Shown: in pieces, positions 1 to 64,000 of the stretch
Position numbering within the stretch: position 1 is the stretch's first letter
How the letters are laid out: the number at the start of each line of letters is the position of its first letter
Assembly: GCA_028110365.1 (NCBI GenBank)
Contig: JAOGVT010000002.1
Coordinates: 19,180 to 83,179, forward strand
DNA length: 64,000 bases
Direction: 5' to 3'
From: Flavobacteriales bacterium
GTDB taxonomy: Bacteria; Bacteroidota; Bacteroidia; Flavobacteriales; UBA7430
Notes under the pieces: generated by a model
The model's database searches: none
Told to the model about the DNA's origin: nothing
What the model saw: the letters and a program-made list of their open reading frames with translations, nothing else
Made by a program: the position numbers and the translations under genes

Positions 1-837
1 GCCCTCATTCCCAATATCCACACGATTCGATTTCTCTTCTACCTTTTGTGTTATGAAGTAAGTTCCATTGTAGAGCCCATTGATGTAAACTTCAGCAAAC
101 TCTCCTAGAGGTGTCCAATTTAAGGTGGAGGCATAGCCCATTTCTAAGGCAATGGCGTTGCGAAGCATTGTCTTATCGGAATGCTCAGCCAAGAAGAGCC
201 ACTTTTTATCGTTTGGCATTCCTAAAAACTCAGCTTTATCATCCAATTTCATTTGATAAGGTTTTTTTGGATGTGTTACCCATGTGGAGTTCCCTCTACC
301 TCTAATTTTCATAGAAAGAGAATCAAGACCAGAGAGTAAAGAATCACCCTTTACGCTAAAGCCGCTCTCAACATTAACAGTACCCAATACATAAACATCT
401 GTGGAATTGATTAATTCTTGGTTTTCGGTATTGATGTACACAACAGGTAAATCAGTACTTACGGTACTTATTTGTTCACATACACTCCCATTACATACTT
501 CATTATAAGCACATGAATCGCACGGTAAAGCAACGAAACAAGGTGTTCCTCCGAAATTACTGCAGTCAGTTGGAGTAAACCATTCGTACCATGGAGAGTA
601 GGCCTCGGTATACATACAACCGTCGTAAGGGGCATCATTACAAGAGAAATAAGTACAGCGCGTATTACCCCACTCATCTTCTTCCTGAACAGTTGCCAGT
701 GGATTGTAGTTTATGGCATTCTGATCTAAACAACCCGAAATCATAGTTTCACCTTCATTAACCATCATAGAAGGTAATGCTAAGGTAAAGCCGTTCACTA
801 AAAAAAACAGTATTAAAGTATATTTAAGCTGTATCAT
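1..837 (-). CDS. CotH kinase family protein, secreted (N-terminal 279 codons; the 3' end lies beyond the left window edge)
   Basis: The minus-strand frame is open from the ATG at 837 to position 1 with no stop, which is why it is absent from the ORF track. My translation starts with a signal-like MIQLKYTLILFFLVNGFTLA. A Cys-rich stretch follows (GCLDQNAINYNPLATVQEEDEWGNTRCTYFSC...). Then comes MKIRGRGNSTWVTHPKKPYQMKLDDKAEFLGMPNDKKWLFLAEHSDKTMLRNAIALEMG, which matches the conserved N-terminal block of CotH as I remember it. Confidence 0.65.
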   Translation of the reverse strand, partial: MIQLKYTLILFFLVNGFTLALPSMMVNEGETMISGCLDQNAINYNPLATVQEEDEWGNTRCTYFSCNDAPYDGCMYTEAYSPWYEWFTPTDCSNFGGTPCFVALPCDSCAYNEVCNGSVCEQISTVSTDLPVVYINTENQELINSTDVYVLGTVNVESGFSVKGDSLLSGLDSLSMKIRGRGNSTWVTHPKKPYQMKLDDKAEFLGMPNDKKWLFLAEHSDKTMLRNAIALEMGYASTLNWTPLGEFAEVYINGLYNGTYFITQKVEEKSNRVDIGNEG

Positions 838-885
838 AATGAGTTGTATTTATAACATTGATCGTTATTAAAATTTTAAAAAAAA

Positions 886-916
886 CCGAAGAGCTGCATT
901 AGCATGAGATTTTCGG
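886..916 (-). terminator. Possible weak rho-independent terminator downstream of protease B
   Basis: ccgaa(886-890) pairs with ttcgg(912-916), with an inner tgc/gca pairing. An A-run at 876-885 gives a T-run on the minus strand. The stem is imperfect and the loop is large. Confidence 0.3.
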
Positions 917-950
917 AAATAGAGTCCGTTTTTTACTGAGCATAAAATGT

Positions 951-3900
951 TTACTGAACTCTTTTTTCTACGGTTCCATCGTTATAAACATGAAAAAGAA
1001 CTTTACCCTTACACGATTCACCATCAATTACTACCTGACCAAGTACATTGATCACTTTAACCAAAACTCTTGCGCCAGAAATTAATGGAGCGCTTCCAGC
1101 ATTTGTTACAATACTTGAGGCTACATTAATTTGATTGGTTGCGTAAAATGAAGATCCTTGCATCCAATCAGTTACTTCAACTATACTTTCTTGGTGGTTA
1201 GATACTATTTTAAATGAACTTACTTCGGTTACATCTAGCCCATCTTTTTTGGCTGTTAATGCATCGTCTCCCCAAACCGTTAATACGGTTACAGGACTTG
1301 TGTATTTTACAGACCCTACCCTAGTACCAAAAGAGTCGTAAGCAGTTATTTCTGCACCTTCTTTAGGGAGTGTATCCCAGCAAGCATCAGGCATTACAAT
1401 TACCATATTGTTATCTGTAATTGAGGTTTTTTTGAAGTAAGATGAGCTGTTTTTGGTAATGTCTACAGAAGATATTCGGTACGAGTCTTCGTTAGAAAGG
1501 TAATTTAAAACAGCATCATTATTGATTTTTAATTGATACCCTTGTCCCGGAACGAAATCTCCGATGCCATTAAAGTTAAACTCTGGTAAGTAGGTATTAC
1601 CGGCGTAATCTTTTGCAATTATTAAATTACCAGAAGCACTTATGTCTGCTAGAACGGCAGAAGCGTCTGCAGGTTCAAGCCTGAGGTATCCAATCAGATT
1701 CCAACCAGCATCTAGGGCAATTGGATTTAATTCAGGAGTCACATAAACGCCTTCTAAAGTAATATTAAAGGCGTTGTACGTCTTGATATAATAACCTTGC
1801 TCTGACTGTAAATCTCCAATATTATTAAAATTAAATTCTGGCAGATAAGTATCACCTGTATTATTTTTTACAATAATTACATCGGCACTAAATGGATTAA
1901 AAATATCCATGAGATCGGTTGGATTGGATTGGATATAACTTGAAAATAGAGACCAACCAGAAGGCAATTCAATTAATTGATTGGTTATTTGCTGAGGGTA
2001 CTCACAAGAGTTGTCATCTTGAGTAGCGGTAGGATTGAAGTTTAGAGCAGTTGTGTCTGTACAACCCAAAATTTCTACGATTGTAAAATCTATACAAACT
2101 TCTAATGTGGCTTGCAAACCAGAACTTAAAGTACCAGAAATGATTTCATTATTTTGTGCATCACTTATAGTGACAACTGCACCATTCCAACCATCGCCAT
2201 ACGAATCAATCATTGTAAATGTATGACAGCCAGAAGCCAAACATATTTGAGAGAAACCAACGGTTCCAGAATATTCATTAACCGACCAAGTGACTTCACT
2301 TGGGAATTCTCCCTGTGAAAGTTGAACAAACACAATATTAGATGAAGAACAATTTATAGCCTCTTGACATGTTCCGTTGTCTGAAACCGCGTCTGGATTA
2401 AAGTTAATAGCTAAAGAATCGGTACATCCAGACACTGGATAATTACAGCTATTATTTGATGCATTTGCATTGCTATCGTAATTGAGTGCTAAAGAGTCGG
2501 TGCAGCCGAATATAGGACCACATTCTCCCGAGTAATTAAGCGAATAAAAGCCGGTCTGATTTCCATCGCCAGAAATAACTGTGTTTTGATTTGCATCTAT
2601 AAGATCCCATGTGATTTCGTTAGCCCATTGGCCTCCAACTGTAAACACATTACAACCGTCGTTTAAACAAAAAGAAGCACTCGCTTGCGAAAGAGAACCT
2701 AAAAATAAATACGACAATACATCACCATTACTTTGAGAGATACTGAGCTCATTTGTATGTTCGCCGTAAGGCCAAGAATCAGTCATCATAAGAACATAAG
2801 GGGTCCCAAACTCACATTCAATTGGAACGATGCAAGAGCCATCATTTGCATTTGCATTTGCCTCATAATTAAAGGCCAATGGATTCGTACAGCCAGCGAT
2901 ACAAGAATCTAAAGTATTTAAAGCAAAATTATAAATGCCCGCATTATTCTCATTTATAGATTCATAAAACAAAACTTCATGAGCTGTATTGGTTATCTGT
3001 ACATCAACATCAAACCAGTTATCGGTTTGAATTCCATTTTCATCAAATGTATTGATGTTAAAAGCATGACAGCCGTCTTGTAAACAAACCGGAGAGGCTC
3101 CGGCCTCTCCGTAAAACCCACTCATAGACCAGGCTACATCGTCAATATAATCTCCTGTAATTTCGACTTGCAAGCGAGTCAATCCTTCACATTCTACTTT
3201 ACTACAAGAACCGTCGTCAGTATTCGCTTCTGGAGAAAAATTAAGCACAAGAGAGTCGGTACAACCTAAAATAGGGTAAATGCAACTTCCGTCTTCAGCT
3301 GTAGCAAGAATAATGTAATTAAGAGCTAATGAATCGGTACATCCAGAAGTAAAAGAGCAAGAGTCTTGATTTAATGAAAAAGTCAAAGAACCTACATTTG
3401 TATTCTCCAAAGTACCTAAGCCGAGTAACTGACCACCACTGGCAAGGATTGTAACTTCTGCCCCGCCCCAACCAAGTTGAGAAGAATCAAGCCAAGAAGG
3501 AGCTTGAGATGTATCGCTATACATATTGTAAATATAGCATCCATCGGCCAAACAAAATTGACCTTGTTGAAGATCAAATGGGTAAGAATCTCCTTCAATT
3601 CCATTCATTTCCCATGAAATTAGGTAATTGTAATCTCCACCAGTAAATTGCATAAATGCAGTGGTAGAGTCTCCACAATCTAGTATTGGCAAGTGGCAAA
3701 AGCCGTCGTCTTGATTGGCTAATACATTGTAATTAAATGCAATAGGATTTGTACAACCGTACACAAAATCGCAATCAGAAGCAACATCAACTTCAATTGT
3801 TCCATTAAAGCCATCGTCTAAGGTAGCGTAGAGCAATTGTTCGCCATCCACAGTCGTTATAGTTGCAGTTACGTCTCCTAACCAACCAGGTCCGGTAAAA

Positions 3901-5513
3901 GTGGACATCGTAAAGGTGTGACAGCCTGGCTGAACACAAATTAACTTTTCTTCTCCTGCATTTCCTTCAAACCCTTCAAACTCCCATGAAATAGACTGTG
4001 TAAGATATTCCGTGTAAGCCGCATTTACGTTTACTGATAACAGCGTGGCTCCAATACAATCGGTGTCATAAAAACAAGACCCGTCGCTAAGAACAGCTAA
4101 ACTATCAAAATTATATGCAGAAACATCTGTACAACCCTGAATTGGATAAATACAAGAGGCGTCGTAAGAGTTTACTAGCGCATCGTAATTAAGAGCCAAT
4201 GTATCGTAGCAGCCATAAATTGGAGCACATTCGGAATTAACATTAATAAGTAAGCTACCACCTTGGCCTTGATCAAGATACATTTGAGCTAAAATTGAAT
4301 CTTCTTGACTTATCGTGTAATTGTAACCCAGCCAAGGACCAGCTCCGTCTTTAATGATATAAAAAGTGTGACATCCCTCTTCTAAACAAACGTCATAGGA
4401 ACCTCTAATCCCTTCGTAATCTCCTAATTGCCATTGCGCAGGGGAAGCAGAAACAACATCTTCTACTTCTACGTGAATCTTTTCACCAGACAAACATTCA
4501 CCGTAACAATCGAATCCAAATAAAGGGGCAGGTTCGCAAGCACCACATTCATTCGTAGTGTAACAAAATCCATGATCAAATAATGCTTCAGCGTCAAAAT
4601 TACATGCTGTTTCGTCCATACATCCATAGTCAGATGTTACTTCTGCATTGTGAAAAATCCATTCTAAATAAAAAGATACCGTAGTATATCCCATCGGATA
4701 CTGAGGCATACCAGGGGTGTATCCGCCAGAGGTAACACCAACCAAAAGCCAATCTGTACTGTCGGCATTAGGCACGACTAATGGCCCTCCTGAATCTCCA
4801 GAAGCTGCAGATAAACCCCCATTTTCTAAATCTCCCGCATAAATAGTGGTACCATCGTATAACTCAAGCTCTAAGCCCAAAAGACAACCGTATTCTCCAG
4901 CAAACCCATTTGGATCTGTTGCAGCTCCACAAGCTACTTCATTAGAAACGATTGGCACTTCAATCATCTGTAATTGAGTTGCTTCTATGGTATCATTTAA
5001 ATAAGCAGAAGTCGAAACTCCCCAACCAGTGGATGTAGCTAGTACTCCAGGATCTTGAAGTCCGTTTAAAACATCTGAAGCTGAGATTAGACTAATAGGA
5101 GCTATATTTTCAGAAAAGTTAAACGATCCTTCAATTTGAATTAAAGCAATGTCGTTGTGTAGCCACTGATCGTCGTAATCTGGATGCGAAATAATTTGAA
5201 CCACATCATAAGATTCACCTGAATAAGACCAATTATCTGAGGATCCAGCATTTATGGTATAGGTACTAGCATCACCTGCTCCATCAACACAATGTGCGGC
5301 AGTTAAAACCCATGAATCTCCAATGATTGAACCGCCACACATGCTCCCAAAATCTGGCCCCTCGTAGGCAACAGCTACTTGCCATGGGTAGGAACTTATC
5401 TCTACATCTTCCCCACCCACAATTCTACTTTGTGCAACAGAATAAAAAGTTGATAGAAAAATAAAATAGCTAAATGATTGAATTACTAAATTAATCGGGA
5501 GGAGATTTTTCAT
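951..5513 (-). CDS. Giant secreted S1A (trypsin-fold) serine protease, paralogue B, with a Cys-rich module array and a T9SS-CTD-like C-terminus
   Basis: 1520-aa ORF with a signal peptide (...FYSVAQSR). The S1A motifs are IVGG (aa 31), WVLTAAHC (His74), HNDIAL (Asp121) and GDSGGP (Ser241, nt 4791-4793). It has 10 copies of the motif GC[TY][DN]xxAxN[YF]...D[GN]SC. The tail is conserved with the upstream paralogue and ends ...VLVKVINVLGQVV...VLFHVYNDGTVEKRVQ. Confidence 0.9.
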   Translation of the reverse strand: MKNLLPINLVIQSFSYFIFLSTFYSVAQSRIVGGEDVEISSYPWQVAVAYEGPDFGSMCGGSIIGDSWVLTAAHCVDGAGDASTYTINAGSSDNWSYSGESYDVVQIISHPDYDDQWLHNDIALIQIEGSFNFSENIAPISLISASDVLNGLQDPGVLATSTGWGVSTSAYLNDTIEATQLQMIEVPIVSNEVACGAATDPNGFAGEYGCLLGLELELYDGTTIYAGDLENGGLSAASGDSGGPLVVPNADSTDWLLVGVTSGGYTPGMPQYPMGYTTVSFYLEWIFHNAEVTSDYGCMDETACNFDAEALFDHGFCYTTNECGACEPAPLFGFDCYGECLSGEKIHVEVEDVVSASPAQWQLGDYEGIRGSYDVCLEEGCHTFYIIKDGAGPWLGYNYTISQEDSILAQMYLDQGQGGSLLINVNSECAPIYGCYDTLALNYDALVNSYDASCIYPIQGCTDVSAYNFDSLAVLSDGSCFYDTDCIGATLLSVNVNAAYTEYLTQSISWEFEGFEGNAGEEKLICVQPGCHTFTMSTFTGPGWLGDVTATITTVDGEQLLYATLDDGFNGTIEVDVASDCDFVYGCTNPIAFNYNVLANQDDGFCHLPILDCGDSTTAFMQFTGGDYNYLISWEMNGIEGDSYPFDLQQGQFCLADGCYIYNMYSDTSQAPSWLDSSQLGWGGAEVTILASGGQLLGLGTLENTNVGSLTFSLNQDSCSFTSGCTDSLALNYIILATAEDGSCIYPILGCTDSLVLNFSPEANTDDGSCSKVECEGLTRLQVEITGDYIDDVAWSMSGFYGEAGASPVCLQDGCHAFNINTFDENGIQTDNWFDVDVQITNTAHEVLFYESINENNAGIYNFALNTLDSCIAGCTNPLAFNYEANANANDGSCIVPIECEFGTPYVLMMTDSWPYGEHTNELSISQSNGDVLSYLFLGSLSQASASFCLNDGCNVFTVGGQWANEITWDLIDANQNTVISGDGNQTGFYSLNYSGECGPIFGCTDSLALNYDSNANASNNSCNYPVSGCTDSLAINFNPDAVSDNGTCQEAINCSSSNIVFVQLSQGEFPSEVTWSVNEYSGTVGFSQICLASGCHTFTMIDSYGDGWNGAVVTISDAQNNEIISGTLSSGLQATLEVCIDFTIVEILGCTDTTALNFNPTATQDDNSCEYPQQITNQLIELPSGWSLFSSYIQSNPTDLMDIFNPFSADVIIVKNNTGDTYLPEFNFNNIGDLQSEQGYYIKTYNAFNITLEGVYVTPELNPIALDAGWNLIGYLRLEPADASAVLADISASGNLIIAKDYAGNTYLPEFNFNGIGDFVPGQGYQLKINNDAVLNYLSNEDSYRISSVDITKNSSSYFKKTSITDNNMVIVMPDACWDTLPKEGAEITAYDSFGTRVGSVKYTSPVTVLTVWGDDALTAKKDGLDVTEVSSFKIVSNHQESIVEVTDWMQGSSFYATNQINVASSIVTNAGSAPLISGARVLVKVINVLGQVVIDGESCKGKVLFHVYNDGTVEKRVQ
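1995..4628 (-). repeat. In-frame module array of protease B: 10 two-Cys ~24-aa motifs alternating with degenerate W-rich ~45-aa units
   Basis: I counted the motifs in the translation, from YGCMDETACNFDAEALFDHGFC to LGCTDTTALNFNPTATQDDNSCEYP. Only the last intervening unit keeps the canonical DSYGDGWNG. Confidence 0.7.
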
Positions 5514-5534
5514 GTACTAATTTTAAATTTGTAG

Positions 5535-5542
5535 CAAATATA
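5535..5542 (-). promoter_or_regulatory. Bacteroidota-type -7 promoter box (TATATTTG on the minus strand) for protease B
   Basis: Plus-strand caaatata is TATATTTG in reverse complement and fits the TAnnTTTG consensus. It lies 22 nt upstream of the ATG at 5513 and downstream of the inter-paralogue hairpin. Confidence 0.4.
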
Positions 5543-5559
5543 CAAAACATAAATACCAT

Positions 5560-5594
5560 AAAAAAAGAGGCTCCATCGCTGAAAGCCTCTTTTT
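5560..5594 (-). terminator. Rho-independent terminator between the two giant protease genes
   Basis: The stem agaggct(5566-5572)/agcctct(5584-5590) has an 11-nt loop. It is flanked by an A-run on the left and a T-run on the right, so it can act in both directions. It sits 22 nt after the stop codon of protease A. Confidence 0.55.
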
Positions 5595-5615
5595 ATAATA
5601 CTATTATATGGTAAC

Positions 5616-8600
5616 TTATTTAACCATTTTTTCTACGGTTCCGTCGTTGTAAACATTAAAGAGAACTTCTCCAGTAAAAGAGTCATCAACAACTACTTCC
5701 TGACCAAGTACATTGATTACTTTAACCAAAACTCTTCCGCTTGAAATTAAAGCAACGCTTGAGGTATTTGTTACAATACTTGAAGCTACATTAATTTCAT
5801 TGGTTGTATAAGTTGAAGAACCTTCAACCCATTTGGTAACTTCAAATGTATTTGTTTGATTGTTAGACCATAGTTTAAATGAACTTACTTCAGTTGCATT
5901 TAGTCCATCTTTAGAGCTTGTTAAAGCATCGTCTCCCCAAACTGTTAATACGGTTACAGGACTGGTGTATTTAGCAGAACCTACAAGGGTACCATAAGCA
6001 TCGAAAGCAGCTATTTCAGCGCCATCTTTAGGAAGTACATCCCAACTTGCGTCGTCAATTACAACAGTCATATTGTTATCCGTACGCAGGGCTCTTTCAA
6101 AGTGAGATGAATAATTATTAGTTACACCTATTGAAGAAACTCGGTAAGACTCTTCGTTAGAAAGATAATTTAAAACATCATCGTTAGTTACTTTTAATTG
6201 ATATCCTTGCCCAGAAACAAAGTCTCCAATTCCGTTAAAGTTAAACTCAGGTAAATAAGCGTTACCCGCAAAGTCTTTTGCAATTACTAAATTACCCGAA
6301 GAATTGATGTCAGAGAGAACAGCAGAAGCATCTGCAGGCTCAAGTCTAATGTATCCAATCATATTCCAACCAGCAGTTAAGATTGTAGGGTTTTCCTCTG
6401 GAGCAAGATATTCCCCTTCTGCTGTAATGGTAATTTCATTACGCAATTTGATTTGGTATCCCTGACCTAATTCAACATCTCCAATTCCATTAAAACCATA
6501 TTCGGGAAGGTAAGCAGCGCCAGCATTGTTTTTACAAATTATAATCTGGTCAAAAATAGAGCTTAATAAAGTTACCAAGTCCATACTTTCAAAAGTCAAA
6601 TAGGTAGAGAATATGGACCATCCAAATGGCATATCCATAGTTTGATCGGAAACAGAAGAAATCGAAGTTAAAGTGGAAAGTGCAGAGATCCCGTTGGTAA
6701 TATAGTTCCCTTGGTTAGACATCATCGCCTCATATTCTGCATTGGCCATATAAGCTAATCCTTCTGATGTATCCCAAACCATCCAAACAAATGCTTCGTT
6801 TGATGAAAAGCCATCTATTTCATCTGTAGTTGTATCATCACCTTGAGCGGCAATAAGATTTGTGGAACCAGTCCAAGTTGCCATACCACCACACTGTAAA
6901 TCTCCATTTTCATCAGAATAGAACACACCAAGTACATCTCCGATCTCAATTTCTACATCCCCTAAATCAATCTGAGCAGCACCATCAATAACTAATGTGT
7001 GGTTAGATCCAGTTACCATTACTTCCCAAGGAATATCAACTCCAGGATTATCGCCATCACATGATGTTGTAAAATCAAATGTAGCTTCTTGTCCTTGTTC
7101 CATTCCTCCTGAGGCTAGTTCACATGAAAGGTCATCAGATAAAATTGAGAATGTTCCTCCATTCCATCCGTCACCATAGGAATCCGATAAAATAATTGAA
7201 TAAGAAGTATTTGATTCTAAACAAAGTTCAACGTCAACAACAGAATTGTCAGAGTACTGACCATCTGTGTACAACATCAAGCCACTTTCATCGGTAACTG
7301 ACCATGAGTGCTCGTCACCAAAAGAAGCATTGTTTACGACAAGTAAAGCAGGGTATCCCTCACAATTCACAGGGTACTCACAAGAACCATCATCTTGTGT
7401 AGCTGCTAAATTGTAATTCAAGGCTGAAATATCTGTACATCCAAGTATTGGATCAACAATAATTTCACATTCACCAGCGTATACTGATTCAACTCCAGCA
7501 CAACTTGCATGGCAAGAACTTGAGTAAGTTATCCCATCAAATCCACAAACAGGATCGTAAATTTCAGGGCATACACAGCCGTATTCACATGAGCCATCGT
7601 CTATAGTAGCCGTATTGTCAAAGTTTAAAGCTGAAGGGTCTGTACAGCCATAAACGTATCCACATTCGGCATTTAAAGAGAATAACATGTCCCCAGAATA
7701 CCCAGCTTGTAATGTACCCGTTAATAATTCCTCTCCTGTAGATGTCGTAATCGTTACTATTGAACCATTCCAACCGTCTCCATAAGAATCTATCATAATA
7801 AATGTATGACATCCATCCTCTAAGCAATATTGTGTTGCCCCAACTTCACCTGGGAAATCGTTTAACTGCCAGGAAACTTCTTGACTATAAAATCCAGCCG
7901 TAACATCAATTACAACAAGTGTTAATCCTTCACAATCAATAGGATATTCACATGAAGCATCATCTTGAACTGCATCTGGGTTATAATTTAAAGCAAGAGA
8001 ATCTGTACAACCAACAACAGGATAAGTACATGAATTATCGTCTGCTGTAGCTGCTGGGTTAAAGTTTAAGGCTAAAGAATCGGTACAACCGTATATCAAA
8101 CCACATTCACCTTCAAAATTTAAGGCTAGTGAAGATTCGTATGGAGCATTTCCAGACAACACAACGGCTCCGTCTTGATTAACAAGATCCCAAGAAACTT
8201 CACTTTGCCATGAACCACCATCTACAGTAATTACATAACACCCATCGTTTAAACAGAAGCTAGCAACTCCTTCGCTTTCCGAACCTAATAAGGTAGCAGA
8301 AGCGATCTCTTGTCCGTTTGAAGATGCAGTAAATGCATTTCCATTCCAACCATCACCATAAGAATCGTACATCATTAAAGTTAAAGAGTTTGCAGTGTCA
8401 CAATCTTGAGGGTAAACACAAGAACCATCGTCTCCAACAGCAAGCTCGTTGTAATTGAAGGCTAATGAATCCATACAACCTGAAACTGGATAAGTACAAG
8501 AACCATCATTTGAGGTTGCTTCGACATCAAAGTTTAAGGCTAATGTATCGGTACACCCTAAAACAGGCCCACATTGTTCATCTGTATTTAAGCCAAAGCT

Positions 8601-10403
8601 AAGCGTTCCTTCAGAAACGTAACCTTCGAGCGTTCCAGACAGTAAAACGTCTCCATAAGAATCAGTAATTGTAACTACAGCAGAATTCCATCCATCTCCG
8701 TAAGAATCATACATAGTAAAAGTTTGACAACCGTCTTCTAAACAGGCTTGAGTAGATTCAGCACTTCCAGAAAAACCACCGATACTCCATGTAATTTCTG
8801 AATCCCATGAACCACCACCTACTTGAATTGAAACAGAAGTTAAACCAGAACAGTCAATCGGATACTCACAAGAGCCATCGTCTTCTACAGCTGCAATATT
8901 ATAATTTAAAGCTAGCGTATCCATACATCCAGCAACTGGGTATAGGCAGGAGTAGTTGTCAGCCGTAGCTTCAGCATTAAAGTTCAAGGCAGTCGAATCT
9001 GTACATCCAAATACAGGGCCACAACCTTCGCCTCCAAAAGCACCTTCAAAAGGAGCACCACCAGAAATCAACACAACACCATTCACGTCAGTAATCTCCC
9101 ATGACACTTCTAGTGGCCATGAGCCAGCATCACAAGTTACATCGACACAACCTGCAGAGGAATCGTAACAAACGACTCCAGAACCAGAACTTCCTGATGC
9201 AATAGTTAATGAAACTCCATTTACAATTAAAGCAGCTCCATTCCAACCATCACCGTAAGAATCAGACATTGTTACGATAAGCGTTTCACCAGTCGTACAG
9301 TTTCCAGCACAATCGTAACCTGGAGCTGGGCCATCACCGCCACACTCACCACATTCATCAAATGCAGCACAAGTACCATCATCAAAAATCATTGATGAAT
9401 CAAAATTACACGCATTTTCATCAGTACAACCACTACACGAACTATTGTCTCCTCCACACTCACCACAATCGTCAAGTTCAGCACATGCACCATTATCGTA
9501 AATCGCTTCCGAATCGTAATTACAAGCAGTAATATCCATACATCCGTATTCACTATTCACATCAGCATTGTCATTAATCCAATCCAAAACATGAGAAACT
9601 TTAGACCATACACCAGGGTAAAGTACGTCTGCACAACCATAACCCCAACTAGTAGCACCAATTAGTAACCATCTAGAATTATCAGAACTTCGAACTACAA
9701 GAGGACCACCAGAATCACCCTGACAAGCATCTTCTCCACCATTTATAAGGTCACCCGCACATATCATTGAGGCATCAAGAGAAGTGCAAGGGTATTGTCC
9801 TGAATTACCATTCTCGTCATTTGCAGAACCACAAGCAACATCATTCTCTACAATAGGAGCTTCTACCATCTGTAAAACAGAAGCTAAACCACCACCAGAA
9901 GAGGTTGTACCCCAGCCAGTAATAACGGACATAACTCCACCGTCTTGAGCACCGGCAGCAATTTCATTTTCATCTATTAGATCTATTTTCTGAATAAATG
10001 CACTATACTCAAACTCACCATTGATTTCTACCAAAGCAAAGTCGTATGAATTTCCAGAATAATCTGGATGTACTATAATTTGATTTACAGAATAAGACTC
10101 TCCACCTGATGCAAATGATGCTGTTGCACCACAACGAATATACAAACCACTAGGGCTGTCTCCGTTTACACAGTGAGCTGCGGTTAAAACCCAAGAATCC
10201 CCAATAATAGAACCTCCACAAAACCCGCTTCCATTAGGACTAGAAGTTAAGGCTACTTGCCATGGATAATCTTTGATTTCAACATCTACACCTCCCACAA
10301 CTTTTTGCTGAGCAGAGACATTAAAAGATAAAATAAGAGTGAGCACAAAAGTTAAATTCCGGATGATTTGGAAACAATTAATTGGGGGAGTAAATATTGT
10401 CAT
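5616..10403 (-). CDS. Giant secreted S1A (trypsin-type) serine protease, paralogue A, with a Cys-rich module array, an embedded Kazal-type domain and a T9SS-CTD-like C-terminus
   Basis: 1595-aa ORF with a signal peptide (...SFNVSAQQK). The S1A motifs are VVGG (aa 35), WVLTAAHC (His77), DFALVEI (Asp121) and DACQGDSGGP (Ser231, nt 9711-9713; Asp at the position-189 equivalent). It has 10 two-Cys motifs and 5 canonical DSYGDGWN[GS] units. A Kazal-like segment spans aa 943-979. The C-terminus reads ...VLVKVINVLGQEVVV...VLFNVYNDGTVEKMVK. Confidence 0.9.
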   Translation of the reverse strand: MTIFTPPINCFQIIRNLTFVLTLILSFNVSAQQKVVGGVDVEIKDYPWQVALTSSPNGSGFCGGSIIGDSWVLTAAHCVNGDSPSGLYIRCGATASFASGGESYSVNQIIVHPDYSGNSYDFALVEINGEFEYSAFIQKIDLIDENEIAAGAQDGGVMSVITGWGTTSSGGGLASVLQMVEAPIVENDVACGSANDENGNSGQYPCTSLDASMICAGDLINGGEDACQGDSGGPLVVRSSDNSRWLLIGATSWGYGCADVLYPGVWSKVSHVLDWINDNADVNSEYGCMDITACNYDSEAIYDNGACAELDDCGECGGDNSSCSGCTDENACNFDSSMIFDDGTCAAFDECGECGGDGPAPGYDCAGNCTTGETLIVTMSDSYGDGWNGAALIVNGVSLTIASGSSGSGVVCYDSSAGCVDVTCDAGSWPLEVSWEITDVNGVVLISGGAPFEGAFGGEGCGPVFGCTDSTALNFNAEATADNYSCLYPVAGCMDTLALNYNIAAVEDDGSCEYPIDCSGLTSVSIQVGGGSWDSEITWSIGGFSGSAESTQACLEDGCQTFTMYDSYGDGWNSAVVTITDSYGDVLLSGTLEGYVSEGTLSFGLNTDEQCGPVLGCTDTLALNFDVEATSNDGSCTYPVSGCMDSLAFNYNELAVGDDGSCVYPQDCDTANSLTLMMYDSYGDGWNGNAFTASSNGQEIASATLLGSESEGVASFCLNDGCYVITVDGGSWQSEVSWDLVNQDGAVVLSGNAPYESSLALNFEGECGLIYGCTDSLALNFNPAATADDNSCTYPVVGCTDSLALNYNPDAVQDDASCEYPIDCEGLTLVVIDVTAGFYSQEVSWQLNDFPGEVGATQYCLEDGCHTFIMIDSYGDGWNGSIVTITTSTGEELLTGTLQAGYSGDMLFSLNAECGYVYGCTDPSALNFDNTATIDDGSCEYGCVCPEIYDPVCGFDGITYSSSCHASCAGVESVYAGECEIIVDPILGCTDISALNYNLAATQDDGSCEYPVNCEGYPALLVVNNASFGDEHSWSVTDESGLMLYTDGQYSDNSVVDVELCLESNTSYSIILSDSYGDGWNGGTFSILSDDLSCELASGGMEQGQEATFDFTTSCDGDNPGVDIPWEVMVTGSNHTLVIDGAAQIDLGDVEIEIGDVLGVFYSDENGDLQCGGMATWTGSTNLIAAQGDDTTTDEIDGFSSNEAFVWMVWDTSEGLAYMANAEYEAMMSNQGNYITNGISALSTLTSISSVSDQTMDMPFGWSIFSTYLTFESMDLVTLLSSIFDQIIICKNNAGAAYLPEYGFNGIGDVELGQGYQIKLRNEITITAEGEYLAPEENPTILTAGWNMIGYIRLEPADASAVLSDINSSGNLVIAKDFAGNAYLPEFNFNGIGDFVSGQGYQLKVTNDDVLNYLSNEESYRVSSIGVTNNYSSHFERALRTDNNMTVVIDDASWDVLPKDGAEIAAFDAYGTLVGSAKYTSPVTVLTVWGDDALTSSKDGLNATEVSSFKLWSNNQTNTFEVTKWVEGSSTYTTNEINVASSIVTNTSSVALISSGRVLVKVINVLGQEVVVDDSFTGEVLFNVYNDGTVEKMVK
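7059..9548 (-). repeat. In-frame module array of protease A: 10 two-Cys ~24-aa motifs (mostly in doublets) separating five blocks that each pair a DSYGDGWNG-type unit with an SW-x-SEVSW-type unit
   Basis: Read from the translation. Example motifs are FGCTDSTALNFNAEATADNYSCLYP and AGCMDTLALNYNIAAVEDDGSCEYP. Example units are TMYDSYGDGWNSAVVTITDSYGDVLLSGTL and TVDGGSWQSEVSWDLVNQDGAVVLSGNA. Confidence 0.75.
7467..7577 (-). other. Kazal-type (Kazal_2-like) serine protease inhibitor domain embedded in protease A
   Basis: aa 943-979 read CVCPEIYDPVCGFDGITYSSSCHASCAGVESVYAGEC. This has six Cys and the Y-x-P-V-C-G-x-D-G-x-T-Y core typical of Kazal domains. Confidence 0.75.
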
Positions 10404-10670
10404 GGTTTTTTTTTATTTATAATTTTAAAACTACGACAATTATCTTGCCAAAAAAAATCTCATAAAAAAACCAACCAGAGAATAAGAACTAATAACTCAA
10501 AAAATAAAGGGAAAATTAAGATTGAATTTGGTCAGATCAAAAGGTTGTGTACTTTTACGCTATTAGAATGAGAGGGGCTATTTTACATTAAAATTAGTTG
10601 CTAAATAAGTCATCTGGTTGTCGATATTCCTAAACCTGTAAAATTAAAGTTAACAATTGTGTAGCCATTT

Positions 10671-11642
10671 ATGAATTGGAAGGATAAAATTTTTGCCAAA
10701 CATACAGAAGAAGCATTTGAAATGTTAAGTTTGGAGGTATTTCGTTTTCAAGCACAAAACAATTCTATCTACAAAAAATACCTTACCTTTTTAAATATTG
10801 ACGTTGCGAGTATTAAAACACTAAACGCCATACCCTATTTACCCATAGCGCTTTTTAAGTCGCACGAAGTTATTTGCAAGCCCAACAAAAGAGCTGCAAC
10901 TTACACAAGTAGTGGAACAGGAGGAACGCAAAGCAAACATATTGTTCATGACCTAAGTATCTATGAAGAAAGTTTTATTAAAGGGTTTGAGTTTTTTTAC
11001 GGTTCAATAAAAGAGTATACCATTTTAGCACTTCTCCCTTCTTACCTGGAAAGAAAAGGTTCGTCTTTACTATATATGTGCGAAAAAATGATCGGAATTT
11101 CAGAAAAAAAAGAAAGTGGGTTTTATTTGAATGAGCATGAGTTGCTGTTTAAAACACTTAAAAAATTGGAAAGCAAAAATAGAAAAACACTTCTGATAGG
11201 TGTTAGTTTTGGTTTACTCGATTTTACAGATAATTATAAAATGAAATTGAAAAACACTCTTGTAATGGAAACAGGAGGTATGAAAGGACGAAGAAAAGAA
11301 TTAATTAGAGAAGAACTTCACCAAACTTTAGCTAGAGGATTTAACCAAAAAGAAATTCATTCAGAATACGGCATGACCGAGTTATTGTCTCAGGCCTATT
11401 CTAGAGGAAACAAACGATTTGAATGCCCACCTTGGATGCAGGTTTCTTGTAGGGATACCAGCGACCCATTATCGAATGGAAAAAAAAGCGGAGGGTTAAA
11501 TATTATTGATCTAGCAAACGTGTATTCTTGTAGTTTTATTGCCACCCAAGATCTCGGAAAAATTTACAGTAACGGGCAATTTGAAGTTTTGGGTAGATTT
11601 GATACAAGCGACATTAGAGGATGTAATTTAATGGTCTTGTAA
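10671..11642 (+). CDS. LuxE/PaaK-like acyl-protein synthetase family protein (annotated 'acyl transferase' in flavobacteria)
   Basis: 323 aa. The adenylate-forming motif YTSSGTGGTQSKH is present, together with METGGMKG and YGMTELLSQAY. The overall pattern resembles LuxE-family proteins. Confidence 0.6.
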   Translation: MNWKDKIFAKHTEEAFEMLSLEVFRFQAQNNSIYKKYLTFLNIDVASIKTLNAIPYLPIALFKSHEVICKPNKRAATYTSSGTGGTQSKHIVHDLSIYEESFIKGFEFFYGSIKEYTILALLPSYLERKGSSLLYMCEKMIGISEKKESGFYLNEHELLFKTLKKLESKNRKTLLIGVSFGLLDFTDNYKMKLKNTLVMETGGMKGRRKELIREELHQTLARGFNQKEIHSEYGMTELLSQAYSRGNKRFECPPWMQVSCRDTSDPLSNGKKSGGLNIIDLANVYSCSFIATQDLGKIYSNGQFEVLGRFDTSDIRGCNLMVL

Positions 11643-11667
11643 AACAGCTATACGCTCCAATTGCAAA

Positions 11668-12942
11668 TTACACGAATTTTAATAAATAGTAATTCTTTTT
11701 TCCTTTTTGAATAAGTACGTATTTGTCGTTTAGTAAATCGCTGTTGGTTAGGCGTTTTTCTTCAGAAACTTTTTCTTTGTTTACACTAACGGCATTTGAT
11801 TTAAGCATTCGTCTGGCCTCTCCGTTTGATGAGAAAACTTCAGATTTTTGAGCTAATAAATCAACAATATTTAAACCTGCTGTAAGTTCTTTCTTGTCAA
11901 CTTCAAACTGGGGTACACCCTCAAAAATATCGAGTAAATCTCGTTCCTCAATATTTTTCAACTTATCAGAAGTGTTTTTACCAAATAAAATTTCAGATGC
12001 ATCAACGGCTCTATTGTACGCTTCTTCACTATGCACTCTTATGGTAACATCTTTTCCCAAGGCTTTTTGTAAAACTCTTAAGTGTGGCGCCGCTTCGTGC
12101 TCGGCAATTAAAGTGTTTATTTGAGCTTCATCTAAAAGAGTAAATATTTTTATGTAGGTTTTAGCATCTGTGTCAGAAGAGTTTAACCAATATTGGTAAA
12201 ACTTGTAAGGAGAAGTACGTTTAGAATCTAACCATACGTTTCCACCTTCGGTTTTACCGAATTTAGTTCCGTCAGCTTTTTTGATTAAAGGCGTTGTTAT
12301 GGCAAAAGCTTCACCTCTAGCCTTCCTTCTAATAAGCTCTGTTCCAGTTACTATATTCCCCCATTGGTCTGAACCCCCTAGCTGAAGTTTGCAGTTTTTT
12401 GCGTTGTACAAATGTAAAAAATCATACCCTTGTACTAACTGATAGGTAAACTCGGTAAATGACATTCCTGTTTCCAATCGAGATTTAACCGAATCTTTAG
12501 CCATCATATAATTTACACTTATATGCTTACCAACATCTCTAATAAAATCAAGAAAATTAATTTCCTTAAACCAATCGAAGTTATTGACCATTTCAGCAGA
12601 ATTTGCGCCACAATCAAAATTTAAAAAACGAGCTAATTGTTCATGAACACAATTTACATTGTGATCTAGCACATCGGAAGAAAGCAAGTTTCGCTCTTTA
12701 GATTTTCCGGACGGATCGCCTACCATTCCTGTAGCACCACCAACTAGAGCAAAGGGTTTATGACCTGCTCTTTGCAAATGAACTAGGGTCATGATTTGAA
12801 CCAAAGACCCTATATGAAGAGAATCTGCTGTAGGATCAAATCCTATGTAAGCAGAAGTCATTTCTTTTTCCAATTGCTCTTGGGTTCCTGGCATGATATC
12901 GTGAATCATACCTCTCCATTTCATTTCATCTACAAAGTTCAT
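11668..12942 (-). CDS. tyrS: Tyrosine--tRNA ligase
   Basis: 424 aa. It has [14 protein letters not shown] (HIGH motif), KFGKTEGG (KMSKS-like motif) and a C-terminal S4-like domain. Confidence 0.95.
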
Positions 12943-13019
12943 AAAGGGTCCATTTTAGGAAGCGTAAAAATAGGTGTTTTATTCTATTTATAAAACTCTG
13001 TATTTATTATCTTTCGGAC

Positions 13020-14036
13020 ATGATATTAGTTACAGGAGGTACAGGTTTAGTTGGATCACATTTACTCTACAATCTTTGCAAAAAAGAAAGTAGCTTACGT
13101 GCAACAAAAAGAGAAAAATCAAATTTAGATTTGGTTAAAAAAGTCTTTGGCTATTATACCGATGACCCATTAAGTCTCTACAATAAAATAGAATGGGTAG
13201 AAGCAGATCTACTAGACCTTATTGGATTAGAAGAGGCTTTTAATGGTATTACAAAGGTATACCATTGCGCCGCTTGGGTAAGTTTTACGCCAAAACATAA
13301 AGCGAAAATGCTTCAAACTAACATAAGTTCTACAGCCAATATTGTGAACTTATGTTTGCACTATAACGTTGAAAAACTCTGCTATGTGTCTTCGGTTGCT
13401 GCCATTGGCAAACCCCAATCAAACAAAAGCATAGATGAAACATTAAATTGGAGCGATGGGCCTGAAAATAGCAACTATGCTTTAAGTAAATACAACGCTG
13501 AGCTTGAGGTATGGCGTGGTATTGAGGAAGGTCTAAACGCTGTAATTGTAAACCCCGCTATTATTTTAGGCCCTGGAGATTGGAATAAAGGAAGCTCCTT
13601 ATTGTTTGATCTAATTGCCAAGGGCATGCAATTTTACACCACCGGAACAAATGGCTTTGTAGATGTTAGAGATGTTAGTAATACAATGATCAATCTAATG
13701 GAGTCAAACATAAATGGAGAGCGATTCATTTTGTGTTCAGAAAGTATTCCATACAAACAAACCTTCGATTACATTGCTGACGCAATGGGTAAAAAAAGGC
13801 CTAGTATAAAAGTTGGTGCGTTTTTAAAAGCTGTTGGATGGAGGTTGGCTAAAATAGCAGCTCTTTTTACTGGAAAAACACCCCTAGTTACAAAAGAAAC
13901 AATGCAGTCTGGGAGTTCTGTATCCACTTATGAAAATATTAAAATAAAAGAAAAATTGAACTTAAAATTTATTCCTGTTGCGCAAAGCTGTAAAGATTTT
14001 TCTGAACTGTATATGAAAGAAGTAATAAACAAATAA
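13020..14036 (+). CDS. NAD-dependent epimerase/dehydratase family protein
   Basis: 338 aa. It has the N-terminal Rossmann motif ILVTGGTGLVGSHL and the YALSK catalytic Y-x3-K. Confidence 0.8.
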   Translation: MILVTGGTGLVGSHLLYNLCKKESSLRATKREKSNLDLVKKVFGYYTDDPLSLYNKIEWVEADLLDLIGLEEAFNGITKVYHCAAWVSFTPKHKAKMLQTNISSTANIVNLCLHYNVEKLCYVSSVAAIGKPQSNKSIDETLNWSDGPENSNYALSKYNAELEVWRGIEEGLNAVIVNPAIILGPGDWNKGSSLLFDLIAKGMQFYTTGTNGFVDVRDVSNTMINLMESNINGERFILCSESIPYKQTFDYIADAMGKKRPSIKVGAFLKAVGWRLAKIAALFTGKTPLVTKETMQSGSSVSTYENIKIKEKLNLKFIPVAQSCKDFSELYMKEVINK

Positions 14037-14042
14037 TAAGAA

Positions 14043-14372
14043 CTACTCCATCATTTGTATGCGAGTTAAAACAGAATCTAATAGGGATTCCATTTTACGA
14101 GGTTCTTTTGCGTAAAAAGTAAAGCTATCTTCAAAATCTTGGAGGCTAAATTCTTTGTCTAAAAATAAACCTGAGTAATAATTTCCCAAACTCAAACTAT
14201 CTTCACGAACGCCATCTAACATATTTAACTGTGCTGCAGACTCCAACAAATGTACCTGAACTAAAGCCTCAATCATTTGCCCCTCAGTCAAAAAAGTTGA
14301 AGGGATATTGGTGTTTTTGTCAGAACAAGAAAATATCGTTGTTAAAAGAACTAAAAAAACTGATTTCTTCAT
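14043..14372 (-). CDS. DUF4296-like lipoprotein
   Basis: 109 aa with a lipoprotein signal (LLTTIFSC). It overlaps the stop of the upstream dihydroorotase gene by 4 nt. The small protein resembles the DUF4296 partner found after pyrC in flavobacteria. Confidence 0.55.
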   Translation of the reverse strand: MKKSVFLVLLTTIFSCSDKNTNIPSTFLTEGQMIEALVQVHLLESAAQLNMLDGVREDSLSLGNYYSGLFLDKEFSLQDFEDSFTFYAKEPRKMESLLDSVLTRIQMME

Positions 14373-15703
14373 GAACGATCAAATTCTAAACGCATTCCTC
14401 TGGTCGTTTCATCAAACACTCCCTGATTGTAAACCAAATTACCATTAACAAAGGTCTTACTTACAGAGGATTTAAAAACGGTACCTTCAAAAGGAGACCA
14501 AGCGCATTGGTATAAAATATTTTGTTTTGTTACCGTCCATGGTTTGTTGGGGTCTACGACCACCAAATCGGCAAAAAATCCTTCCCGAATAAAACCCCGA
14601 TCTTTCAGCTGGAAACAATCTGCAGGAGCATGACACATTTTAGTAACAATCCACTCCAAACTCACTTTTCCTTGATGATAAAACTCAAGCATAGCAACCA
14701 ATGCATGCTGAACCAGTGGACCTCCCGAGGGCGCTTTAAAATAGGTGTTTTGTTTTTCTTCTAGCGTATGAGGTGCGTGGTCTGTTGCAATAATATCTAT
14801 TCTATCGTCCAATAAAGCAGACCAGATCGCTTCTTTGTCCTTCAGCGATTTTACGGCAGGATTCCACTTTATCAAAGTCCCCTTTTCGTCGTAACTGCGC
14901 TCATCAAACCAAAGGTGATGGATGCAAGCTTCGGCTGTAATTTTCTTTTTCTTTAATGGGATGTCATTACGGAATAAAGCTGTTTCCTTTGCTGTAGAAA
15001 TGTGTAAAATATGCAATCGAGTATCGTGTTTTTTGGCCAATTCAATAGCCATAGATGATGATTTATAGCAAGCCTCATCATTTCGTATCACAGGATGAAA
15101 TCGAATGGGTAAATCTTCACCGTACTCGGCTTTCATCTTCGCCGAATTTGTACGGATGGTTTGTTCGTCTTCGCAATGCACAGCAATAAGCATTTTGCAC
15201 TTAGAAAAAATTGAATTTAACACCTCTTTGTCATCTACCAACATATTCCCTGTAGAGGAGCCCATAAATATTTTAACCCCCGCAACACGTTTGGGATCCG
15301 TTTTTAAAACCTCCTCTAAATTCTCGTTTGAGGCGCCCATAAAAAAGGAGTAGTTGGCTAGAGAATCTTTAGCGCCAATAAGGTATTTATCTTCTAATAG
15401 TTCTTGACTTAATGCTTGGGGAACGGTGTTTGGCATCTCCATAAAAGAAGTAATTCCACCAGCAACAGCAGCTCGAGCTTCTGTGTAAATCCTACCTTTG
15501 TGAGTTAAGCCTGGCTCTCTAAAATGAACCTGATCATCAACAATTCCGGGTAGTAGAAATTTACCTTCTAAATCTATAACTTGTGCAGCAGCATCACTTA
15601 TAAAAGGAGCTATTTTTGAAATACGTTGACCTTCAATAAGTAAATCCGCCTTAATTATTGATCCTTCGTTTACAATTTGGGCGTTTTTAAGTAGCTTCTT
15701 CAT
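14369..15703 (-). CDS. pyrC: Dihydroorotase (amidohydrolase superfamily)
   Basis: 444 aa. The metal-binding motif DDQVHFREPG is present, with later HCED and ATDHAPH motifs. Confidence 0.85.
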   Translation of the reverse strand: MKKLLKNAQIVNEGSIIKADLLIEGQRISKIAPFISDAAAQVIDLEGKFLLPGIVDDQVHFREPGLTHKGRIYTEARAAVAGGITSFMEMPNTVPQALSQELLEDKYLIGAKDSLANYSFFMGASNENLEEVLKTDPKRVAGVKIFMGSSTGNMLVDDKEVLNSIFSKCKMLIAVHCEDEQTIRTNSAKMKAEYGEDLPIRFHPVIRNDEACYKSSSMAIELAKKHDTRLHILHISTAKETALFRNDIPLKKKKITAEACIHHLWFDERSYDEKGTLIKWNPAVKSLKDKEAIWSALLDDRIDIIATDHAPHTLEEKQNTYFKAPSGGPLVQHALVAMLEFYHQGKVSLEWIVTKMCHAPADCFQLKDRGFIREGFFADLVVVDPNKPWTVTKQNILYQCAWSPFEGTVFKSSVSKTFVNGNLVYNQGVFDETTRGMRLEFDRS

Positions 15704-15716
15704 TTGTTGTACTCGA

Positions 15717-16454
15717 CTATTCTTGTTTGTAGCTCACGAAAATACTTTTGAGTTTCATTTGAATAACGCCAAAAAATGCCTCGTAAAATATTGAAGAACT
15801 CATTTTAGACTCTCCTTCTGTTCGATCCGTAAAAATAACGGGAACTTCTTTTATCTTGTATCCAAACTTCCAGGCTTTAAACTTCATTTCTATTTGGAAA
15901 GCATAGCCTACAAATGTAACGTTAGAGCGTAATACATTTACAATTACATCTCTTCGGTAACATTTAAAACCAGCCGTGGCATCGTTTATTGGCAAACCTG
16001 TAATACCTTTTACATAGCGCGATGCAAAATAAGACATCATGACACGACCAATAGGCCAATTAATCACATTAACTAGACCACCTACGTAACGAGAACCGAT
16101 GGCCATATCATTGCCGTCTACAGCACATGCACTGTACAAGCGAATTAAGTCGTTTGGATTGTGAGAAAAATCACAATCCATTTCTATAAAATAACTGTAC
16201 TCTCTTTCCAATCCCCAATTAAAGCCATGAATATAGGCTGTACCCAGACCCATCTTACCCGTCCTTTCTTCGATGAAAAGCTGAGAGGGAAATTCCTTTT
16301 GCAAGTCTTTAACTATGGAAGCAGTTCCATCAGGAGAGCCATCGTCAACGATAAGTACGTGGTAGCTTTTAGGCAAAGAAAAAACGGTGCGAAGCATTTT
16401 TTCAACGTTTTCTTTTTCGTTGTAAGTAGGTATTATAACTAGAGAATCTGACAT
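15717..16454 (-). CDS. Polyprenol/dolichol-phosphate mannosyltransferase (GT2 family)
   Basis: The motifs VIIPTYNEKEN and LIVDDGSPDGT are present. The ORF track starts at a TTG at 16475. I prefer the ATG at 16454 (MSDSLVIIPTYNE), which gives the usual short N-terminus. Confidence 0.8.
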   Translation of the reverse strand: MSDSLVIIPTYNEKENVEKMLRTVFSLPKSYHVLIVDDGSPDGTASIVKDLQKEFPSQLFIEERTGKMGLGTAYIHGFNWGLEREYSYFIEMDCDFSHNPNDLIRLYSACAVDGNDMAIGSRYVGGLVNVINWPIGRVMMSYFASRYVKGITGLPINDATAGFKCYRRDVIVNVLRSNVTFVGYAFQIEMKFKAWKFGYKIKEVPVIFTDRTEGESKMSSSIFYEAFFGVIQMKLKSIFVSYKQE

Positions 16455-16568
16455 GTTTAGTAAGTTGAAGAGCAAATGTAACGGAATTTTTTTATTTTTT
16501 ATTTTTTTATGGTCGCGAAAATCATTTTCATTTGAATTAAATTTTCTTTGTAATTCCCTTATATTTAG

Positions 16569-16576
16569 TAAATTTG
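16569..16576 (+). promoter_or_regulatory. Bacteroidota-type -7 box (TAAATTTG)
   Basis: It matches TAnnTTTG and lies 23 nt upstream of the ATG at 16600. Confidence 0.4.
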
Positions 16577-16599
16577 CTAAACTTTAAAAACCCCTTCCC

Positions 16600-17568
16600 A
16601 TGAAAAAAATTTACCTTTTTAGCATCGCACTTATAGGTGCCTTTACGATGCAAGCACAAGACTGTTCTAACCTCTTTATTTCTGAGTACGTAGAAGGTTG
16701 GAGTAACAACAAAGCAATCGAATTGTACAACCCAACCAATGAAACCATAGATTTATCAAACTATGCGCTCTCAAGATGGAGTAATGGAGGAACTACGCCA
16801 CAGAGAACTGTACTAGAAGGTGCTGTAGCACCAGGTCAAACTTTTGTAGTTGCCATTGACAAAAGAGATCCAAATGGAGAAGGTTTTGAAGCTCCTTTAT
16901 GGGATGGATGGTACTATTACACAGATAGTGTTTCGGGCTTACCAGACAGTATTTACACTGCAGATGAAGACCTTTTAGGTAAAGTTGATTTGTATATTTG
17001 CCCAAATTATGAAGATGGTACCATGTACTATAACGGTAACGATGCTGTAACTTTAGAAGACCCAAGTGGAAATGTTTTTTACGATATGTTTGGAAAAATC
17101 GGAGAAGATCCAGGTGACGGATGGGGTGATGAAATGGGCTATATTTGGACTCAAAATAAAACGTTAGTTAGAAAACCATCTGTTAAATCTGGTTTTCTTT
17201 ACGACCCAATGCAACCTTATACGTTTGACCCTTCAGTTCAGTGGGATTCACTCCCAGCGAATACATTTGCAGGACTAGGTGAACACACTTGTGATTGTGA
17301 GTCTGTAGTATCTATTAAAGAAATTCAAAATTCTGTTTCAATGTATCCAAATCCGAATTCTTCGGGACAACTTACCATTGATGCTAACATCAATTTAACT
17401 TCTATTGCTATTTATAACATCCTAGGAGAAAAAGTATTTAGCAAAAATTACGACAATTCATCTATTACAGAAACACTAACCTTAGATGCGTCAATTAAAG
17501 GATTGTTCTTTGTTGAAGTTAGACTTCAAAACAAAAAAACCATTCTTAATAAGTTACTTATAAATTAA
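16600..17568 (+). CDS. Lamin tail domain (LTD)-containing secreted protein with a T9SS type A sorting domain
   Basis: 322 aa with a signal peptide (FTMQA|QD). The LTD-like core reads LFISEYVEGWSNNKAIELYNPTNETIDLSNYAL...GNDAVTLEDPSGNVFYDMFG. The C-terminus has YPNPNSSGQLTI...IYNILGEKV...GLFFVEV. Confidence 0.75.
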   Translation: MKKIYLFSIALIGAFTMQAQDCSNLFISEYVEGWSNNKAIELYNPTNETIDLSNYALSRWSNGGTTPQRTVLEGAVAPGQTFVVAIDKRDPNGEGFEAPLWDGWYYYTDSVSGLPDSIYTADEDLLGKVDLYICPNYEDGTMYYNGNDAVTLEDPSGNVFYDMFGKIGEDPGDGWGDEMGYIWTQNKTLVRKPSVKSGFLYDPMQPYTFDPSVQWDSLPANTFAGLGEHTCDCESVVSIKEIQNSVSMYPNPNSSGQLTIDANINLTSIAIYNILGEKVFSKNYDNSSITETLTLDASIKGLFFVEVRLQNKKTILNKLLIN

Positions 17569-17570
17569 TA

Positions 17571-17599
17571 AAAAGCCCCTTGTATGGGGCTTTTTTTTT
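17571..17599 (+). terminator. Rho-independent terminator or attenuator between the LTD gene and the TonB-dependent receptor gene
   Basis: The stem agcccc(17574-17579)/ggggct(17586-17591) has a 6-nt loop and is followed by a run of 9 T. Confidence 0.7.
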
Positions 17600-17607
17600 C
17601 CTCTCTC

Positions 17608-20370
17608 ATGAAAAAAACCCTCTTCTTGTTAGTCCTAATTTATGGGATCACTCTTCAGGCTCAAGTAACCCTTAAAGGGTATGTTTTTGATAATGCTACA
17701 AACGAAACCCTAATTGGAGCTACCATAGTTTCTTCTAATGGAGCTGGTACTGTTACAGACTTTAATGGGTTTTACCAAATCTCTTTACCTCAAGGAAAAA
17801 CAGAATTGAGTGTATCTTATGTTGGATACGAAGAGTTAAAAAAAACCATTACGCTTTACAGCGATACCGAATTAAACCTATCACTTTCAAGTCAAATTTT
17901 AAATGAAGTTGAACTGGTTTCTGACATTGCACGATCTAGAGAAACGCCGGTAGCATTTTCAAACATCAGCCCAAAACAGCTTCAAGAAGAGCTTGCCGGA
18001 CAAGACATTCCTTTAATTCTCAACAGTACACCAGGAGTTTATGCCACCCAAAGTGGTGGTGGTGACGGGGATGCAAGAATTTCTATTCGTGGTTTTAACC
18101 AACGTAACGTTGCTGTTATGGTGGATGGGATTCCCATGAACGATATGGAAAATGGTTGGGTCTACTGGTCAAACTGGTTTGGCTTGGATGTAATGACCAA
18201 AACCATACAAGTACAACGTGGCTTAGGAGCCTCTAAACTAGCTATACCAGCAGTTGGAGGTACCATGAATATACTTACCAAAGGAATAGATTCTAAAAAA
18301 GGTTTAAAATTTAGTCAAGACGTTGGAAATAACGGTTATCTAAAATCCACGATTGGCTACAACAGCGGAAAACTAAAAAATGGATGGGGCTATTCTTTAG
18401 CAGCATCTTACAAAGAAAACAACGGATGGGTCGACCAAACTTGGTCTCAAGGAACATTCTATTACCTCAAAATTCAGAAAAAAATTAAAAACCACCGATT
18501 GTCTTTTACCGCTTTCGGGGCACCACAAAGCCATGGGCAACGCTCTTACAAAAAAGCAATTACCTTATATGATAAAAGTTTTGCCGCAGATCTGGGTATA
18601 GATACTACAGGCGTAGTAGGTGACTTTGGGCTTCGATACAACGAACATTGGGGAAGATTAAACAGGTACACGGTTAACTTTGATGAGAATGGAAATCCGA
18701 CCGATACAACTTTTGCGGAAAACGAAATTGTAAATTCCAAAATGAATTACTACCACAAACCTCAAATAAGTTTAAACCATCTTTGGGCGGCTAGTGAAAA
18801 ACTTGTCGTTTCAAATGTGCTCTACGTTTCGCTGGGTAATGGAGGAGGAACTGGTGCAAATCCTAGTATTTCAGCTGATAATTTTGGTGCTGATAATCAA
18901 ATTGATTTCCAAAGTATTTACGATAATAATTCGGGTAATACCAGGCATCCTTTCTTAGGAGATCTGTCTATTGATATAAACTACAGCCCAACAGAGCATA
19001 AGGCCACTCAATTTATAAGAAGCTCCATAAACAACCACCGTTGGTTTGGTTTGCTGTCAACTTACAATCACGAAACTAGTGAAGAAATTACGCTTTCTGG
19101 TGGTATCGACTTAAGACATTATACAGGAGAGCACTATCGAGAAGCATACGACTTATTAGGTGGTGATTATTACGTTGCCAACGACAACGTTGCAGCATCA
19201 GATTCATCTGCTATAATTCGTAAAGGAGACAAATTTTCTTACCATAACGATGGTATCGTAAAATGGGCTGGCGTTTTTCAACAAATGGAATACAAAGCTG
19301 GAAATTGGACCGCTTTTGTTAATGTCTCCTTATCAAATACGGGTTACAAAAGAATTGACTATTTCAGACCTTTAGATCTTGTTTTAGAAGACACAACCTA
19401 TGTTCAAGCACTTTCCTATGGTGATACCATTTCCCGAGACGGAGTAAATTATACCGTAGACTCGAAAGAAGCTCGTGCAACTGAAAGCGATTGGAAATGG
19501 ATTCCGGGCTATACACTAAAAACTGGATTTAACTACAATATTGATGAATACAACAATGCGTTCATGAATATTGGTTATCTAGAAAAAGCACCAAAATTTG
19601 GTAATATTTTCGACTTTGACAATCAGCTTTTTGCAAATATTAAAAACGAAGAAGTTTCTGCAATAGAACTAGGACATAGTTATAACAGCCCGAGGTTTAG
19701 CACAAATCTTAATCTATACCACACGCAGTGGAAAAACAAACCACAATCGGGTAGTACAATTGTAGACGGAGACCCTGTAAAATACAACATCAACGGAATT
19801 AATGCATTGCACCAAGGAATAGAAATAGATGCATCTTTTAAAATAAGTAGAGATCTAACGATCCAGGTTTTAAGTAGTATTGGAAATTGGCGTTGGACTT
19901 CTGGAGATACCATTAGAAGTTATGATGACAACAACAATTTATTGGGTGTGGATTACTTTGACGCAACTGGGGTTCATGTAGGAGATGCTGCACAGCTTCA
20001 AATTGGATCAAGTATACGATACAGTCCGCTAAAAAATGGCTACATCACACTTAAAGCCATGCACTACGATAACCACTATGCAGATTTTAATCCTTTTGAT
20101 TTAAGAGGAGGAAACGAAGGAAGAGATTCTTGGAAAATACCCGCATACGAACTCTTTGATATTCATGCAGGATATCGCTTCCAATATCAAAAAGTATTTA
20201 TTGATCTGAAACTAAACGTACTCAATGTTTTAAATACAGGTTATATCTCAGATGCTTTAAACAACGATCCTTATATATCCGGTAATCAAAATAACTTTGA
20301 CGCAGGTTCCGCTTCTGTATTCTTCGGAATGGGTAGACGATTTACCACTTCATTTAAACTCTCTTTTTAA
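17608..20370 (+). CDS. TonB-dependent receptor (CarboxypepD_reg-like N-domain, plug and barrel)
   Basis: The signal peptide is MKKTLFLLVLIYGITLQA|Q. It also has VTLKGYVFDNATNETLIGATI, the plug motif ISIRGFNQRNVAVMVDGIPMND and a C-terminal ...TTSFKLSF. The track start at 17584 lies inside the upstream terminator hairpin, so I use the ATG at 17608. Confidence 0.9.
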   Translation: MKKTLFLLVLIYGITLQAQVTLKGYVFDNATNETLIGATIVSSNGAGTVTDFNGFYQISLPQGKTELSVSYVGYEELKKTITLYSDTELNLSLSSQILNEVELVSDIARSRETPVAFSNISPKQLQEELAGQDIPLILNSTPGVYATQSGGGDGDARISIRGFNQRNVAVMVDGIPMNDMENGWVYWSNWFGLDVMTKTIQVQRGLGASKLAIPAVGGTMNILTKGIDSKKGLKFSQDVGNNGYLKSTIGYNSGKLKNGWGYSLAASYKENNGWVDQTWSQGTFYYLKIQKKIKNHRLSFTAFGAPQSHGQRSYKKAITLYDKSFAADLGIDTTGVVGDFGLRYNEHWGRLNRYTVNFDENGNPTDTTFAENEIVNSKMNYYHKPQISLNHLWAASEKLVVSNVLYVSLGNGGGTGANPSISADNFGADNQIDFQSIYDNNSGNTRHPFLGDLSIDINYSPTEHKATQFIRSSINNHRWFGLLSTYNHETSEEITLSGGIDLRHYTGEHYREAYDLLGGDYYVANDNVAASDSSAIIRKGDKFSYHNDGIVKWAGVFQQMEYKAGNWTAFVNVSLSNTGYKRIDYFRPLDLVLEDTTYVQALSYGDTISRDGVNYTVDSKEARATESDWKWIPGYTLKTGFNYNIDEYNNAFMNIGYLEKAPKFGNIFDFDNQLFANIKNEEVSAIELGHSYNSPRFSTNLNLYHTQWKNKPQSGSTIVDGDPVKYNINGINALHQGIEIDASFKISRDLTIQVLSSIGNWRWTSGDTIRSYDDNNNLLGVDYFDATGVHVGDAAQLQIGSSIRYSPLKNGYITLKAMHYDNHYADFNPFDLRGGNEGRDSWKIPAYELFDIHAGYRFQYQKVFIDLKLNVLNVLNTGYISDALNNDPYISGNQNNFDAGSASVFFGMGRRFTTSFKLSF

Positions 20371-20379
20371 TAAAAACTC

Positions 20380-22530
20380 ATGAAAAAAACAATCTATTTA
20401 TTTGCGCTTTATTGTGGTACTTTATTAGCTCAAAGCCCAAGTTATTATGAAAACCTTCAACAATTAACAGGAGATGCGCTTGAAGATGCACTTCATGAGT
20501 TGATCAAAGATCACAGTGAGTTTTCATACAGTTCGGCAAAGCAAATTCTAAAAGACAGTGACCAAGATCCGAACAATACAGACAATGTAATATTGGTCTA
20601 CAAAGAAACCTCTATTCCTAAAAGTAATTTCGCCAGCAACAATCAATCTGATTACTGGAACAGGGAGCACGTTTGGGCAAAATCGCATGGGAATTTTACC
20701 AACTATGGCGATCTAGGCGCTTACAGTGATGCACACAACCTAAAACCTTGCGATGCAAGTATAAATTCTGCAAGAGGTTACAAAGATTTCGACAATGGAG
20801 GCTCTCAAAATAACGAGGCAACAAATTGTTACGCTACAAATACAACCTGGGAGCCAGGAGACAATGTAAAAGGAGATGTTGCACGAATTATTTTTTACAT
20901 GCATACGCGTTACAGTGGAAATGGAGAGCCGAACTTAAATATCGTTGACTTTACGCCTACCTTCCCGAACTCTCAAATGGGAAAATTATCTACGCTTTTA
21001 GCATGGAACGAGTTAGACCCTGTAGATGCATTTGAAAGAAGAAGAAATGACGTGATTTACGGATGGCAAAACAACAGAAACCCTTTTGTTGATTATCCAG
21101 AATTGGCAAACAGAATATGGGGAGAAGCGCAACCAAACAGTGTTCAATTTGTAGATGTAAACCTAGGAAATGCTGCGCCTAATGAAACCGATACACAAAC
21201 TGTAAATGCAGAAATAATGTACGGAACATCTATTGAATTAGATGTCGTATTGACCTGGGGAACCTCTTGGTACAATTTAGACAATGAAGTTCAAATGACC
21301 AATGTAGATAACTTATGGTCAGCTTCAATACCTACTCAAGTTGCAGGAGCAGATGTTAAATATAAAATAGTTGCACAAGCTGGAAGCTATGAAAATACTT
21401 TTTATGGAAACTATGAAGTAACCCTTAATCCTTTTCAAGGGCAAATCACAAGCATCCAATCCATACAAGGAACAACGAACGACTCACCATTTGCTGGACA
21501 AACAGTATCCACAACAGGAATAGTAACAGGAACTTTTGGGAATAGTTTTTACATTCAAAATGGTGCAGGAATGCGTTCTGGAATATACGTTTATAATTCT
21601 GCCATTTTCCCTGAACTAGGAGACAGTGTAATCGTAACAGGTGAAATAACAGAATACTACGAATTAACTGAATTTGCTTTCCCTGACGATGTCTATATTT
21701 TAACCTCTAATAACCCGATACCAGAACCTATAGAAATAAGTACTTCGGAGTTAGCAAACGAAGATTTGGAAGGTGTGTTGGTTAAGGTATCTGACGTTAC
21801 AGTTACCTACGCTACTTTTAACTTTGATGATTACGGTGCTTGGCGAGTAAATGATGGCTCTGGTGAATGTATTATTCACAACACAGAGGGAGCATTTGAA
21901 TACCCTGCTGTAGTTGGAGAAGAAATTAGCTCAGTTACCGGTATTTGTAGTTTCAATTACGATGAGTGGAAAATTGAACTTCGGATAGAGGATGATGTAC
22001 AAGGTGGTGAAGGTAGTAACGGTCTTAACATTACAAGTGTAGAGGCGATAAACCAATCAACAATTGTGGTCTTATTTTCCAATCCTGTAGGTAGTGAAAG
22101 TGCTGAAAACACAGCTAACTATAGCATCACTAACAATGCAGTAGTTACCAGTGCGGCAAGACACCCATTTCAATCGAACAAAGTTACATTGACGGTGGAG
22201 AATATGAATGCGGGTAATTATACGCTTACTATTGAGAATGTGCAAGATGAAGAGGGTAATGTGGTTAACGAAAATGAAAACCAATTTAATTATTTGTCTG
22301 TTAACGATTCTAAAAATACGCCTCTCACAATATATCCTAACCCATCAAACGGAATCATTAGCATTGATGGATTAGAAAAAGGGGCTACTTTTGAGGTTTG
22401 CAATACACTAGGAAAAGTCATTAGACGATACAACGCTTCGGGATCAGCAGAGCATATCAACTTAAATTTAACCAATGGATTGTATTTTATTAAATACAAA
22501 TCCAACGTCAAACAAATTGTTGTAAATTAA
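20380..22530 (+). CDS. Secreted multidomain endonuclease I family nuclease with a T9SS type A sorting domain
   Basis: 716 aa with a signal peptide (TLLA|QS). The Endonuclease_1-like motifs are WNREHVWAKSHG, DAHNLKPCDASINSARG, GDVARIIFYM and NNRNPFVDYPE. A middle region resembles the OB-like module of ExeM/NucH nucleases (IQGTTNDSPFAGQTVSTTGIVTG...FYIQN...GIYVY...GDSVIVTGEITEYYELTE). The C-terminus has YPNPSNGIISI...GLYFIKY. Confidence 0.85.
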   Translation: MKKTIYLFALYCGTLLAQSPSYYENLQQLTGDALEDALHELIKDHSEFSYSSAKQILKDSDQDPNNTDNVILVYKETSIPKSNFASNNQSDYWNREHVWAKSHGNFTNYGDLGAYSDAHNLKPCDASINSARGYKDFDNGGSQNNEATNCYATNTTWEPGDNVKGDVARIIFYMHTRYSGNGEPNLNIVDFTPTFPNSQMGKLSTLLAWNELDPVDAFERRRNDVIYGWQNNRNPFVDYPELANRIWGEAQPNSVQFVDVNLGNAAPNETDTQTVNAEIMYGTSIELDVVLTWGTSWYNLDNEVQMTNVDNLWSASIPTQVAGADVKYKIVAQAGSYENTFYGNYEVTLNPFQGQITSIQSIQGTTNDSPFAGQTVSTTGIVTGTFGNSFYIQNGAGMRSGIYVYNSAIFPELGDSVIVTGEITEYYELTEFAFPDDVYILTSNNPIPEPIEISTSELANEDLEGVLVKVSDVTVTYATFNFDDYGAWRVNDGSGECIIHNTEGAFEYPAVVGEEISSVTGICSFNYDEWKIELRIEDDVQGGEGSNGLNITSVEAINQSTIVVLFSNPVGSESAENTANYSITNNAVVTSAARHPFQSNKVTLTVENMNAGNYTLTIENVQDEEGNVVNENENQFNYLSVNDSKNTPLTIYPNPSNGIISIDGLEKGATFEVCNTLGKVIRRYNASGSAEHINLNLTNGLYFIKYKSNVKQIVVN

Positions 22531-22532
22531 TT

Positions 22533-22566
22533 AAAAAAAGCCTCTCAAACGAGAGGCTTTTTTTTT
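22533..22566 (+). terminator. Rho-independent terminator (can act in both directions)
   Basis: The stem aagcctctc(22538-22546)/gagaggctt(22551-22559) has the loop aaac. An A-run precedes it and a T-run follows. Confidence 0.85.
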
Positions 22567-22667
22567 GATAAAAATATCTGAGGGAGTAGATTATTCAAAG
22601 TTATAGTTAAATATAGTAAAATATATTTGTATATACAAATAATAACCCGTGTTTCAATCAGGGATAC

Positions 22668-23126
22668 TTAACCTAAAGAAGAACGAAGTACATCTAAAAG
22701 CAAGTTAAAATCTTCAAGTTTTGAAAAGGGAAGATCAAAAGATTTCTTTTGAAAATCAGTTACCTCCTTATCTAAATCAGTGACAAAACGAAAGCCAAGG
22801 TCGGTTATTGAGACCAGGATATTTCTTTTATCATTTACATTAACAACTCGAATTGCATAGCCCTTATCCAGGAGTTTGTCTACCAAACGAGATGCATTTG
22901 ACATTTTATGAATCATTCTTCTGTGGAGATCACCACTAGACATAGAATTTGGAAACTGGCCCCGAAGAATTCTTAACACATTGTATTGTTGAGAACTCAC
23001 ACCAAAGGGCTTTATAAATTTATTAAAATTGGCTTCAAATAAAGCAGCGGTATAAATAAGATTGACAAAAGACTTCTCCTGTTCTGAATGAAACCCTTTT
23101 GCTTGTATATCGTCTTTTAAACTCAA
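22668..23126 (-). CDS. MarR family transcriptional regulator
   Basis: 152 aa. The winged-helix region reads SSQQYNVLRILRG...SSGDLHRRMIHKMSNASRLVDKLLDKGYAIR. The gene starts 1 nt after the metG stop. Confidence 0.8.
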   Translation of the reverse strand: MSLKDDIQAKGFHSEQEKSFVNLIYTAALFEANFNKFIKPFGVSSQQYNVLRILRGQFPNSMSSGDLHRRMIHKMSNASRLVDKLLDKGYAIRVVNVNDKRNILVSITDLGFRFVTDLDKEVTDFQKKSFDLPFSKLEDFNLLLDVLRSSLG

Positions 23127-23127
23127 A

Positions 23128-25167
23128 TTATGCTATTATTGATCCGTTTGATGTGGTTACTGATGGGGTAACAAAAGTTAACGTTCCGTCTTTATCCTCA
23201 GCCATTAAAACCATGCCCTGAGACTCGATTCCTTTTATTGTTCTAGGAGCTAAATTTACCAAAATAGAAACCTGATGGCCAATGATATCCTCAGGCTTGT
23301 AATGCTCTGCTATTCCAGAAACTACTGTACGAATATCTAAACCAGTGTCAATTTCTAATTTCAACAATTTTTTAGTTTTCTTAACTTTTTCTGCAGAAAC
23401 AATGGAACCAACACGAATATCCATAGCACTAAAGTCTTCAAACTTAACGTTCTCTTTTTGAGATTGAACAACTTGATTTGCAAGTTTTGTCGCTTCTAAC
23501 TTTTCCAATTGTGCTTCCATCTCAGCGTCTTCTACTTTTCGGAAAAGTAATTCTGCCTTTCCTATTTTCATCTCTGGGGCTAACAATGAGTCTTCGCCAG
23601 CTTTATGCCAAGGCAAATGAGCTAAACAAAGCATCGTTCTTAATTTCGCTGAAGTAAAGGGTAAAAAAGGTTCAGAAACAATCGCTAAATTTGCAGCTAT
23701 TTGTAGCGCAATATTCATAATTGTTTTGGTGCGTATTTCATCTGTTTTCACCAATTTCCAAGGTTCCTCATCTGCTAAATACTTATTTCCTAATCTGGCC
23801 AAGTTCATCATTTCTGCCAAAGCTTCTCTAAATCGATAAGATTCAATCGATTTTGAAATCTTCGAAGGGAAGTCCTTTAATTGTGTTAACACATCCTTAT
23901 CTCTAGCAGTGAGCTCGGCTTTCTCTGGAATAGCACCCTCGTAATACTTATTGGTTAATACCACTACTCTATTAATAAAGTTCCCGTATATACCTACCAA
24001 TTCAGAATTATTTCGCGTTTGAAAATCCTTCCAAGTAAAATCATTGTCTTTTGTTTCTGGAGCTGTAGCACATAACACATAGCGCATTACATCTTGCATA
24101 CCTGGGAAGTCTTCTAAATACTCATGCAACCAAACAGCCCAATTTCTTGAAGTAGATATTTTGGCCCCTTCTAAATTTAAAAACTCATTGGCTGGAACAT
24201 TTTCTGGTACAATAAAATCGCCGTGAGCTTTTAACATCGTTGGAAATATAATACAATGAAAAACGATGTTGTCTTTGCCAATAAATTGCACCATCTTGGT
24301 ATCTTCAGATTTCCAATAAGGACGCCAATCTTTTCCATTATCTTCTGCCCATTGTTTGGTAGCAGAAATGTAGCCAATAGGAGCATCAAACCAAACGTAA
24401 AGTACTTTACCTTCAGCACCAGCTGCAGGAACGGGTATACCCCAATCTAGATCACGAGTGACCGCACGAGGTTGTAAACCTTGGTCAAGCCATGATTTAC
24501 ACTGCCCATAAACATTAGACTTCCAATCGGATTTATGCCCGTCTAAAATCCATTCTTTAAGCCAATTTTCGTATTTATCTAGAGGTAAAAACCAATGTTT
24601 GGTTTCCTTCATTATGGGTTTATTTCCACTCAAAGCAGATTTAGGTTCAATTAAATCTGTGGCATTTAAAGAAGTACCGCACTGCTCACATTGATCGCCA
24701 TAAGCACCATCACTTTTACAATGAGGACAAATTCCAGTGATGTATCTATCGGCTAAAAACGCTTGCTCTTTTTCATCAAAATATTGTGCACTGACCTTTT
24801 CTATAAACAAACCTTGGCTGTGCAGTTCTGTGAAAAATTCAGAAGCCGTTTGATGATGCATTTTAGAAGATGTTCTATGATAAATATCGAAACTGATGCC
24901 TAATTCTTTAAAAGAATCTCCAATGATTTTATGATATTTATCTACTACCTGCTGCGGAGAAACGCCTTCTTTTTTAGCAGAAATTGTAATCGGTACGCCG
25001 TGCTCATCTGAGCCGCAAACAAAGACTACATCCTTTTTATTAGAGCGTAAAAAACGAGCGTAAATATCACTTGGAATATAAACTCCTGCTAAATGCCCAA
25101 TATGTACTGGGCCGTTTGTATAGGGCAAAGCTGCCGTTATGGTGTATCTTTTTGCTTCTGCAGACAT
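23128..25167 (-). CDS. metG: Methionine--tRNA ligase
   Basis: 679 aa. It has [12 protein letters not shown], a Zn knuckle (CPHC...CEQC), KISTSRN (KMSKS motif) and a C-terminal tRNA-binding domain. Confidence 0.95.
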
Positions 25168-25370
25168 GGTTAAGTCATTTGTGTAACCAACAAATATAAG
25201 CTTTGATTTTGTAGAAAATGCAAAACAACAACACTCTTTAATTCATAACAAATAGAGGTATTAATGAGCTGTTTTACACACAACGCCAAAAAATAAAATT
25301 GAGTAATATAGGTACACAAAGCGAAATGTAATAGAAATGGCAAGAAACACTTATCTTTAAAACAAAAAGT

Positions 25371-26270
25371 TTGGAAACAAAACAAATACCTATTCTAAAA
25401 TCAAACGATCAAATCGTGTTAATTTCTACAGCACGAAAAGTGAGCATAGCAGAACTTAAGTATTCTATTCAACTTCTTAAGTCGTGGGGTTTAAAAGTAG
25501 TACTTGGTAAAAACCTCTACCAAGAAGAACATCAATTTGCAGGTTCTGTTACTCAAAGAACGCAAGATCTTCAGGAAGCCCTAAACAATACAGCTATAAA
25601 AGCTGTGTTTTTTGTTCGTGGAGGCTACGGCTCTATTCAGGTTCTTGATGCAATTGATTGGTCTTCTTTTGCAGCAAACCCAAAATGGCTTATTGGCTTT
25701 AGTGATGTAAGCGTTTTTCATGCTCATATACAAGAAAACTATAAAACACCCACCCTACACGCACCCATGCCAATTACCTTTGAAAGCAGTACAAAATCAT
25801 CATTAAATAATTTAAAAAAAATGCTTTTTGGGAAACATATTTCTTATGAATTTGAAACTCATGAGTATAATAGAAAAGGTAAAGTTGAAGCTGAAATTGT
25901 AGGTGGAAACTTGTCAATACTATTCAGTCTATTAGGCTCGAATAGTCAACTAAACACAACAGGAAAGATTTTATTTATTGAAGATTTAGACGAATACCTT
26001 TACCACATAGACAGAATGATGCATGCCCTTGAAAGAGCTGGCATGCTAACTAATTTAGCGGGTTTACTAGTTGGTGGTATGAGTGAAATGAATGATCATA
26101 AAATTCCGTTTGGAAAAAGTGCTGAGCAAATTATTCGTGATATTACATTGAAATACGACTTTCCAATTGCATTTAACTTTCCAGGTGGGCACATCAAAGA
26201 CAACCAGCCGCTTAAATTAGGTGAAAAAGTTATTTTAGAAATAAAAAGCACCACTACCCTAAAACAATAA
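25371..26270 (+). CDS. LD-carboxypeptidase (peptidase S66 family)
   Basis: 299 aa with a TTG start. It has RGGYGS, GFSDVSVFH and a C-terminal GGHIKDNQPLKLG. Confidence 0.8.
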   Translation: METKQIPILKSNDQIVLISTARKVSIAELKYSIQLLKSWGLKVVLGKNLYQEEHQFAGSVTQRTQDLQEALNNTAIKAVFFVRGGYGSIQVLDAIDWSSFAANPKWLIGFSDVSVFHAHIQENYKTPTLHAPMPITFESSTKSSLNNLKKMLFGKHISYEFETHEYNRKGKVEAEIVGGNLSILFSLLGSNSQLNTTGKILFIEDLDEYLYHIDRMMHALERAGMLTNLAGLLVGGMSEMNDHKIPFGKSAEQIIRDITLKYDFPIAFNFPGGHIKDNQPLKLGEKVILEIKSTTTLKQ

Positions 26271-26310
26271 TATTCGCTTATGTATACTTCAAATTCACAC
26301 ATATACAGTA

Positions 26311-26667
26311 ATGGCAGATCACAATGATTTAGGAAGACAAGGAGAAGCTATAGCAGAGAAGTTTCTGAAAAAAAAAGGCTTTTCGGTCTTAGTCTGTAAC
26401 TGGCAATTAAACCGACATGAAGTAGACATTATTGCACTTGATAAGGAATTTCTGGTCTTTATTGAAGTTAAAACTCGTTCTAACTTAAAATATGGCTATC
26501 CAGATGAGGCCGTCGACTTTAAAAAAGAAAAAATGCTGATTGAGGCCGCGGAAATGTATTTAGAAAAAGAAAATCTAACGTACGAAGTTCGTTTTGATAT
26601 TGTATCAGTAATAAAAAATGAAAGCGAAGAAAAGATATTCCATATAATCGATGCTTTTCAGGGATAA
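26311..26667 (+). CDS. YraN family protein (UPF0102, predicted endonuclease fold)
   Basis: 118 aa. The sequence reads GRQGEAIAEKFLKKKGF...EVDIIA...LVFIEVKTRS. Confidence 0.8.
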   Translation: MADHNDLGRQGEAIAEKFLKKKGFSVLVCNWQLNRHEVDIIALDKEFLVFIEVKTRSNLKYGYPDEAVDFKKEKMLIEAAEMYLEKENLTYEVRFDIVSVIKNESEEKIFHIIDAFQG

Positions 26668-26762
26668 AAATCGTTAAAAAATGGGAACCTTAATGAAAGC
26701 GATACATCTATCGGTCCGACGTCAACTGAATTGTTATCTTTGATAAATTTCAAAATATAAAG

Positions 26763-27467
26763 ATGATTCAAAAATTACTCGCCGTATTTCTATTACTCCT
26801 TATAGGCGCTTGCGACAATCCAAGTACATCTGTAAGCACACACAAAAAAGGCCCTAAAAACGGATTGGTTCATACCTACAATGAAGATGGAAGTATTTCG
26901 GCTTCCATAAACTATAAAAACAACCTACGCCACGGTTTAGCTTTAGACTTTTATAAAGATGGCAAGCTCAGAGCAGAAATAAACTACAAAGACAACCTAA
27001 AAGACGGATTGGCAAAATGGTACCATAAAAATGGAAACGTATACAGGACTACCTCATACAAAGACGACCAACGAAACGGTGAACAAAAAAAATATTACGA
27101 GGAAGGAGAGCTGATGTCTGAGGCGCTATTTTACCAAGATCATCCGGGAATTGGACTTAAGGAGTACAACAAATCTGGGCAAGAAAGAAAAGCCAAACCA
27201 ACATTTTCAACAAGTAACAAAGACCTGTTGGAAGATGGCACAATGCTTGTTAAAATTCAGTTATCCAACAAAGTAAAAGAGGTAAGTTTGTACCAAGGAG
27301 AACTCACAAATGAAATTTACCTGCATGAAAACCTAAAAGAAATTAACAAAACAGCCAATACTGGAATTGCAAAAATTCCACCAGGAACAAATGAAATTAC
27401 CGTGCTGGCAAAATACAAAACACGCTTCAAGAACTATCGAGTAGCAAAAGGAACTGTAAAAAGATAA
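26763..27467 (+). CDS. Lipoprotein with MORN-variant (YwqK-like) repeats
   Basis: 234 aa with the lipobox LLIGAC. The repeats are NYKNNLRHGLALDFYKDGKL, NYKDNLKDGLAKWYHKNGNV and SYKDDQRNGEQKKYYEEGEL. Confidence 0.7.
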   Translation: MIQKLLAVFLLLLIGACDNPSTSVSTHKKGPKNGLVHTYNEDGSISASINYKNNLRHGLALDFYKDGKLRAEINYKDNLKDGLAKWYHKNGNVYRTTSYKDDQRNGEQKKYYEEGELMSEALFYQDHPGIGLKEYNKSGQERKAKPTFSTSNKDLLEDGTMLVKIQLSNKVKEVSLYQGELTNEIYLHENLKEINKTANTGIAKIPPGTNEITVLAKYKTRFKNYRVAKGTVKR

Positions 27468-27470
27468 GCG

Positions 27471-28256
27471 ATGAATTTATCATTAGAAGGAAAAAGAGCC
27501 GTTGTATGCGGAAGTACGCAAGGAATAGGTAATGCAACAGCTACTGAACTAGCTTATTTGGGAGCCAGTATTACCTTGGTGGCACGTAACCAAGAAAAAT
27601 TAAAACAAGCCATGGCTGCATTAGATGTTTCAAAAGGCCAGCTGCATAATTTTATCGTAGTAGACTTTACGCAACCCGAAGATTTGAGAACAAAACTAAA
27701 AGCGTACAGCCAAGAATTTAAGGCTCATATACTCATAAATAACACGGGTGGTCCTTCAGGTGGTCCTGCCAATGCAGCACATACAGATGAATACATTCAG
27801 GCATTTACAAATCACTTAATCTGCAACCAAATACTGGTTCAGAACCTAATGGAAGGAATGAAAAGTGAAGGTTATGGCAGGATTATTAATATTATCTCTA
27901 CCTCAGTAAAACAGCCACTAAACGGTTTAGGCGTATCCAATACAATTAGAGGTGCGGTTGCAAATTGGGCAAAAACGTTATCCAATGAGCTTGGTGCTTT
28001 TAATATAACCGTAAATAATGTACTACCAGGAGCTACCAATACCGTTCGATTAAAATCGATTGTAGAAAATAAAGCTGCAAAAACAGGTCAAACGAAAGAA
28101 GCCGTTTTAGAAGCAATGAAAAATCAGGTACCGATGAAGCGTATTGCCGAAGCTCAAGAAGTCGCTAATGCAATTGCATTCTTAGCTTCACCGGCAGCCT
28201 CTTACATCAATGGAATAAATGTACCTGTAGATGGCGGTAGAACAGCTTGCCTATAG
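27471..28256 (+). CDS. SDR family oxidoreductase
   Basis: 261 aa. It has GSTQGIG (TGxxxGIG-like) and NNTG. The gaps to both neighbouring genes are 3 nt. Confidence 0.8.
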   Translation: MNLSLEGKRAVVCGSTQGIGNATATELAYLGASITLVARNQEKLKQAMAALDVSKGQLHNFIVVDFTQPEDLRTKLKAYSQEFKAHILINNTGGPSGGPANAAHTDEYIQAFTNHLICNQILVQNLMEGMKSEGYGRIINIISTSVKQPLNGLGVSNTIRGAVANWAKTLSNELGAFNITVNNVLPGATNTVRLKSIVENKAAKTGQTKEAVLEAMKNQVPMKRIAEAQEVANAIAFLASPAASYINGINVPVDGGRTACL

Positions 28257-28259
28257 ACC

Positions 28260-29702
28260 ATGGAAAAAATCGAAAATTACATTGGAGGAGAACTCCACAA
28301 ACCTTTATCCGGCAAATATTTAGACAACTACACCCCTGCCACCGGAAAAGTATATTCTCTACTTCCAGACAGTGATCAGAAAGATGTGCAAAAAGCTGTA
28401 AAAGCGGCAAAAGAAGCATTTCCGAAGTGGTCATCCCTTTCTGCGGAAAAACGTTTGGGCTATTTAATGGCAATATCACTTAAAATAGAAGAACAAATAG
28501 ACGAGCTAGCGCTTGCAGAAACAAAAGATAATGGAAAACCGCTTTGGCTCTCTAAAGCTGTAGACATACCAAGAGCAGCGTCCAATTTTAAGTTTTATGC
28601 AACTGCAATGATGCACGATAAAACAGACTGTTTTGAAATGGGAGATGAAGCACTAAATTATACGCTTCGAAAACCAATAGGAATAGCCGGCTGTATTTCG
28701 CCATGGAATTTACCCCTATACTTATTCACCTGGAAAATTGCTCCGGCATTGGCAAGCGGGAACTGCGTAGTGGCAAAACCCTCAGAAGTTACTCCAATGA
28801 CCGCTTATTTACTTTCTAAAATTTGCATAGAAGTTGGCTTACCAAAAGGCGTTTTAAACATTGTACACGGATTGGGACACAAAGTTGGCGCAGCCATAAC
28901 AGAGCATCCAGAAATTCCAGTAATCTCCTTTACAGGTGGAACAAGTACAGGCCAACAAATTGCTAAAGTAGCGGCGCCTATGTTCAAAAAACTATCGTTG
29001 GAATTAGGCGGTAAAAACCCAAATATTATATTTGCCGACTGCGACTTTGACGATGCGCTAGCTACAACAAAACGCTCCTCTTTTGCCAATCAAGGCCAAA
29101 TTTGTTTGTGTGGATCACGAATTTTTGTGCAAAGAGCCATCTATAAAAAATTTAGAGATGCATTTGTAGCTCAAACAAAAAAAATGGTAGTGGGTCATCC
29201 AATGGATGAAAAAGCAAAACTTGGAGCGGTTGTATCAAAAGAACACATGGAAAAAGTACTTTCCTATGTAGAACTAGCTCAACAAGAAGGTGGAACGATT
29301 TTGGCAGGAGGTAAAAGAGTTGTTTTAGAAGGAGCCTATACGGATGGATATTACCTAGAACCAACCATAATAGAGGGCTTACCTTACGATTGTAGAACTA
29401 ACCAAGAAGAAATTTTCGGCCCAGTAGTAACGCTCATGCCTTTTGATACCGAAGAAGAAGTTTTGGGCTACGCAAACAGCACTAAATATGGATTAGCTGC
29501 TACATTATGGACAAGTAATTTAAAAAGAGCCCACAGAATGGCTTCTAGTTTAGACACTGGAATTGTTTGGGTTAACACATGGTTGCTAAGAGATTTACGC
29601 ACGCCCTTTGGTGGTGTTAAACAATCTGGCGTTGGAAGAGAAGGTGGATTTGAAGCACTACACTTTTTTACGGAACCAAAAAATGTTTGCATTAAACTTT
29701 GA
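28260..29702 (+). CDS. NAD(P)-dependent aldehyde dehydrogenase (semialdehyde dehydrogenase-like)
   Basis: 480 aa. It has ELGGKNP, FANQGQICLCGSR (catalytic Cys) and EEIFGPV. Confidence 0.85.
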   Translation: MEKIENYIGGELHKPLSGKYLDNYTPATGKVYSLLPDSDQKDVQKAVKAAKEAFPKWSSLSAEKRLGYLMAISLKIEEQIDELALAETKDNGKPLWLSKAVDIPRAASNFKFYATAMMHDKTDCFEMGDEALNYTLRKPIGIAGCISPWNLPLYLFTWKIAPALASGNCVVAKPSEVTPMTAYLLSKICIEVGLPKGVLNIVHGLGHKVGAAITEHPEIPVISFTGGTSTGQQIAKVAAPMFKKLSLELGGKNPNIIFADCDFDDALATTKRSSFANQGQICLCGSRIFVQRAIYKKFRDAFVAQTKKMVVGHPMDEKAKLGAVVSKEHMEKVLSYVELAQQEGGTILAGGKRVVLEGAYTDGYYLEPTIIEGLPYDCRTNQEEIFGPVVTLMPFDTEEEVLGYANSTKYGLAATLWTSNLKRAHRMASSLDTGIVWVNTWLLRDLRTPFGGVKQSGVGREGGFEALHFFTEPKNVCIKL

Positions 29703-29749
29703 TGCCTAAATTGAACTAAAAAGAACCTAACTAGTGTCTTATAAATAGT

Positions 29750-30502
29750 ATGAATCTAAACCAACAACTTGATAAATTTCTACCGATCGATTTGAAACAA
29801 ATGGATCGGGTTAAGTTGTTAAAAAGAACCGACACAAAGTACCTCTTGTCTAAAACCACCTTAATCTCTTTATTGCCCGAACTTACGAAGTATTATTTCG
29901 CTTTAGAAATTCAAGGAAAAAGAGAGGCGTCTTACCAAACAGTATATTTAGATACCGAAAAAAAAGAGTATTATTTTCAGCATCATCAGGGAAAACCAAA
30001 AAGACACAAAGTCCGATTTAGAAAATACCTAGAATCTGACCTCTCTTTTTTAGAAGTAAAACTCAAAAGAAAAGGCAAAACAGACAAAAAAAGAATCGCA
30101 ACTGACTTTAGCTTTCCCTTAAAGACTAGCCACGCTTCTTTTCTACAAAAATGGGTTCCCGAAAAACCAACTGATCTAAAACAAGTATTGCAAAATACAT
30201 TTAGCCGAATCACCTTAGTACATAAAACAGATCAGGAAAGAGTGACCATAGACTTTAACCTTATATTTGCAGACACTAAAAATAAAATTGACTTGAAGGA
30301 GCCAATAATTATAGAGGTTAAACAAAGTGGTTTGAACCGAAACTCAAATATTAGTACCTTGCTTCGAGCAAATCAAATACGCCCGCAAAGGCTCAGTAAA
30401 TATTGCATTGGTTGTATTTTACTAGACAATACCCTCAAATACAACCGATTTAAAGAACGCTTACTTGAACTTAATAAGATTCAAAAAATATGGAATTCTT
30501 AG
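29750..30502 (+). CDS. VTC domain (polyphosphate polymerase-like, CYTH-type tunnel fold) protein
   Basis: 250 aa and soluble. Basic residues recur on alternating strand-like segments: RTDTKYLL, YQTVYLDTE, HKVRFRKY, FLEVKLKRKG, RITLVHKTDQERVTIDFNL and IIEVKQSG. This is the pattern of VTC/CYTH tunnels. Confidence 0.7.
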   Translation: MNLNQQLDKFLPIDLKQMDRVKLLKRTDTKYLLSKTTLISLLPELTKYYFALEIQGKREASYQTVYLDTEKKEYYFQHHQGKPKRHKVRFRKYLESDLSFLEVKLKRKGKTDKKRIATDFSFPLKTSHASFLQKWVPEKPTDLKQVLQNTFSRITLVHKTDQERVTIDFNLIFADTKNKIDLKEPIIIEVKQSGLNRNSNISTLLRANQIRPQRLSKYCIGCILLDNTLKYNRFKERLLELNKIQKIWNS

Positions 30503-31137
30503 ACGTAGAATTATTCAATCAAAAAGATTTATTTAAACTGTTTATTAGATTCCTAATAGACTTCTCGTTTACATTTGTAATTATTCGAGTTTTATATTTT
30601 GCCGCCAATAGACGAAAAGATTATTTATTTACCTTCTTCATCTTTAACGTACTTACATTCTTTATCTGCTTCTTACTCCGAAAAGTACCAATGGAACTTG
30701 GCTTTGCACTTGGTTTATTTGCGGTATTTGGTATTTTAAGATACCGTACAGAACCGATTCCCATAAAGGAGATGACGTATTTATTTATTGTGATTGGCCT
30801 GGCTATGATTAATGCGCTGGCTAATAAAAAAATATCTTGGGCAGAACTGGTTTTTGTAAATACTACTATTTTAATAGTAACATTAAGTTTCGAAAAACTC
30901 TGGTTTAACAATGAGGTACAGCAAAAAAATGTTTTATACGATCGAATAGATCTTATAAAAAGTGAAAAACGACTTGAAATGATTAGTGATTTAAGAGAAC
31001 GTTTAGGCCTAGATATTGTAAGAGTACAAATAGGTAAAATAGACTTTTTAAGAGACGTTGCCACGGTTACCATTTTCTACAAATCAACTAAAAATGAGGT
31101 TATTTGGGGTACAAATACTGTTAATGATGAAGAATAA
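30490..31137 (+). CDS. DUF4956-like integral membrane protein
   Basis: 215 aa. I read about 4 hydrophobic helices followed by a ~70-aa soluble tail. The gene overlaps the VTC gene by 13 nt. Confidence 0.65.
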   Translation: MEFLDVELFNQKDLFKLFIRFLIDFSFTFVIIRVLYFAANRRKDYLFTFFIFNVLTFFICFLLRKVPMELGFALGLFAVFGILRYRTEPIPIKEMTYLFIVIGLAMINALANKKISWAELVFVNTTILIVTLSFEKLWFNNEVQQKNVLYDRIDLIKSEKRLEMISDLRERLGLDIVRVQIGKIDFLRDVATVTIFYKSTKNEVIWGTNTVNDEE

Positions 31138-31762
31138 AATCCTTCTAGTACTGCTATGTTTAGTCCCCTTAACATCGTTTGCGCAAAACGATGATTTGGA
31201 GCTTTGGAGTTCTTTAAAATTTAGTAAAAAAATGAATTCTAAATTTAAATTTGAACTACAAGAACAAATTAGATGGGCAGACAGTCTTAGTCAATATCAA
31301 AAAAACTTCACCGAATTAGGCGTAAAATTTAAAGCACATAAATCGCATTATTTAGGTCTAAATGTTCGTTTTGTTAACGAATTTGAACAAGATAAATTCA
31401 TGCGAATAAATGCAGACCTAAACTCAGACTTTAAATTAAAAAATAGTCCTATTTCTTTTGAACAAAGACTTCGAATACAACAATCGTGGGATGCACTAGG
31501 AAAACTTGACAAAAAACAGCTGAGAGGAAAATGGGGTGTTGTTTTTAAAACAAAATTCCTTGAACCCTTTATAGCTCATGAAGTTTTTTGGAAATTAGCT
31601 GAAACAAATGAATTGAGTAAGCAAAGGTCTACCATTGGAATGGGTTGGGACATGATAGACAAACTTAAAATGAAATTATTTTTAAGAAGCCAAAAACAAT
31701 ACAATAGAAAAAATCCGGAGCAAGTAAAAATTATAGGCTTTGGGTTACACTATAAAATTTAA
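31124..31762 (+). CDS. DUF2490-like predicted outer-membrane beta-barrel protein
   Basis: The signal peptide is MMKNKILLVLLCLVPLTSFA|Q, followed by DDLELWSSLKFSKKM... and alternating amphipathic segments. The track start at 31058 has no signal peptide. The ATG at 31124 overlaps the DUF4956 stop by 14 nt. Confidence 0.55.
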   Translation: MMKNKILLVLLCLVPLTSFAQNDDLELWSSLKFSKKMNSKFKFELQEQIRWADSLSQYQKNFTELGVKFKAHKSHYLGLNVRFVNEFEQDKFMRINADLNSDFKLKNSPISFEQRLRIQQSWDALGKLDKKQLRGKWGVVFKTKFLEPFIAHEVFWKLAETNELSKQRSTIGMGWDMIDKLKMKLFLRSQKQYNRKNPEQVKIIGFGLHYKI

Positions 31763-31783
31763 GTTAAATTTAGATCGACAATT

Positions 31784-33061
31784 ATGAAAAATCTAAGCAC
31801 AATAATCCTACTTCTCGCCCCTCTACTTTTGGGTGCTCAATCTTGTGACTTACCCCAGTATTATAGCGGGTTGAATACGGGTTCAAACATGTCAATACTT
31901 CTTCATCAAGACTTTATTGCGGGTTTAGATCTTAACGCAAACGCACCCTATATAGTTGCGCTTTCAGAAAGTGGAGTTGTAGTTGGTTCTAAAAGTTTGG
32001 TGGACGAGAATGGGGCTGTTGTCTTTCAAGAAGCTATTGCGGTATGGGGAGATGATACCTCTACACAAGATGTGGTTGATGGAGCCCTATCAGGAGAAAC
32101 AATTGTACTAAAAGTAATAGACGGAGCTGAATTGTTCACCATAGATACCGATCAAATGGAAATTAGCTTTGCAGTTAACGGGTTAATTGTTGTATTAACT
32201 GGAACCATGAATTATGAGTGTACTGGAGTCGTATTGGGTTGTACTGAGTCGATTGCTTGCAACTTTAATTTAGACGCTACAGAAAATGACGGCTCGTGTG
32301 AATATGCAGTTGAATTCTATAACTGCCAAGGAATTTGCAATACAGATACGGATGAAGATGGCGTGTGTGACGAACTAGAAATTGCTGGATGTGTTGAGCC
32401 TATGGCGTGTAACTACAACGCGTTTGCTACCGATACAGTTGAAAACTGTGTGTATCCAGAACAATATCGAAACTGTGAGGGTGCGTGTGTAAGCGATCAA
32501 GATGGAGACGATATATGCGATCAAGAAGAAGTGGAAGGATGTACCAATTATTTTGCTTGTAACTACATAGCCGAGGCTACAAACGATGATGGTTCGTGTA
32601 TCGTAATTAACGCTACTATACAATACGATGCGCAAAATGGACTGCTAAGCTTAGACACAAATATAGACAGCCTTGACATTACCTGGCTTTATTACGATGC
32701 AGTGATCCCTTTTGAGCATAGCGACTCTATTTATGTATTAGAAGATGGCGTTTATGGAGTGTTGGTTTTTGACCCTGAAAATGATTGTGGTACTTCAGAT
32801 ACAATTCATATTAATGTGGTTGACTTGAATCAAATTAGCCAACCTAAAATACGTATTTACCCAAATCCTGCAATTTCTATTTTAAACATTGAATTAAATA
32901 AAGAAAGTGAGCTCGCGATATTTAATTCTAATGGAGCAGAAATGTATCGTACAAAAACACGAGAAACAGCTGTTAACGTAGCTTATTACCCATCGGGAAT
33001 CTACTTTATTAAACTAGTACAAAACAACAATCGAATTGTTTATCCGTGGGTAAAAGAATAA
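31784..33061 (+). CDS. Secreted T9SS cargo protein sharing modules with the giant proteases (VWGDD domain, 3 two-Cys motifs, 2 acidic Cys loops)
   Basis: 425 aa with a signal peptide (LLLGA|QS). The N-domain reads SNMSILL...VVVGSKS...IAVWGDDTSTQDVVDG. The two-Cys motifs are LGCTESIACNFNLDATENDGSCEY, AGCVEPMACNYNAFATDTVENCVYP and EGCTNYFACNYIAEATNDDGSCIV. The C-terminus has IYPNPAISILNI...GIYFIKL. Confidence 0.8.
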   Translation: MKNLSTIILLLAPLLLGAQSCDLPQYYSGLNTGSNMSILLHQDFIAGLDLNANAPYIVALSESGVVVGSKSLVDENGAVVFQEAIAVWGDDTSTQDVVDGALSGETIVLKVIDGAELFTIDTDQMEISFAVNGLIVVLTGTMNYECTGVVLGCTESIACNFNLDATENDGSCEYAVEFYNCQGICNTDTDEDGVCDELEIAGCVEPMACNYNAFATDTVENCVYPEQYRNCEGACVSDQDGDDICDQEEVEGCTNYFACNYIAEATNDDGSCIVINATIQYDAQNGLLSLDTNIDSLDITWLYYDAVIPFEHSDSIYVLEDGVYGVLVFDPENDCGTSDTIHINVVDLNQISQPKIRIYPNPAISILNIELNKESELAIFNSNGAEMYRTKTRETAVNVAYYPSGIYFIKLVQNNNRIVYPWVKE

Positions 33062-33215
33062 ATAGAGTACCTGTTTAACAGAGGCTTTAAATCACTTTAC
33101 ATCAACTACTCAAAACCCTGATTTTCCTTAAAATAAAACACCGCTATTGTAAATAGAATTTCGCATTGCATATCTGCGAGTATTGGTGTAGATTTGAGGC
33201 TTATAAAGCATTGTT

Positions 33216-33641
33216 ATGTCAGAAAATAAAGGAAGAATAAATTCAAAAACTGCACCAGAACCTGTTGGGGCATATCCACATGCGCGCAAGCATGGTAACT
33301 TATTATTTTTATCCGGTGTTGGTCCTCGTGAAAGAGGAACAAAAAAAATACCAGGAGTTGAACTAGACGCCAATGGAGAAATCCTATCCTATGATATTGC
33401 AGCTCAATGTCATTCTGTATTTAACAATATTAAAACCATTGTAGAAGACGCAGGCTCTTCTTGGGATAAAATTATCGATGTGACGGTTTTCTTAACCAAC
33501 ATGAAAGACGATTTTAAAACCTACAATAAAATTTACGCAGACTACTTCAAAGACAATCAACCTTGTCGAACTACAGTAGAAATATTAAGTCTACCTACGC
33601 CAATAGGCATTGAATTAAAAGTAATCGCAACAATCGACTAA
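33216..33641 (+). CDS. RidA family protein (YjgF/L-PSP)
   Basis: 141 aa. The sequence contains APEPVGAYPHARKHGNLLFLSG...IDVTVFL...RTTVE. Confidence 0.85.
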   Translation: MSENKGRINSKTAPEPVGAYPHARKHGNLLFLSGVGPRERGTKKIPGVELDANGEILSYDIAAQCHSVFNNIKTIVEDAGSSWDKIIDVTVFLTNMKDDFKTYNKIYADYFKDNQPCRTTVEILSLPTPIGIELKVIATID

Positions 33642-33649
33642 GTACAGCA

Positions 33650-36600
33650 ATGAAAAAATACCCAGAATACAAAGGACTCAACTTACCAAATGTTGCTGCG
33701 GAAGTTTTAGCAAATTGGCAAAACAATCAAATCTTTGAAAAAAGTATTGCAACACGCGAGGGCAATAAACCATTTGTTTTTTTTGAAGGCCCACCTTCAG
33801 CAAACGGAATGCCCGGTATTCATCATGTAATGGCGCGAAGTATAAAAGATATTTTCTGTCGATTCCAAACCTTAAAAGGATTTCAAGTAAAGCGTAAAGC
33901 AGGTTGGGATACTCATGGTTTACCAGTTGAATTGGGTGTAGAAAAAGAGTTGGGAATCTCTAAAGAAGACATTGGAACCAAAATCTCGGTAGAAGACTAC
34001 AATAAAGCCTGTAGAGAAACGGTAATGCGCTATACAGATGTATGGAATAAACTTACCGAAAAGATGGGTTATTGGGTTGATATGGAAGACCCATACATAA
34101 CCTATGAAAGCAAATATATGGAGTCGGTATGGTATTTATTATCCGAACTCTACAAAAAAGATTTAATTTACAAAGGCTACACTATTCAACCTTATTCGCC
34201 TGCTGCAGGTACAGGGTTGAGTTCGCACGAATTAAACCAACCTGGTTGTTACAAAGACGTTAAAGATACATCTGCAATTGCACTTTTTAAAGCTAAAAAA
34301 GAAAGCTTGAAGGCACATACTTTAAAGTCGGTTAAAGGCGATATTCATTTTATAGCCTGGACAACCACACCATGGACGCTTCCTTCAAATACAGCACTTT
34401 GTGTGGGGCCTAAAATAGACTATGTTCTTGTAAAAACCTACAATCAATATTCAGGCACTCCAATGAATATTGTTTTGGCTAAAAAATTAGTTGCTAAACA
34501 ACTTTCAGGAAAATACTTTAAAGCAGAAAATGAAGAAGAGCTTAGTGCTTTCGAATTTGGAGCTAAAAAAATACCTTACATAGTAACTCAAGAAATCAAA
34601 GGAACCGAACTCGTTGGAACTCGTTACGAACAGTTACTACCTTATACCCTACCTTATCAAAACTCGGAAAATGCGTTTCAAGTAATTTCAGGAGATTTTG
34701 TTACTACAGAAGATGGTACCGGAATCGTTCATATTGCTCCGACTTTTGGAGCAGATGATGCAATGGTTGCCAAAACATTTGACATTCCTGGGATGTTGGT
34801 ACTTGATGAAAATGACAACCCACGCCCGTTAGTTGATTTACAAGGTCGATTTGTACCTGAAATGGGAGAATTGGCTGGCATGTATGTGAAAAATGAATAC
34901 TATGCAGAAGGACATGCTCCAGAGCGCTCAGCTGATGTAGAAATAGCCATTAAACTTAAAGAAGAAGACAAAGCTTTTAAAGTTGAAAAATACGAGCACT
35001 CCTATCCGCATTGTTGGAGAACAGACAAACCCGTGCTGTATTACCCATTAGACTCCTGGTTTATTAAATCTACAGCGATGAAGGATCGTATGATAGAACT
35101 TAACAAAACCATTAATTGGAAGCCTGCATCTACAGGTACAGGAAGATTTGGAAACTGGCTTGAAAACCTAAACGACTGGAACCTTTCTCGATCCCGATAT
35201 TGGGGAATCCCAATTCCTATTTGGTCTACCGAAGAAGGTGACGAACGCATATGCATTGGCTCGGCAGAAGAATTGTTCAAGGAGTGTGAAAAAGCGGTTG
35301 CTGCTGGGTTAATGAAACAAAATCCAATTACCGATTTTGAACCTGGGAATATGTCTCAAGAAAACTACAACAAACTAGATCTTCATAAAAACTACGTTGA
35401 TGAAATCGTATTGGTTTCTCCAAGTGGAAAAGCAATGAACAGAGAATCAGACCTAATTGATGTTTGGTTCGATTCTGGAGCAATGCCTTATGCCCAATGG
35501 CACTACCCTTTTGAAAATAAAGACCTTATTGATGGCCAAGCTTCTTATCCTGCAGATTTTATTGCTGAAGGAGTCGACCAAACACGAGGATGGTTCTTCA
35601 CCCTACATGCAATTGCTACAATGTGTTTCGATTCTGTAGCGTATAAAAATGTTATTTCAAACGGTTTGGTTCTAGACAAAAATGGACAAAAAATGTCCAA
35701 ACGTCTAGGTAATGCAGCCGATCCTTTTGAAACCTTAGACAAATTTGGCCCAGATGCTACGCGATGGTATATGATAACCAATGCACAACCATGGGACAAT
35801 CTTAAATTTGACTTAGACGGTATTACCGAAGTACAAAGAAAATTCTTTGGAACACTTTACAATACCTACTCATTCTTCTGTTTGTATGCAAATATAGATG
35901 GATTTACCTACGCAGAAGCGGATATTGAACATGAGCAAAGACCAGAAATAGACCGTTGGATTTTATCAGAACTAAACACGCTTATGACAAGTGTTGATAA
36001 ATCTTACAGTGAATATGAACCTACTCGAGCGGGTCGTTTAATTCAAGAATTTGTTACCGAAAACTTAAGTAACTGGTATGTTCGCTTGTGCCGTCGTCGT
36101 TTTTGGAAAGGAGAATACGAGCAAGATAAAATTTCGGCTTACCAAACCCTATTTACTTGTTTGGTAAATGTTGCAAAAATGGCTTCTCCAATAGCGCCAT
36201 TTTTTACCGATCGGTTGTACAAAGATTTACTTAATGCAACTGAACTTCCAACAGAAGAATCCGTGCATTTAACTTTATTCCCACAAGCGAATCAGGCGCT
36301 GATCGACGGCGATTTAGAAAAGCGTATGCAAATGGCGCAAAACATTACCTCAATGGTTCTTTCCCTTCGTAAAAAAGAAAAACTGCGGGTACGTCAGCCA
36401 TTGCAAAAACTAATGATACCGGCTTCTGACGAAAAAATGAAGCTCCAAATTAATGCAATAAAAGATTTAGTTCTTTCCGAAGTAAATGTAAAAGAGCTAG
36501 ACTTTATGTCCGAAAACTCTAACATCCTTGTAAAAGAAATTAAAGCGAATTTTAAAACTTTAGGGCCTAAGCATGGAAGGCAAATGAAAGCTATTGCAGC

Positions 36601-37051
36601 AGCAATAAGTACATTTGAACAACAAGATATTAAAAAACTAGAACAAACAGGAGGCTATACGCTTACTATAGATGGAAAAGAACTTGGTATAACTACAGAT
36701 GATGTTATTATAAGTTCTCAAGACATACCCGGATTATTAGTTGCCAATAACAAAGGCATTACCGTTGCATTAGATATTACAATGGATGAAACACTAATTG
36801 AAGAGGGGATTGCAAGAGAATTGGTAAACAGAATCCAAAACATACGAAAAGATTCAGGTTTGGAGGTGACAGATAGAATCCGATTAAGCATAACAAAACA
36901 TCCTAAAATTAGTGCTGCCATTGCCACAAACAACAAATATATATGTGAGGAAACCCTTGCAGATGAGATTGTTATTGTGGATGATGAGCCGAAAAATGGA
37001 GTTGCGATTGAATTTGATGATATAAAGACTTATATTGCCTTAATAAAATAA
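33650..37051 (+). CDS. ileS: Isoleucine--tRNA ligase (type 2, long form)
   Basis: 1133 aa. It has PPSANGMPGIHHV and KMSKRLGN, plus an editing domain. Confidence 0.95.
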   Translation: MKKYPEYKGLNLPNVAAEVLANWQNNQIFEKSIATREGNKPFVFFEGPPSANGMPGIHHVMARSIKDIFCRFQTLKGFQVKRKAGWDTHGLPVELGVEKELGISKEDIGTKISVEDYNKACRETVMRYTDVWNKLTEKMGYWVDMEDPYITYESKYMESVWYLLSELYKKDLIYKGYTIQPYSPAAGTGLSSHELNQPGCYKDVKDTSAIALFKAKKESLKAHTLKSVKGDIHFIAWTTTPWTLPSNTALCVGPKIDYVLVKTYNQYSGTPMNIVLAKKLVAKQLSGKYFKAENEEELSAFEFGAKKIPYIVTQEIKGTELVGTRYEQLLPYTLPYQNSENAFQVISGDFVTTEDGTGIVHIAPTFGADDAMVAKTFDIPGMLVLDENDNPRPLVDLQGRFVPEMGELAGMYVKNEYYAEGHAPERSADVEIAIKLKEEDKAFKVEKYEHSYPHCWRTDKPVLYYPLDSWFIKSTAMKDRMIELNKTINWKPASTGTGRFGNWLENLNDWNLSRSRYWGIPIPIWSTEEGDERICIGSAEELFKECEKAVAAGLMKQNPITDFEPGNMSQENYNKLDLHKNYVDEIVLVSPSGKAMNRESDLIDVWFDSGAMPYAQWHYPFENKDLIDGQASYPADFIAEGVDQTRGWFFTLHAIATMCFDSVAYKNVISNGLVLDKNGQKMSKRLGNAADPFETLDKFGPDATRWYMITNAQPWDNLKFDLDGITEVQRKFFGTLYNTYSFFCLYANIDGFTYAEADIEHEQRPEIDRWILSELNTLMTSVDKSYSEYEPTRAGRLIQEFVTENLSNWYVRLCRRRFWKGEYEQDKISAYQTLFTCLVNVAKMASPIAPFFTDRLYKDLLNATELPTEESVHLTLFPQANQALIDGDLEKRMQMAQNITSMVLSLRKKEKLRVRQPLQKLMIPASDEKMKLQINAIKDLVLSEVNVKELDFMSENSNILVKEIKANFKTLGPKHGRQMKAIAAAISTFEQQDIKKLEQTGGYTLTIDGKELGITTDDVIISSQDIPGLLVANNKGITVALDITMDETLIEEGIARELVNRIQNIRKDSGLEVTDRIRLSITKHPKISAAIATNNKYICEETLADEIVIVDDEPKNGVAIEFDDIKTYIALIK

Positions 37052-37062
37052 AATAAAGGATT

Positions 37063-37449
37063 ATGTTAGAAATGAGTAAACGATATTCAGACAACGATTT
37101 AGATGATTTTAAAGTATTAATTCTTGACAAAATTGAGTCCGCAGAACGCGACTTAAAAAGATTAAGAGACTCTATAACGCAAAGTGCTGGTAATGGAACC
37201 AACGACACATATTCTGCCTTTAAGGCTTTTGAGGAAGGTTCTGAAACCCTTTCAAAAGAATCAAATTCAATACTAGCTCAGCGTCAAGATAAGTTTATAC
37301 GTGACTTAAAAAACGCCTTAATTCGTATTGAGAACAAAACGTACGGAATCTGCAGAGTTACAGGTAAGTTGATTCAAAAAGAACGTTTAAAGTTAGTGCC
37401 TCATGCAACACTTAGCATTGAAGCCAAGCAGATGCAAAATCGCAAATAA
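37063..37449 (+). CDS. TraR/DksA family regulator
   Basis: 128 aa. A coiled-coil N-part is followed by IENKTYGICRVTGKLIQKERL. The position between ileS and lspA is conserved. Confidence 0.7.
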   Translation: MLEMSKRYSDNDLDDFKVLILDKIESAERDLKRLRDSITQSAGNGTNDTYSAFKAFEEGSETLSKESNSILAQRQDKFIRDLKNALIRIENKTYGICRVTGKLIQKERLKLVPHATLSIEAKQMQNRK

Positions 37450-37456
37450 ATAAGCA

Positions 37457-38053
37457 TTGAAAAAACCCATCTGGATTATTCTAATCACCCTTTTTTTAGA
37501 TCAAACTCTAAAAATATGGGTGAAAACTCACATGTTTTTAGGTCAAGAATATAAAATTCTAGATTGGTTTTACATTCATTTTACCGAAAACAACGGCATG
37601 GCTTTCGGTATGGAACTAGGCGGCGATTGGGGTAAATTGACACTCAGCTTGTTCCGAATTATTTTTGTTGTGTTTATAGTGGTTTACCTCATTAAACTGG
37701 TAAACAAAAAAGCGGATCAAATTCTTATCTCATCACTTTCGTTGGTCTTAGCAGGTGCTATTGGAAACATTATAGACGGTGTTGCATACGGAGCTTTATT
37801 TTCTGATAGCTACCATCAAACTGCTTCTTTTTTACCTGAAAGTGGCGGTTACGCTCCCCTGTTCTTTGGAAAAGTAGTAGATATGTTTTACTTTCCTATG
37901 TTTAAAGGGTATTTGCCAGAGTGGCTTCCCTATTGGGGTGGAGAGTACGCTGTATTCTTTCGGCCTGTTTTTAACATTGCTGACGCAGCAATTTCTATTG
38001 GTGTTGGAATAATGATTCTATTCCAAAAAAGAATTATGAAAGAGATTGACTAA
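37457..38053 (+). CDS. lspA: Lipoprotein signal peptidase (signal peptidase II)
   Basis: 198 aa with a TTG start. It has NNGMAFG, GAIGNIIDG, VVDMFYF and FNIADAAI. Confidence 0.9.
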   Translation: MKKPIWIILITLFLDQTLKIWVKTHMFLGQEYKILDWFYIHFTENNGMAFGMELGGDWGKLTLSLFRIIFVVFIVVYLIKLVNKKADQILISSLSLVLAGAIGNIIDGVAYGALFSDSYHQTASFLPESGGYAPLFFGKVVDMFYFPMFKGYLPEWLPYWGGEYAVFFRPVFNIADAAISIGVGIMILFQKRIMKEID

Positions 38054-38288
38054 GATTAACTAAATACAATCTCATAAAACATTCAAAAAATTTATACTTC
38101 AAACAGAATATAAAATTTCATTCCCTACAGTAAAATTATACGAACCATCCCTATAATTACAGCAAAAAAAACTTGAAGAAAAAACTAGATAAATAACATT
38201 GATAGCTCTCTAGTTTACAGCATTTAAATAGAAAACTTTGAGGTGCAAATAAAGAAACAAGGGATGAGTATGAAAAAGCAATAGCGAA

Positions 38289-38807
38289 ATGATGGAGATA
38301 CCGTTATTTGAAAGCACTAAAAAGGGTGGGGTTTTATCAGAGTGTCAAAGTTATCGTTATAGGCTCTGGCGGATTTGGGATGAAGTAAAACCAAAAGTTA
38401 TGTTTATAATGCTTAACCCTTCAACAGCCGATGCAGATACAGATGACCCTACGATTAGGCGTTGCATTGGTTTTGCGAAATCATGGGGATTTGGTGGCTT
38501 GTATGTTGGAAATCTCTTTGCTTATCGCTCTACCCAACCTAATGGATTACTTGAGCCAAATGATGCAGTAGGTATTGATAATAATTATCATCTACAAGAA
38601 ATGAGTAAAGAGTGTGAAATTGCTATTTGTGCGTGGGGAAATTCACCAATTCTCAGTAAAATAAAACCGAAGCATGAGCCACTTAAATACGTAAGCATAC
38701 CGCTACATTACATTGAACTTTCAAAAGATGGCACACCAAAGCACCCTTTGTACTTAAAATCAGAACTAAAGCCCGTTAACCAAACCTTTTCTAAGCGACT
38801 TATTTAA
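38289..38807 (+). CDS. DUF1643 domain-containing protein
   Basis: 172 aa. The sequence reads YRYRLWRIWDEVKPKVMFIMLNPSTADADTDDPTIRRCIGFAKSWGFGGLYVGNLFAYRST...HPLY. Confidence 0.7.
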   Translation: MMEIPLFESTKKGGVLSECQSYRYRLWRIWDEVKPKVMFIMLNPSTADADTDDPTIRRCIGFAKSWGFGGLYVGNLFAYRSTQPNGLLEPNDAVGIDNNYHLQEMSKECEIAICAWGNSPILSKIKPKHEPLKYVSIPLHYIELSKDGTPKHPLYLKSELKPVNQTFSKRLI

Positions 38808-38881
38808 TTTACACAATGTTGTTGTGAGTAAAGCGAAAAAAGCATTTTAATGGCATACAACACCTACATCCGAAATATCAA

Positions 38882-40648
38882 CTAGGGGAAAGAAGTGATG
38901 CCGGGTAAAGAATTAATTAATCTTTTTGTATAAGCCGATTTAGAATTTGTGAGCAAATCATGAGCTAAAATTGACTCTTCAATTTTACCTTGATTGAGCA
39001 CAATAACTCGATCGCAAAAATGTTTAACAATCCCTAAATCATGAGAAATAAAGAGATAGCTTAATGAGTAGGTTTCCTTTAACTCGTTCAACAAATTTAA
39101 AATTTGGGCTTGAACTGAAACGTCTAGAGCAGAAACAGATTCGTCGCATATAATTATTTTAGGCTCTAAAGCTAATGCTCTGGCAATTCCAATACGCTGC
39201 TTTTGCCCCCCCGAAAGCTCATGCGGAAATCTATGGAAGTACGCTGGTTTTAAACCCACATTAGAAAGTAGCTCTTTTGCCTTTTGCTTTCTTTCTTTAT
39301 TTGAGATTCCAATACTGTGTACTCTCATCACCTCAACCAAAGCAACTCCTACTTTTAATCTAGGATTAAGTGCAGTTGCTGGGTCTTGAAAAACCATTTG
39401 AATTGCCTTACGGTAGGCTAATGCATCTAGCTCAAGTAATTTTTTTACAGAATCTCCATAAAATTTAATGGAACCACTAGATTGATTTTCTAACTGAATG
39501 ATGCATTTACCAAGTGTACTTTTCCCACTACCCGACTCGCCAACAATGCCTAAACTTTCTCCTTTGTACAAGGACATAGTCACCTTATTTAAAGCGACAA
39601 TATCATTGCTTTTTCTGAATAAACCAGAACCCGGATATACTTTACTAAGCGCATCTAATTCTAAAATTGGAGTTTTGGTGTAAAGCTCTTGGTGTTTGTC
39701 ATCAACCTGTTTTATACTCAGTTCATTTTGAGCGTAAAAATCTTTTATGTTAAACGATGGGTTTTCTAAAACATCGGATACAGTGGCTAATGTTTTTAAA
39801 TTTTTATGCATTGCAGGACGACAAGCTAACAATGCTTTTGTGTAGGGATGAGTAGGTTTAGCAAACAATTCGTTTGCAGGTTTACATTCTACAATTACGC
39901 CATTTTGCATCACTGCAATGTGGTCGGCTACCTCACGAACCAATTCTAAATCATGGCTAATAAACAAACAACCCATCTGGTGTTTTTGCTGGAGCGATTT
40001 AATTAAACCCAAGACCTCTTTTTGAACCGTAACATCTAGAGCAGTAGTGGGTTCATCTGCAATCAAAACTTTAGGATTACAAGACAAAGCCATTGCAATC
40101 ATTACCCTTTGCTTTTGCCCTCCAGACAATTGGTGTGGATAAGAATTGTAAATTCGATCTGGTTCTGGGAGTTCAACAGCGTCAAACAAGTTGATGCAAC
40201 GAGCTCTATTTTCGGATTTTGAGAGGTTTAAATGTTGTTGAATCACTTCACAAACTTGAGCTCCACAGGTCATCGATGGATTTAAAGCCGTCATGGGTTC
40301 TTGAAATATCATTGCAAGCTCTTTAGCTCGAAAAGTTTGCATCTGAGATTCTGTTAATTCATGAAGCGCTATTGTATCTTCAGCATGAGCATACCAAATT
40401 TCGCCCGAATCCATGTTCTCTAGGCCGTTCGTAATTAATTGCATGGCCATTAAACTGGTAACAGACTTACCAGAACCAGATTCGCCTACTAATGCTAAAA
40501 CTTCTCCTTTGAAAATTTGTAAGTCTACGCCTTTTAATACTTGAATACGTTCTTTACCTTGGCCAAAAGACAAAGATAAATTGGAAATATGTAGAATAGG
40601 TTTTTTGATAATAGGTGGTACTTTGAACTGATTTACGAGGCATCTCAA
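38882..40648 (-). CDS. ABC transporter ATP-binding protein with two fused ATPase domains (oligopeptide/nickel-type)
   Basis: 588 aa with a TTG start. It carries two Walker A motifs (GESGSGKS twice), two LSGGQKQR signature motifs and two Walker B motifs. There is no permease gene nearby. Confidence 0.85.
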
Positions 40649-40779
40649 AAATAAACAATAAATTAGAACTACTCATTTTAAAAACAAAATAGATTCAATT
40701 AAAAGGAGGTTTTCAAAAGACACAAAAGGCTCCAAATAAATATTCAGAACGCCACTCTTTTTCTTGTTCTCCAAAAGTG

Positions 40780-40787
40780 TATATTTG
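40780..40787 (+). promoter_or_regulatory. Bacteroidota-type -7 box (TATATTTG)
   Basis: It matches TAnnTTTG and lies 30 nt upstream of the TTG start at 40817. Confidence 0.35.
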
Positions 40788-40816
40788 AGGTTATAAATTT
40801 TAGTATAAAAAGTTAA

Positions 40817-41773
40817 TTGAAAAATAAAGATACCATACTATTAATTGGAGCCTCTGGTCAAATCGGTACCGATTTGACCATGAGCCTTAGGACTATTTAC
40901 GGAGCTTCTCATGTGGTGGCTTCTGATATAAAATCTGCATCTAGAGAAGTCATGGAATCTGGGCCATTTGAACAACTAGACATCATGGATCCAGTTCGAT
41001 TAAACGAGATTGTTCTTAAATACAAGGTTACACAAGTTTATTTATTGGCTGCTCTTTTATCTGCAACAGCAGAAAAAAACATCGAATTAGGTTGGGCCTT
41101 AAATATGAAATCTTTATCTCATGTACTAGATCTAGCCAGACATGGAAAGGTTAAAAAAGTTTATTGGCCAAGTTCAATTGCTGTTTTTGGACCTACAACA
41201 CCGTCAATAAATACGCCGCAACACACCATTATGGACCCCAACACTGTTTACGGAATTTCTAAACAAGCCGGAGAGCGATGGTGCGAATACTACTACCAAA
41301 AATTTGGAGTTGATGTAAGAAGCATTCGCTATCCGGGTTTAATAAGTTGGAAAGCTAAACCTGGTGGTGGAACCACAGATTATGCTGTTCATATTTTTCA
41401 TGAAGCAATAAAATACGGCAGGTACCAATCATTTCTTTCAGAAACAACTAGCCTACCAATGATGTATATGCCCGATGCAATTCGGGCTACACTTGAGTTA
41501 ATGGAGGCACCTGCGGATAGCATTAAAATTAGATCGTCTTACAACGTAGCAGGAACAAGTTTTAATCCAGCTGAAATTGCGGCTGTGGTAAAGCAATATA
41601 TTCCACATTTTGAAATAGCATACAAAACAGATGAGCGTCAAGCTATTGCTAACAGCTGGCCTCAATCTATAAACGATTCTTTAGCAAGAGAACACTGGAA
41701 TTGGAAACATGAATATGACTTAGGTAATATGGCAGAAGACATGATGCTGAACCTAAAGAAAAAATACAAATAA
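40817..41773 (+). CDS. Extended-SDR NAD-dependent epimerase/dehydratase family protein, likely L-threonine 3-dehydrogenase type
   Basis: 318 aa. It has ILLIGASGQIGTDL, YGISKQAGE and KPGGGTTDYAVHIF, which resemble the epimerase-like threonine dehydrogenases. Confidence 0.6.
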   Translation: MKNKDTILLIGASGQIGTDLTMSLRTIYGASHVVASDIKSASREVMESGPFEQLDIMDPVRLNEIVLKYKVTQVYLLAALLSATAEKNIELGWALNMKSLSHVLDLARHGKVKKVYWPSSIAVFGPTTPSINTPQHTIMDPNTVYGISKQAGERWCEYYYQKFGVDVRSIRYPGLISWKAKPGGGTTDYAVHIFHEAIKYGRYQSFLSETTSLPMMYMPDAIRATLELMEAPADSIKIRSSYNVAGTSFNPAEIAAVVKQYIPHFEIAYKTDERQAIANSWPQSINDSLAREHWNWKHEYDLGNMAEDMMLNLKKKYK

Positions 41774-41784
41774 AGCTGTAAACC

Positions 41785-43248
41785 ATGCAAGACTTAAATC
41801 TATACAATACTCTCACTAGAAAAAAAGAGGTCTTTAAACCTATTCATAAAAACAAAGTTGGTATGTACGTTTGCGGCCCAACAGTATACGGAGATGCGCA
41901 TTTAGGACATGCTAGGCCAGGTATTACTTTTGATGTAGTATTCAGATACATGCGACACCTTGGCTATAAGACTCGATATGTACGTAACATAACAGATGTA
42001 GGACATTTAGTGAACGATGCCGATGAAGGAGAAGACAAAATTGCAAAAAAAGCACTTTTGGATCAATTGGAGCCTATGGAAGTTGTTGCTCATTACACGC
42101 GCTCGTACCATAAAGACATGGCGCTCTTAAATACACTACCTCCAAGTATAGAACCAACAGCAACAGGACATATTATTGAGCAAATTCAAATGATCGAAAA
42201 AATCATTGCAAATGGATACGGCTATGAGGTAGAAGGTAATATTTATTTTGATGTAGTTAAATACGATAAAGACCACGCGTACGGGAAATTGTCAGGTAGA
42301 AATATTGAGGACATGATCTCCAATACACGAGAGCTGGATGGGCAATCTGACAAAAAAAACCCTGTTGATTTTGCGCTCTGGAAAAAAGCATCAGCGGAGC
42401 ATATCATGCGCTGGCCCTCGCCATGGTCTGAAGGTTTTCCTGGATGGCATCTGGAGTGTTCTGCTATGAGCACAAAATACTTAGGCGCTAAGTTTGATAT
42501 TCATGGAGGTGGAATGGACTTGGTTTTCCCGCATCACGAAGCAGAAATTGCACAATCTTGTGCCAGCGATGGTGCAGAAGCTGTAAACTACTGGATGCAC
42601 AACAATATGATTACCATTAACGGACAAAAAATGGGGAAATCATTGGGGAACTTTATCACACTCAGCGAATTTTTTAGTGGCGAGCACGAGAGCTTAGAAC
42701 AAGCCTACCAGCCCATGACGATCCGTTTCTTTATACTTCAAGCGCACTATCGTTCTACGGTTGATTTTTCTAACGAGGCACTTCAAGCTGCAGAAAAAGG
42801 AATGACTAAATTAATGAACGCACTAGATACCCTGGATGGAATTAAAGTTGACAGCGATTCAAGTATAAATGTTGAAGACTACAAAAATAAATTCTACCAA
42901 GCCATTAACGACGATTTTAACACCCCTATTTTAGTAGCACACTTGTTTGATGCTGTAAAGCAAATCAATTCAATAGCTGCGGGAAAAGGAACTTTAAATA
43001 AAACATCAAAAGAAGAACTCATTCAATTAATGTCAGATTTCTGCTACGATATTTTAGGCTTGCAAAAAACAGTAGCAGAGTCGCAAGATGGACTTGCAGA
43101 CGAAGTAATGGATGTAGTACTCGGTTTAAGAAAAATAGCAAAAGAAAATAAAGATTGGTCAACAGCCGATTTCATTCGTGATGAATTGGGAAAACTTAAT
43201 ATTACCGTAAAAGATTCAAAAGAAGGTGCCAGTTGGGCAAAAGAATAA
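41785..43248 (+). CDS. cysS: Cysteine--tRNA ligase
   Basis: 487 aa. It has [22 protein letters not shown] and KMGKSLGN. Confidence 0.95.
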
Positions 43249-43336
43249 AAGTACCTTTTCAAATTTACAGCCAAAACGACAGCGGGGCTTTTTAGTTTTC
43301 TAACAAATTCGATAAACGCACAACTTTAGTAATCAA

Positions 43337-44314
43337 ATGAAACACCTACTTATTGCACTGCTTACACTTATACTAATCGGCTGTACTTCGGAACCAAAAG
43401 TTAAAAAAGCGAAAAACCCAAAGAAAAAAGTGGAGGCTCCGATTTTTAACCAAGATTCGGCTTACAATTTTATAGCAAGCCAAGTTGCTTTTGGTCCTCG
43501 TGTTCCTAACACTAAGGGGCACATAGCCTGCGGCGATTACCTAATAGAAACACTAAAATCGTATTGCGATACTGTAATTGTTCAAGAAGCGCAACTAACC
43601 GCTTTTGATGGAAATGTATTAAATTCTAAAAATATCATTGCCTCTTTTAAGCCAAAAAGAGCCAAGCGAATTATGCTTTGTGCGCATTGGGATACCCGTC
43701 CTTTTGCAGATCAAGATACAGAAGACACAAATAAAGCGATTGATGGCGCAAATGATGGCGCTTCTGGAGTAGGTGTGCTTTTGGAAATAGCGAGACAATT
43801 TTCGTTAAAAAAACCCAACATTGGAGTAGATATTATTCTATTTGATGCAGAAGATTATGGCCAACCAGCTGTAAGTGATTACCCAAGAATGGAACACTCC
43901 TATTGCTTGGGATCCCAATACTGGGCTACCCACCTACACAAATCGAATTACTTTGCAAAATACGGAATCTTACTCGATATGGTTGGGGGTAAAAACGCGG
44001 TATTTACGCAAGAACTTGCCTCGCTTACCTTTGCGCCAAAGGTGCTTAAAAAGGTGTGGAATACTGCAGCAGAATTGGGCTACGGAAACACTTTTCAATT
44101 CAAAAAAACAAACCTAATCATCGACGACCATTTGTACATCAATAATTTGGCACAAGGAAGGGTTCCCACAATCGATATTATCGAATACAATGAGGTTACC
44201 GAAAGTCACTTTTACGAACATTGGCATACGCACAAAGACAAGTTAGAGAACATTGACAAGAACACGCTCAAAGCAGTGGGTCAAACTGTGCTTCAAGTTG
44301 TTTACAATGAATAA
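43337..44314 (+). CDS. M28-fold lipoprotein, glutaminyl-peptide cyclotransferase-like
   Basis: 325 aa with the lipobox LILIGC. It has FGPRVPNTKGH, LCAHWDTRPFADQD, DGANDGASGVGVLLEIARQF and ILFDAEDYG. The pattern resembles the animal-type glutaminyl cyclases of Bacteroidota. Confidence 0.65.
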   Translation: MKHLLIALLTLILIGCTSEPKVKKAKNPKKKVEAPIFNQDSAYNFIASQVAFGPRVPNTKGHIACGDYLIETLKSYCDTVIVQEAQLTAFDGNVLNSKNIIASFKPKRAKRIMLCAHWDTRPFADQDTEDTNKAIDGANDGASGVGVLLEIARQFSLKKPNIGVDIILFDAEDYGQPAVSDYPRMEHSYCLGSQYWATHLHKSNYFAKYGILLDMVGGKNAVFTQELASLTFAPKVLKKVWNTAAELGYGNTFQFKKTNLIIDDHLYINNLAQGRVPTIDIIEYNEVTESHFYEHWHTHKDKLENIDKNTLKAVGQTVLQVVYNE

Positions 44315-44374
44315 AATAGAACCGAAAATACTGTAAAGCTTTTGCTATATTAGTAGTCAATTGAATATTCGATT

Positions 44375-47197
44375 ATGACACCAGAAACCAATAAAAAACT
44401 ATTTCTATTTGATGCATTTGCACTTATATACAGAGCTTATTTTGCCTTTGCCAAAAACCCCAGAATAAACTCCAAAGGGCAAAATACATCTGCTGTATTA
44501 GGTTTGGTAAACACGCTTATGGAAGTTCAAATGAAAGAACAACCTACACATTGGGCTATTTGTTTCGACACATCCGAACCCACCGAAAGACATATAGAAT
44601 ACAAAGAGTATAAAGCGCAACGCGAAGCAATGCCCGAAGGTATTTCCACGGCGCTGCCCTATATTTTTAAACTAATGGAAGCGTTAAACATCCCGGTAAT
44701 TGCAAAACCCGGATTTGAAGCGGATGATGTGATTGGAACGCTCGCTAAAAAAGCAGAAAAAGAAGGTTTTACAACCTATATGATGACGCCCGATAAAGAT
44801 TTTGCTCAACTTGTATCCGATAATATTTACATGTACAAACCCCCAAGAATGGGAAATGGGGCTGAAATTTGGGGAATACCTCAAGTACTCAAGAAATTTG
44901 AAATTACGCGTATAGAACAAGTCATTGATTATTTAGGTATGATGGGTGACGCCTCTGATAATATTCCTGGAATACCAGGTGTAGGAGACAAAACTGCAAA
45001 AAAATTATTAGGCTTATACGGAAGTATGGAAGGCTTGTACGAAAATACACACGAGCTTAAAGGAAAACAAAAAGAAAAAGTTGAAGACAATAAAGAATTG
45101 GCTTTTTTATCTAAAAAATTAGCCACAATAAACTTAGCCGTTCCTGTTGATTTTGAAGCAGAAAACCTACAAAGAGTTCCTATGAACAAGGAGGCTGTAA
45201 AGGAGCTTTTCTTAGAGTTAGAATTTAGAAGGTTGGCCGAAAGATGGTTTGGAAAAGAGACCACAGAAACAACACCAACAGAAACAAACACCAAAACCAA
45301 AAGTTCAAAAAAAACAACAGATACGGCACAAACAGATCTATTTGGAAGCAATGATGCTGATGAACAAGACCTGTTCACATCAGCCTACAAAACTTTAGAA
45401 AGTGAAAAACCTACGTATAAATTAGTAGATAGCATAGAAGAGTGTAAGGTTTTGGCTGAAAAATTAGCCGTTTTAAAGTCCTTTGCTTTTGATACCGAAA
45501 CGACTTCTTTGAATGCGCTTAAAGCAGAAGTTGTTGGGATTTCATTTAGTTTTAAAAGCAAAGAAGCCTACTACGTTCCAATAAGTAATGATGAAAATAG
45601 TCGAAAAGAACGCTTGGCTCTTTTTAAACCGCTCTTTGAAAACGCTCGTATTGAAAAAGTAGGACAAAACATTAAATACGACCTTCACATTCTAGCGAAT
45701 TATGGCATTGAGTTGAAAGGGAAGTTTTTTGATACCATGATTGCGCATTATCTGCTAGAGGCAGACATGAGGCACAATATGAATGTACTGGCAGAAACAT
45801 ATTTAAACTACTCGCCGGTAAAAATTGAATCGATTATTGGAAAAGGGAAATCGCAAGTAAACATGCGCGATATCTCACCTTCAAAAGTTAAAGATTACGC
45901 TTGCGAGGACGCTGACATTACTTGGCAATTAAAAGAAGTATTTGCCCCTAGACTAAAGGAAGAAGAGGTATACGAACTCTTTACAAGTATGGAGATGCCA
46001 TTGGTTTCTGTACTCGCTAAAATGGAACGAGAAGGGATTAACTTAAACGTTCCGGGCTTGCAGGTTTTTTCAAAAGAATTAGAAAAAGAAGCTTTAAATA
46101 CGCAAACAAAAATATTTGATTTGGCTGGAATGGAGTTTAACATCGCATCTCCTAAACAGTTGGGCGAGGTACTTTTTGATCATTTAAAGTTAGACGATAA
46201 GGCAAAAAAAACAAAAACAGGGCAATACTCTACCGGCGAAGAAGTCCTTTCGAAATTAAAAGACAAACATGCTATTATTGAGCACATTTTAGATTTTCGC
46301 TCTTTGCAAAAACTAAGATCTACTTATGTAGAGGCACTACCAGAGTTAATTAACCCTTCTACAAATCACATACATACTTCCTTTAATCAGGCTGTTGCAG
46401 CTACAGGAAGATTGAGTTCTAACAACCCGAACTTGCAAAACATTCCTATTCGAACCGAAAAAGGAAAAGAAGTACGTAAAGCCTTTATTCCTCGAGACGA
46501 AAACCATGTTTTACTAGCAGCAGATTATTCTCAAGTAGAACTGCGTTTAATTGCCGAGATGAGTGAAGACCCCGTAATGATGGATGCTTTCCAAAAAGAA
46601 CTAGATATACACGCAGCTACTGCTTCCAAGGTTTTTGGAGTACCTTTAGATGAGGTTACAAGAGAAATGCGATCGAATGCCAAAACCGTAAACTTTGGAA
46701 TTATTTACGGCGTATCGGCCTTTGGCCTAAGTCAGCAGTCTACCCTTTCTCGTAAAGAAGCAGCCGAAATTATTAAAAATTATTTTGCTACGTATCCGAA
46801 ACTCAAAGCGTATATGGATGCAAATATTGCATTTGCTCGAGAACATGGTTATGTAAAAACGCTTATGAATAGAAAAAGGCGTTTAAAAGACATCAATTCT
46901 AGAAATGGAATAGTTAGAGGCCACGCTGAGAGAAACGCCATAAACGCTCCCGTACAAGGCTCTGCAGCCGATGTTATTAAACTTGCTATGATTAAGGTTC
47001 AAGCAGAAATTGAGGCGCAAGGCTTGCAATCAAAAATGATACTGCAAGTGCATGATGAATTGGTTTTTGACGCTCTTAAAACTGAAGTTCCTCAATTAAA
47101 AATACTGATTAAAGAAGCCATGGAAAATGTATTCGAATCCAAAGTACCACTTACCGTAGATATTGGAGAAGGTGCTACTTGGTTAGAAGCCCATTAA
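44375..47197 (+). CDS. polA: DNA polymerase I
   Basis: 940 aa. It has a 5'-nuclease domain, a 3'-5' exonuclease domain (FAFDTETTSL) and polymerase motifs (DYSQVELR, KTVNFGIIYG, QVHDELVF). Confidence 0.95.
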   Translation: MTPETNKKLFLFDAFALIYRAYFAFAKNPRINSKGQNTSAVLGLVNTLMEVQMKEQPTHWAICFDTSEPTERHIEYKEYKAQREAMPEGISTALPYIFKLMEALNIPVIAKPGFEADDVIGTLAKKAEKEGFTTYMMTPDKDFAQLVSDNIYMYKPPRMGNGAEIWGIPQVLKKFEITRIEQVIDYLGMMGDASDNIPGIPGVGDKTAKKLLGLYGSMEGLYENTHELKGKQKEKVEDNKELAFLSKKLATINLAVPVDFEAENLQRVPMNKEAVKELFLELEFRRLAERWFGKETTETTPTETNTKTKSSKKTTDTAQTDLFGSNDADEQDLFTSAYKTLESEKPTYKLVDSIEECKVLAEKLAVLKSFAFDTETTSLNALKAEVVGISFSFKSKEAYYVPISNDENSRKERLALFKPLFENARIEKVGQNIKYDLHILANYGIELKGKFFDTMIAHYLLEADMRHNMNVLAETYLNYSPVKIESIIGKGKSQVNMRDISPSKVKDYACEDADITWQLKEVFAPRLKEEEVYELFTSMEMPLVSVLAKMEREGINLNVPGLQVFSKELEKEALNTQTKIFDLAGMEFNIASPKQLGEVLFDHLKLDDKAKKTKTGQYSTGEEVLSKLKDKHAIIEHILDFRSLQKLRSTYVEALPELINPSTNHIHTSFNQAVAATGRLSSNNPNLQNIPIRTEKGKEVRKAFIPRDENHVLLAADYSQVELRLIAEMSEDPVMMDAFQKELDIHAATASKVFGVPLDEVTREMRSNAKTVNFGIIYGVSAFGLSQQSTLSRKEAAEIIKNYFATYPKLKAYMDANIAFAREHGYVKTLMNRKRRLKDINSRNGIVRGHAERNAINAPVQGSAADVIKLAMIKVQAEIEAQGLQSKMILQVHDELVFDALKTEVPQLKILIKEAMENVFESKVPLTVDIGEGATWLEAH

Positions 47198-47219
47198 AAA
47201 GTTTCGTATAAAAAAAGCC

Positions 47220-47251
47220 GCTCAATTGAGCGGCTTTTTTTGTTGAATAAA
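47220..47251. terminator. Bidirectional rho-independent terminator between convergent polA and the S46 peptidase gene
   Basis: The stem gccgctc(47227-47233)/gagcggc(47238-47244) has the loop aatt. An A-run precedes it and a T-run follows. Confidence 0.85.
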
Positions 47252-47264
47252 ATTCTGTTTGAAA

Positions 47265-49622
47265 TTACTTTTGTTCAGTCGAATACAAATTGCCAAACCA
47301 AGTAAAAGTCTTATCAACACCAACTCCTAAAGAAGTTTTTGCCGCTTTAAAAGCAGACTGAAAGTCTCCTTCAAAATTAGGCAATACATCTTCTACTTTC
47401 TCAATTTGTTCTACAACAGGTTTAATGACCTCTTCTACTTTATACACCAAATCCATCTCGTCAATTAAGTGAGTTGCACCAGCATATTTATCAACAATAA
47501 ACAATACGTAACGAATGTCGCAAGAAATAGTTCTTTGCAATTCTGGTTCAAAAGCTATGTCACCACTCATTGCTTCCCAATTCCCATCGAAGGCTGTACC
47601 AATAAGATGCCCTTTGGCGTTAATTACCGGTGACCCTGAGTTTCCTCCTGTAATGTCGGTGTTGTGAATAAAGTTGATGATAAGGTCTCCGTTTTCATCG
47701 GCGTACTGACCGTAGTCTTTTGCTTCGTAAAGGTCTATAAATCCTTGTGGTAAATCGAACTCATGATCACCAGGTACATATTTTTCAATAACACCTTCTA
47801 GTGTAGTTACGTAATCGTATTGAACCGCATCTGCAGGAACGTAATCTCCAACCGTACCAAAAGTAGTTCTCATGGTAGAGTTCGCATTCGGGTAGTAGTT
47901 CTTATCAGGATTCATTTTGCGAAGTCCGTCTACAAACAAACGATTCCCTTTACCCAGTTTTGCCTCGGCTTCTGCATTTACAGAACCCATCCCAAAGTAA
48001 GACTGAATAACAGAACCAGAAGCAACAATAGCCAAATCTTTTTCTAATTTCTTGGCATTTGGTGCGGCAATAAATGCAGCAAAACGAGCTGCGTCTGTAA
48101 AGTTAGATTTAGCATACATTTTAGCTGCATACTTTGTAAAATCTCCTTTGTATTTTTTGTTTACCATAGCAAAGAAACTAGGGTGTTGAGCAGCATCAAC
48201 ATCTGCTTGGTATTTGGCAAACAACTTGGCAAATTGCTCTTCATCTAGTGCAGCATCGTAATTTTTAAAATGCTCAGCAGCAAAACCTTCAAGACGAACA
48301 ATAAGCGCCGCTTTTTCTTCAGCATTTTCTGTTGCAATTAACTGATCAATCATACGCCTTGCTCTAAAAGCAAACAATACAACATCTGTACCTCTAATAC
48401 CAACTTCAGAAAGGTAGTTTGCCCCTTTTTCTGATCCATTCATTGCATCGTAAGCCTCAGCAATTAATGTAAGAGCTTCGCCGTACTTTGCTTTATTAGC
48501 TTCCGTAGAATTTGCAAAAGTGGTATAATCAGCTTCAATGGCTTGTTTCTTTCCATACACGTCTAGACGTTTCAATCCTTTTGATTGACCGATAAAGTAC
48601 TTCCAGTAATTGGCCGTTTGGGCATATTTGGCTGCGTACTGAATGCGAACTGCAGAGTTGGCATCCATATGCTTTTTCATTACTTTTAATTTCAAATCGC
48701 GAATGTCTACAATAGTAGGTGCTTTTATATCGAGCATTTGCTTAACACCCCATGAGGTTAAGAAACGATCTGTGGAACCTGGATAGCCCCAAACCATAGT
48801 ATAATCATCGTTTGCAACTCCTTCTAAAGAAACTGGTAAATGGTGGTAAAAGGCATTATTTTTTTCTCTTAAAGCCTTTGTTAAAGGCACATTTTCTTCT
48901 GCATAACCTGCTGGTGTTCCATCGGGAGCACAGTAAATACGGAACATGGAGAAATCACCCGTATGACGAGGCCACATCCAGTTGTCTGTATCTCCACCGT
49001 ACTTTCCTACTGACGATGGTGGTGCACCTACCAAACGTACATCGTTGAAACGTTCGTAAACGAACATATAATATTCATTTCCTTCAAAAAAAGATTTTAC
49101 TTGAGCAATGTAATCGTTGCCTTCGGAAACCTCTGCTTTAATCAATTTTATTTCAGCAGCTATGGCTTGCGCTCTTTCATCCTCGGTCATTTCGTTGTTT
49201 ACAACGGCCAAAACTCGTGTAGTCATATCTTCCATACGCAATAAATAATCAACGTATAAATCTGGGTTGTTTAACTCGGCTGCACGATCCATTGCCCAAA
49301 AACCATCTGTTAAATAATCGTTTTCTACGGTAGAGTGGTCTTGTATAGCTCCGTAACCACAGTGGTGGTTGGTTAAAACCAAGCCTTCGCCAGAGATCAC
49401 CTCTCCGGTACAAAAGCCACCAAAACTTACAATGGCATCTTTTAAACTCGAGTGGTTAATGCTGTACAATTCTTCTGCGGTTAACTGCAAACCTGCTGCT
49501 TGCATGTCTACTTCGTTTAATCGCTTAACGAACATTGGCAACCACATTCCTTCGTCTGCTTTCACTAAAGATGGCATAGCAAAAAGTACCGCCATCGTTA
49601 AAACTGCTATTTTCTTAAACAT
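47265..49622 (-). CDS. S46 family dipeptidyl-peptidase (DPP7/DPP11-like)
   Basis: 785 aa with a signal peptide. It has DEGMWLP, VLTNHHCG (His) and TGGNSGSPV (Ser). There is a ~65-aa C-terminal extension. Confidence 0.85.
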   Translation of the reverse strand: MFKKIAVLTMAVLFAMPSLVKADEGMWLPMFVKRLNEVDMQAAGLQLTAEELYSINHSSLKDAIVSFGGFCTGEVISGEGLVLTNHHCGYGAIQDHSTVENDYLTDGFWAMDRAAELNNPDLYVDYLLRMEDMTTRVLAVVNNEMTEDERAQAIAAEIKLIKAEVSEGNDYIAQVKSFFEGNEYYMFVYERFNDVRLVGAPPSSVGKYGGDTDNWMWPRHTGDFSMFRIYCAPDGTPAGYAEENVPLTKALREKNNAFYHHLPVSLEGVANDDYTMVWGYPGSTDRFLTSWGVKQMLDIKAPTIVDIRDLKLKVMKKHMDANSAVRIQYAAKYAQTANYWKYFIGQSKGLKRLDVYGKKQAIEADYTTFANSTEANKAKYGEALTLIAEAYDAMNGSEKGANYLSEVGIRGTDVVLFAFRARRMIDQLIATENAEEKAALIVRLEGFAAEHFKNYDAALDEEQFAKLFAKYQADVDAAQHPSFFAMVNKKYKGDFTKYAAKMYAKSNFTDAARFAAFIAAPNAKKLEKDLAIVASGSVIQSYFGMGSVNAEAEAKLGKGNRLFVDGLRKMNPDKNYYPNANSTMRTTFGTVGDYVPADAVQYDYVTTLEGVIEKYVPGDHEFDLPQGFIDLYEAKDYGQYADENGDLIINFIHNTDITGGNSGSPVINAKGHLIGTAFDGNWEAMSGDIAFEPELQRTISCDIRYVLFIVDKYAGATHLIDEMDLVYKVEEVIKPVVEQIEKVEDVLPNFEGDFQSAFKAAKTSLGVGVDKTFTWFGNLYSTEQK

Positions 49623-50239
49623 CTGATTGATTTTCTTATTAGTAAATATTTCTGCAAAGAAAAGAAATATTAAAGACTTGATGTCTAAATACTTTATGAA
49701 GTAATTATTTGATTTAGTAAAATGGGTTTTCAGGAATTCATTCCTATTTATGATTCACCTTAAAATCCATTCCCTCAATACAAAGTAATAATAACCCCAA
49801 ATGTTTTTATACTTATTTACTTAGGAGCTAAAAACCATAGCTAGTGGTAAAATTAGTCTTGATGAACCTGAAATTTTAGCTCTTTTTATATTTAGATTTT
49901 ATGCCGTATTTTTTTACAAAAACGTAAATAACTAAAAAAACTAGTATCCCTAACCAAAATAGCAGCTTAGTATTTTGTTGAATATCGAGTAGATTTTTAA
50001 AATAGTAATCTCTTGAAACTATAGCATCCCTTATGAGGTGATCTTTAAAAACATAATTGTCTTTAAAAAAGAATATTGCATCGAAAAGTAAATAAATAAT
50101 AAAGGTTGCAATAAATGCAAAAAATATTTTAAAGGTGTGTTTAATCGTTGGAGTATGTTTGCAATATGATCATGAAAAAAGCGTAAATAGATTCAAAGAA
50201 GAGGTTTGCTGCAAGTTGTATATCTAAAAATTAGCCCTA

Positions 50240-51460
50240 TTACTTGCACCCAAATTTAGACTCCAAAATACCGGCATAAAATAATTGGTTCGTTCCTCCG
50301 TATACTGAGGTAGGTAACATGCCCCCTTTAAACCGGTTAAAGTCGTTTCCAATAGGAATAACTGGACTGTGTTTTTTATTGTTTAAAATGAGGATGATTG
50401 AATTGTGAGTAAAGTCGATAAGAAAACACTTACCTGTCCATCCAGTATGACCTAATGCTGTTCCTGCCTCAGGAAGTAACATACCATAGATAAGTTCTGT
50501 GTGTATACTCGGTACTTGAAATCCTAATGTATACGACTTGTCTATGTTAAGTGAACAGGTAAATAAGTTTACAACTTCTTCAGAACATAAACGATAATCA
50601 CCGAACTGACCTTTGTTTAATATAAGCTGACATAAGACGGTTAAATCATTCACAGTAGAAAACAAGCCAGCATTGCCCGAAATTTGCTCCATACTGTAAA
50701 AAGCAGTTTCGTCTTGAACTTCTCCCTGAATTGTTTTTGTTCTTATGTTTGGAAAGGTGATGTGTCCATCTCTAGTATTTCCACAACGTTCGCTAGCTTC
50801 AAATCTGTTTTTAGGGAATCCTTTTTGCAACAAAGCATAGCCGGTATTTTTAAGACCTAATGGTTTGTAAATAACAGTTTCAACAAATTCATCTTGACGC
50901 ATGCTAGTTACCTTTTCAAGTATTATACCTAACATAACAAAATTCAAATCACTATAAACGGTTACCGTTCCTGGCTTATTAAGCAATGGTACTTTTGGTA
51001 ATAATTCAATTGTTTTACTTCTTGTTTGAGAATAAAAATTTGGTGAAACAAGTTTTGGATTGTAGAAATGAAAATCTGAAGCATAGCCTGAGTTATGCTG
51101 AAGCAGCTGTTTGATCGTAACCACATCCTTATCACTTCCACTAAATTCTGGAATGTATTTTTTTACTTTATCATCTACACAAATACGTTTTTCGTCTACC
51201 AATTTCATAAAACCAAGTGTAGTTGAGAATATCTTTGTCAGAGAAGCCAAATCAAAAATTGTATCGAGTTTAGCAGGCTCAGGATTTGGCATTAATTCAA
51301 GTTCGTTATACTTTCGCTGAAAACCATGAGCTTCTTGATAAATAATATCGTTATTTAAACTAAAAGATGCCACAACACCGGATAAACCATTATTAGTTGA
51401 AAATATAATCTCGTTCCTTACTCTTTGAATCCATTTACTAGGAAAATTTACTTCTGTCAT
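50240..51460 (-). CDS. Serine hydrolase of the beta-lactamase/transpeptidase-like family
   Basis: 406 aa. It has ASLTKIF (S-x-x-K), YSDLN (Y-x-N-like) and HTGWTG (KTG-like). I see no clear signal peptide. Confidence 0.75.
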   Translation of the reverse strand: MTEVNFPSKWIQRVRNEIIFSTNNGLSGVVASFSLNNDIIYQEAHGFQRKYNELELMPNPEPAKLDTIFDLASLTKIFSTTLGFMKLVDEKRICVDDKVKKYIPEFSGSDKDVVTIKQLLQHNSGYASDFHFYNPKLVSPNFYSQTRSKTIELLPKVPLLNKPGTVTVYSDLNFVMLGIILEKVTSMRQDEFVETVIYKPLGLKNTGYALLQKGFPKNRFEASERCGNTRDGHITFPNIRTKTIQGEVQDETAFYSMEQISGNAGLFSTVNDLTVLCQLILNKGQFGDYRLCSEEVVNLFTCSLNIDKSYTLGFQVPSIHTELIYGMLLPEAGTALGHTGWTGKCFLIDFTHNSIILILNNKKHSPVIPIGNDFNRFKGGMLPTSVYGGTNQLFYAGILESKFGCK

Positions 51461-51636
51461 AACTTTTTTTGTAATTCTATTTTTGTGTAATGATACGATC
51501 TGAATTCCTTGGTGATTTAATCCTTGAAATTATCTTATGCTTAGCTCATATAGTTTGAGTTAAAAAATATATGTTTTAACAAAATATTCTTTTAATACCA
51601 TGAAAAGTCTACAAAAGAATACAGCTCAATTATTTT

Positions 51637-52377
51637 TTAAGGATAATCTTTCAAATGAGCAAATTTATAATCTTTGTTGCTTTTTAAAATGTCCATTAAT
51701 TTCTTTAATTCAGATTCTTCATAACTGGTTTGAAACATTTCATCGTGACACAACAAAACAATATGCGATTTTGTAAATAGTTTGTTGTCATTCAATTTTT
51801 GTTCAATTTGCTTATATATTTCATTTGCTGTTCCTATGGGTTCAGCCGTATGTGGGTCATGACTCCATTCTATATCCCAACCAAAAAGGGAGAATCCGTT
51901 TTTACTTAGTAAATCGGCCGCTTGTGTTCCACTGTCTACGTCATTTCTACTTCTCTCATTAATTCTCCACATATTTCTACCGGGCAACCGAGCTATTTTA
52001 TTGTCTAATTTTAAAGTATCCATATTTTTAATAAAATCTTTTAAAACTCCAGTTGGATTTGAATAGTAAATCTTGTAATGATTATTCGCATGAGAGTAAC
52101 TATGATTACCAACTTGTATGTATGGATTTTCTTTATACAACGCTACATCTTTTGGTCTAACCAAACCATGCTCACCCACCAATAAAACCGTTATGGGTAT
52201 TTTCTCGTCATATACAACTTTATTTATTCGTTGACTCCCATTTAGAGGGCCATCGTCAAAAGTGAGATAAATACATTTCTGATTCTTTTGTTGATCACTG
52301 AGATTCATTTCCTTAAAAAAAGTGTTTGAGAAAAACACGAGGCATATAAATAATAAACCGATTATTTTTTTGATCAT
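51637..52377 (-). CDS. Polysaccharide deacetylase (NodB homology) family protein
   Basis: 246 aa with an N-terminal hydrophobic segment. It has LTFDDGP, GNHSYSH and a late LLCHD. Confidence 0.75.
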   Translation of the reverse strand: MIKKIIGLLFICLVFFSNTFFKEMNLSDQQKNQKCIYLTFDDGPLNGSQRINKVVYDEKIPITVLLVGEHGLVRPKDVALYKENPYIQVGNHSYSHANNHYKIYYSNPTGVLKDFIKNMDTLKLDNKIARLPGRNMWRINERSRNDVDSGTQAADLLSKNGFSLFGWDIEWSHDPHTAEPIGTANEIYKQIEQKLNDNKLFTKSHIVLLCHDEMFQTSYEESELKKLMDILKSNKDYKFAHLKDYP

Positions 52378-52567
52378 TTTAAACGCTTTTTAAATTAAAA
52401 AAAAATTAACTGAAACAAATTAAGGTTAAATATTTACATATGTCAATGGGTAATGTTACTCAGATTTGAGTCTTGTTGAATTTAAAGTCGCATTAATGAG
52501 CACCAAAAAATATAGTTTACACGCATGAAAAAATGAATTTATCTATTAAAAGTTTTAAATTTGCGCT

Positions 52568-53770
52568 ATGGATTCACTTACACAAATTGTATTAGGCGCA
52601 GCAGTTGGAGAGCTTGTTTTAGGTAAAAAAATTGGAAACAGAGCTATGGTTTGGGGAGCTGTTGGCGGTACCATTCCCGATTTAGATGTTTTAGGTAAAT
52701 TCTTTTTAACAAACATAGACAACCTAGCTTTCCATAGAGGCTTTAGCCACTCCATTCTATTTTCTTTATTGGGTGCCTGGATGTTTGGAAAATTGGTATA
52801 CCTTATTTACAAAAGCCCACACCACAAGTGGATTGCACTTATGCTTAGGTTTTTAGCCACTATTCTCATTGGTTTTTCTATTCATTTTGTATTGAATATT
52901 ATTGCACCTAAACCACTTATTCCAATGCTATTTGCAGGAGCTATATTGGCTTATATTCTCTACCGAACAACCTACAAAAAGTACTTTACTGGTTTGTGGG
53001 AATCCCCAAAGGCAAGCGAAAAAGAATGGCAGTGGTTATTCTTCTGGTCTTTACTTACCCACCCTATTCTCGATTGCTTTACCATGTACGGCACACAATT
53101 GTTTTCTCCATTTACAAACACGCGCGTAGCTTGGTCTACAATTTCTGTTGCAGACCCACTATACACAATGCCCTTTATTGTTTGTTTATTGATTGCCGCA
53201 ACTTATAAAAAAGAAGCAAATTTACGTAGAAAATGGAACCAATTGGGCATACTAGTAAGTTCGCTTTATTTAGGTGCAACTGTGATTAACAAGATTAATA
53301 TAGACGCTGTTTATAGGGAGGCTTTAAGTGCGCAGGAAATTGAGGTAAAGCGATTTGTAACCAATCCGGCTATTTTGAGTAATGTACTTTGGTCTTGTGT
53401 AGCTGAAACCGACACGAGCTTTTACCTCTCACAATACTCATTATTTGACCAAAGCGAAATAGTGTTTACAGAAGTAGCAAAAAACCACAATTTACTTAAA
53501 AACAAGCAAAATGATGAAACTCTAAAAACACTTGCTTGGTTTAGCGACAATTATTACAATGTAATTCCTCTGGAAAATAGTTTGCAGATGAACGATTTGC
53601 GTTTTGGTGTTTTCTTTAACGAAGAAAATACTATTGATGCTTACATATTTAGGTTTGAACTCTTGGAAGGTAAAAACGGATACGAGATGCAACAGGCTGA
53701 AGGTGGGCCACCAAAAGAAAAGCAAGCCGGCATGTTTAGTGCGTTATGGAAACGGATAAAGGGGGTTTAA
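52568..53770 (+). CDS. Membrane-bound metal-dependent hydrolase (YdjM/DUF457-like)
   Basis: 400 aa. It has MDSLTQIVLGAAVGE...GGTIPDLD...HRGFSHS, several transmembrane segments and a C-terminal soluble domain. Confidence 0.7.
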   Translation: MDSLTQIVLGAAVGELVLGKKIGNRAMVWGAVGGTIPDLDVLGKFFLTNIDNLAFHRGFSHSILFSLLGAWMFGKLVYLIYKSPHHKWIALMLRFLATILIGFSIHFVLNIIAPKPLIPMLFAGAILAYILYRTTYKKYFTGLWESPKASEKEWQWLFFWSLLTHPILDCFTMYGTQLFSPFTNTRVAWSTISVADPLYTMPFIVCLLIAATYKKEANLRRKWNQLGILVSSLYLGATVINKINIDAVYREALSAQEIEVKRFVTNPAILSNVLWSCVAETDTSFYLSQYSLFDQSEIVFTEVAKNHNLLKNKQNDETLKTLAWFSDNYYNVIPLENSLQMNDLRFGVFFNEENTIDAYIFRFELLEGKNGYEMQQAEGGPPKEKQAGMFSALWKRIKGV

Positions 53771-53804
53771 ACGACGTTTAGCTATTGAGAAAATATTTTA
53801 CAAA

Positions 53805-54461
53805 TCACAATTTTTGAACCAACAAACATTTACAAACCTCATACGTAAGAACAAGTGTTTTAGTAGGCGTTAATCCTATTTCAAAACTGTTATCAAAGCG
53901 CTCAATCTGTTGTACCTTAAATTCTGTTCCTAAGGTGATTTTTTTCTTATTTAGGTAAAGTAAAAATTCTCTGGAACTCTTTAACAAACCACACAATCTT
54001 ACCTTTTCTCCTGCTTTAATAGTGGTTAAATTAATATAGGTGGATTTTGGAATGGTTCCATTTTTATCTGGTATAGGAGAACCGTGAGGATCAATAGTTG
54101 GAAAACCCAATATCTCATCCATCCGATCAAAAAAAGAATGCGATTTTAAGTGCTCCATTTCTTCTGCTATTTCGTGTACTTCTTCCCAACCAAAACCCAT
54201 AACTTCGGCTAAAAACATTTCGGCCAACCTGTGTTTTCTTACAATTAAAGCACCCATTTTTTTTCCTGCTTGGGTTAGTTCTAAAGGTTTGTATTTTTCA
54301 TACAAAAGCCAATTATTCTGTTCCATTTTTTTTACCATATTATTGGCTGTTGGCTTACTAACCTTCATCTTGTTTGCCAATGCTGTAATGGATATTTGCT
54401 GGTTTTTCTGGCTCAGAAAAAAAACAGCTTTCAAGTAATTTTCTTTAGTTGGAGTGGGCAT
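53805..54461 (-). CDS. DtxR/MntR family metal-dependent transcriptional repressor with a FeoA/SH3-like C-domain
   Basis: 218 aa. It has TKENYLKAVFFL, RKHRLAEMFL, HEIAEEMEH and DPHGSPIP. Confidence 0.85.
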   Translation of the reverse strand: MPTPTKENYLKAVFFLSQKNQQISITALANKMKVSKPTANNMVKKMEQNNWLLYEKYKPLELTQAGKKMGALIVRKHRLAEMFLAEVMGFGWEEVHEIAEEMEHLKSHSFFDRMDEILGFPTIDPHGSPIPDKNGTIPKSTYINLTTIKAGEKVRLCGLLKSSREFLLYLNKKKITLGTEFKVQQIERFDNSFEIGLTPTKTLVLTYEVCKCLLVQKL

Positions 54462-54499
54462 AAAATAACTTTAATGTAACAAATATAGATAAAAAAATT

Positions 54500-54515
54500 G
54501 TTAGCCCAGTCTAAC
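54500..54515. promoter_or_regulatory. Candidate DtxR/MntR-type operator (inverted repeat GTTAG-n6-CTAAC)
   Basis: gttagcccagtctaac sits in the 79-bp divergent spacer between the repressor gene and the TonB-dependent receptor gene. It resembles the GTTAGCCTAAC core of DtxR boxes and ends 4 nt before a -7 box. Confidence 0.4.
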
Positions 54516-54519
54516 TTAT

Positions 54520-54527
54520 TATATTTG
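54520..54527 (+). promoter_or_regulatory. Bacteroidota-type -7 box (TATATTTG) for the TonB-dependent receptor gene
   Basis: It matches TAnnTTTG and lies 13 nt upstream of the ATG at 54541. Confidence 0.4.
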
Positions 54528-54540
54528 CACCATAAAACAA

Positions 54541-56871
54541 ATGAGTTATTTTATGCAAATAAATTTTATTTTAACCTTTTTTACCTATTTACTACTTTGT
54601 ACAAATATCTTGTATGGACAAAATGGAGCTATAACTGGACTTGTTAAGGTAGATGGAACTCTGCAAGAATTCGCAACAGTTAGCGTTTCAACAAAACCTG
54701 TAATTGGAGCGGTAAGTAATGCAAGAGGCTATTTTATTTTACAAGACCTGCCTAATGGCACTTATACATTAACCGCATCTTTTGTTGGCTACAAAAAACA
54801 AATCCAAACAATTACGCTTAACAAAAATGCTAAAACGATTGATGTTGTATTTAATTTGAATGAACCTATAAATACATTGAATGAAATTGTTGTTACAGGA
54901 ACTAAAACTTACAAAAGACAAACCGACTCACCTGTAATTGTTAATTTAATTAACAGCCAGACCTTAAATAATGTACAGGCTTGTAATTTGTCCGAAGGTT
55001 TAAAGTTTCAGCCTGGGCTTCGGGTAGAAACAAATTGTCAGACATGTAATTACACACAATTACGTATGAATGGTTTGGCAGGAGGGTATTCACAAATTCT
55101 GATTAATGGCAGACCTATATTTAGTCCTTTAACAGGTTTGTACGGTATAGAGCAGCTTCCAACAAATATGATAGACCGAATAGAAGTGGTTAGAGGTGGG
55201 GGTTCTTCTTTGTACGGATCGAGTGCAATTGGAGGTACTGTAAATGTAATTACCAAGGTGCCAAAAAAAAACGCTTACGAGCTTACTTCTTTTTACCAAA
55301 ATATTAATGGCAAAACAAATGATGTTGTGGTGAGCGGAAACAGCTCTTTGGTTTCTGAAAACAACAATTCGGGTGTGTCCTTCTTCTTTAACCATAGAGC
55401 GCGAGATTTATACGACCACAATAAAGATGGTTTCTCAGAAATCCCAAAAATTGAAAACAATTCTTTTGGAGCAAATGTGTTTTTTTTACCCAATGAAGAT
55501 CAAAAAATAGAATTCAACCTGAGTAATTTAAATGAATTTAGATCTGGAGGTGAACTTTCAGATAAGCCCGCCTATTTGACATCGCAAGCGGAAGAGCGAA
55601 CACACCAAGTTAGGATGGGAAGTGCCGACTATCAAATCACAAAAGAAAACACCTCTCTTATTACTTATGCCGCTTGGCAAAACACAAAACGAAAGCACTA
55701 CACCGGAATCTTTCCCGATGAAGAGCTGGCCCTACAATCTCATTTAGAAAACCCACCCTATGGAACCTCAAACACCACAACACTGCAAGGTGGTTTTCAG
55801 CTAAACCACAAAAAATACAACTTTCTAAAAGGAACCAATACATTTACGCTTGGAAGCGAATATGTTATAGACGATGTATTTGATGAAATTGAATCTTACA
55901 ACTACTCTATTGATCAAAGAACAACCGATCTTGGACTATTTGTTCAAAGTGATTGGAATTTATCTCGTTCAATAAATTTACTTTCAGGGGTGCGAATGGA
56001 TAAGCACAATTTAATAAACGGTCTGGTTTTTAGTCCGCGCTATTCTTTACTCTACAAACATAAAGTAAACACACAGTTTCGGATTAATTACGGAACCGGA
56101 TTTAGAGCACCACAAGCATTTGATACGGATCTGCACATGGCGTTTGCAGGCGGCGGTATATCGCGTGTTAACCTATCTCCAGAACTGAGACCAGAAAAAT
56201 CGCAAAGTTTTAGCACATCGGTAAACTACGATAAACCAAGCGAGCACTTTATTGCTGGTTTTACCATTGAGGCTTTTTACACGCGTTTAGAAGATGCTTT
56301 TTATTTACAACCCATTGGCCAAGATAATTTTGGCTCTTTATTTGAAAAACAAAACGGACAAGGCGCAACAGTTCAAGGAATTACTTTAGAACTTCGAGCG
56401 AATTACGATAAGAAAATTCAATTGGAAACAGGCTTTACACTACAGTCCAGTAAGTTTGATGAAAAAGTAAGTTATATAGATGGATTGGAGGGCTTAAAAG
56501 ATTTTGTAAGAACACCATCAAACTATGGTTTTGCTACTTTAACTATTACACCAAACAGCAAAATAAATGCAAACCTTAATTACATTTACACCGGCGAGAT
56601 GAAGGTGCCGCACTTTGCTGGTGCACCAAATCAAACGATAGACGAAATGAGTACCTCAAAGCCTTTTTCTGAGTTGAGTGCAAAAATTGCCTACACCTTT
56701 ACATACGTTAAAATGCAATCGGCTATTGAAATATGTGGTGGTGTAAAAAATCTATTTAATTCGTACCAAAGCAATTTTGATATTGGTAAAAACAGAGACA
56801 GTAATTATGTGTTTGGCCCATCACTGCCAAGAACTTTTTTTATAGGTGTTAAATTAAAAAAACAACCTTAG
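54541..56871 (+). CDS. TonB-dependent receptor (CarboxypepD_reg-like N-domain; plug with a CxxC motif)
   Basis: 776 aa. It has ITGLVKVDG...GTYTLTASFVGY, the plug motifs ETNCQTCNYTQLRMNGL and ILINGRPIF, and VVRGGGSSLYGSSAIGGTVN. Confidence 0.9.
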   Translation: MSYFMQINFILTFFTYLLLCTNILYGQNGAITGLVKVDGTLQEFATVSVSTKPVIGAVSNARGYFILQDLPNGTYTLTASFVGYKKQIQTITLNKNAKTIDVVFNLNEPINTLNEIVVTGTKTYKRQTDSPVIVNLINSQTLNNVQACNLSEGLKFQPGLRVETNCQTCNYTQLRMNGLAGGYSQILINGRPIFSPLTGLYGIEQLPTNMIDRIEVVRGGGSSLYGSSAIGGTVNVITKVPKKNAYELTSFYQNINGKTNDVVVSGNSSLVSENNNSGVSFFFNHRARDLYDHNKDGFSEIPKIENNSFGANVFFLPNEDQKIEFNLSNLNEFRSGGELSDKPAYLTSQAEERTHQVRMGSADYQITKENTSLITYAAWQNTKRKHYTGIFPDEELALQSHLENPPYGTSNTTTLQGGFQLNHKKYNFLKGTNTFTLGSEYVIDDVFDEIESYNYSIDQRTTDLGLFVQSDWNLSRSINLLSGVRMDKHNLINGLVFSPRYSLLYKHKVNTQFRINYGTGFRAPQAFDTDLHMAFAGGGISRVNLSPELRPEKSQSFSTSVNYDKPSEHFIAGFTIEAFYTRLEDAFYLQPIGQDNFGSLFEKQNGQGATVQGITLELRANYDKKIQLETGFTLQSSKFDEKVSYIDGLEGLKDFVRTPSNYGFATLTITPNSKINANLNYIYTGEMKVPHFAGAPNQTIDEMSTSKPFSELSAKIAYTFTYVKMQSAIEICGGVKNLFNSYQSNFDIGKNRDSNYVFGPSLPRTFFIGVKLKKQP

Positions 56872-57296
56872 TCTTCATCCCCAACATCGTAGGACCAATC
56901 TTCGTCCATCCACGCATCAATTTGCTTAAAATTCTCCAGCTCTCTTCGATCTCTTTTTGTAGGTCTTCCGAGTCCAATATCACGATCTTCTCCAGACAAT
57001 CTTCGGTGGTGAAAAGCTCTAAACTTTTCTCGTTCCTCTGGGGAAGTTAAATCTTCGTAACAATCTTTAGCAATAGAAAAACCAACTCTTGATTTTAAAA
57101 CTTCCAAAATTTTAAACTCTAATTTAAGCCCTTTTTTATCTACCGAAATCAAGTCGTTTACCAAAACCATACGAGCGGGTTTACACTTACTTCCACTCAC
57201 CTTAATTTTACCTGATTTACAGGCCTGTGTTGCAATACTTCTTGATTTGAATATGCGAACAGTCCACAACCATTTGTCAATTCTTACTTTCTCCAT
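56868..57296 (-). CDS. S4 domain RNA-binding protein (Hsp15/HslR-like)
   Basis: 142 aa. The sequence reads VRIDKWLWTVRIFKSRSIATQACKSGKIKV. The start overlaps the 3' end of uvrC by 20 nt. Confidence 0.8.
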   Translation of the reverse strand: MEKVRIDKWLWTVRIFKSRSIATQACKSGKIKVSGSKCKPARMVLVNDLISVDKKGLKLEFKILEVLKSRVGFSIAKDCYEDLTSPEEREKFRAFHHRRLSGEDRDIGLGRPTKRDRRELENFKQIDAWMDEDWSYDVGDED

Positions 57297-59094
57297 CTTT
57301 AAAATACTTCATCAATTTTTGAGCCTTACTTTGCCCCAACAATTCGGTTAACTCAGTTTTAGAGGCTTCTTTAATTCGTTTAATTGATTTAAATTTTTTC
57401 AATAAATCAATTTTGGACTTTGGTCCTATTCCAGAAATATCGTCTAATTCGGAATGTAAACCAGATTTAGACCTTCTATTTCTATGATGAGCTAAACTAA
57501 AACGATGTGCTTCATTTCGCAAATGCTGAATTAACTTTAAAGACTCAGATCTTTTGTCAATGTACAAAGGCACCGAGTCGCCAGGGAAATAAATTTCTTC
57601 CAAACGTTTTGCAATTCCTACTATGGCAATTACACCTCGAAGCGCTAATTTATCTAGGGCTTTTAAAGAAGAGCTCAGCTGGCCTTTACCTCCATCTATA
57701 ATAATCAATTGAGGAAAGGGTTGGTTTTCTTCTTTTAGTCTCTTATAACGGCGGTAAACCACCTCTTCCATAGAGGCAAAATCATCGGGACCCTCTACGG
57801 TTTTAATATTAAAATGGCGGTAGTCTTTTTTACTAGGTTTTGCATTTTTAAAAACCACACAGGCCGATGCCGGATTGGTTCCTTGAATATTTGAGTTATC
57901 GAAGCATTCTATTTGAACAGGCAATTCGGATAAGCGCAAGTCCTTTTGTAATTGCTCTAAAACCCTTTTGCTATGGCGTTCCGGATCTAAAATCTGAATT
58001 TTTTTAAGTTTCTCTTGACGCATGTATTGCGCATTACGAAGCGACAAATCTACCAATGCTTTCTTATCTCCACGTTGCGGAACATGAAAGCTAACTTCTT
58101 CCCAAGGGCTCGTAATTGATTTGTTTACAATGATTTCTTTGGTGTTAGAGTGAAACTTTTCTCTTATTTCAATAACGGCCATCGTCAATAAATCCTCATC
58201 TGCTTCAGCTAGTTTTTTCTTTATTTCTAAGTTATGAGATTGGATGATGGCTCCGTTAACTATTTTAAAATAATTGATGTATGCCGAATCGGTATCCGAT
58301 AAAATAGTAAACACATCAACATTGTGAATACTCGGACTTACTACAGTAGATTTAGATTGGTAATTTTCTAGAGCATCTAATTTTTCTTTTATCTCTTGAG
58401 CTTTTTCAAACTCTAAACTTGCTGCATACGTTTGCATTTGCTCTTTTAAAGGTTGAATAATCGTACGGGTATTTCCTTTTAAAATACTCCGTATCTCTGC
58501 AATAGATTGATTGTAATCTTCCTCAGACTGCTTAGATTCACAAGCACCCAAACATTTTTTAATATGGTAGTCTAAACAAACTTTAAACTTGCCATTTTCT
58601 ATATTCTCTTGGCTCAAATTGAAGGTGCATGAGCGCAAAGGATAGAGTTGTTTTATAAGCTCTAAAAGAACACGCATTGCTCTAGAGGAAGAATAAGGGC
58701 CAAAATATTCCGAACCATTTTTTACAACATTTCGAACAGAGAAAACTCTTGGAAATCGCTCTTTTTTAATACAAATCCATGGATAGGTTTTGTCGTCTTT
58801 TAACATTACGTTGTAACGTGGTTGGAGCTTTTTAATCAGATTATTCTCCAACAAAAGAGCATCCACTTCACTGGCAACTACAATGTAGGCTATACGCTCA
58901 ATTTTTGATACCAAAACACGGGTCTTTCCATAATCGGTATGCTCTTTATGAAAATAAGAAGAAACACGACGCTTTAAATTTTTTGCTTTTCCAACATAGA
59001 GTATTGTGTCCTCCTTATCGTAATACTGATAAACACCCGCACTATTGGGCAGTGTTTTTAAAAATTGAACTATATGTTCCTTAGTCTGGGGCAT
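57277..59094 (-). CDS. uvrC: Excinuclease ABC subunit C
   Basis: 605 aa. It has a GIY-YIG domain (GVYQYYDKEDTILYVGKAKNLKRR), a UVR domain and a C-terminal (HhH)2. Confidence 0.95.
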   Translation of the reverse strand: MPQTKEHIVQFLKTLPNSAGVYQYYDKEDTILYVGKAKNLKRRVSSYFHKEHTDYGKTRVLVSKIERIAYIVVASEVDALLLENNLIKKLQPRYNVMLKDDKTYPWICIKKERFPRVFSVRNVVKNGSEYFGPYSSSRAMRVLLELIKQLYPLRSCTFNLSQENIENGKFKVCLDYHIKKCLGACESKQSEEDYNQSIAEIRSILKGNTRTIIQPLKEQMQTYAASLEFEKAQEIKEKLDALENYQSKSTVVSPSIHNVDVFTILSDTDSAYINYFKIVNGAIIQSHNLEIKKKLAEADEDLLTMAVIEIREKFHSNTKEIIVNKSITSPWEEVSFHVPQRGDKKALVDLSLRNAQYMRQEKLKKIQILDPERHSKRVLEQLQKDLRLSELPVQIECFDNSNIQGTNPASACVVFKNAKPSKKDYRHFNIKTVEGPDDFASMEEVVYRRYKRLKEENQPFPQLIIIDGGKGQLSSSLKALDKLALRGVIAIVGIAKRLEEIYFPGDSVPLYIDKRSESLKLIQHLRNEAHRFSLAHHRNRRSKSGLHSELDDISGIGPKSKIDLLKKFKSIKRIKEASKTELTELLGQSKAQKLMKYFKDGESKN

Positions 59095-59252
59095 AGGTCA
59101 AATGTAAGTATTCAATATGGAGAATGGAATACTGCTCTCGTATTTTTAAATAAATTGCATTGTTATTTCTCAACACTATTTTACAAAACTGTAAATTGCA
59201 AAAGTATTTCGTTAAAAAAATACTTGCCAATTCTATAAATTTAAAAAATACT

Positions 59253-59486
59253 ATGAAAAACGTAAAAGTATACGGAGCAGACTGGTGCTCTGATTGTGTT
59301 ACAGCAAAGAAATTTTTAGAGTCTAAAAAAATTGACTTTGAATACATCGATATTACCAAAGATGAATTGGCTGTGCGTTTTGTAGAGAACGTAAACGATG
59401 GTAAAAGAATCATCCCAACCTTGGTGATAGATGGTAAAACACATACCAACCCTGGTATTGCCGGTTTAATACGTTTGTTTAACTAA
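59253..59486 (+). CDS. Glutaredoxin-like small redox protein (NrdH/YruB-like)
   Basis: 77 aa from MKNVKVYGADWCSDCVTAKKFL (CxxC motif), with IPTLVIDG further on. The track extension from 59160 has no support. Confidence 0.75.
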   Translation: MKNVKVYGADWCSDCVTAKKFLESKKIDFEYIDITKDELAVRFVENVNDGKRIIPTLVIDGKTHTNPGIAGLIRLFN

Positions 59487-59516
59487 AAAAGAGTGGCGCA
59501 AGGCCACTCTTTTTTG
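59485..59516. terminator. Bidirectional rho-independent terminator
   Basis: The stem agagtggc(59490-59497)/gccactct(59503-59510) has a 5-nt loop and is flanked by an A-run and a T-run. It lies between convergent genes. Confidence 0.85.
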
Positions 59517-59517
59517 T

Positions 59518-60321
59518 TTAGTTCCAAAACTCACGTTTTTTGTTGCGCTCTGTTTGTTGCTTTACGTACTCTTCTGTGCTTACTTTAATAAAAGAAGGAT
59601 GTTGTTCAATGGCGTATTCCAGCTGCTCAACTATTTTGTCTACAGAATCGTTTTCATAATCAATAACCAGTGGCTTCTTGATCACCATAGACTGTAAAAT
59701 TCCTTTTTTCTTAATAAGTAACCCGCGTTTGTCAAATGATCTTCTAAACCCATCTATAACAACAGGAACAACAATAGGTTTGTATTTTTTTATGATGTGA
59801 GCTGTTCCTTTACGTATTGGATTGAATGCTCTTGTGGTTCCTTGAGGAAAAGTAACAACCCATCCGTCTTCTAAGGCAGTTCCAATATTAGATATGTCTT
59901 TAAAATCAACCTGCCTATTAATTGCTTCGCCAGATTCTCGCCAGGTTCTTTTAATAGAAACAGCTCCTACATAAGCCATAACTTTTGGTAAAAACCCCGA
60001 TTGCATTGTTTCGGTTGCAGCTATGTAGTACAAGTTAGTTTTTGGTTTCCATAGGTAAGCAACATTCTTAATGCTGTCTATTCTTCCCTTTAAAGACGCA
60101 TTAAATACGTGGTGCATAGCAGTAACATCAGCAAAATAGGTTTGATGATTTGATACAAAAAGAATGTTTCGCTCAGGAAGTTCTCTAATAATTTCAGAAC
60201 CCTCAATTTGTAAGCTGTTAAACCCTTGGTATCTTCTATGCGATAGGGTCCCCAAAAATTGAATGAGCCAACGCTTTAAAATTATGTAGTGCCCAAAAGG
60301 GTCTTTTTTTAACAATCCCAT
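59518..60321 (-). CDS. 1-acyl-sn-glycerol-3-phosphate acyltransferase family protein
   Basis: 267 aa. It has the NHQTYFAD (H-x4-D) acyltransferase motif, with FPQGT further on. Confidence 0.75.
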   Translation of the reverse strand: MGLLKKDPFGHYIILKRWLIQFLGTLSHRRYQGFNSLQIEGSEIIRELPERNILFVSNHQTYFADVTAMHHVFNASLKGRIDSIKNVAYLWKPKTNLYYIAATETMQSGFLPKVMAYVGAVSIKRTWRESGEAINRQVDFKDISNIGTALEDGWVVTFPQGTTRAFNPIRKGTAHIIKKYKPIVVPVVIDGFRRSFDKRGLLIKKKGILQSMVIKKPLVIDYENDSVDKIVEQLEYAIEQHPSFIKVSTEEYVKQQTERNKKREFWN

Positions 60322-60400
60322 AAATAAATTAATGGTAAGCTGACAAAGCTAAACAATTTGATAGATTGAAAAAGAAATATTAAAAACATGTTTAAAAAAG

Positions 60401-61108
60401 CTACTCTACCAGTTTGATTTTAAACAGAGTCGTCAAATGTTTTTTTACCTTATCTTGAACTTCTAGCATATCAATCGGTCTTCCAAGTTCGTTTTGCAAA
60501 GACGTTACCGCCTTATCTGAAATACCACAAGGAATGATGTTCGCAAAATAATTGAGGTCTGAATTTACGTTGAACGCAAAACCATGCATGGTTACCCACC
60601 TACTGGAACGAACACCTAAGGCGCAAATCTTCCTTGCCTTTGCATTGTCCCAATCGAGCCAAACTCCAGTAGATCCCTCTATTCTTCCGGATACTATGCC
60701 GTATTCTGCTAAAGTTAAAATAACCGATTCTTCTAGATAACGAAGGTATTTATGGATATCCGTAAAAAAGCAATCGAGGTCAAAAATAGGATAAACAACC
60801 AATTGCCCTGGGCCGTGGTAGGTGATATCCCCACCACGGTTAATTTTATAAAAACGAGCGCCCTTGGCAGCTAATTGTTCTTCATTTACTAAAAGATGAG
60901 AAAGATGTCCACTCTTCCCTAGTGTAAAAACATGCGGATGTTGGCAAAAAATTAATTTACTCTGCGTTTTTTCAAGAGGATTTCCTTCTTTTTCGCGCAC
61001 TCTGTTTGCGCGTTTAACATCAATTACAGCCTGAAAAAGAGTTTCTTGATAATCCCAAGCTTCTTTATAGTCAATAAGGCCTAAATGAATGTATTTAACG
61101 TGTTGCAC
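60401..61108 (-). CDS. lipB: Lipoyl(octanoyl) transferase
   Basis: 235 aa. It has RGGDITYHGPGQLVVYPI and KICALGV. Confidence 0.9.
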   Translation of the reverse strand: MQHVKYIHLGLIDYKEAWDYQETLFQAVIDVKRANRVREKEGNPLEKTQSKLIFCQHPHVFTLGKSGHLSHLLVNEEQLAAKGARFYKINRGGDITYHGPGQLVVYPIFDLDCFFTDIHKYLRYLEESVILTLAEYGIVSGRIEGSTGVWLDWDNAKARKICALGVRSSRWVTMHGFAFNVNSDLNYFANIIPCGISDKAVTSLQNELGRPIDMLEVQDKVKKHLTTLFKIKLVE

Positions 61109-61135
61109 AATCTGAGTAAACTAGTTTAGTTTGAT

Positions 61136-62119
61136 CTAAAATTTTGCTAATGAACCTTTTAGAGCATTAATTACATCAATCTCTTCTGCTACTACTCCAT
61201 TTCTCTGTGAAATAATAAAAGATACATGATCGCAAACATTTACCAAGTAAAAGGTGTTTTCTATCATTGTATGCCCTTTAGACCAGTATTCCATAACAGA
61301 AGAAGTGTATTTAGAAACCACTTCTTTATTAATTTCCAAACGCTTTTGATTACGTGTGTAGTCTGATTCATTTCGGAAGAAAATAACAGCCAAACTTTCG
61401 TCTTTCTTTCTCCAACCAACCAATTCGTTATGGTTCATTTCTGGAACAATATTATGCCAACAAAGTCTTTTTGCATTTTCATTCATCTGCTGACGGAAAC
61501 GAACAACCATTCCTTCATAACCATCACAAGCATAAACAATTGGCGTTTTACCTTCAATATGATCTGCAAGTTTAACCGCATCAGCTTGAATTTCTGGCTG
61601 TAAATCGTCTATTAACTTGGCAGCACTAAACATATCTGACTTAAAAGAATCGCCAATTAAACCGTAGTGATTTAAGAAATATAACAACTGTGTAATCGAA
61701 TAGCCCATCATTGTTCTAGGCGATTCAGCAGTTGGTAACTGGATGTAATTTAAATTATTTTCCTTAGCTAATTCAGCCAATTTACCTCCAGAAGAAACAC
61801 AAGCAATTTCTGCACCTTTGGCTTTTGCTTTCGCAAAGGCTTCTATTGTTTCTTCTGTATTTCCAGAGAAAGAAGAACAGATAACAAGCGTGTTTTCATT
61901 TATATATTCGGGTAGATCATAGCCTTTATTGGTGCATATAGGAACAATACATTCTTTGGCAACCAATTCAGAAACAATAGTTCCACCAATACCAGAACCA
62001 CCTAAACCGGTAATCATTACATTTTTAATTTCTTTTGAATTGGCTTGTAGGTTTGCCTTAGCTCCAATTTCTAAAGCGTGACGTAATTGGTTTCCAAAAC
62101 CAGCTATTAAATCTATCAT
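61136..62119 (-). CDS. Bifunctional phosphoglucose/phosphomannose isomerase (SIS domain)
   Basis: 327 aa. It has [11 protein letters not shown] and SFSGNTEET, followed by a C-terminal PGI/PMI-type domain. Confidence 0.75.
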
Positions 62120-62189
62120 CTGAATTTACTCTTGTTTATAAATAGTTTTTACGAATTGCAAAGTAAGTCTTTATCTCTCAAAAGTTTGG

Positions 62190-62197
62190 TATATTTG
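62190..62197 (+). promoter_or_regulatory. Bacteroidota-type -7 box (TATATTTG) for lysS
   Basis: It matches TAnnTTTG and lies 16 nt upstream of the ATG at 62213. It lies inside the ORF-track N-terminal extension, which argues for the shorter gene model. Confidence 0.4.
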
Positions 62198-62212
62198 GGC
62201 AAATTTTTAGCT

Positions 62213-63922
62213 ATGGGCACTACATTATCAGAACAAGAAATAGGTCGTAGAGAATCTCTTCAAAATCTTAGGGATTTAGGAATTGATCCTTACCCGGCGG
62301 CGGCCTATGATGTGAGTATTTATTCTAAAGATTGTAAGGCGCATTATGAGGAAGGAAAAAAAGTTTGCCTTGCCGGAAGACTCATGAGTAGACGGATTAT
62401 GGGAAAGGCTTCTTTTGCTGAGATTCAAGATGCTGAAGGGCGCTTACAACTGTACTTTAACAGAGATGAAATTTGTACTGGAGAAGACAAAACCATGTAC
62501 AATGAGGTGTTTAAAAAACTGCTCGATATTGGCGATTTTATTGGCGTTGAAGGTTCGTTGTTTAAAACTCAAGTTGGCGAAACATCTGTATTGGTAACCA
62601 AACTAACCATGCTTTCAAAATCCTTAAAACCTTTACCTGTAGTTAAAACGGATGAAGAAGGTACCGTTCATGATGCTTTTACAGATCCTGAGCTACGTTA
62701 CCGTCAACGTTATGTTGATTTAGTCGTTAATCAAGGCGTTAAAGATACCTTTATTAAGCGTACTAAAATTATGAATAGTATGCGTTCGTTTTTCAACGAA
62801 CGAGAATATTTAGAGGTAGAAACGCCTATCCTACAACCAATCCCAGGTGGCGCATCAGCGCGTCCTTTTATATCGCATCACAATGCGCTGGATATTCCCT
62901 TGTATTTGAGGATTGCCAACGAGTTGTATTTAAAAAGATTGATTGTTGGAGGGTTTGATGGTGTTTATGAATTTGCCAAAGACTTCCGTAATGAAGGAAT
63001 GGACCGAACACATAATCCAGAATTTACAGTACTCGAAATATACGTTGCCTACAAAGACTACAATTGGATGATGGATTTTACCGAAAAAATGATTCAGCGT
63101 GTGGCAATGGACGTTAACGGTAAAACTGAAGTAACAATAGGAGCGAAAGAAATTAGTTTTAAAACGCCATTTGCTCGAGTAACGATGACGGATGCAATTA
63201 AACAACATACAGGAATAGACATTTCGGGTATGGACATTGCGCAACTTAAAGAAGCCTGTAAAAGTTTGGGTATTGAAACAGATAAAAGTATGGGTAAGGG
63301 TAAATTGATCGACGAGATTTTCGGAGAAAAATGTGAACCCCACTACATTCAACCAACCTTTATTACGGATTACCCAAAGGAAATGTCTCCTTTATGTAAA
63401 ATTCACCGCAACAACCCTGAGTTAACAGAGCGCTTTGAGCTCATGGTTAACGGAAAAGAAATTGCCAATGCTTATTCTGAATTAAACGACCCAATAGATC
63501 AAAGAGAACGTTTTGAAGAGCAATTGGCATTATCGGCAAAAGGAGATGATGAAGCCATGTTTATTGACCAAGATTTCTTGAGAGCTTTAGAGTATGGAAT
63601 GCCTCCTACATCGGGAATGGGAATAGGAATTGATCGACTAACGATGTTAATGACTAATCAATCCTCTATTCAGGAAGTTTTATTCTTCCCACAAATGAGG
63701 CCTGAGGAATTTGAAACTTCAAAAACGGATGAATTAAAAGAGAATGAAAAAGTAATTTACGAAATTTTACTTGAGCGGAAATCTATGAATATTGATGCTT
63801 TAAAATCTATGGCAGGCCTAAGTAACAAACAGTGGGACAAGAGCTTAAAAGCACTTGGAAAATTAGGGCTTACAAAAGCAACAAAAACAGACGCAGGTGT
63901 AAGTATTGATTTAGTTGAGTAA
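62213..63922 (+). CDS. lysS: Lysine--tRNA ligase (class II) with a C-terminal ~75-aa extension
   Basis: The protein starts [16 protein letters not shown]. It has an OB anticodon-binding domain, class II motifs (FRNEG, ELNDP, GIGIDRL) and a helical C-terminal tail. Confidence 0.93.
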
Positions 63923-63939
63923 GGAACTTACGTCTCATA

Positions 63940-63977
63940 AAAAAAAGCAGTTAACCTAAAGGATAACTGCTTTTTTT
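63940..63977 (+). terminator. Rho-independent terminator after lysS
   Basis: The stem agcagtta(63946-63953)/taactgct(63964-63971) is followed by a T-run and preceded by an A-run. Confidence 0.8.
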
Positions 63978-64000
63978 ATGGATTAAAATAAGGTGTTTAT

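What the first reader, a model, noticed from the sequence alone, without database searches (positions are those of the whole stretch)
1995..9548. A ~24-aa two-cysteine motif present in 24 copies across four secreted proteins of this window
The pattern is G-C-[TMY]-[DEN]-x2-A-x-N-[YF]-x5-7-[DN]-[DN]-[GNA]-[ST]-C-x-[YV]-P, for example VGCTDSLALNYNPDAVQDDASCEYP. I count 10 copies in protease A, 10 in protease B, 3 in the T9SS protein at 31784..33061 and 1 in the CotH protein (nt about 649..735). In the proteases the motifs mostly occur as back-to-back doublets that act as spacers between larger units. I cannot name this motif from memory. Sharing it among a kinase, two proteases and a protein next to the VTC operon suggests a common function. 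Candidates are a disulfide-stapled linker, or a module that binds a ligand or anchors to the surface.
Basis: seen in the sequence. Interest (0 to 1): 0.6.

Follow-up and report, generated by a model that had tools for sequence, protein, structure and literature searches.

The report
Widespread unnamed two-cysteine linker bead
The 24 repeats are real copies of a very common but unnamed 24-residue, two-cysteine mini-module that joins the domains of secreted proteins in aquatic bacteria, archaea, algae and viruses; its only solved example is the small "EGF-like" hinge of the human immune pore-former MPEG1/perforin-2, so it is a generic spacer and not evidence that these four proteins share a function.

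Summary
There are 10 + 10 + 3 clear copies, each scoring 34-49 bits against their own profile, plus one divergent copy in CotH. Nothing else in the window matches.

The motif is G-C-T-D-x-x-A-x-N-[YF]-[DN]-x-x-A-x-x-D-D-G-S-C-x-Y-P, with a fixed C-x18-C spacing and a 26-residue tandem period.

It is not specific to this locus. A profile of the copies finds 30,171 protein clusters (3,803 at E<=1e-30), with up to 125 matched stretches per protein. These come from Flavobacteriales, Patescibacteria, Verrucomicrobia, marine group II archaea, a haptophyte, cyanophages and crAss-like phages.

Pfam, NCBIfam and PHROGs have no model for it.

The only PDB match is the segment between the MACPF and P2/MABP domains of MPEG1/perforin-2 (E 2.5e-7). 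Published work calls that segment a truncated EGF-like folded linker or hinge. An AlphaFold model of a window doublet (pLDDT 93) superposes on it at 0.7-0.8 A over 24 residues.

Three lines of evidence point to a disulfide-stapled, copy-number-variable spacer bead: cysteine parity, diverse partner domains, and 1-4 copies per junction among orthologous proteases. A specific ligand-binding module fits these less well.

It is useful for annotation and makes a neat link to MPEG1, but it is biologically ordinary.

The parts
951..5513 (-). Protease A: signal peptide, trypsin domain (aa 31-286), then 10 motif copies alternating with six ~100-aa beta-sandwich units, then a 347-aa C-terminal region
   Evidence: ORF; Pfam Trypsin E 4e-44; architecture; NCBI name 'serine protease [Flavobacteriales bacterium]'
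5616..10403 (-). Protease B: signal peptide, trypsin domain (aa 35-276), 10 motif copies, five units, an embedded Kazal domain (aa 943-987), then a 584-aa C-terminal region
31784..33061 (+). T9SS cargo protein with 3 motif copies of the 3-Cys (Cys at position 8) type, separated by 26-aa spacers that contain TSP3-like acidic loops; Por_Secre_tail at aa 358-418
1..837 (-). N-terminal part of a CotH-family protein (runs off the window); signal-like N-terminus, then one divergent motif copy
646..735 (-). Divergent copy in CotH: GCLDQNAINYNPLATVQEEDEWGNTRCTYF (loop 6 residues longer)
   Evidence: HMM 17.7 bits on the first half only
4554..4625 (-). Protease A copy 1 (aa 297-320), 3-Cys variant, followed by a Cys-rich extension
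4065..4214 (-). Protease A doublet (aa 434-457 and 460-483)
3687..3758 (-). Protease A single copy (aa 586-609)
3195..3344 (-). Protease A doublet (aa 724-747 and 750-773)
2823..2894 (-). Protease A single copy (aa 874-897)
2358..2507 (-). Protease A doublet (aa 1003-1026 and 1029-1052)
1995..2066 (-). Protease A last copy (aa 1150-1173)
9474..9545 (-). Protease B copy 1 (aa 287-310), 3-Cys variant followed by DDCGECGGDNSSC
9360..9431 (-). Protease B copy 2 (aa 325-348), 3-Cys variant followed by DECGECGGD...
8859..9008 (-). Protease B doublet (aa 466-489 and 492-515)
   Evidence: modelled
8409..8558 (-). Protease B doublet (aa 616-639 and 642-665)
   Evidence: modelled
7941..8090 (-). Protease B doublet (aa 772-795 and 798-821); this is the doublet modelled at pLDDT 93
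7578..7649 (-). Protease B single copy (aa 919-942), immediately before the Kazal domain
7371..7442 (-). Protease B single copy (aa 988-1011), immediately after the Kazal domain
32237..32308 (+). T9SS protein copy 1 (aa 152-175)
32387..32458 (+). T9SS protein copy 2 (aa 202-225)
32537..32608 (+). T9SS protein copy 3 (aa 252-275)

Best explanation
Each copy is an autonomous 24-residue extracellular mini-domain, a 'bead'. It is closed by one disulfide between its two invariant cysteines (positions 2 and 21) and held in shape by a conserved framework: G1, T3, D4, A7, N9, Y/F10, A14, D17-D18-G19-S20 and Y23. Its job is architectural. Singly, or in tandem with a 26-residue period, it forms a compact, probably protease-resistant spacer or hinge that separates and articulates the globular domains of secreted proteins. 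In this window those domains are the trypsin domain, the ~100-aa beta-sandwich units, the Kazal domain, the CotH domain and the T9SS cargo. It recognises no specific ligand, and its presence in four proteins of this window reflects only that all four are exported.

Shown: the copies, the family's breadth, the cysteine parity, the confident fold model, the match to the MPEG1 linker, and the copy-number variation.

Inferred: that the disulfide actually forms, that the bead is rigid with flexible joints, and that it lacks a ligand.
For: 1. Family size and tandem habit. The profile finds 30,171 clusters at E<=1e-3, with up to 125 matched stretches per protein. In the top 150 hits the start-to-start spacing peaks at 24-28 aa. 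Tandem run lengths are 995 singles, 323 doublets and 139 triplets, up to 57 in a row.

2. Unrelated partners. In 39 family members Pfam finds Por_Secre_tail (15 of 39), fn3, LTD, PKD, Kazal, LysM, peptidase M43, SdrD_B and others, 42 families in total. Viral members include a PA14 protein, an Rhs-like protein, a MACPF protein and a crAss muzzle protein. Cyanophage virion proteins use it between an N-terminal domain and Ig-like repeats.

3. Disulfide. Family-wide, copies without an extra Cys are followed by 0, 2 or 4 cysteines before the next copy. Copies with a Cys at position 8 are followed by 1, 3 or 5 cysteines, and by a CxxC in 448 of 729 cases against 14 of 929 (Fisher p 6e-185). In the window, 17 of 17 two-Cys copies are followed by an even number and 5 of 6 three-Cys copies by an odd number.

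4. Fold. The AlphaFold2 model of the window doublet has pLDDT 93.2. Its only Foldseek PDB matches are MPEG1 chains: 24 columns, rmsd 0.7-0.8 A, 50% identity, but with non-significant E-values of 3.1-6.3 and probabilities of 0.30-0.54 for so short a match. A profile built only from copies in other proteins hits human MPEG1 at E 2.5e-7 and mouse MPEG1 at 6.9e-6, and no other PDB family.

5. Role in MPEG1. [quoted passage not shown] A review calls it 'a small folded linker region' (PMC7593815). It becomes unresolved in the pore state (PMC9713709).

6. Rigid bead, variable joint. In viral models a single motif superposes at 0.3-1.0 A, but doublets mostly at 2.8-7.5 A.

7. Copy number per junction varies among orthologues that keep the same unit order. 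Protease A is 1-2-1-2-1-2-1, against 1-2-1-2-1-4-1 and 1-2-1-2-1-2-2. Protease B is 1-1-2-2-2-1-1, against 1-3-3-3-3-1-2 and 1-2-2-2-2-3-2.

8. No conserved surface. Between orthologues, framework positions are 79-85% identical. The ten variable positions are 55-65% identical, about the background rate of the neighbouring units.
Against: Five Asp/Asn positions (4, 9, 11, 17, 18) are conserved, which is more than a passive spacer obviously needs. They could form a metal or ligand site.

No biochemical data exist for any bacterial copy.

I could not inspect model or PDB coordinates, so the disulfide and the absence of a bound ion are inferred, not seen.

The Foldseek E-values for the MPEG1 match are not significant on their own (3.1-6.3) because the match is so short. 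The link rests on the combination of sequence profile, rmsd and identity.

No T9SS C-terminal domain was detected in the two proteases, so the picture of a surface-anchored stalk applies with certainty only to the T9SS protein.
Confidence: 0.68

Rival explanations
1. Calcium-stabilised bead. The conserved Asp/Asn residues (D4, N9, D/N11, D17, D18) chelate Ca2+, as in LDL-receptor class A, cbEGF or TSP3 repeats. The spacer would then be rigid only at the Ca2+ levels of sea or lake water. This refines the spacer model and does not replace it.
For: Acidic and amide positions are strongly conserved family-wide: D4 78%, N9 98%, D/N11 86%, D17 71%, D18 82%. The motif co-occurs with TSP3-like/Binary_toxB Ca-binding loops in the T9SS protein spacers and in other family members. 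The habitat is Ca-rich water.
Against: The 2.4 A MPEG1 paper does not mention calcium at all. The same residues can be explained as turn and capping residues of a core-less mini-fold. There is no match to any Ca-binding Pfam model within the motif itself.
Confidence: 0.3
2. Adhesive or ligand-binding repeat. The copies bind a polysaccharide, mineral or cell-surface component, and tandem arrays give avidity. The four window proteins would then be targeted to a common substrate.
For: The motif is present in phage virion and tail-fibre-region proteins and in many T9SS cargo proteins, both of which are classes rich in binding modules. Surface Asp/Asn and Tyr residues are conserved.
Against: The positions that vary are the non-framework ones, and they drift at background rate between orthologues. 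Copy number per junction is free to vary from 1 to 4. In MPEG1 the segment is an interdomain hinge, and membrane binding there is assigned to the P2/MABP hairpin. In every case examined the motif lies between other domains, which fits a connector better than a terminal recognition module.
Confidence: 0.12
3. Glycosylation carrier. In Bacteroidota the beads mainly present O-glycosylation sites (D-[ST]-[AILVMT] at motif positions 4-6), producing a mucin-like, protease-shielded linker.
For: 12 of 23 window copies carry the sequon, against 11-14% family-wide. That this pattern is the Bacteroidota sequon is from my own knowledge; I did not check it here.
Against: Most family members lack the sequon, including the non-Bacteroidota ones and MPEG1. 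At most it is a lineage-specific add-on. The enrichment could simply reflect paralogy among the window copies.
Confidence: 0.12
4. The shared motif marks a functional system that links CotH kinase, the two proteases and the VTC-adjacent protein.
For: All four genes lie within one 33-kb stretch.
Against: The motif is found in more than 30,000 clusters with unrelated partners and in all domains of life plus viruses. Several separate loci per related genome carry it (three contigs each of CBCYMK01 and CAWVTK01). The simplest common denominator is export.
Confidence: 0.03

Closest known systems
The 'truncated EGF-like' folded linker between the MACPF and P2/MABP domains of MPEG1/perforin-2 (PDB 6U23, 6U2J, 6SB3, 6SB1, 8A1D)
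   Same: Same sequence signature: human [24 protein letters not shown] and mouse [21 protein letters not shown]. Profile E-values are 2.5e-7 and 6.9e-6. Same conformation: rmsd 0.7-0.8 A over 24 residues and 50% identity to the AlphaFold model of the window doublet. Same position in the protein, between two globular extracellular domains, and it is described as a hinge.
   Different: It is a single copy in a metazoan membrane-attack protein, whereas the window has tandem or multiple copies in bacterial secreted enzymes. The first framework Ala is Ser in MPEG1. The MPEG1 papers and review that I read do not link this segment to a wider repeat family.
EGF-like domains (Pfam EGF and relatives)
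   Same: Both are small disulfide-bonded extracellular modules used as spacers between domains. The 3-Cys variant plus its CxxC...C extension has six cysteines in about 40 residues, which is the EGF count.
   Different: The common form has only two cysteines and 24 residues. No EGF-family Pfam model matches, even at E<=10. The 'EGF-like' label in MPEG1 is a postulate of the authors.
Ig-like spacer arrays (PKD, Big, fn3) and TSP3-type repeats in T9SS cargo and adhesins
   Same: Same architectural role: repeated, copy-number-variable modules separating functional domains of secreted proteins. They co-occur with the motif in the same proteins.
   Different: Ig-like spacers are 80-100-residue beta-sandwiches and TSP3 repeats are Ca-binding loops. 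This motif is a 24-residue single-disulfide knot with almost no regular secondary structure.
Pfam PF25721 (Phage T4 Y03C protein family) and PHROG 2192
   Same: One family member (P0251) passes the Pfam threshold across a motif doublet, at 35.5 bits. PHROG 2192 gives a marginal hit on the same stretch.
   Different: The window proteins and other arrays do not match. The likely T4 protein, gp46.2 (87 aa), scores 0.8 bits with the family profile. I regard the hit as incidental.

Membership tests
Two-cysteine 'GCTD...NY...DDGSC' bead family (unnamed; defined here by profile) | 24-residue unit with invariant G1, C2, N9 and C21 and a fixed C-x18-C spacing | tested here: met
   23 of 23 regular window copies. 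The same invariants hold in 1,658 copies from 148 other proteins. The CotH copy has a 6-residue loop insertion.
Two-cysteine 'GCTD...NY...DDGSC' bead family (unnamed; defined here by profile) | Intramotif disulfide between C2 and C21 | tested here: inconclusive
   Cysteine parity strongly implies it. Coordinates of the model and of PDB 6U23 could not be inspected.
Two-cysteine 'GCTD...NY...DDGSC' bead family (unnamed; defined here by profile) | Occurs singly or in tandem with a period of about 26 residues between other domains of exported proteins | tested here: met
   Window architecture; family spacing and run lengths; signal peptides and Por_Secre_tail in family members.
MPEG1/perforin-2 MACPF-P2 linker module | Sequence and conformation of the solved segment (chain residues 330-353 of 6U23) | tested here: met
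   hmmsearch E 2.5e-7 with a profile that excludes the window copies. Foldseek rmsd 0.7-0.8 A, 50% identity, and these are the only PDB hits, though the Foldseek E-values themselves (3.1-6.3) are not significant for so short a match.
MPEG1/perforin-2 MACPF-P2 linker module | Context: follows a MACPF domain and precedes a P2/MABP beta-prism | tested here: not met
   The window proteins have trypsin, Kazal, CotH and T9SS domains, and no MACPF. A Terrestrivirus MACPF protein does carry the motif.
EGF-like domain | Six cysteines forming three disulfides in about 30-40 residues; match to EGF profile models | tested here: not met
   There are two cysteines in 17 of 23 window copies. No EGF-family Pfam hit at E<=10.
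Pfam PF25721 T4_Y03C | Score above the Pfam gathering threshold (27 bits) | tested here: not met
   No hit for any window protein or isolated doublet at E<=1 to 10. Only P0251 passes.
Calcium-binding repeat (TSP3 / cbEGF / LDLa type) | Bound Ca2+ coordinated by conserved Asp/Asn | not testable with these tools
   The acidic positions are conserved, but there is no coordinate access. Calcium is not mentioned in the MPEG1 structure paper.

The most novel reading that the evidence does not exclude
The motif is an unrecognised, cross-kingdom, horizontally mobile extracellular mini-domain, and the hinge that lets perforin-2 rotate its MACPF domain by 180 degrees is a lone metazoan copy of it. On top of its spacer role the bead would have a specific property, such as Ca2+-dependent stiffening or weak glycan or particle binding, that explains why aquatic microbes and their viruses use it so heavily. 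Tandem arrays would then act as tunable, environment-responsive stalks.
Probability: 0.15. Interest if true: 0.6.

Novelty: new member of a known kind. Interest (0 to 1): 0.35.

Why it matters
There are three practical reasons.

1. Annotation. A repeat present in at least 30,000 protein clusters, and up to 125 times in one protein, has no Pfam, NCBIfam or PHROG model. Large parts of many giant "hypothetical" proteins of aquatic Bacteroidota, Patescibacteria, marine group II archaea, algae and phages are therefore unannotated. A single HMM would fix that.

2. MPEG1. The so-called EGF-like hinge of MPEG1/perforin-2 now has thousands of relatives. That gives an alignment for judging which hinge residues matter, and a hint about where the module came from.

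3. This window. It removes a false lead, because the shared motif does not tie CotH, the proteases and the VTC neighbour into one system.

It does not open a new biological question on its own.

Tried and rejected
Taken literally it finds only 8 copies, so I replaced it with a profile.
- **Recent DNA duplication.** Rejected: mean nucleotide identity is 56% and synonymous codons are scrambled.
- **Curated libraries.** Pfam, NCBIfam and PHROGs scans of the whole proteins, isolated doublets and tandem arrays found no model for the motif.
- **Pfam T4_Y03C lead.** I followed it into the T4 genome. No small ORF between 1 and 45 kb carries the motif. gp46.2, the likely Y03C, scores 0.8 bits. I judged the hit incidental, but I did not confirm that Y03C is gp46.2.
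- **Literature searches.** Searching for literal motif strings (DDGSC, ALNYN, GCTDP and others) and for PF25721/Y03C gave nothing relevant.
- **The search for homologous proteins.** It returned only proteins about as long as the query. Many looked like frame-shifted fragments of long arrays. They served as an alignment for structure prediction but not for a census of partner domains.
- **T9SS C-terminal domain in the proteases.** Not detected.
- **Origin of the GC-rich top hits.** It could not be established, because they are unnamed metagenome proteins.
- **A wasted call.** One call failed because I sent a protein query to a DNA-only mode.
Full report

Yes. The window encodes two paralogous trypsin-like proteases on the minus strand: A at 951..5513 (1520 aa) and B at 5616..10403 (1595 aa), which share 650 identical residues. 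It also encodes a T9SS cargo protein at 31784..33061 (+) and the N-terminus of a CotH-family protein that runs off the left edge.

A relaxed pattern finds 10, 10 and 3 copies of a 24-residue unit. The CotH protein has one divergent copy at 646..735 whose second loop is six residues longer. All 23 regular copies have exactly the same length and C-x18-C spacing. G1, C2, N9 and C21 are invariant, and A7 and A14 nearly so.

A profile HMM built from them scores each copy at 34-49 bits and the CotH copy at 17.7 bits. Nothing else in the six-frame translation of the 64 kb scores above 7 bits.

Twelve of the 20 protease copies form six back-to-back doublets with a 2-residue linker (26-aa period), lying between ~100-residue units.

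At the DNA level the copies are only 56% identical on average (maximum 75%), with synonymous codons scrambled. They are therefore old copies kept similar by selection on the protein, not recent repeats.

**2. What is it?**

No curated library names it. Pfam-A, NCBIfam and PHROGs give no model covering the motif. This holds for the whole proteins, for isolated doublets and for pure tandem arrays, even at E<=10. NCBI's own names for these proteins are 'serine protease' and 'T9SS type A sorting domain-containing protein' from a 'Flavobacteriales bacterium' metagenome-assembled genome (MAG).

Yet the motif is extremely common. The 23-copy profile, searched against 1.84 billion cluster representatives, finds 30,171 proteins at E<=1e-3, 13,155 at 1e-10 and 3,803 at 1e-30, with up to 125 matched stretches in one 6,618-aa protein.

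In the top 150 hits the start-to-start distance between successive copies peaks at 24-28 residues, with a mode of 26. Tandem run lengths range from 995 singles, 323 doublets and 139 triplets up to 57 in a row. The family-wide consensus from 1,658 ungapped copies is G-C-T-D-[PS]-x-A-[CL]-N-Y-[DN]-[PSA]-x-A-[TN]-x-D-D-G-S-C-x-Y-[P], with the same framework as in the window.

**3. Who has it?**

- Prokaryotic genomes: mostly Flavobacteriales (Cryomorphaceae, Crocinitomicaceae, Weeksellaceae). Also Bacteroidales, Patescibacteria (Saccharibacteria, Buchananbacteria, Parcubacteria), Verrucomicrobia, Sphingomonadales, and two MAGs titled 'Methanobacteriota archaeon' that I take to be marine group II. 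Some MAGs come from lakes as well as the sea. Some of these assignments may reflect mis-binning.
- Eukaryotes: one hit comes from the haptophyte Pleurochrysis carterae. Many top hits have the amino-acid composition of GC-rich genomes, but they are unnamed metagenome proteins and I could not place them.
- Viruses: T4-like cyanophages (S-CAM3, S-CAM4, ACG-2014j, S-RIM44, S-H9-2) carry one or two copies in virion structural proteins encoded next to tail-collar and short-tail-fibre genes. There the copies sit between an N-terminal domain and Ig-like repeats. IMG/VR holds at least 220 matching stretches for two narrow patterns alone. BFVD models with the motif include proteins of the crAss-like virus NIOZ-UU157, a PA14 protein, an Rhs-like protein and a Terrestrivirus MACPF protein.

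**4. Partner domains**

In 39 multi-copy family members Pfam finds 42 different families. Por_Secre_tail occurs in 15. The rest include fn3, LTD, PKD, Big_6, EF-hand, Kazal, SdrD_B, peptidase M43, LysM, He_PIG and beta-propeller repeats. UniProt names of the viral members all derive from other domains. This is the profile of a promiscuous connector.

**5. A solved structure exists**

The profile's only real PDB hit is MPEG1/perforin-2: human [22 protein letters not shown] at chain residues 332-353 of 6U23, and mouse [21 protein letters not shown] in 6SB3 and at residues 4-24 of the P2 crystal construct 6SB1. A second profile, made from 100 copies taken only from other proteins, improves this to E 2.5e-7 (human) and 6.9e-6 (mouse). 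It still finds no other PDB family.

AlphaFold2 on a window doublet (protease B aa 769-824, with 126 aligned sequences) gives pLDDT 93.2 and an irregular mini-fold with only short beta-bridges. Foldseek against the PDB returns only MPEG1 chains: 24 aligned columns, rmsd 0.7-0.8 A, 50% identity. That E-value is not significant by itself (3.1-6.3) because the match is so short. The case rests on sequence and structure together.

In the MPEG1 literature this segment is described in three ways:
[quoted passage not shown] - a region that becomes unresolved in the pore state (PMC9713709).

None of the passages I read connects it to a wider repeat family.

**6. How it most likely works**

*(a) Disulfide.* Family-wide, copies with only the two framework cysteines are followed by 0, 2 or 4 cysteines before the next copy. 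In 503 cases the number is zero, so C2 and C21 have no partner other than each other. Copies with an extra Cys at position 8 (44% of copies) are followed by 1, 3 or 5 cysteines, and by a CxxC within 16 residues in 448 of 729 cases against 14 of 929 (Fisher p 6e-185). In the window, 17 of 17 two-Cys copies are followed by an even number of cysteines and 5 of 6 three-Cys copies by an odd number. So C2-C21 staples each bead, and C8, when present, ties the bead to a downstream Cys-rich extension. This is inference from parity, since I could not open coordinates.

*(b) Independent bead, variable joint.* The motif keeps the same secondary-structure pattern alone and in a doublet-unit-doublet model of protease B aa 463-668 (pLDDT 82). 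In viral models single motifs superpose at 0.3-1.0 A, while doublets mostly do so at 2.8-7.5 A.

*(c) Spacer behaviour in evolution.* Orthologous proteases from related Flavobacteriales keep the order of the large units but change the number of beads at a given junction:
- Protease A has 1-2-1-2-1-2-1, against 1-2-1-2-1-4-1 (L040, 61% identity) and 1-2-1-2-1-2-2 (L036, 67%).
- Protease B has 1-1-2-2-2-1-1, against 1-3-3-3-3-1-2 (L009) and 1-2-2-2-2-3-2 (L003).

*(d) No conserved surface.* Between protease A and its orthologues, framework positions are 79-85% identical. The ten variable positions are 55-65% identical, which is the background rate of the neighbouring units.

Together with the hinge role in MPEG1, this supports a disulfide-stapled structural spacer or hinge (confidence about 0.68).

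The main open refinement is whether the five conserved Asp/Asn positions bind Ca2+ (about 0.3; it is compatible with the spacer role). Specific ligand binding (about 0.12) and a role mainly as an O-glycosylation carrier (about 0.12) are less likely. A functional link among the four window proteins is very unlikely (about 0.03).

**7. Comparison with known families**

The motif is a sequence and structure relative of the MPEG1 linker. It does not share the MACPF/P2 context.

It is not an EGF domain by any testable criterion: two cysteines against six, and no EGF model hit. The 3-Cys variant plus its extension does reach six cysteines, which may be why the MPEG1 authors saw a 'truncated' EGF.

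The Pfam T4_Y03C hit on one family member does not extend to the window proteins. It is probably incidental, because T4 gp46.2, the likely Y03C, scores 0.8 bits with the family profile.

Functionally the motif does the job that PKD, Big, fn3 or TSP3 arrays do in other secreted proteins, with a much smaller unit.

**8. Verdict**

The inference of a common function is not supported.

The motif is a new, unnamed member of a familiar kind: a small disulfide-bonded extracellular connector module. It is very widespread, and its one solved example is hidden under the label 'EGF-like' in perforin-2. It is worth a Pfam entry and a note to the MPEG1 field, but it is not a surprising piece of biology. 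Interest 0.35.

Noticed in passing
window 8559..8858 (-) (protease B aa 516-615), and the other inter-motif units of both proteases, e.g. 7650..7940 and 2067..2357: The ~100-aa units between the beads carry DSYGDGWNG and GGSWxSE(V/I)SW signatures and four cysteines. They occur in two circularly permuted orders: protease B aa 666-771 has the GDGW half first. No Pfam model matches. AlphaFold gives an eight-strand beta-sandwich (pLDDT 82) with no significant PDB neighbour. This may be a second unannotated family.
   Followed up: partly
window 7443..7577 (-) (protease B aa 943-987): A Kazal-type serine-protease inhibitor domain is embedded inside a trypsin-like protease, flanked by single beads (Pfam Kazal_1 E 2.7e-6). 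It could be a built-in inhibitor or a decoy.
   Followed up: no
window 32309..32386 and 32459..32536 (+) (T9SS protein spacers): The 26-aa spacers between the three beads contain DTDEDGVCD and DQDGDDICD loops. These hit the Binary_toxB and bacterial TSP3 calcium-binding models (E 7e-4), so beads and Ca-binding loops alternate here.
   Followed up: partly
motif positions 4-6 of the window copies (for example 8070..8078 -): 12 of 23 window copies read D-[ST]-[AILVMT], against 11-14% family-wide. From memory this is the Bacteroidota general O-glycosylation sequon, so the linkers may be glycosylated in this lineage.
   Followed up: partly
window 7353..7427 (-) (protease B aa 993-1017); family member in alignment A3: The Pfam PsaN model (photosystem I subunit N), positions 72-96, weakly matches the second half of the bead (E 0.18 here, 2.6e-11 in another multi-copy protein). 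This may be a distant or a chance resemblance to the Cys-containing lumenal region of PsaN.
   Followed up: no
window 951..1991 and 5616..7370 (-) (C-terminal regions of both proteases): The long C-terminal regions are homologous between the two proteases and contain repeated AGN(T/A)YLPEFNFNGIGD segments. Their last ~40 residues look T9SS-tail-like by eye, but neither Pfam nor NCBIfam detects a T9SS sorting domain. How these proteases are exported or anchored is open.
   Followed up: partly
proteins P0123, P0124, P0127, P0132, P0143, P0149: Several giant bead-array proteins do not end in a T9SS tail. They end in a dockerin/EF-hand-like C-terminus, D(L/I)N-x-DG-x-(V/I)-x-x-x-DLL-x-(F/L)L-x-x-(F/Y)G-x-x-C, which may be an alternative anchoring or sorting signal.
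   Followed up: no
L040, L036, L009, L003: Orthologous proteases in related Flavobacteriales MAGs expand single junctions to 3 or 4 beads while keeping unit order. This is a clean natural experiment on linker length.
   Followed up: yes
I did not check their families.
   Followed up: no

What the first reader, a model, noticed from the sequence alone, without database searches (positions are those of the whole stretch)
7467..7577. Kazal-type inhibitor domain embedded inside protease A, with a predicted Glu at P1
Residues 943-979 of protease A read CVCPEIYDPVCGFDGITYSSSCHASCAGVESVYAGEC. The six Cys and the Y-x-P-V-C-G-x-D-G-x-T-Y core have Kazal spacing. Paralogue B has nothing here. The domain sits exactly between the two members of a two-Cys-motif doublet (...DDGSCEYG-[Kazal]-EIIVDPILGCTD...), so it looks like a module inserted into a linker. 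I aligned Cys2..Cys3 (C-P-E-I-Y-D-P-V-C) to ovomucoid third domain (C-T-L-E-Y-R-P-L-C, P1 = Leu). This places Glu at P1, which does not fit the Asp189 pocket of its own catalytic domain. A protease carrying an inhibitor with a different specificity is unusual. It could neutralise foreign Glu-specific proteases, or protect the long stalk from them.
Basis: partly seen in the sequence, partly recalled or inferred. Interest (0 to 1): 0.7.

Follow-up and report, generated by a model that had tools for sequence, protein, structure and literature searches.

The report
Kazal inhibitor module in bacterial protease stalk
A genuine Kazal-type protease-inhibitor domain with glutamate at its specificity position is inserted in the long stalk of a secreted trypsin-like protease of a marine Flavobacteriales bacterium; it belongs to a large, annotated but, as far as my searches show, experimentally untested bacterial branch of a well-known inhibitor family.

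Summary
On the minus strand, window 7577..7467 encodes residues 943-979 of a 1595-aa trypsin-like protease (ORF 5616..10403). The segment passes both Pfam Kazal models. It aligns without gaps, all six Cys included, to leech-derived tryptase inhibitor (LDTI), and an AlphaFold model (pLDDT 86) matches LDTI at TM 0.80-0.90. P1 is Glu947 by homology.

Homologues show a clean ~43-aa insertion between two members of a two-Cys-motif doublet. The insertion is present in a minority of relatives, at varying stalk positions, and also in a gingipain-like (C25) protease with the same stalk.

The domain is not exotic. C-x-C Kazal domains are widespread in prokaryotic genomes, including Bacteroidota, Myxococcota and Planctomycetota. 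Their P1 is hypervariable and often acidic.

Published P1-Glu Kazals inhibit subtilisin, and one of them does not inhibit GluC. A subtilisin-type target is therefore likelier than a Glu-specific one.

Two caveats apply. The near-invariant loop-bracing Asn is Ser here, and inhibition is untested.

New context: the protease has a 1022-residue run without Lys or Arg that includes the Kazal. The absence of Lys/Arg at P1 is therefore part of a protein-wide constraint, read here as autolysis avoidance.

Verdict: a new member of a known kind, of moderate interest.

The parts
5616..10403 (-). Protease A, 1595 aa. Order of parts: signal peptide, trypsin-like S1 domain, ~840-aa Cys-rich modular stalk, ~480-aa C-terminal region.
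   Evidence: ORF list and translation. Pfam Trypsin E 5e-51. A 91%-identical orthologue sits in a syntenic locus.
10311..10403 (-). Predicted signal peptide (residues 1-31, ...SFNVSA), followed by QQK|VVGG, a trypsin-type activation site.
   Evidence: Read from the sequence. VVGG aligns with the mature N-terminal IVGG of plasma kallikrein. Cleavage is inferred.
9576..10301 (-). Trypsin-fold catalytic domain (residues 35-276). It has His77 (AAHC), Asp121, Ser231 (GDSGGP), and Asp189/Gly216/Gly226 equivalents, which predict Arg/Lys specificity.
   Evidence: Pfam. PDB alignment to plasma kallikrein: ggeDacqGDSGGP against ggtDackGDSGGP. Motif positions.
6534..9599 (-). A 1022-residue run (residues 269-1290) with no Lys or Arg. 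It covers the whole stalk, including the Kazal.
   Evidence: 0 K/R here against 10.8% K+R in other long ORFs of the window. Orthologues have runs of 1022-1079 residues and the C25 stalk protein P0055 has 979.
7581..7646 (-). Upstream two-Cys motif of the doublet (residues 920-941, CTDPSALNFDNTATIDDGSCEY).
   Evidence: Motif map. Conserved in homologues.
7467..7577 (-). Kazal domain, Cys943 to Cys979, with spacing C-x-C-x7-C-x10-C-x3-C-x10-C (non-classical, LDTI/rhodniin type).
   Evidence: Pfam above gathering threshold. Gapless alignment to LDTI. AF2 model with pLDDT 86.3. Foldseek TM 0.80-0.90 to LDTI, and every top hit is a Kazal-fold domain, mostly inhibitors.
7554..7571 (-). Reactive-site loop P3-P3' = Cys945-Pro946-Glu947-Ile948-Tyr949-Asp950. 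The P1 Glu947 codon is GAA at 7563-7565.
   Evidence: Homology to LDTI Cys6-Pro7-Lys8-Ile9 and OMTKY3 Cys16-Thr17-Leu18-Glu19 (table in PMC3004852). Codons. No amino-acid change against the 91% orthologue.
7518..7520 (-). Ser962 (AGT), at the position of the near-invariant spacer Asn (OMTKY3 Asn33, CrSPI Asn18) that hydrogen-bonds the P2 and P1' carbonyls.
   Evidence: 240 of 241 other prokaryotic Kazal domains have Asn here. Among 452 domains from representative proteins, 438 have Asn and 13 Ser. Role of the Asn: PMC3004852 and PMC3082530.
7374..7466 (-). Linker EIIVDPIL plus the downstream two-Cys motif of the doublet (residues 980-1010).
   Evidence: A similar linker (VVIVDPISGC) follows the Kazal in metagenomic relative L085.
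951..5513 (-). Paralogue B, 1520 aa. Trypsin-fold with Ser189 (LSAASGDSGGP), no Kazal, and the same kind of stalk and C-terminal region.
   Evidence: Absent from the syntenic locus of the 91% orthologue.

Best explanation
Residues 943-979 are a true Kazal domain of the non-classical C-x-C (LDTI/rhodniin) type. Module shuffling inserted it into the disulfide-rich, Lys/Arg-free stalk of a secreted trypsin-like protease of a marine Flavobacteriales bacterium.

The most likely mechanism is inferred, not shown. The module would act as a canonical standard-mechanism (substrate-like, tight-binding) inhibitor head displayed on the stalk. Its reactive loop, Cys-Pro-Glu947|Ile-Tyr-Asp, cannot dock productively in the protein's own Asp189 S1 pocket. 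It would therefore be aimed at other serine proteases that tolerate Glu at S1. Subtilisin-type (S8) enzymes are the likeliest target and Glu-specific S1 enzymes are less likely.

The stalk carries no Lys or Arg, which I read as protection against the protein's own trypsin-type activity. The Kazal head would add protection against foreign proteases or against co-secreted proteases of another specificity.

What is shown: domain identity, fold, the P1 assignment by homology, the insertion, the Asp189 mismatch, and the Lys/Arg-free context. What is inferred: secretion, inhibitory competence, and the target class.

My confidence is about 0.97 that it is a Kazal domain, about 0.5 that it is a working inhibitor, and about 0.3 that the target is a subtilisin-type enzyme.
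For: Identity:
- Pfam Kazal_1 and Kazal_2 both score above their gathering thresholds.
- The alignment to LDTI is gapless (E 8e-9), and rhodniin, agrin, ovomucoid and CrSPI-1 also match.
- The AF2 model has pLDDT 86.3 with a hairpin, helix and strand.
- Foldseek gives TM 0.80-0.90 to LDTI and 0.8 to infestin and rhodniin.

Insertion:
- Six full-length homologues (P0011, P0012, P0014, P0018, P0019, P0022) keep the motif doublet with no Kazal between the two members.
- The Kazal is present in P0001, P0025, P0030, L086 and L093 (all trypsin-like) and in P0055, L017, L087 and L088. P0055 and L017 are C25-type. L087 and L088 were not typed but carry no trypsin motif.

Not self-directed:
- Protease A has Asp189, Gly216 and Gly226.
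- The same module occurs on a cysteine-protease stalk.
- All 14 stalk-embedded Kazals have no Lys/Arg, within a 1022-residue Lys/Arg-free run.

Inhibitor-like behaviour of the clade:
- P1 is hypervariable while the scaffold is near-invariant. Stand-alone proteins have M23, A18, Q17, K16, E14. Multi-domain proteins have D64, A62, R48, M43, K43, E40.
- Seven of 33 large prokaryotic Kazal proteins also carry Antistasin inhibitor domains.

Loop conservation:
- The loop 945-953 has no amino-acid change against the 91% orthologue.
- The pattern P-E-[ILV]-Y-[DE] is kept in relatives that are only 50-67% identical.

Target class:
- CrSPI-1 domain 2 buries P1 Glu48 in the subtilisin S1 pocket, with Ki 2.5 nM. 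SPIPm2 and EPI1 are cited in the same paper (PMC3082530).
- Conkazal-M1 (P1 Glu) inhibits subtilisin A but not GluC or chymotrypsin (PMC13101452).
Against: - No activity data exist for this domain, and my literature searches found none for any prokaryotic Kazal domain.
- The spacer Asn that rigidifies the reactive loop is Ser962 in A and in its 91% orthologue. It is Asn in 240 of 241 other prokaryotic domains and in 97% of a wider sample.
- dN/dS within the Kazal is 0.72 against 0.22 for the whole gene. This rests on only about 9 substitutions, all outside the loop.
- The module is absent from most orthologues and sits at different stalk positions, so it is dispensable for the protease.
- No S8 protease gene lies in the window.
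- Many eukaryotic Kazal-like modules do not inhibit anything (agrin, follistatin, HTRA1).
- Secretion through the type IX system (T9SS) is not supported by any C-terminal sorting-domain (CTD) match.
Confidence: 0.5

Rival explanations
1. The Kazal is a non-inhibitory structural, spacer or binding module. It would be one more small disulfide-knotted unit in a modular stalk, like the Kazal-like domains of agrin, follistatin, SPARC or HTRA1. The acidic loop would simply reflect the very acidic, Lys/Arg-free composition of the stalk.
For: - The spacer Asn is replaced by Ser962.
- dN/dS in the Kazal is 0.72 against 0.22 gene-wide.
- The module is present or absent among orthologues and its position varies.
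- The stalk is built from other unassigned Cys-rich modules.
- The best single PDB sequence hit is an agrin Kazal.
- The stalk has 134 Asp/Glu and no Lys/Arg in 839 residues, so an acidic P1 may be compositional.
Against: - The reactive loop is identical in the 91% orthologue, and P2-P3' is conserved in relatives of 50-67% identity.
- The prokaryotic clade shows the inhibitor hallmark of a hypervariable P1 on an invariant scaffold.
- The clade co-occurs with Antistasin domains.
- Sequence and fold are closest to bona fide inhibitors such as LDTI, infestin and rhodniin.
- Ser at the spacer position occurs in 3% of related domains, so it is tolerated.
Confidence: 0.33
2. One reading: the domain targets Glu-specific chymotrypsin-fold endopeptidases (V8/GluC, GluSGP type) made by other organisms.
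For: - P1 is Glu.
- From my memory, not checked here: replacing P1 Leu18 by Glu in turkey ovomucoid third domain makes it a strong GluSGP inhibitor (Komiyama et al. 1991).
- Glu18 and Asp18 variants of that domain bound to the S. griseus protease SGPB have solved structures (1sge and 1sgd appear).
Against: - The one natural P1-Glu Kazal tested against GluC did not inhibit it, but it did inhibit subtilisin A (PMC13101452).
- The characterised natural P1-Glu/Asp Kazals are subtilisin inhibitors (PMC3082530).
- Nothing in the window or in the related loci points to Glu-specific proteases.
Confidence: 0.1
3. The domain regulates the protein's own catalytic domain, or paralogue B, as an in-cis or in-trans auto-inhibitor, for example as a latency device before release.
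For: - Inhibitor and protease lie in one chain.
- Paralogue B has a different S1 pocket: Ser189, and probably Met226 (my reading).
Against: - P1 Glu faces Asp189 in protease A.
- The whole stalk avoids Lys/Arg, which argues for avoiding interaction with the active site.
- The same module sits on a C25 cysteine-protease stalk, which Kazal domains are not known to inhibit.
- Most orthologues lack the module.
- Paralogue B is absent from the genome of the 91% orthologue, which keeps the Kazal.
- Neither A nor B shows the His213-type signature of Glu-specific S1 enzymes (my reading).
Confidence: 0.05

Closest known systems
Leech-derived tryptase inhibitor (LDTI; PDB 1an1, 1ldt, 2kmo) and rhodniin domain 1: non-classical group II Kazal inhibitors
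   Same: The Cys spacing is identical (C-x-C-x7-C-x10-C-x3-C-x10-C). The alignment is gapless and 45-51% identical. P2 is Pro, the PVCG-DG-TY core is present, and the C-x3-C helix motif is present. The predicted fold matches at TM 0.80-0.90.
   Different: P1 is Glu rather than Lys (LDTI) or His (rhodniin). The spacer Asn is Ser. The domain is embedded in a 1595-aa bacterial protease instead of being a free animal inhibitor. Its activity is untested.
Natural P1-Glu Kazal inhibitors: CrSPI-1 domain 2 (PDB 3qtl), shrimp SPIPm2 domains, conkazal-M1
   Same: All have a Kazal fold with Glu at P1 and Tyr at P2'. 3qtl_D matches in sequence (E 4.5e-7) and in fold (rmsd 0.7 over 30 residues).
   Different: Those are animal proteins with measured subtilisin inhibition: Ki 2.5 nM for CrSPI-1 domain 2 and 1.1 uM for conkazal-M1. 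P2 is Thr in CrSPI-1 and Pro here. CrSPI-1 is assigned to non-classical group I, with different Cys placement.
Prokaryotic Kazal proteins: stand-alone 50-80-aa proteins with lipoprotein-like signal peptides in Bacteroidota, and multi-Kazal proteins of Myxococcota, Planctomycetota and Saprospiraceae
   Same: They belong to the same C-x-C clade and share the consensus xCxCPxxYxPVCGxDGxTYxNxCxAxCAGV. NCBI already names them 'Kazal-type serine protease inhibitor family protein'. Many are T9SS cargo.
   Different: Here a single copy sits inside a protease stalk. Protease fusions are rare: 2 of the 33 large ORFs surveyed, one C25 and one M43. This copy has no Lys/Arg, and the spacer Asn is replaced by Ser.
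Eukaryotic proteases that carry Kazal-like modules: HTRA1/3/4 and complement factor I (FIMAC/Kazal_CFAI)
   Same: A serine-protease domain and a Kazal-type module lie in one polypeptide (PMC7351529; Pfam PF21287 was seen).
   Different: Those modules lie N-terminal to the protease and are divergent. They are generally regarded as non-inhibitory (my knowledge, not tested here). Here the module is a near-canonical inhibitor-type Kazal located about 660 residues C-terminal to the catalytic domain.

Membership tests
Kazal domain (Pfam PF00050/PF07648; MEROPS I1) | Significant match to the family HMMs, above the curated thresholds | tested here: met
   In the whole protein, Kazal_1 scores 27.7 bits (gathering 21) and Kazal_2 scores 25.5 (gathering 22.8). 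The isolated segment scores 34.5 and 32.9.
Kazal domain (Pfam PF00050/PF07648; MEROPS I1) | Six Cys with Kazal spacing and the core Y-x-P-V-C-G-x-D-G-x-T-Y | tested here: met
   C943-x-C945-x7-C953-x10-C964-x3-C968-x10-C979, with core YDPVCGFDGITY. All six Cys align without gaps to LDTI.
Kazal domain (Pfam PF00050/PF07648; MEROPS I1) | Alpha+beta fold: beta-hairpin, short helix, third strand | tested here: met
   The AF2 model has pLDDT 86.3, with strands 14-16 and 35-38 and helix 25-30. Foldseek gives TM 0.80-0.90 to LDTI, and every top hit has the Kazal fold. A first model from a 5-sequence alignment failed with pLDDT 38.
Kazal domain (Pfam PF00050/PF07648; MEROPS I1) | Disulfide topology 1-5, 2-4, 3-6 | not testable with these tools
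   Inferred only, from the gapless alignment to solved LDTI and the fold match. Disulfide mapping by mass spectrometry is needed.
Canonical (standard-mechanism) Kazal inhibitor | Exposed reactive loop with P3 Cys (Cys2) and P1 two residues after Cys2 | tested here: met
   The loop is C945-P946-E947-I948-Y949-D950. The position rule is stated in PMC13101452, and the LDTI and OMTKY3 loops are tabulated in PMC3004852.
Canonical (standard-mechanism) Kazal inhibitor | Spacer Asn (OMTKY3 Asn33, CrSPI Asn18) hydrogen-bonding the P2 and P1' carbonyls to keep the loop rigid | tested here: not met
   The residue is Ser962 (AGT, 7518-7520). Asn occupies this position in 240 of 241 other prokaryotic Kazals. 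In a wider sample, 438 of 452 have Asn and 13 have Ser. Relatives P0025, P0030, P0055 and L086 keep Asn.
Canonical (standard-mechanism) Kazal inhibitor | Tight, reversible inhibition of a serine protease | not testable with these tools
Non-classical group II Kazal (LDTI / rhodniin / bdellin type) | Short Cys1-Cys2 spacing and a cystine-stabilised helix C-x3-C | tested here: met
   C943-V-C945 and C964-HAS-C968. Group definition from PMC3082530. The best sequence and fold matches are LDTI.
Chymotrypsin-fold serine protease S1A, trypsin-like specificity (host protein A) | Catalytic triad plus Asp189/Gly216/Gly226 | tested here: met
   AAHC at 75, DFAL at 121, GDSGGP at 229. The alignment to plasma kallikrein keeps Asp189, the SWG of 214-216 and the PGV of 225-227.
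T9SS cargo protein (host protein A) | C-terminal sorting domain (PF18962 / TIGR04183 or type B) | tested here: not met
   The last 100 aa of A and B give no hit even at E <= 10, and there is no NCBIfam hit. Neighbouring genes and many stalk homologues do carry Por_Secre_tail. Export by T9SS remains only a possibility.

The most novel reading that the evidence does not exclude
Stalk-embedded, Lys/Arg-free Kazal heads with acidic P1 would be working inhibitors of subtilisin-type proteases, displayed on the cell surface. Together with the complete purge of Lys/Arg from a >1000-residue stalk, they would form a two-layer protease-proofing design for the extracellular Arg/Lys-specific proteases (S1 and C25) of marine Flavobacteriales. 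Confirmation would be, as far as my searches show, the first functional demonstration for the large prokaryotic Kazal clade. That clade has 12,683 representative proteins at E <= 1e-3.
Probability: 0.3. Interest if true: 0.6.

Novelty: new member of a known kind. Interest (0 to 1): 0.4.

Why it matters
Kazal inhibitors are textbook animal proteins. This case shows a near-canonical copy built into a bacterial extracellular protease.

The survey made here shows that the C-x-C Kazal clade is large in Bacteroidota, Myxococcota and other prokaryotes. It is annotated, but my literature searches found no experimental work on it.

If the module inhibits subtilisin-type enzymes, it would reveal how marine particle-degrading bacteria protect their own long surface enzymes in a protease-rich environment. 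It would also provide compact, naturally Lys/Arg-free inhibitor scaffolds.

The Lys/Arg-free stalk is a clear sequence-level sign of selection against self-cleavage and is testable in itself.

If the module is inert, the case is ordinary domain shuffling.

Tried and rejected
- A plus-strand reading of the coordinates gives stop codons, so the feature is on the minus strand.
- The search for homologous proteins with the 55-aa Kazal alone found nothing because of a word-index limit. A 45-column profile worked, but the best 120 listed were all proteins of 40-79 aa.
- The first AlphaFold run on a 5-sequence alignment was unusable (pLDDT 38). It was replaced by a 123-sequence alignment.
- I tested for a T9SS C-terminal sorting domain in A and B. 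There was no hit in Pfam or NCBIfam, so I do not claim T9SS export.
- I tested for recent foreign origin of the insert by composition. GC is 0.41 against 0.39 for the gene, and GC3 is 0.16 against 0.23. There is no signal.
- Five literature searches for bacterial Kazal domains returned nothing relevant. The Kantyka, Rawlings and Potempa review (PMC2952067) is not held.
- The source organism is not among the GTDB species representatives at high identity. The best Kazal matches are 62-72% identical.
- Self-inhibition and inhibition of paralogue B were considered and judged unlikely (see rivals).
- The representative-library search returned mainly multi-Kazal proteins. It was useful only for P1 and spacer statistics.
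Full report
**1. Observation**

The coordinates are right but the feature is on the minus strand. The plus-strand translation has stops. The minus-strand translation of 7467-7577 is CVCPEIYDPVCGFDGITYSSSCHASCAGVESVYAGEC. This is residues 943-979 of the 1595-aa ORF 5616..10403(-), here called protease A.

Pfam finds a trypsin domain at residues 35-276 (E 5e-51). Both Kazal models score above their gathering thresholds in the whole protein: Kazal_1 27.7 bits against 21, and Kazal_2 25.5 against 22.8. The isolated segment scores 34.5 and 32.9 bits. The downstream paralogue B (951..5513, -) has a trypsin domain and no Kazal.

A sequence search of the PDB gives a gapless 38-residue alignment to leech-derived tryptase inhibitor (LDTI; 1an1/1ldt, E 8e-9) with all six Cys aligned. 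It also matches rhodniin, agrin, ovomucoid, infestin and the horseshoe-crab inhibitor CrSPI-1.

A first AlphaFold run with five sequences failed (pLDDT 38). A run with a 123-sequence alignment gave pLDDT 86.3 with a hairpin-helix-strand arrangement. Foldseek against the PDB returned only Kazal-fold domains at the top. LDTI matched at TM 0.80-0.90, and infestin and rhodniin at about 0.8.

**2. The P1 assignment**

In Kazal inhibitors, P1 lies two residues after Cys2 (PMC13101452). LDTI reads Cys6-Pro7-Lys8-Ile9 and turkey ovomucoid third domain (OMTKY3) reads Cys16-Thr17-Leu18-Glu19 (table in PMC3004852). By the gapless alignment, protease A has Cys945-Pro946-Glu947-Ile948-Tyr949-Asp950, with P1 Glu encoded by GAA at 7563-7565.

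The C-x-C start and the C-x3-C helix motif place the domain in the non-classical group II (LDTI/rhodniin type), as defined in PMC3082530.

**3. An inserted module**

Relatives of A are large proteins from marine Flavobacteriales metagenome-assembled genomes. A full-length alignment shows that P0011, P0012, P0014, P0018, P0019 and P0022 have the same two-Cys-motif doublet joined by only 2-6 residues. A and its 91% orthologue P0001 carry about 43 extra residues there.

Among the 120 best homologues, only P0001, P0025, P0030 and P0055 have a Kazal. P0025 and P0030 are trypsin-like. In them the Kazal follows one motif and directly precedes a DSYGDGW module, so its position differs from that in A. 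P0055 is a Peptidase_C25 (gingipain-like) protein with the same stalk and the same C-terminal region.

Metagenome contigs add further examples. L086 is trypsin-like and has the Kazal between the doublet. L093 resembles P0025. L085 has a similar following linker, VVIVDPISGC. L087, L088, L102, L117, L100, L099 and L108 also carry stalk-embedded Kazals.

The insert's GC content matches that of the gene. The module is therefore an old, shuffled stalk element. It is dispensable for the protease and is not tied to one catalytic class.

**4. The wider family**

A pattern scan of one genome per prokaryotic species found 159 stretches that encode relatives. They come from Saprospiraceae, Chitinophagales, Flavobacteriales, Myxococcota, Planctomycetota, Desulfobulbales and a few archaea.

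I extracted 142 domains from these loci, and 141 have the C-x-C start. Of 33 large ORFs scanned with Pfam:
- 11 carry the T9SS sorting domain;
- 7 carry Antistasin inhibitor domains;
- only 2 carry a protease domain (one C25, one M43).

A profile search also found about 300 stand-alone proteins; the 120 listed are 40-79 aa and many have lipoprotein-like signal peptides. NCBI already names some of them 'Kazal-type serine protease inhibitor family protein'. An exhaustive HMMER search of 1.84 billion representative proteins found 12,683 matches at E <= 1e-3.

P1 in this clade is hypervariable on a nearly invariant scaffold:

| Sample | P1 counts |
|---|---|
| Stand-alone proteins | M23, A18, Q17, K16, E14 |
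| Bystander domains in genome loci | A22, D16, E14 |
| 452 domains from representative proteins | D64, A62, R48, M43, K43, E40 |

A variable P1 on a fixed scaffold is the classic signature of canonical inhibitors. It also shows that Glu at P1 is not rare here. The searches that used the pattern C[IV]C[PI][ED]... are biased towards acidic P1, so I relied on the subsets that did not match it.

**5. The host protein**

Protease A has the catalytic triad and Asp189, Gly216 and Gly226. Its predicted signal peptide is followed by QQK|VVGG. It is therefore a trypsin-type enzyme.

A has no Lys or Arg at all between residues 269 and 1290. Other long ORFs in the window have 10.8% Lys+Arg. Asp189 orthologues share this feature, with Lys/Arg-free runs of 1022-1079 residues. 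So does the C25 stalk protein P0055, with a run of 979 residues. All 14 stalk-embedded Kazals have no Lys/Arg, against 48% of Kazals in other large proteins and 14% of stand-alone ones.

I read this as selection against cleavage by the protein's own Arg/Lys-specific active site.

**6. Likely function**

The reactive loop is identical in the 91% orthologue. Gene-wide dN/dS is 0.22 and the trypsin domain is at 0.05. The Kazal is at 0.72, but this rests on only about 9 substitutions, all outside the loop. The pattern Pro-Glu-[Ile/Leu/Val]-Tyr-[Asp/Glu] recurs in relatives of 50-67% identity.

Experimental precedent for P1-Glu Kazals points to subtilisin:
- CrSPI-1 domain 2 buries Glu48 in the subtilisin S1 pocket, with Ki 2.5 nM. 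The authors cite SPIPm2 and EPI1 as further cases (PMC3082530).
- Conkazal-M1 inhibits subtilisin A with Ki 1.1 uM but does not inhibit GluC or chymotrypsin (PMC13101452).

From memory, and not checked here, an engineered Glu18 ovomucoid third domain strongly inhibits GluSGP, so a Glu-specific target is not excluded.

My best explanation is a stalk-displayed canonical inhibitor head aimed at non-self serine proteases, most likely of the S8 type. It would complement the Lys/Arg purge in protecting the stalk.

**7. Caveats and rivals**

The Asn that braces the reactive loop is Ser962 in A and P0001. This Asn corresponds to OMTKY3 Asn33 and CrSPI Asn18, and its role is described. It is Asn in 240 of 241 other prokaryotic domains and in 438 of 452 in the wider sample, where 13 have Ser. 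The substitution may weaken inhibition.

This caveat, the module's dispensability and the existence of many non-inhibitory eukaryotic Kazal-like modules keep the structural-module rival alive at about one third. [quoted passage not shown]

Self-regulation is unlikely for four reasons:
- P1 Glu faces Asp189.
- The module also occurs on a cysteine-protease stalk.
- Most orthologues lack it.
- Paralogue B is absent from the syntenic locus of the 91% orthologue, which keeps the Kazal.

**8. Context**

The window is an ordinary Flavobacteriales chromosomal region. It encodes tyrS, pyrC, metG, ileS, polA, uvrC, lysS, a Peptidase_S46 and two Por_Secre_tail cargo proteins. No T9SS sorting domain is detectable in A or B, so the export route beyond the signal peptide is inferred. 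No S8 protease gene lies in the window.

**9. Verdict**

This is a real Kazal domain and a correctly read P1. It is a new member of a known, already annotated kind, in an uncommon architecture. Function is inferred only. Interest is moderate at 0.4. The main reasons are that my searches found no experimental work on the prokaryotic Kazal clade and that the Lys/Arg-free stalk gives a coherent, testable picture of protease-proofing.

Noticed in passing
window 6534-9599 (-), residues 269-1290 of protease A: This 1022-residue run has no Lys or Arg, against 10.8% K+R in other long ORFs of the window. Asp189 orthologues have runs of 1022-1079 and the C25 (gingipain-like) stalk protein P0055 has 979. 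It looks like selection against cleavage by the protein's own Arg/Lys-specific protease.
   Followed up: partly
window 951-5513 (-), paralogue B: B has Ser189 (LSAASGDSGGP), no Cys191/Cys220 pair, and probably Met at position 226. Its whole catalytic domain has no Lys/Arg and its stalk has only 6. B is missing from the syntenic locus of the 91% orthologue, where A is followed by a 33-aa ORF and a Peptidase_M23 gene.
   Followed up: partly
window 7518-7520 (-), Ser962: The near-invariant Kazal spacer Asn is Ser in A and in its 91% orthologue. Other stalk-embedded relatives (P0025, P0030, P0055, L086) keep Asn.
   Followed up: yes
protease A residues ~277-1115 (window ~7059-9575, -) and the equivalent part of B: The stalk is built from two repeated modules with no Pfam match. 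One is a ~20-aa two-Cys motif C[TM]D..A.N[YF]......DDGSC, often in doublets. The other is a ~100-aa module with the signature DSYGDGWNG. They are shared by many very large marine Flavobacteriales proteins with varied catalytic or binding heads, including lysyl oxidase, MAM, M43 and C25.
   Followed up: no
protease A residues 1249-1595 (window 5616-6659, -) and B residues 1174-1520: The C-terminal ~350 residues are 64% identical between A and B, against ~36% for the rest. The C-terminal tail also recurs in the C25 protein P0055. It matches no Pfam or NCBIfam model, including the T9SS sorting domains.
   Followed up: partly
L072 (Reichenbachiella faecimaris DSM 26133), and P0124-P0147 and similar: These are stand-alone Kazal proteins of 50-80 aa with lipoprotein-like signal peptides in Bacteroidota. 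Many have an extra Cys (PVCGCDG), which suggests a fourth disulfide. One is in a cultured strain, which would be a convenient experimental entry point.
   Followed up: no
L005 (Planctomycetota), L002 (Myxococcota), P0241 (23 matched stretches): These carry tandem arrays of 10-23 Kazal domains with a ~39-aa period, many with the same CPEIYDPVCG loop as protease A. Seven of the 33 large prokaryotic Kazal ORFs also carry Antistasin domains and six carry DUF6970.
   Followed up: no
window 1-~840 (-): A gene that runs off the window end starts with a signal-like segment and one two-Cys motif (GCLDQNAINYNPLATV...). The sequence that follows reminded me of CotH-type proteins. I did not test this (output).
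   Followed up: no

Follow-up and report, generated by a model that had tools for sequence, protein, structure and literature searches.

Tandem secreted S1A proteases of a Flavobacteriales bacterium as a plausible trypsin-type activator and its non-trypsin partner

Two large genes for secreted, multidomain S1A proteases lie side by side on the minus strand of the window, by which we mean the whole stretch of DNA that was analysed (64,000 nucleotides), from a marine Flavobacteriales bacterium not in culture. The upstream gene, A (5616..10403, a 1595 aa ORF), encodes an enzyme of the trypsin type, and the downstream gene, B (951..5513, a 1520 aa ORF), encodes one with a non-basic S1 pocket; their features given below share the minus strand. 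In A, a signal peptide ending in NVSA (aa 1-31, 10311..10403), with a predicted signal peptidase I cut before Gln32, is followed by the pro-tripeptide Gln-Gln-Lys (QQK, aa 32-34, 10302..10310) and then by a catalytic domain with the N-terminus VVGG (aa 35-281, 9561..10301), the codon of Val35 beginning at 10301. B repeats this layout, with a signal peptide ending in YSVA (aa 1-27, 5433..5513), a predicted cut before Gln28, the pro-tripeptide Gln-Ser-Arg (QSR, aa 28-30, 5424..5432) and a catalytic domain that opens with IVGG (aa 31-291, 4641..5423), the codon of Ile31 beginning at 5423. The Pfam model Trypsin (PF00089) matches aa 35-276 of A (E 5e-51) and aa 31-286 of B (E 4e-44). Every motif quoted in a preliminary description of this DNA is present verbatim, and its coordinates are right.

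Identity between the two proteins is 52% in the catalytic domain and 64% in their last 347 aa, which comprise a C-terminal module of about 340 aa in A (5619..6650) and its paralogue in B (about 954..1985). The 210 homologues of this module vary in their N-terminal parts. When the C-terminal 50-116 aa of either protein were searched, no match to the PF18962/TIGR04183 sorting domain appeared even at E 10, while a positive control, P0126, matched at E 6e-13 and three other window proteins match PF18962. In relatives that are about 50% identical, the C-terminus is a bona fide PF18962 domain, which lines up with the final 55 or so residues of A. For instance, P0308 has the C-terminal module, and its PF18962 domain (aa 395-470) pairs with this part of A, which is shorter and lacks the usual motifs. 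The end of the module in A and B may be a degenerate T9SS sorting domain. A further accessory region, limited to A of the window and A of one metagenome contig (L009) and absent from other A orthologues, is a Kazal-type inhibitor-like domain (aa 943-979, 7467..7577). It scores above cut-off with both PF00050 (27.7-29.6 bits, cut-off 21) and PF07648 (25.5-30.4 bits, cut-off 22.8), has six cysteines in the pattern C-x-C-x7-C-x10-C-x3-C-x10-C, and carries the reactive loop CPEIYDPVCG, which places Glu at P1.

Judged from sequence, A and B are paralogous S1A (chymotrypsin-family) proteases with intact catalytic triads. Chymotrypsin numbering was checked in two ways, with HMMER against solved chains of kallikrein and tryptase and with MAFFT against bovine trypsin, bovine chymotrypsin and porcine elastase. 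His57, Asp102 and the Asp194-Ser195 pair fall at 10173..10175, 10041..10043 and 9711..9716 in A and at 5292..5294, 5151..5153 and 4791..4796 in B. The motifs TAAHC, D(F/I)AL and GDSGGP, which supply the triad and the oxyanion-hole Gly193, occur in A, B and all orthologues. Both proteins also have the zymogen machinery, with VVGG or IVGG right after the tripeptide and Asp194 in place. AlphaFold2 models of the catalytic domains reach a mean pLDDT of 96.7 for A and 90.0 for B, and Foldseek aligns both with solved S1A proteases at a query-normalised TM-score of about 0.8 or higher. A matches enteropeptidase, factor XIa, kallikrein and trypsin best, and the best matches of B are S1A proteases.

The S1 pockets of the two enzymes differ. 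In the alignments, the A pocket (9612..9731) consists of Asp189, Ala190, Cys191, Gln192, Trp215, Gly216, Cys220 and Gly226, with GGEDACQGDSGGP supplying Asp189 (aa 225) and Cys191 (aa 227) and SWGYGCADVLYPGV supplying Trp215, Gly216, Cys220 and Gly226. Asp189, Gly216, Gly226 and the Cys191-Cys220 pair are those of a trypsin-type pocket when set against kallikrein, crayfish trypsin and bovine trypsin, and a P1 preference for Arg/Lys is predicted for A from this canonical arrangement. The pocket of B, also assigned by alignment (4692..4811), reads Ser189, Ala190, Ala191, Ser192, Gly215, Gly216, Pro220 and Met226, of which Ser189, Ala191 and Ser192 come from GGLSAASGDSGGP and Gly215, Gly216, Pro220 and Met226 from TSGGYTPGMPQYPMGY. 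The earlier contrast between a trypsin-type pocket in A and its absence from B thus holds against the solved chains as well as against bovine trypsin, bovine chymotrypsin and porcine elastase.

A plain chymotrypsin pocket was considered for B and rejected: Ser189 is present, but so are Gly215 and Met226 (in a second B subtype, Ala226 with Val216). That subtype has Ser189, Val190, Asn191, Ser192, Gly215, Val216 and Ala226. B lacks Cys182 in addition to Cys191 and Cys220, and has Gly in place of Trp215; the residues at 216 and 226 and the loss of Trp215 and Cys182 had gone unnoticed in the preliminary description. Because of these features, a plain chymotrypsin-like label does not do justice to B. 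The combinations Met226/Gly216 or Ala226/Val216 suggest a narrower, elastase-like pocket, although the narrowing involves one position only in either subtype (Gly216/Met226 or Val216/Ala226), as against Val216/Thr226 in elastase. From three pocket positions only, we predict an elastase-like preference of B for small or medium aliphatic residues.

As was first proposed, the divergence of B is real and not a sequencing error, because the same features recur in independent assemblies. Two independent metagenome contigs, L008 and L009, contain B at 100% and 99% identity, and four further loci (L003, L010, L011 and L012) contain it at 69-73% identity; in every case Ser189 is present and Cys191 and Cys220 are missing. 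Its catalytic domain has dN/dS of 0.077-0.123 between orthologues and is under strong purifying selection. Such a ratio, near 0.1, tells against the idea that B is not a conventional protease in need of activation, being instead weakly active or binding-only, or else independent of N-terminal insertion, with Arg30 a relic. This would fit the loss of Trp215, Cys182 and the 191-220 disulfide, the mostly degenerate state in B, relative to A, of the DSYGDGWNG-type motifs past the catalytic domain, and the one loop of B that is modelled at pLDDT 56. Nevertheless, the triad, Gly193, Asp194, Ser214 and the I-V/I-G-G N-terminus are kept in both B subtypes, and the end of the tripeptide stays basic though its middle residue varies. 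We consider B unlikely to be of this kind.

The junction between signal peptide and tripeptide is also conserved. A small residue followed by Gln is invariant at this point in more than 20 relatives of A and B, the B orthologues having AHS|Q and AFS|Q, and at least six further secreted proteins encoded in the window, including three that carry T9SS domains, have the same junction. In Bacteroidetes, Gln right after a type I signal peptide is known as the Q-rule (PMC5837995, PMC10653852). A glutaminyl cyclase gene, encoding a lipoprotein with an M28 fold (Pfam Peptidase_M28), lies in the window on the plus strand (43337..44314), and its product matches the solved Bacteroidetes glutamine cyclotransferases 6qro and 6qql at E 4e-102. 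A and B thus combine the features of Q-rule substrates, namely an A|Q junction, a Bacteroidota host and a cyclase gene in the window. The cuts originally placed at NVSA|QQK and YSVA|QSR, that is, before Gln, remain predictions, and they are strongly backed because of the invariant junction, the Q-rule, the other window proteins and the cyclase gene. The first Gln of the A tripeptide is probably cyclised to pyroglutamate. If so, the cap would make the activation peptide resistant to aminopeptidases, and only an endoproteolytic cut would switch the enzyme on.

The S46 enzymes characterised so far favour a hydrophobic or acidic P1 residue, not a basic one. This weighs against removal of the tripeptide by exopeptidases, in which a pyroglutamyl peptidase would take pGlu and a dipeptidyl peptidase would then take Gln-Lys or Ser-Arg, much as cathepsin C acts on granzymes. 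The window does hold an S46 dipeptidyl peptidase gene (47265..49622), and granule proteases are known from which a dipeptidyl peptidase takes off a very short pro-segment (PMC7914634). Such a route would require two enzymes in strict order and would leave the strict conservation of Lys/Arg at the last position unexplained, and we regard it as highly improbable.

That conservation is complete among the relatives recovered: the pattern Q-x-K/R occurs in every A-type and B-type sequence, which bears out the earlier remark that both tripeptides end in a basic residue. At least 16 A-type sequences carry QQK unchanged, with QER or QDR taking its place in the next clade. In the B type, QSR is replaced by QTK (L003 and L010) or QSK (L011 and L012), so the last residue is always basic in what are only three independent versions. 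However, Lys or Arg at the activation site is found in 139 of 181 Asp189 homologues (about 77%) and in 9 of the 12 non-Asp189 homologues recovered, which are mostly animal enzymes. A basic activation residue is thus the family default, the fact that B has kept it is by itself weak evidence, and the basic end of the B tripeptide may simply be inherited. In the one other bacterial Ser189 relative that was recovered, P0013, the pro-segment ends in Tyr, in agreement with its own predicted specificity, whereas the pro-segment of B is mismatched to the predicted B pocket.

Taken as tandem pre-pro-enzymes, A would activate itself and then activate B, a reading to which we assign a probability of about one half. 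It has to be weighed against a possible, though doubtful, arrangement in which A and B are independent zymogens, both activated by some other Lys/Arg endopeptidase, and in which their adjacency reflects tandem duplication only. Such an activator might be a further protease made by the bacterium or a trypsin-like enzyme that comes from the environment or from prey. The default basic residue, which points to no specific activator, is compatible with such independence, as is the neighbour-joining tree, in which the B catalytic domain did not split from A recently and represents an old or fast-evolving lineage. A terminator-like hairpin with a U-run also parts the two genes, lying past the A stop codon and ahead of the B start codon (5560..5594, minus strand). 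It folds at -16 kcal/mol (z = -4.3), with none of 200 shuffles folding as well, and this strength implies that co-expression is not guaranteed. Gene order speaks against independence. B lies directly downstream of a related gene in all five B loci with enough upstream DNA; this gene is A-type in L003, L009 and L012, and in L008 and L011 it is cut off, its visible part being a C-terminus of the kind common to A and B. Moreover, A is the only protein recognised in the 64-kb window with a trypsin-type Asp189 pocket. B-type genes are rare, and A occurs without B in several relatives, among them L001, L002 and L005. Orthologues of A, at 77-92% identity, come from marine Flavobacteriales and Cryomorphaceae MAGs. 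Genomes with A only would still require an activator of A, for which self-activation is the simplest.

Under the preferred reading, with A activating itself and then B, both proteins would be moved out by Sec and cut by signal peptidase I before the invariant Gln, a step with strong comparative support. The glutaminyl cyclase of the window, acting in the periplasm, would then turn this Gln into pyroglutamate, giving pro-segments of pGlu-Gln-Lys in A and pGlu-Ser-Arg in B that aminopeptidases could not trim. As is established for S1A zymogens, latency would follow from the tripeptide, which would block insertion of the Val/Ile N-terminus and its salt bridge with Asp194. This Ile16-Asp194 mechanism has been described, as has the way in which acidic propeptides restrain autoactivation (PMC7914634). 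Because A combines a canonical Arg/Lys pocket with a tripeptide that has no acidic brake, it could cut in trans after its own Lys34, and A-only relatives would presumably self-activate as well. B combines a Lys/Arg activation site with Ser189 and no acidic pocket residue, as do its orthologues. It would be inefficient at its own Arg30 and would therefore depend on a trypsin-type activator, for which the adjacent A is the obvious candidate; this is the least certain step.

Comparison with known systems places the pair closest in logic to the pancreatic zymogen cascade, in which trypsin activates chymotrypsinogen and proelastase at Arg15-Ile16. Both consist of a trypsin-type S1A enzyme and a non-trypsin paralogue, with an Arg/Lys activation site right before an I/V-V-G-G N-terminus that pairs with Asp194. 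A basic activation residue without Asp189, as in 9 of the 12 non-Asp189 homologues above, is the classic layout of trypsin-activated chymotrypsins and elastases in animals. It is plausible, from sequence, that a trypsin-to-second-protease activation step operates here as in the animal gut, and that A and B form a bacterial variant of the classic trypsin-then-chymotrypsinogen/proelastase arrangement. Unlike the pancreatic enzymes, A and B are bacterial, 1500-aa multidomain proteins known here from sequence alone, with no enteropeptidase-like initiator seen, and their pro-segment has three residues, is probably capped by pyroglutamate and has no acidic brake. The type II transmembrane serine proteases TMPRSS2, TMPRSS11D, matriptase and hepsin, which are among the closest solved structures or sequences, are likewise multidomain Asp189 enzymes and autoactivate at their own Arg|IVGG. 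Their pro-region is a long, disulfide-linked N-terminal stem, in contrast to the free tripeptide and C-terminal accessory domains of A and B.

Among bacterial enzymes, the trypsins of Streptomyces griseus and Saccharopolyspora erythraea, the latter among the structural matches of A, are also Asp189 trypsins with very short pro-segments, but each consists of a single domain and lacks a paralogous partner whose pocket has changed. The native pro-tetrapeptide of S. griseus trypsin ends in Pro, not in Lys or Arg. Work on its pro-peptide and on engineered autoactivation has been reviewed (PMC7155311). An extracellular zymogen cascade of staphylococci leads from aureolysin to SspA/V8 and on to SspB (PMC3454333, PMC5418230). 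It also includes a chymotrypsin-fold serine protease, but it joins three catalytic classes with long propeptides, is experimentally shown, and does not run from a trypsin-type enzyme to its own paralogue. The granule proteases (granzymes, cathepsin G and chymases), although eukaryotic, resemble A and B in their very short pro-segments, of two residues. In these, too, the Cys191-Cys220 disulfide was lost along with a change of primary specificity. They are activated by an exopeptidase, cathepsin C, and not by a tryptic cut (PMC7914634).

More tentatively, the pair could represent a minimal extracellular cascade, independent of the animal one, in which pGlu-x-Lys/Arg keeps both enzymes latent during export, A autoactivates outside with positive feedback, and A is the obligate activator of B. 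If true, this would provide a density- or location-dependent switch for a protein-degrading apparatus of two specificities. The underlying chemistry is textbook, and current understanding is not overturned. If confirmed, the cascade would supply a bacterial trypsin that activates a paralogue of other specificity, a logic that until now has been linked to digestion, clotting and immunity in animals, and would give the Q-rule a concrete regulatory use. As a self-activating microbial trypsin, A could also be of practical use. Since proteins resembling A and B are repeatedly recovered from marine metagenomes, they probably help to break down dissolved and particulate marine protein, and knowledge of how they are activated and what they cut would allow a better reading of marine exoenzyme measurements.

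The segment 9560..10301 singled out in the preliminary description covers the catalytic domain of gene A (5616..10403, minus strand), an open reading frame of 1595 aa. Immediately downstream of A, and likewise on the minus strand, is its paralogue of 1520 aa, gene B (951..5513). Both match the Pfam Trypsin family (PF00089) end to end, A over residues 35-276 (E 5e-51) and B over residues 31-286 (E 4e-44), and the solved proteins that match them best are S1A enzymes of eukaryote type, such as plasma kallikrein, hepsin, tryptase, crayfish trypsin and the TMPRSS enzymes. Structure prediction and Foldseek confirmed the S1A fold for both domains: the AlphaFold2 models of the mature domains have mean pLDDT values of 96.7 (A) and 90.0 (B), with query-normalised TM-scores of about 0.8 or higher against solved S1A proteases. 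Foldseek did not separate trypsin-like from elastase-like neighbours, and the top matches of B are kallikrein, factor XIa and TMPRSS enzymes, because ancestry, not pocket type, drives the ranking. Identity between A and B is 52% in the catalytic domain and reaches 64% in the last 347 residues. Among genomes, the nearest relatives of A, at 77-92% identity, come from metagenome-assembled genomes of marine Flavobacteriales and Cryomorphaceae, including UBA6772; at three related loci (L002, L004 and L005), synteny is kept with a tyrosyl-tRNA synthetase-sized ORF and a LuxE-like ORF.

The motifs, coordinates and residue numbers reported earlier all proved correct on recheck of A and B, with chymotrypsin numbering controlled both by HMMER alignments to solved chains and by a MAFFT alignment with bovine trypsin, bovine chymotrypsin and porcine elastase. 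Both proteins retain His57, Asp102, Gly193, Asp194, Ser195 and Ser214. A carries Asp189, Ala190, Cys191, Gln192, Trp215, Gly216, Cys220 and Gly226, and its pocket is therefore predicted to be of the textbook Arg/Lys type. B occurs as two subtypes: that of the window has Ser189, Ala190, Ala191, Ser192, Gly215, Gly216, Pro220 and Met226, and that of loci L003, L010 and L011 has Ser189, Val190, Asn191, Ser192, Gly215, Val216, Pro220 and Ala226. The alignment bears out the claim that B has Ser189 and lacks the 191-220 disulfide, and Cys182 is gone as well; in the second subtype, every copy has Ser189 and none has Cys191 or Cys220. In either subtype, a single bulky hydrophobic residue occupies 216 or 226, and a comparison of just three positions suggests that the B pocket is narrowed, uncharged and nearer to that of elastase than to that of chymotrypsin. 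B is accordingly predicted to prefer small or medium aliphatic residues and not Arg/Lys.

Catalytic-domain cysteines lie at residues 62, 78, 91, 191, 206, 215, 227 and 257 of A and at 59, 75, 195 and 210 of B. A-type domains have an additional Cys in a loop inserted between Cys168 and Cys182, so that the cysteine count of most orthologues is odd. The window B has lost Cys182 but keeps Cys168 and the insert Cys, as its residues 195 and 210, respectively; the other B subtype has neither of these two.

The divergence of B had been argued to be real rather than a sequencing error, and this holds. The window B was found again in two independent metagenome contigs, L008 and L009 (100% and 99% identity), and at 69-73% identity in L003, L010, L011 and L012. 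Five of the copies are complete (L003, L008, L010, L011 and the window), each an intact ORF of 1520-1551 aa; the copies in L009 and L012 extend past the contig ends. Pairwise dN/dS in the catalytic domain is 0.08-0.12 among B orthologues, with 0.077 for the unsaturated pair L003/L011, and 0.03-0.15 among A orthologues. Independent copies, intact ORFs and low dN/dS thus exclude both sequencing error and pseudogenisation; B as a decaying pseudogene was rejected on the five intact ORFs from independent contigs and the dN/dS near 0.1. No closer B-type relatives were present in a set of 5.8 billion proteins, in which the best matches of B are A-type proteins (46-49% identity); the B-type genes came only from the genome scan (L003) and the metagenome DNA scan. 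A occurs without B in L001, L002 and L005, and the genes following A are unrelated where checked. Five B-containing loci have enough upstream DNA, and in every one the gene immediately before B is a related one: it is A-type in L003, L009 and L012 and truncated in L008 and L011, where the visible part is a C-terminus of the kind common to A and B. The informative upstream sequence of L010 is too short to call a neighbour. A neighbour-joining tree built from the catalytic domains places the B clade as sister to the entire A group together with the homologous proteins P0005, P0006, P0010 and P0013, so the B catalytic domain is either old or fast-evolving.

Signal cleavage of A and B was judged from comparative and contextual evidence. 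Among all A-type and B-type sequences recovered, the residue at -1 is small (Ala or Ser) and Gln at +1 is invariant, exactly three residues before the I/V-V/I-G-G N-terminus. The junction reads as an instance of the Bacteroidetes Q-rule, in which signal peptidase I exposes a Gln that a periplasmic glutaminyl cyclase then converts to pyroglutamate (PMC5837995, PMC10653852). An [A/S/G]|Q junction is found in at least six further signal-peptide proteins of the window, and a lipoprotein with an M28 fold (43337..44314, plus strand) matches the solved Bacteroidetes glutamine cyclotransferases 6qro and 6qql (E 4e-102). Cutting directly before Val35 of A or Ile31 of B would leave Lys or Arg at -1, which signal peptidase I is not known to accept. 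The invariant Gln junction, the Q-rule, the cyclase and the -1 argument together lead to a tripeptide pro-segment; the signal cleavage predicted in the preliminary description, leaving three residues on each protein, is thus well supported by comparative and contextual evidence. The predicted mature enzymes start with VVGGVDVEIK (A) and IVGGEDVEISSYPWQ (B). The tripeptide is probably pyroglutamate-capped, and such capping would block its trimming by aminopeptidases. The window cyclase is of the animal type; Flavobacteriia typically carry the plant type instead (PMC5837995).

At least 16 A-type sequences have the tripeptide QQK; the next clade (P0005 and P0006) has QER or QDR, and B-type sequences have QSR, QTK or QSK; throughout the A-type and B-type sequences, the last residue is basic and the middle one variable. 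Elsewhere, P0122 has Asp189 yet the tripeptide QAE, ending in Glu, and in P0013, which has Ser189, the pro-segment is longer and its last residue is Tyr, so activation-site chemistry varies among close relatives.

Beyond the catalytic domains, A and B have repeat-built middle regions (about 5700..9560 and about 2000..4640, respectively, minus strand) made of a cysteine-bracketed motif of ~24 aa, GC[TM]D..ALN[YF]N...DDGSC.YP, and a module of ~90 aa with a DSYGDGWNG motif, the copies of which are mostly degenerate in B (e.g. TGPGWLG, AGPWLG). Both end in a common module of ~340 aa (5619..6650 in A, about 954..1985 in B, minus strand). Pfam scans of this module and of both repeat units returned nothing significant. 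The C-terminal module has 210 homologues in marine Flavobacteriales, joined to thioredoxin, lamin-tail, von Willebrand A and other N-terminal partners; it is plausibly a widespread module, so far uncharacterised, for anchoring or export. Homologous modules of other proteins end in a T9SS sorting domain, with which the final ~55 residues of A align. Pfam and NCBIfam scans found no T9SS sorting domain in the C-termini of A or B at E 10, and the two are not classed here as T9SS cargo. The extreme C-termini of tandem genes are almost identical within one genome, as in window A and B and in L011 (3..2951 and 3053..7705), where 43 of the last 45 residues are identical and the catalytic domains only ~50% so; gene conversion, or very strong constraint on the tail, may account for this.

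A alone contains a Kazal-type inhibitor domain (residues 943-979; 7467..7577, minus strand) with the reactive loop CPEIYDPVCG and Glu at P1. This loop is nearly identical to that of pancreatic secretory trypsin inhibitor, CTKIYDPVCG, which has Lys at P1. The domain is confined to window A and the near-identical copy in L009 and is absent from other A orthologues, and therefore appears to be a recent insertion. With a P1 Glu and a distribution limited to the window lineage, it was rejected as an autoinhibitor or B inhibitor forming part of the general mechanism. A Glu-specific B, which would fit the Kazal P1, was discarded because His213 and a positive pocket charge are both absent.

Other exported proteins are encoded in the window. 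Downstream of B, a partial ORF (1..837, minus strand) that extends past the window end specifies a third secreted protein, in which the GC.D..A.NYN cysteine motif common to A and B precedes a CotH kinase domain (PF08757, E 2.5e-14). An exported S46 family dipeptidyl peptidase, which also has a chymotrypsin fold, lies at 47265..49622 (minus strand; PF10459, E 6e-233). Three proteins with bona fide T9SS type A sorting domains (16600..17568, 20380..22530 and 31784..33061, plus strand), one with a lamin-tail, one with endonuclease I and one of unknown function, all have a small-residue|Gln signal-peptide junction.

Between the A stop codon and the B start codon lies a hairpin followed by a U-run (-16 kcal/mol, z = -4.3), so A and B are probably separate transcription units. 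A sigma-70 promoter scan, which does not model Bacteroidota promoters, gave 29 sites against 32.4 expected from shuffled sequence. The motif TATATTTG, 21 nt upstream of the B ATG, is a putative match to the Bacteroidetes -7 box.

An N-terminal extension keeps S1A enzymes in the zymogen state by preventing the Ile16-Asp194 salt bridge (PMC7914634), and A and B both retain this machinery, the I/V-V/I-G-G N-terminus and Asp194. Trans-autoactivation would be the simplest reading for A, since its own pocket fits its own activation site and its tripeptide lacks the acidic brake of vertebrate trypsinogens; autoactivation would be effectively required where a genome has A alone. The B pocket is mismatched to its own activation site, and B would thus need a trypsin-type activator, for which the adjacent A is a candidate. 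Apart from B, the one bacterial Ser189 relative recovered is P0013; its pro-segment ends in a Tyr that fits its own predicted specificity, in contrast to the situation in B. Lys or Arg occupies the activation site in 9 of the 12 non-Asp189 homologues recovered, mostly animal enzymes; a non-Asp189 pocket paired with such a site is the design by which animal chymotrypsins and elastases are classically activated by trypsin. B could also owe its basic residue to inheritance and not to selection for activation by A, a basic activation-site residue being the family default (139 of 181 Asp189 homologues).

Activation of B by A would be closest in logic to that of chymotrypsinogen and proelastase by pancreatic trypsin, and the predicted self-cleavage of A recalls autoactivating transmembrane serine proteases. 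Unlike both systems, A and B are bacterial, have a pro-segment of only three residues, probably pyroglutamate-capped, show no visible upstream initiator, and place the catalytic domain at the N-terminus of a multidomain protein of 1500 aa. Bacterial zymogen cascades are already known, e.g. staphylococcal aureolysin-SspA-SspB (PMC3454333, PMC5418230), which, unlike A and B, joins different enzyme classes via long propeptides. The cascade proposed earlier, in which A would activate itself and also B, is partly supported: it is coherent and fits all of the comparative data gathered.
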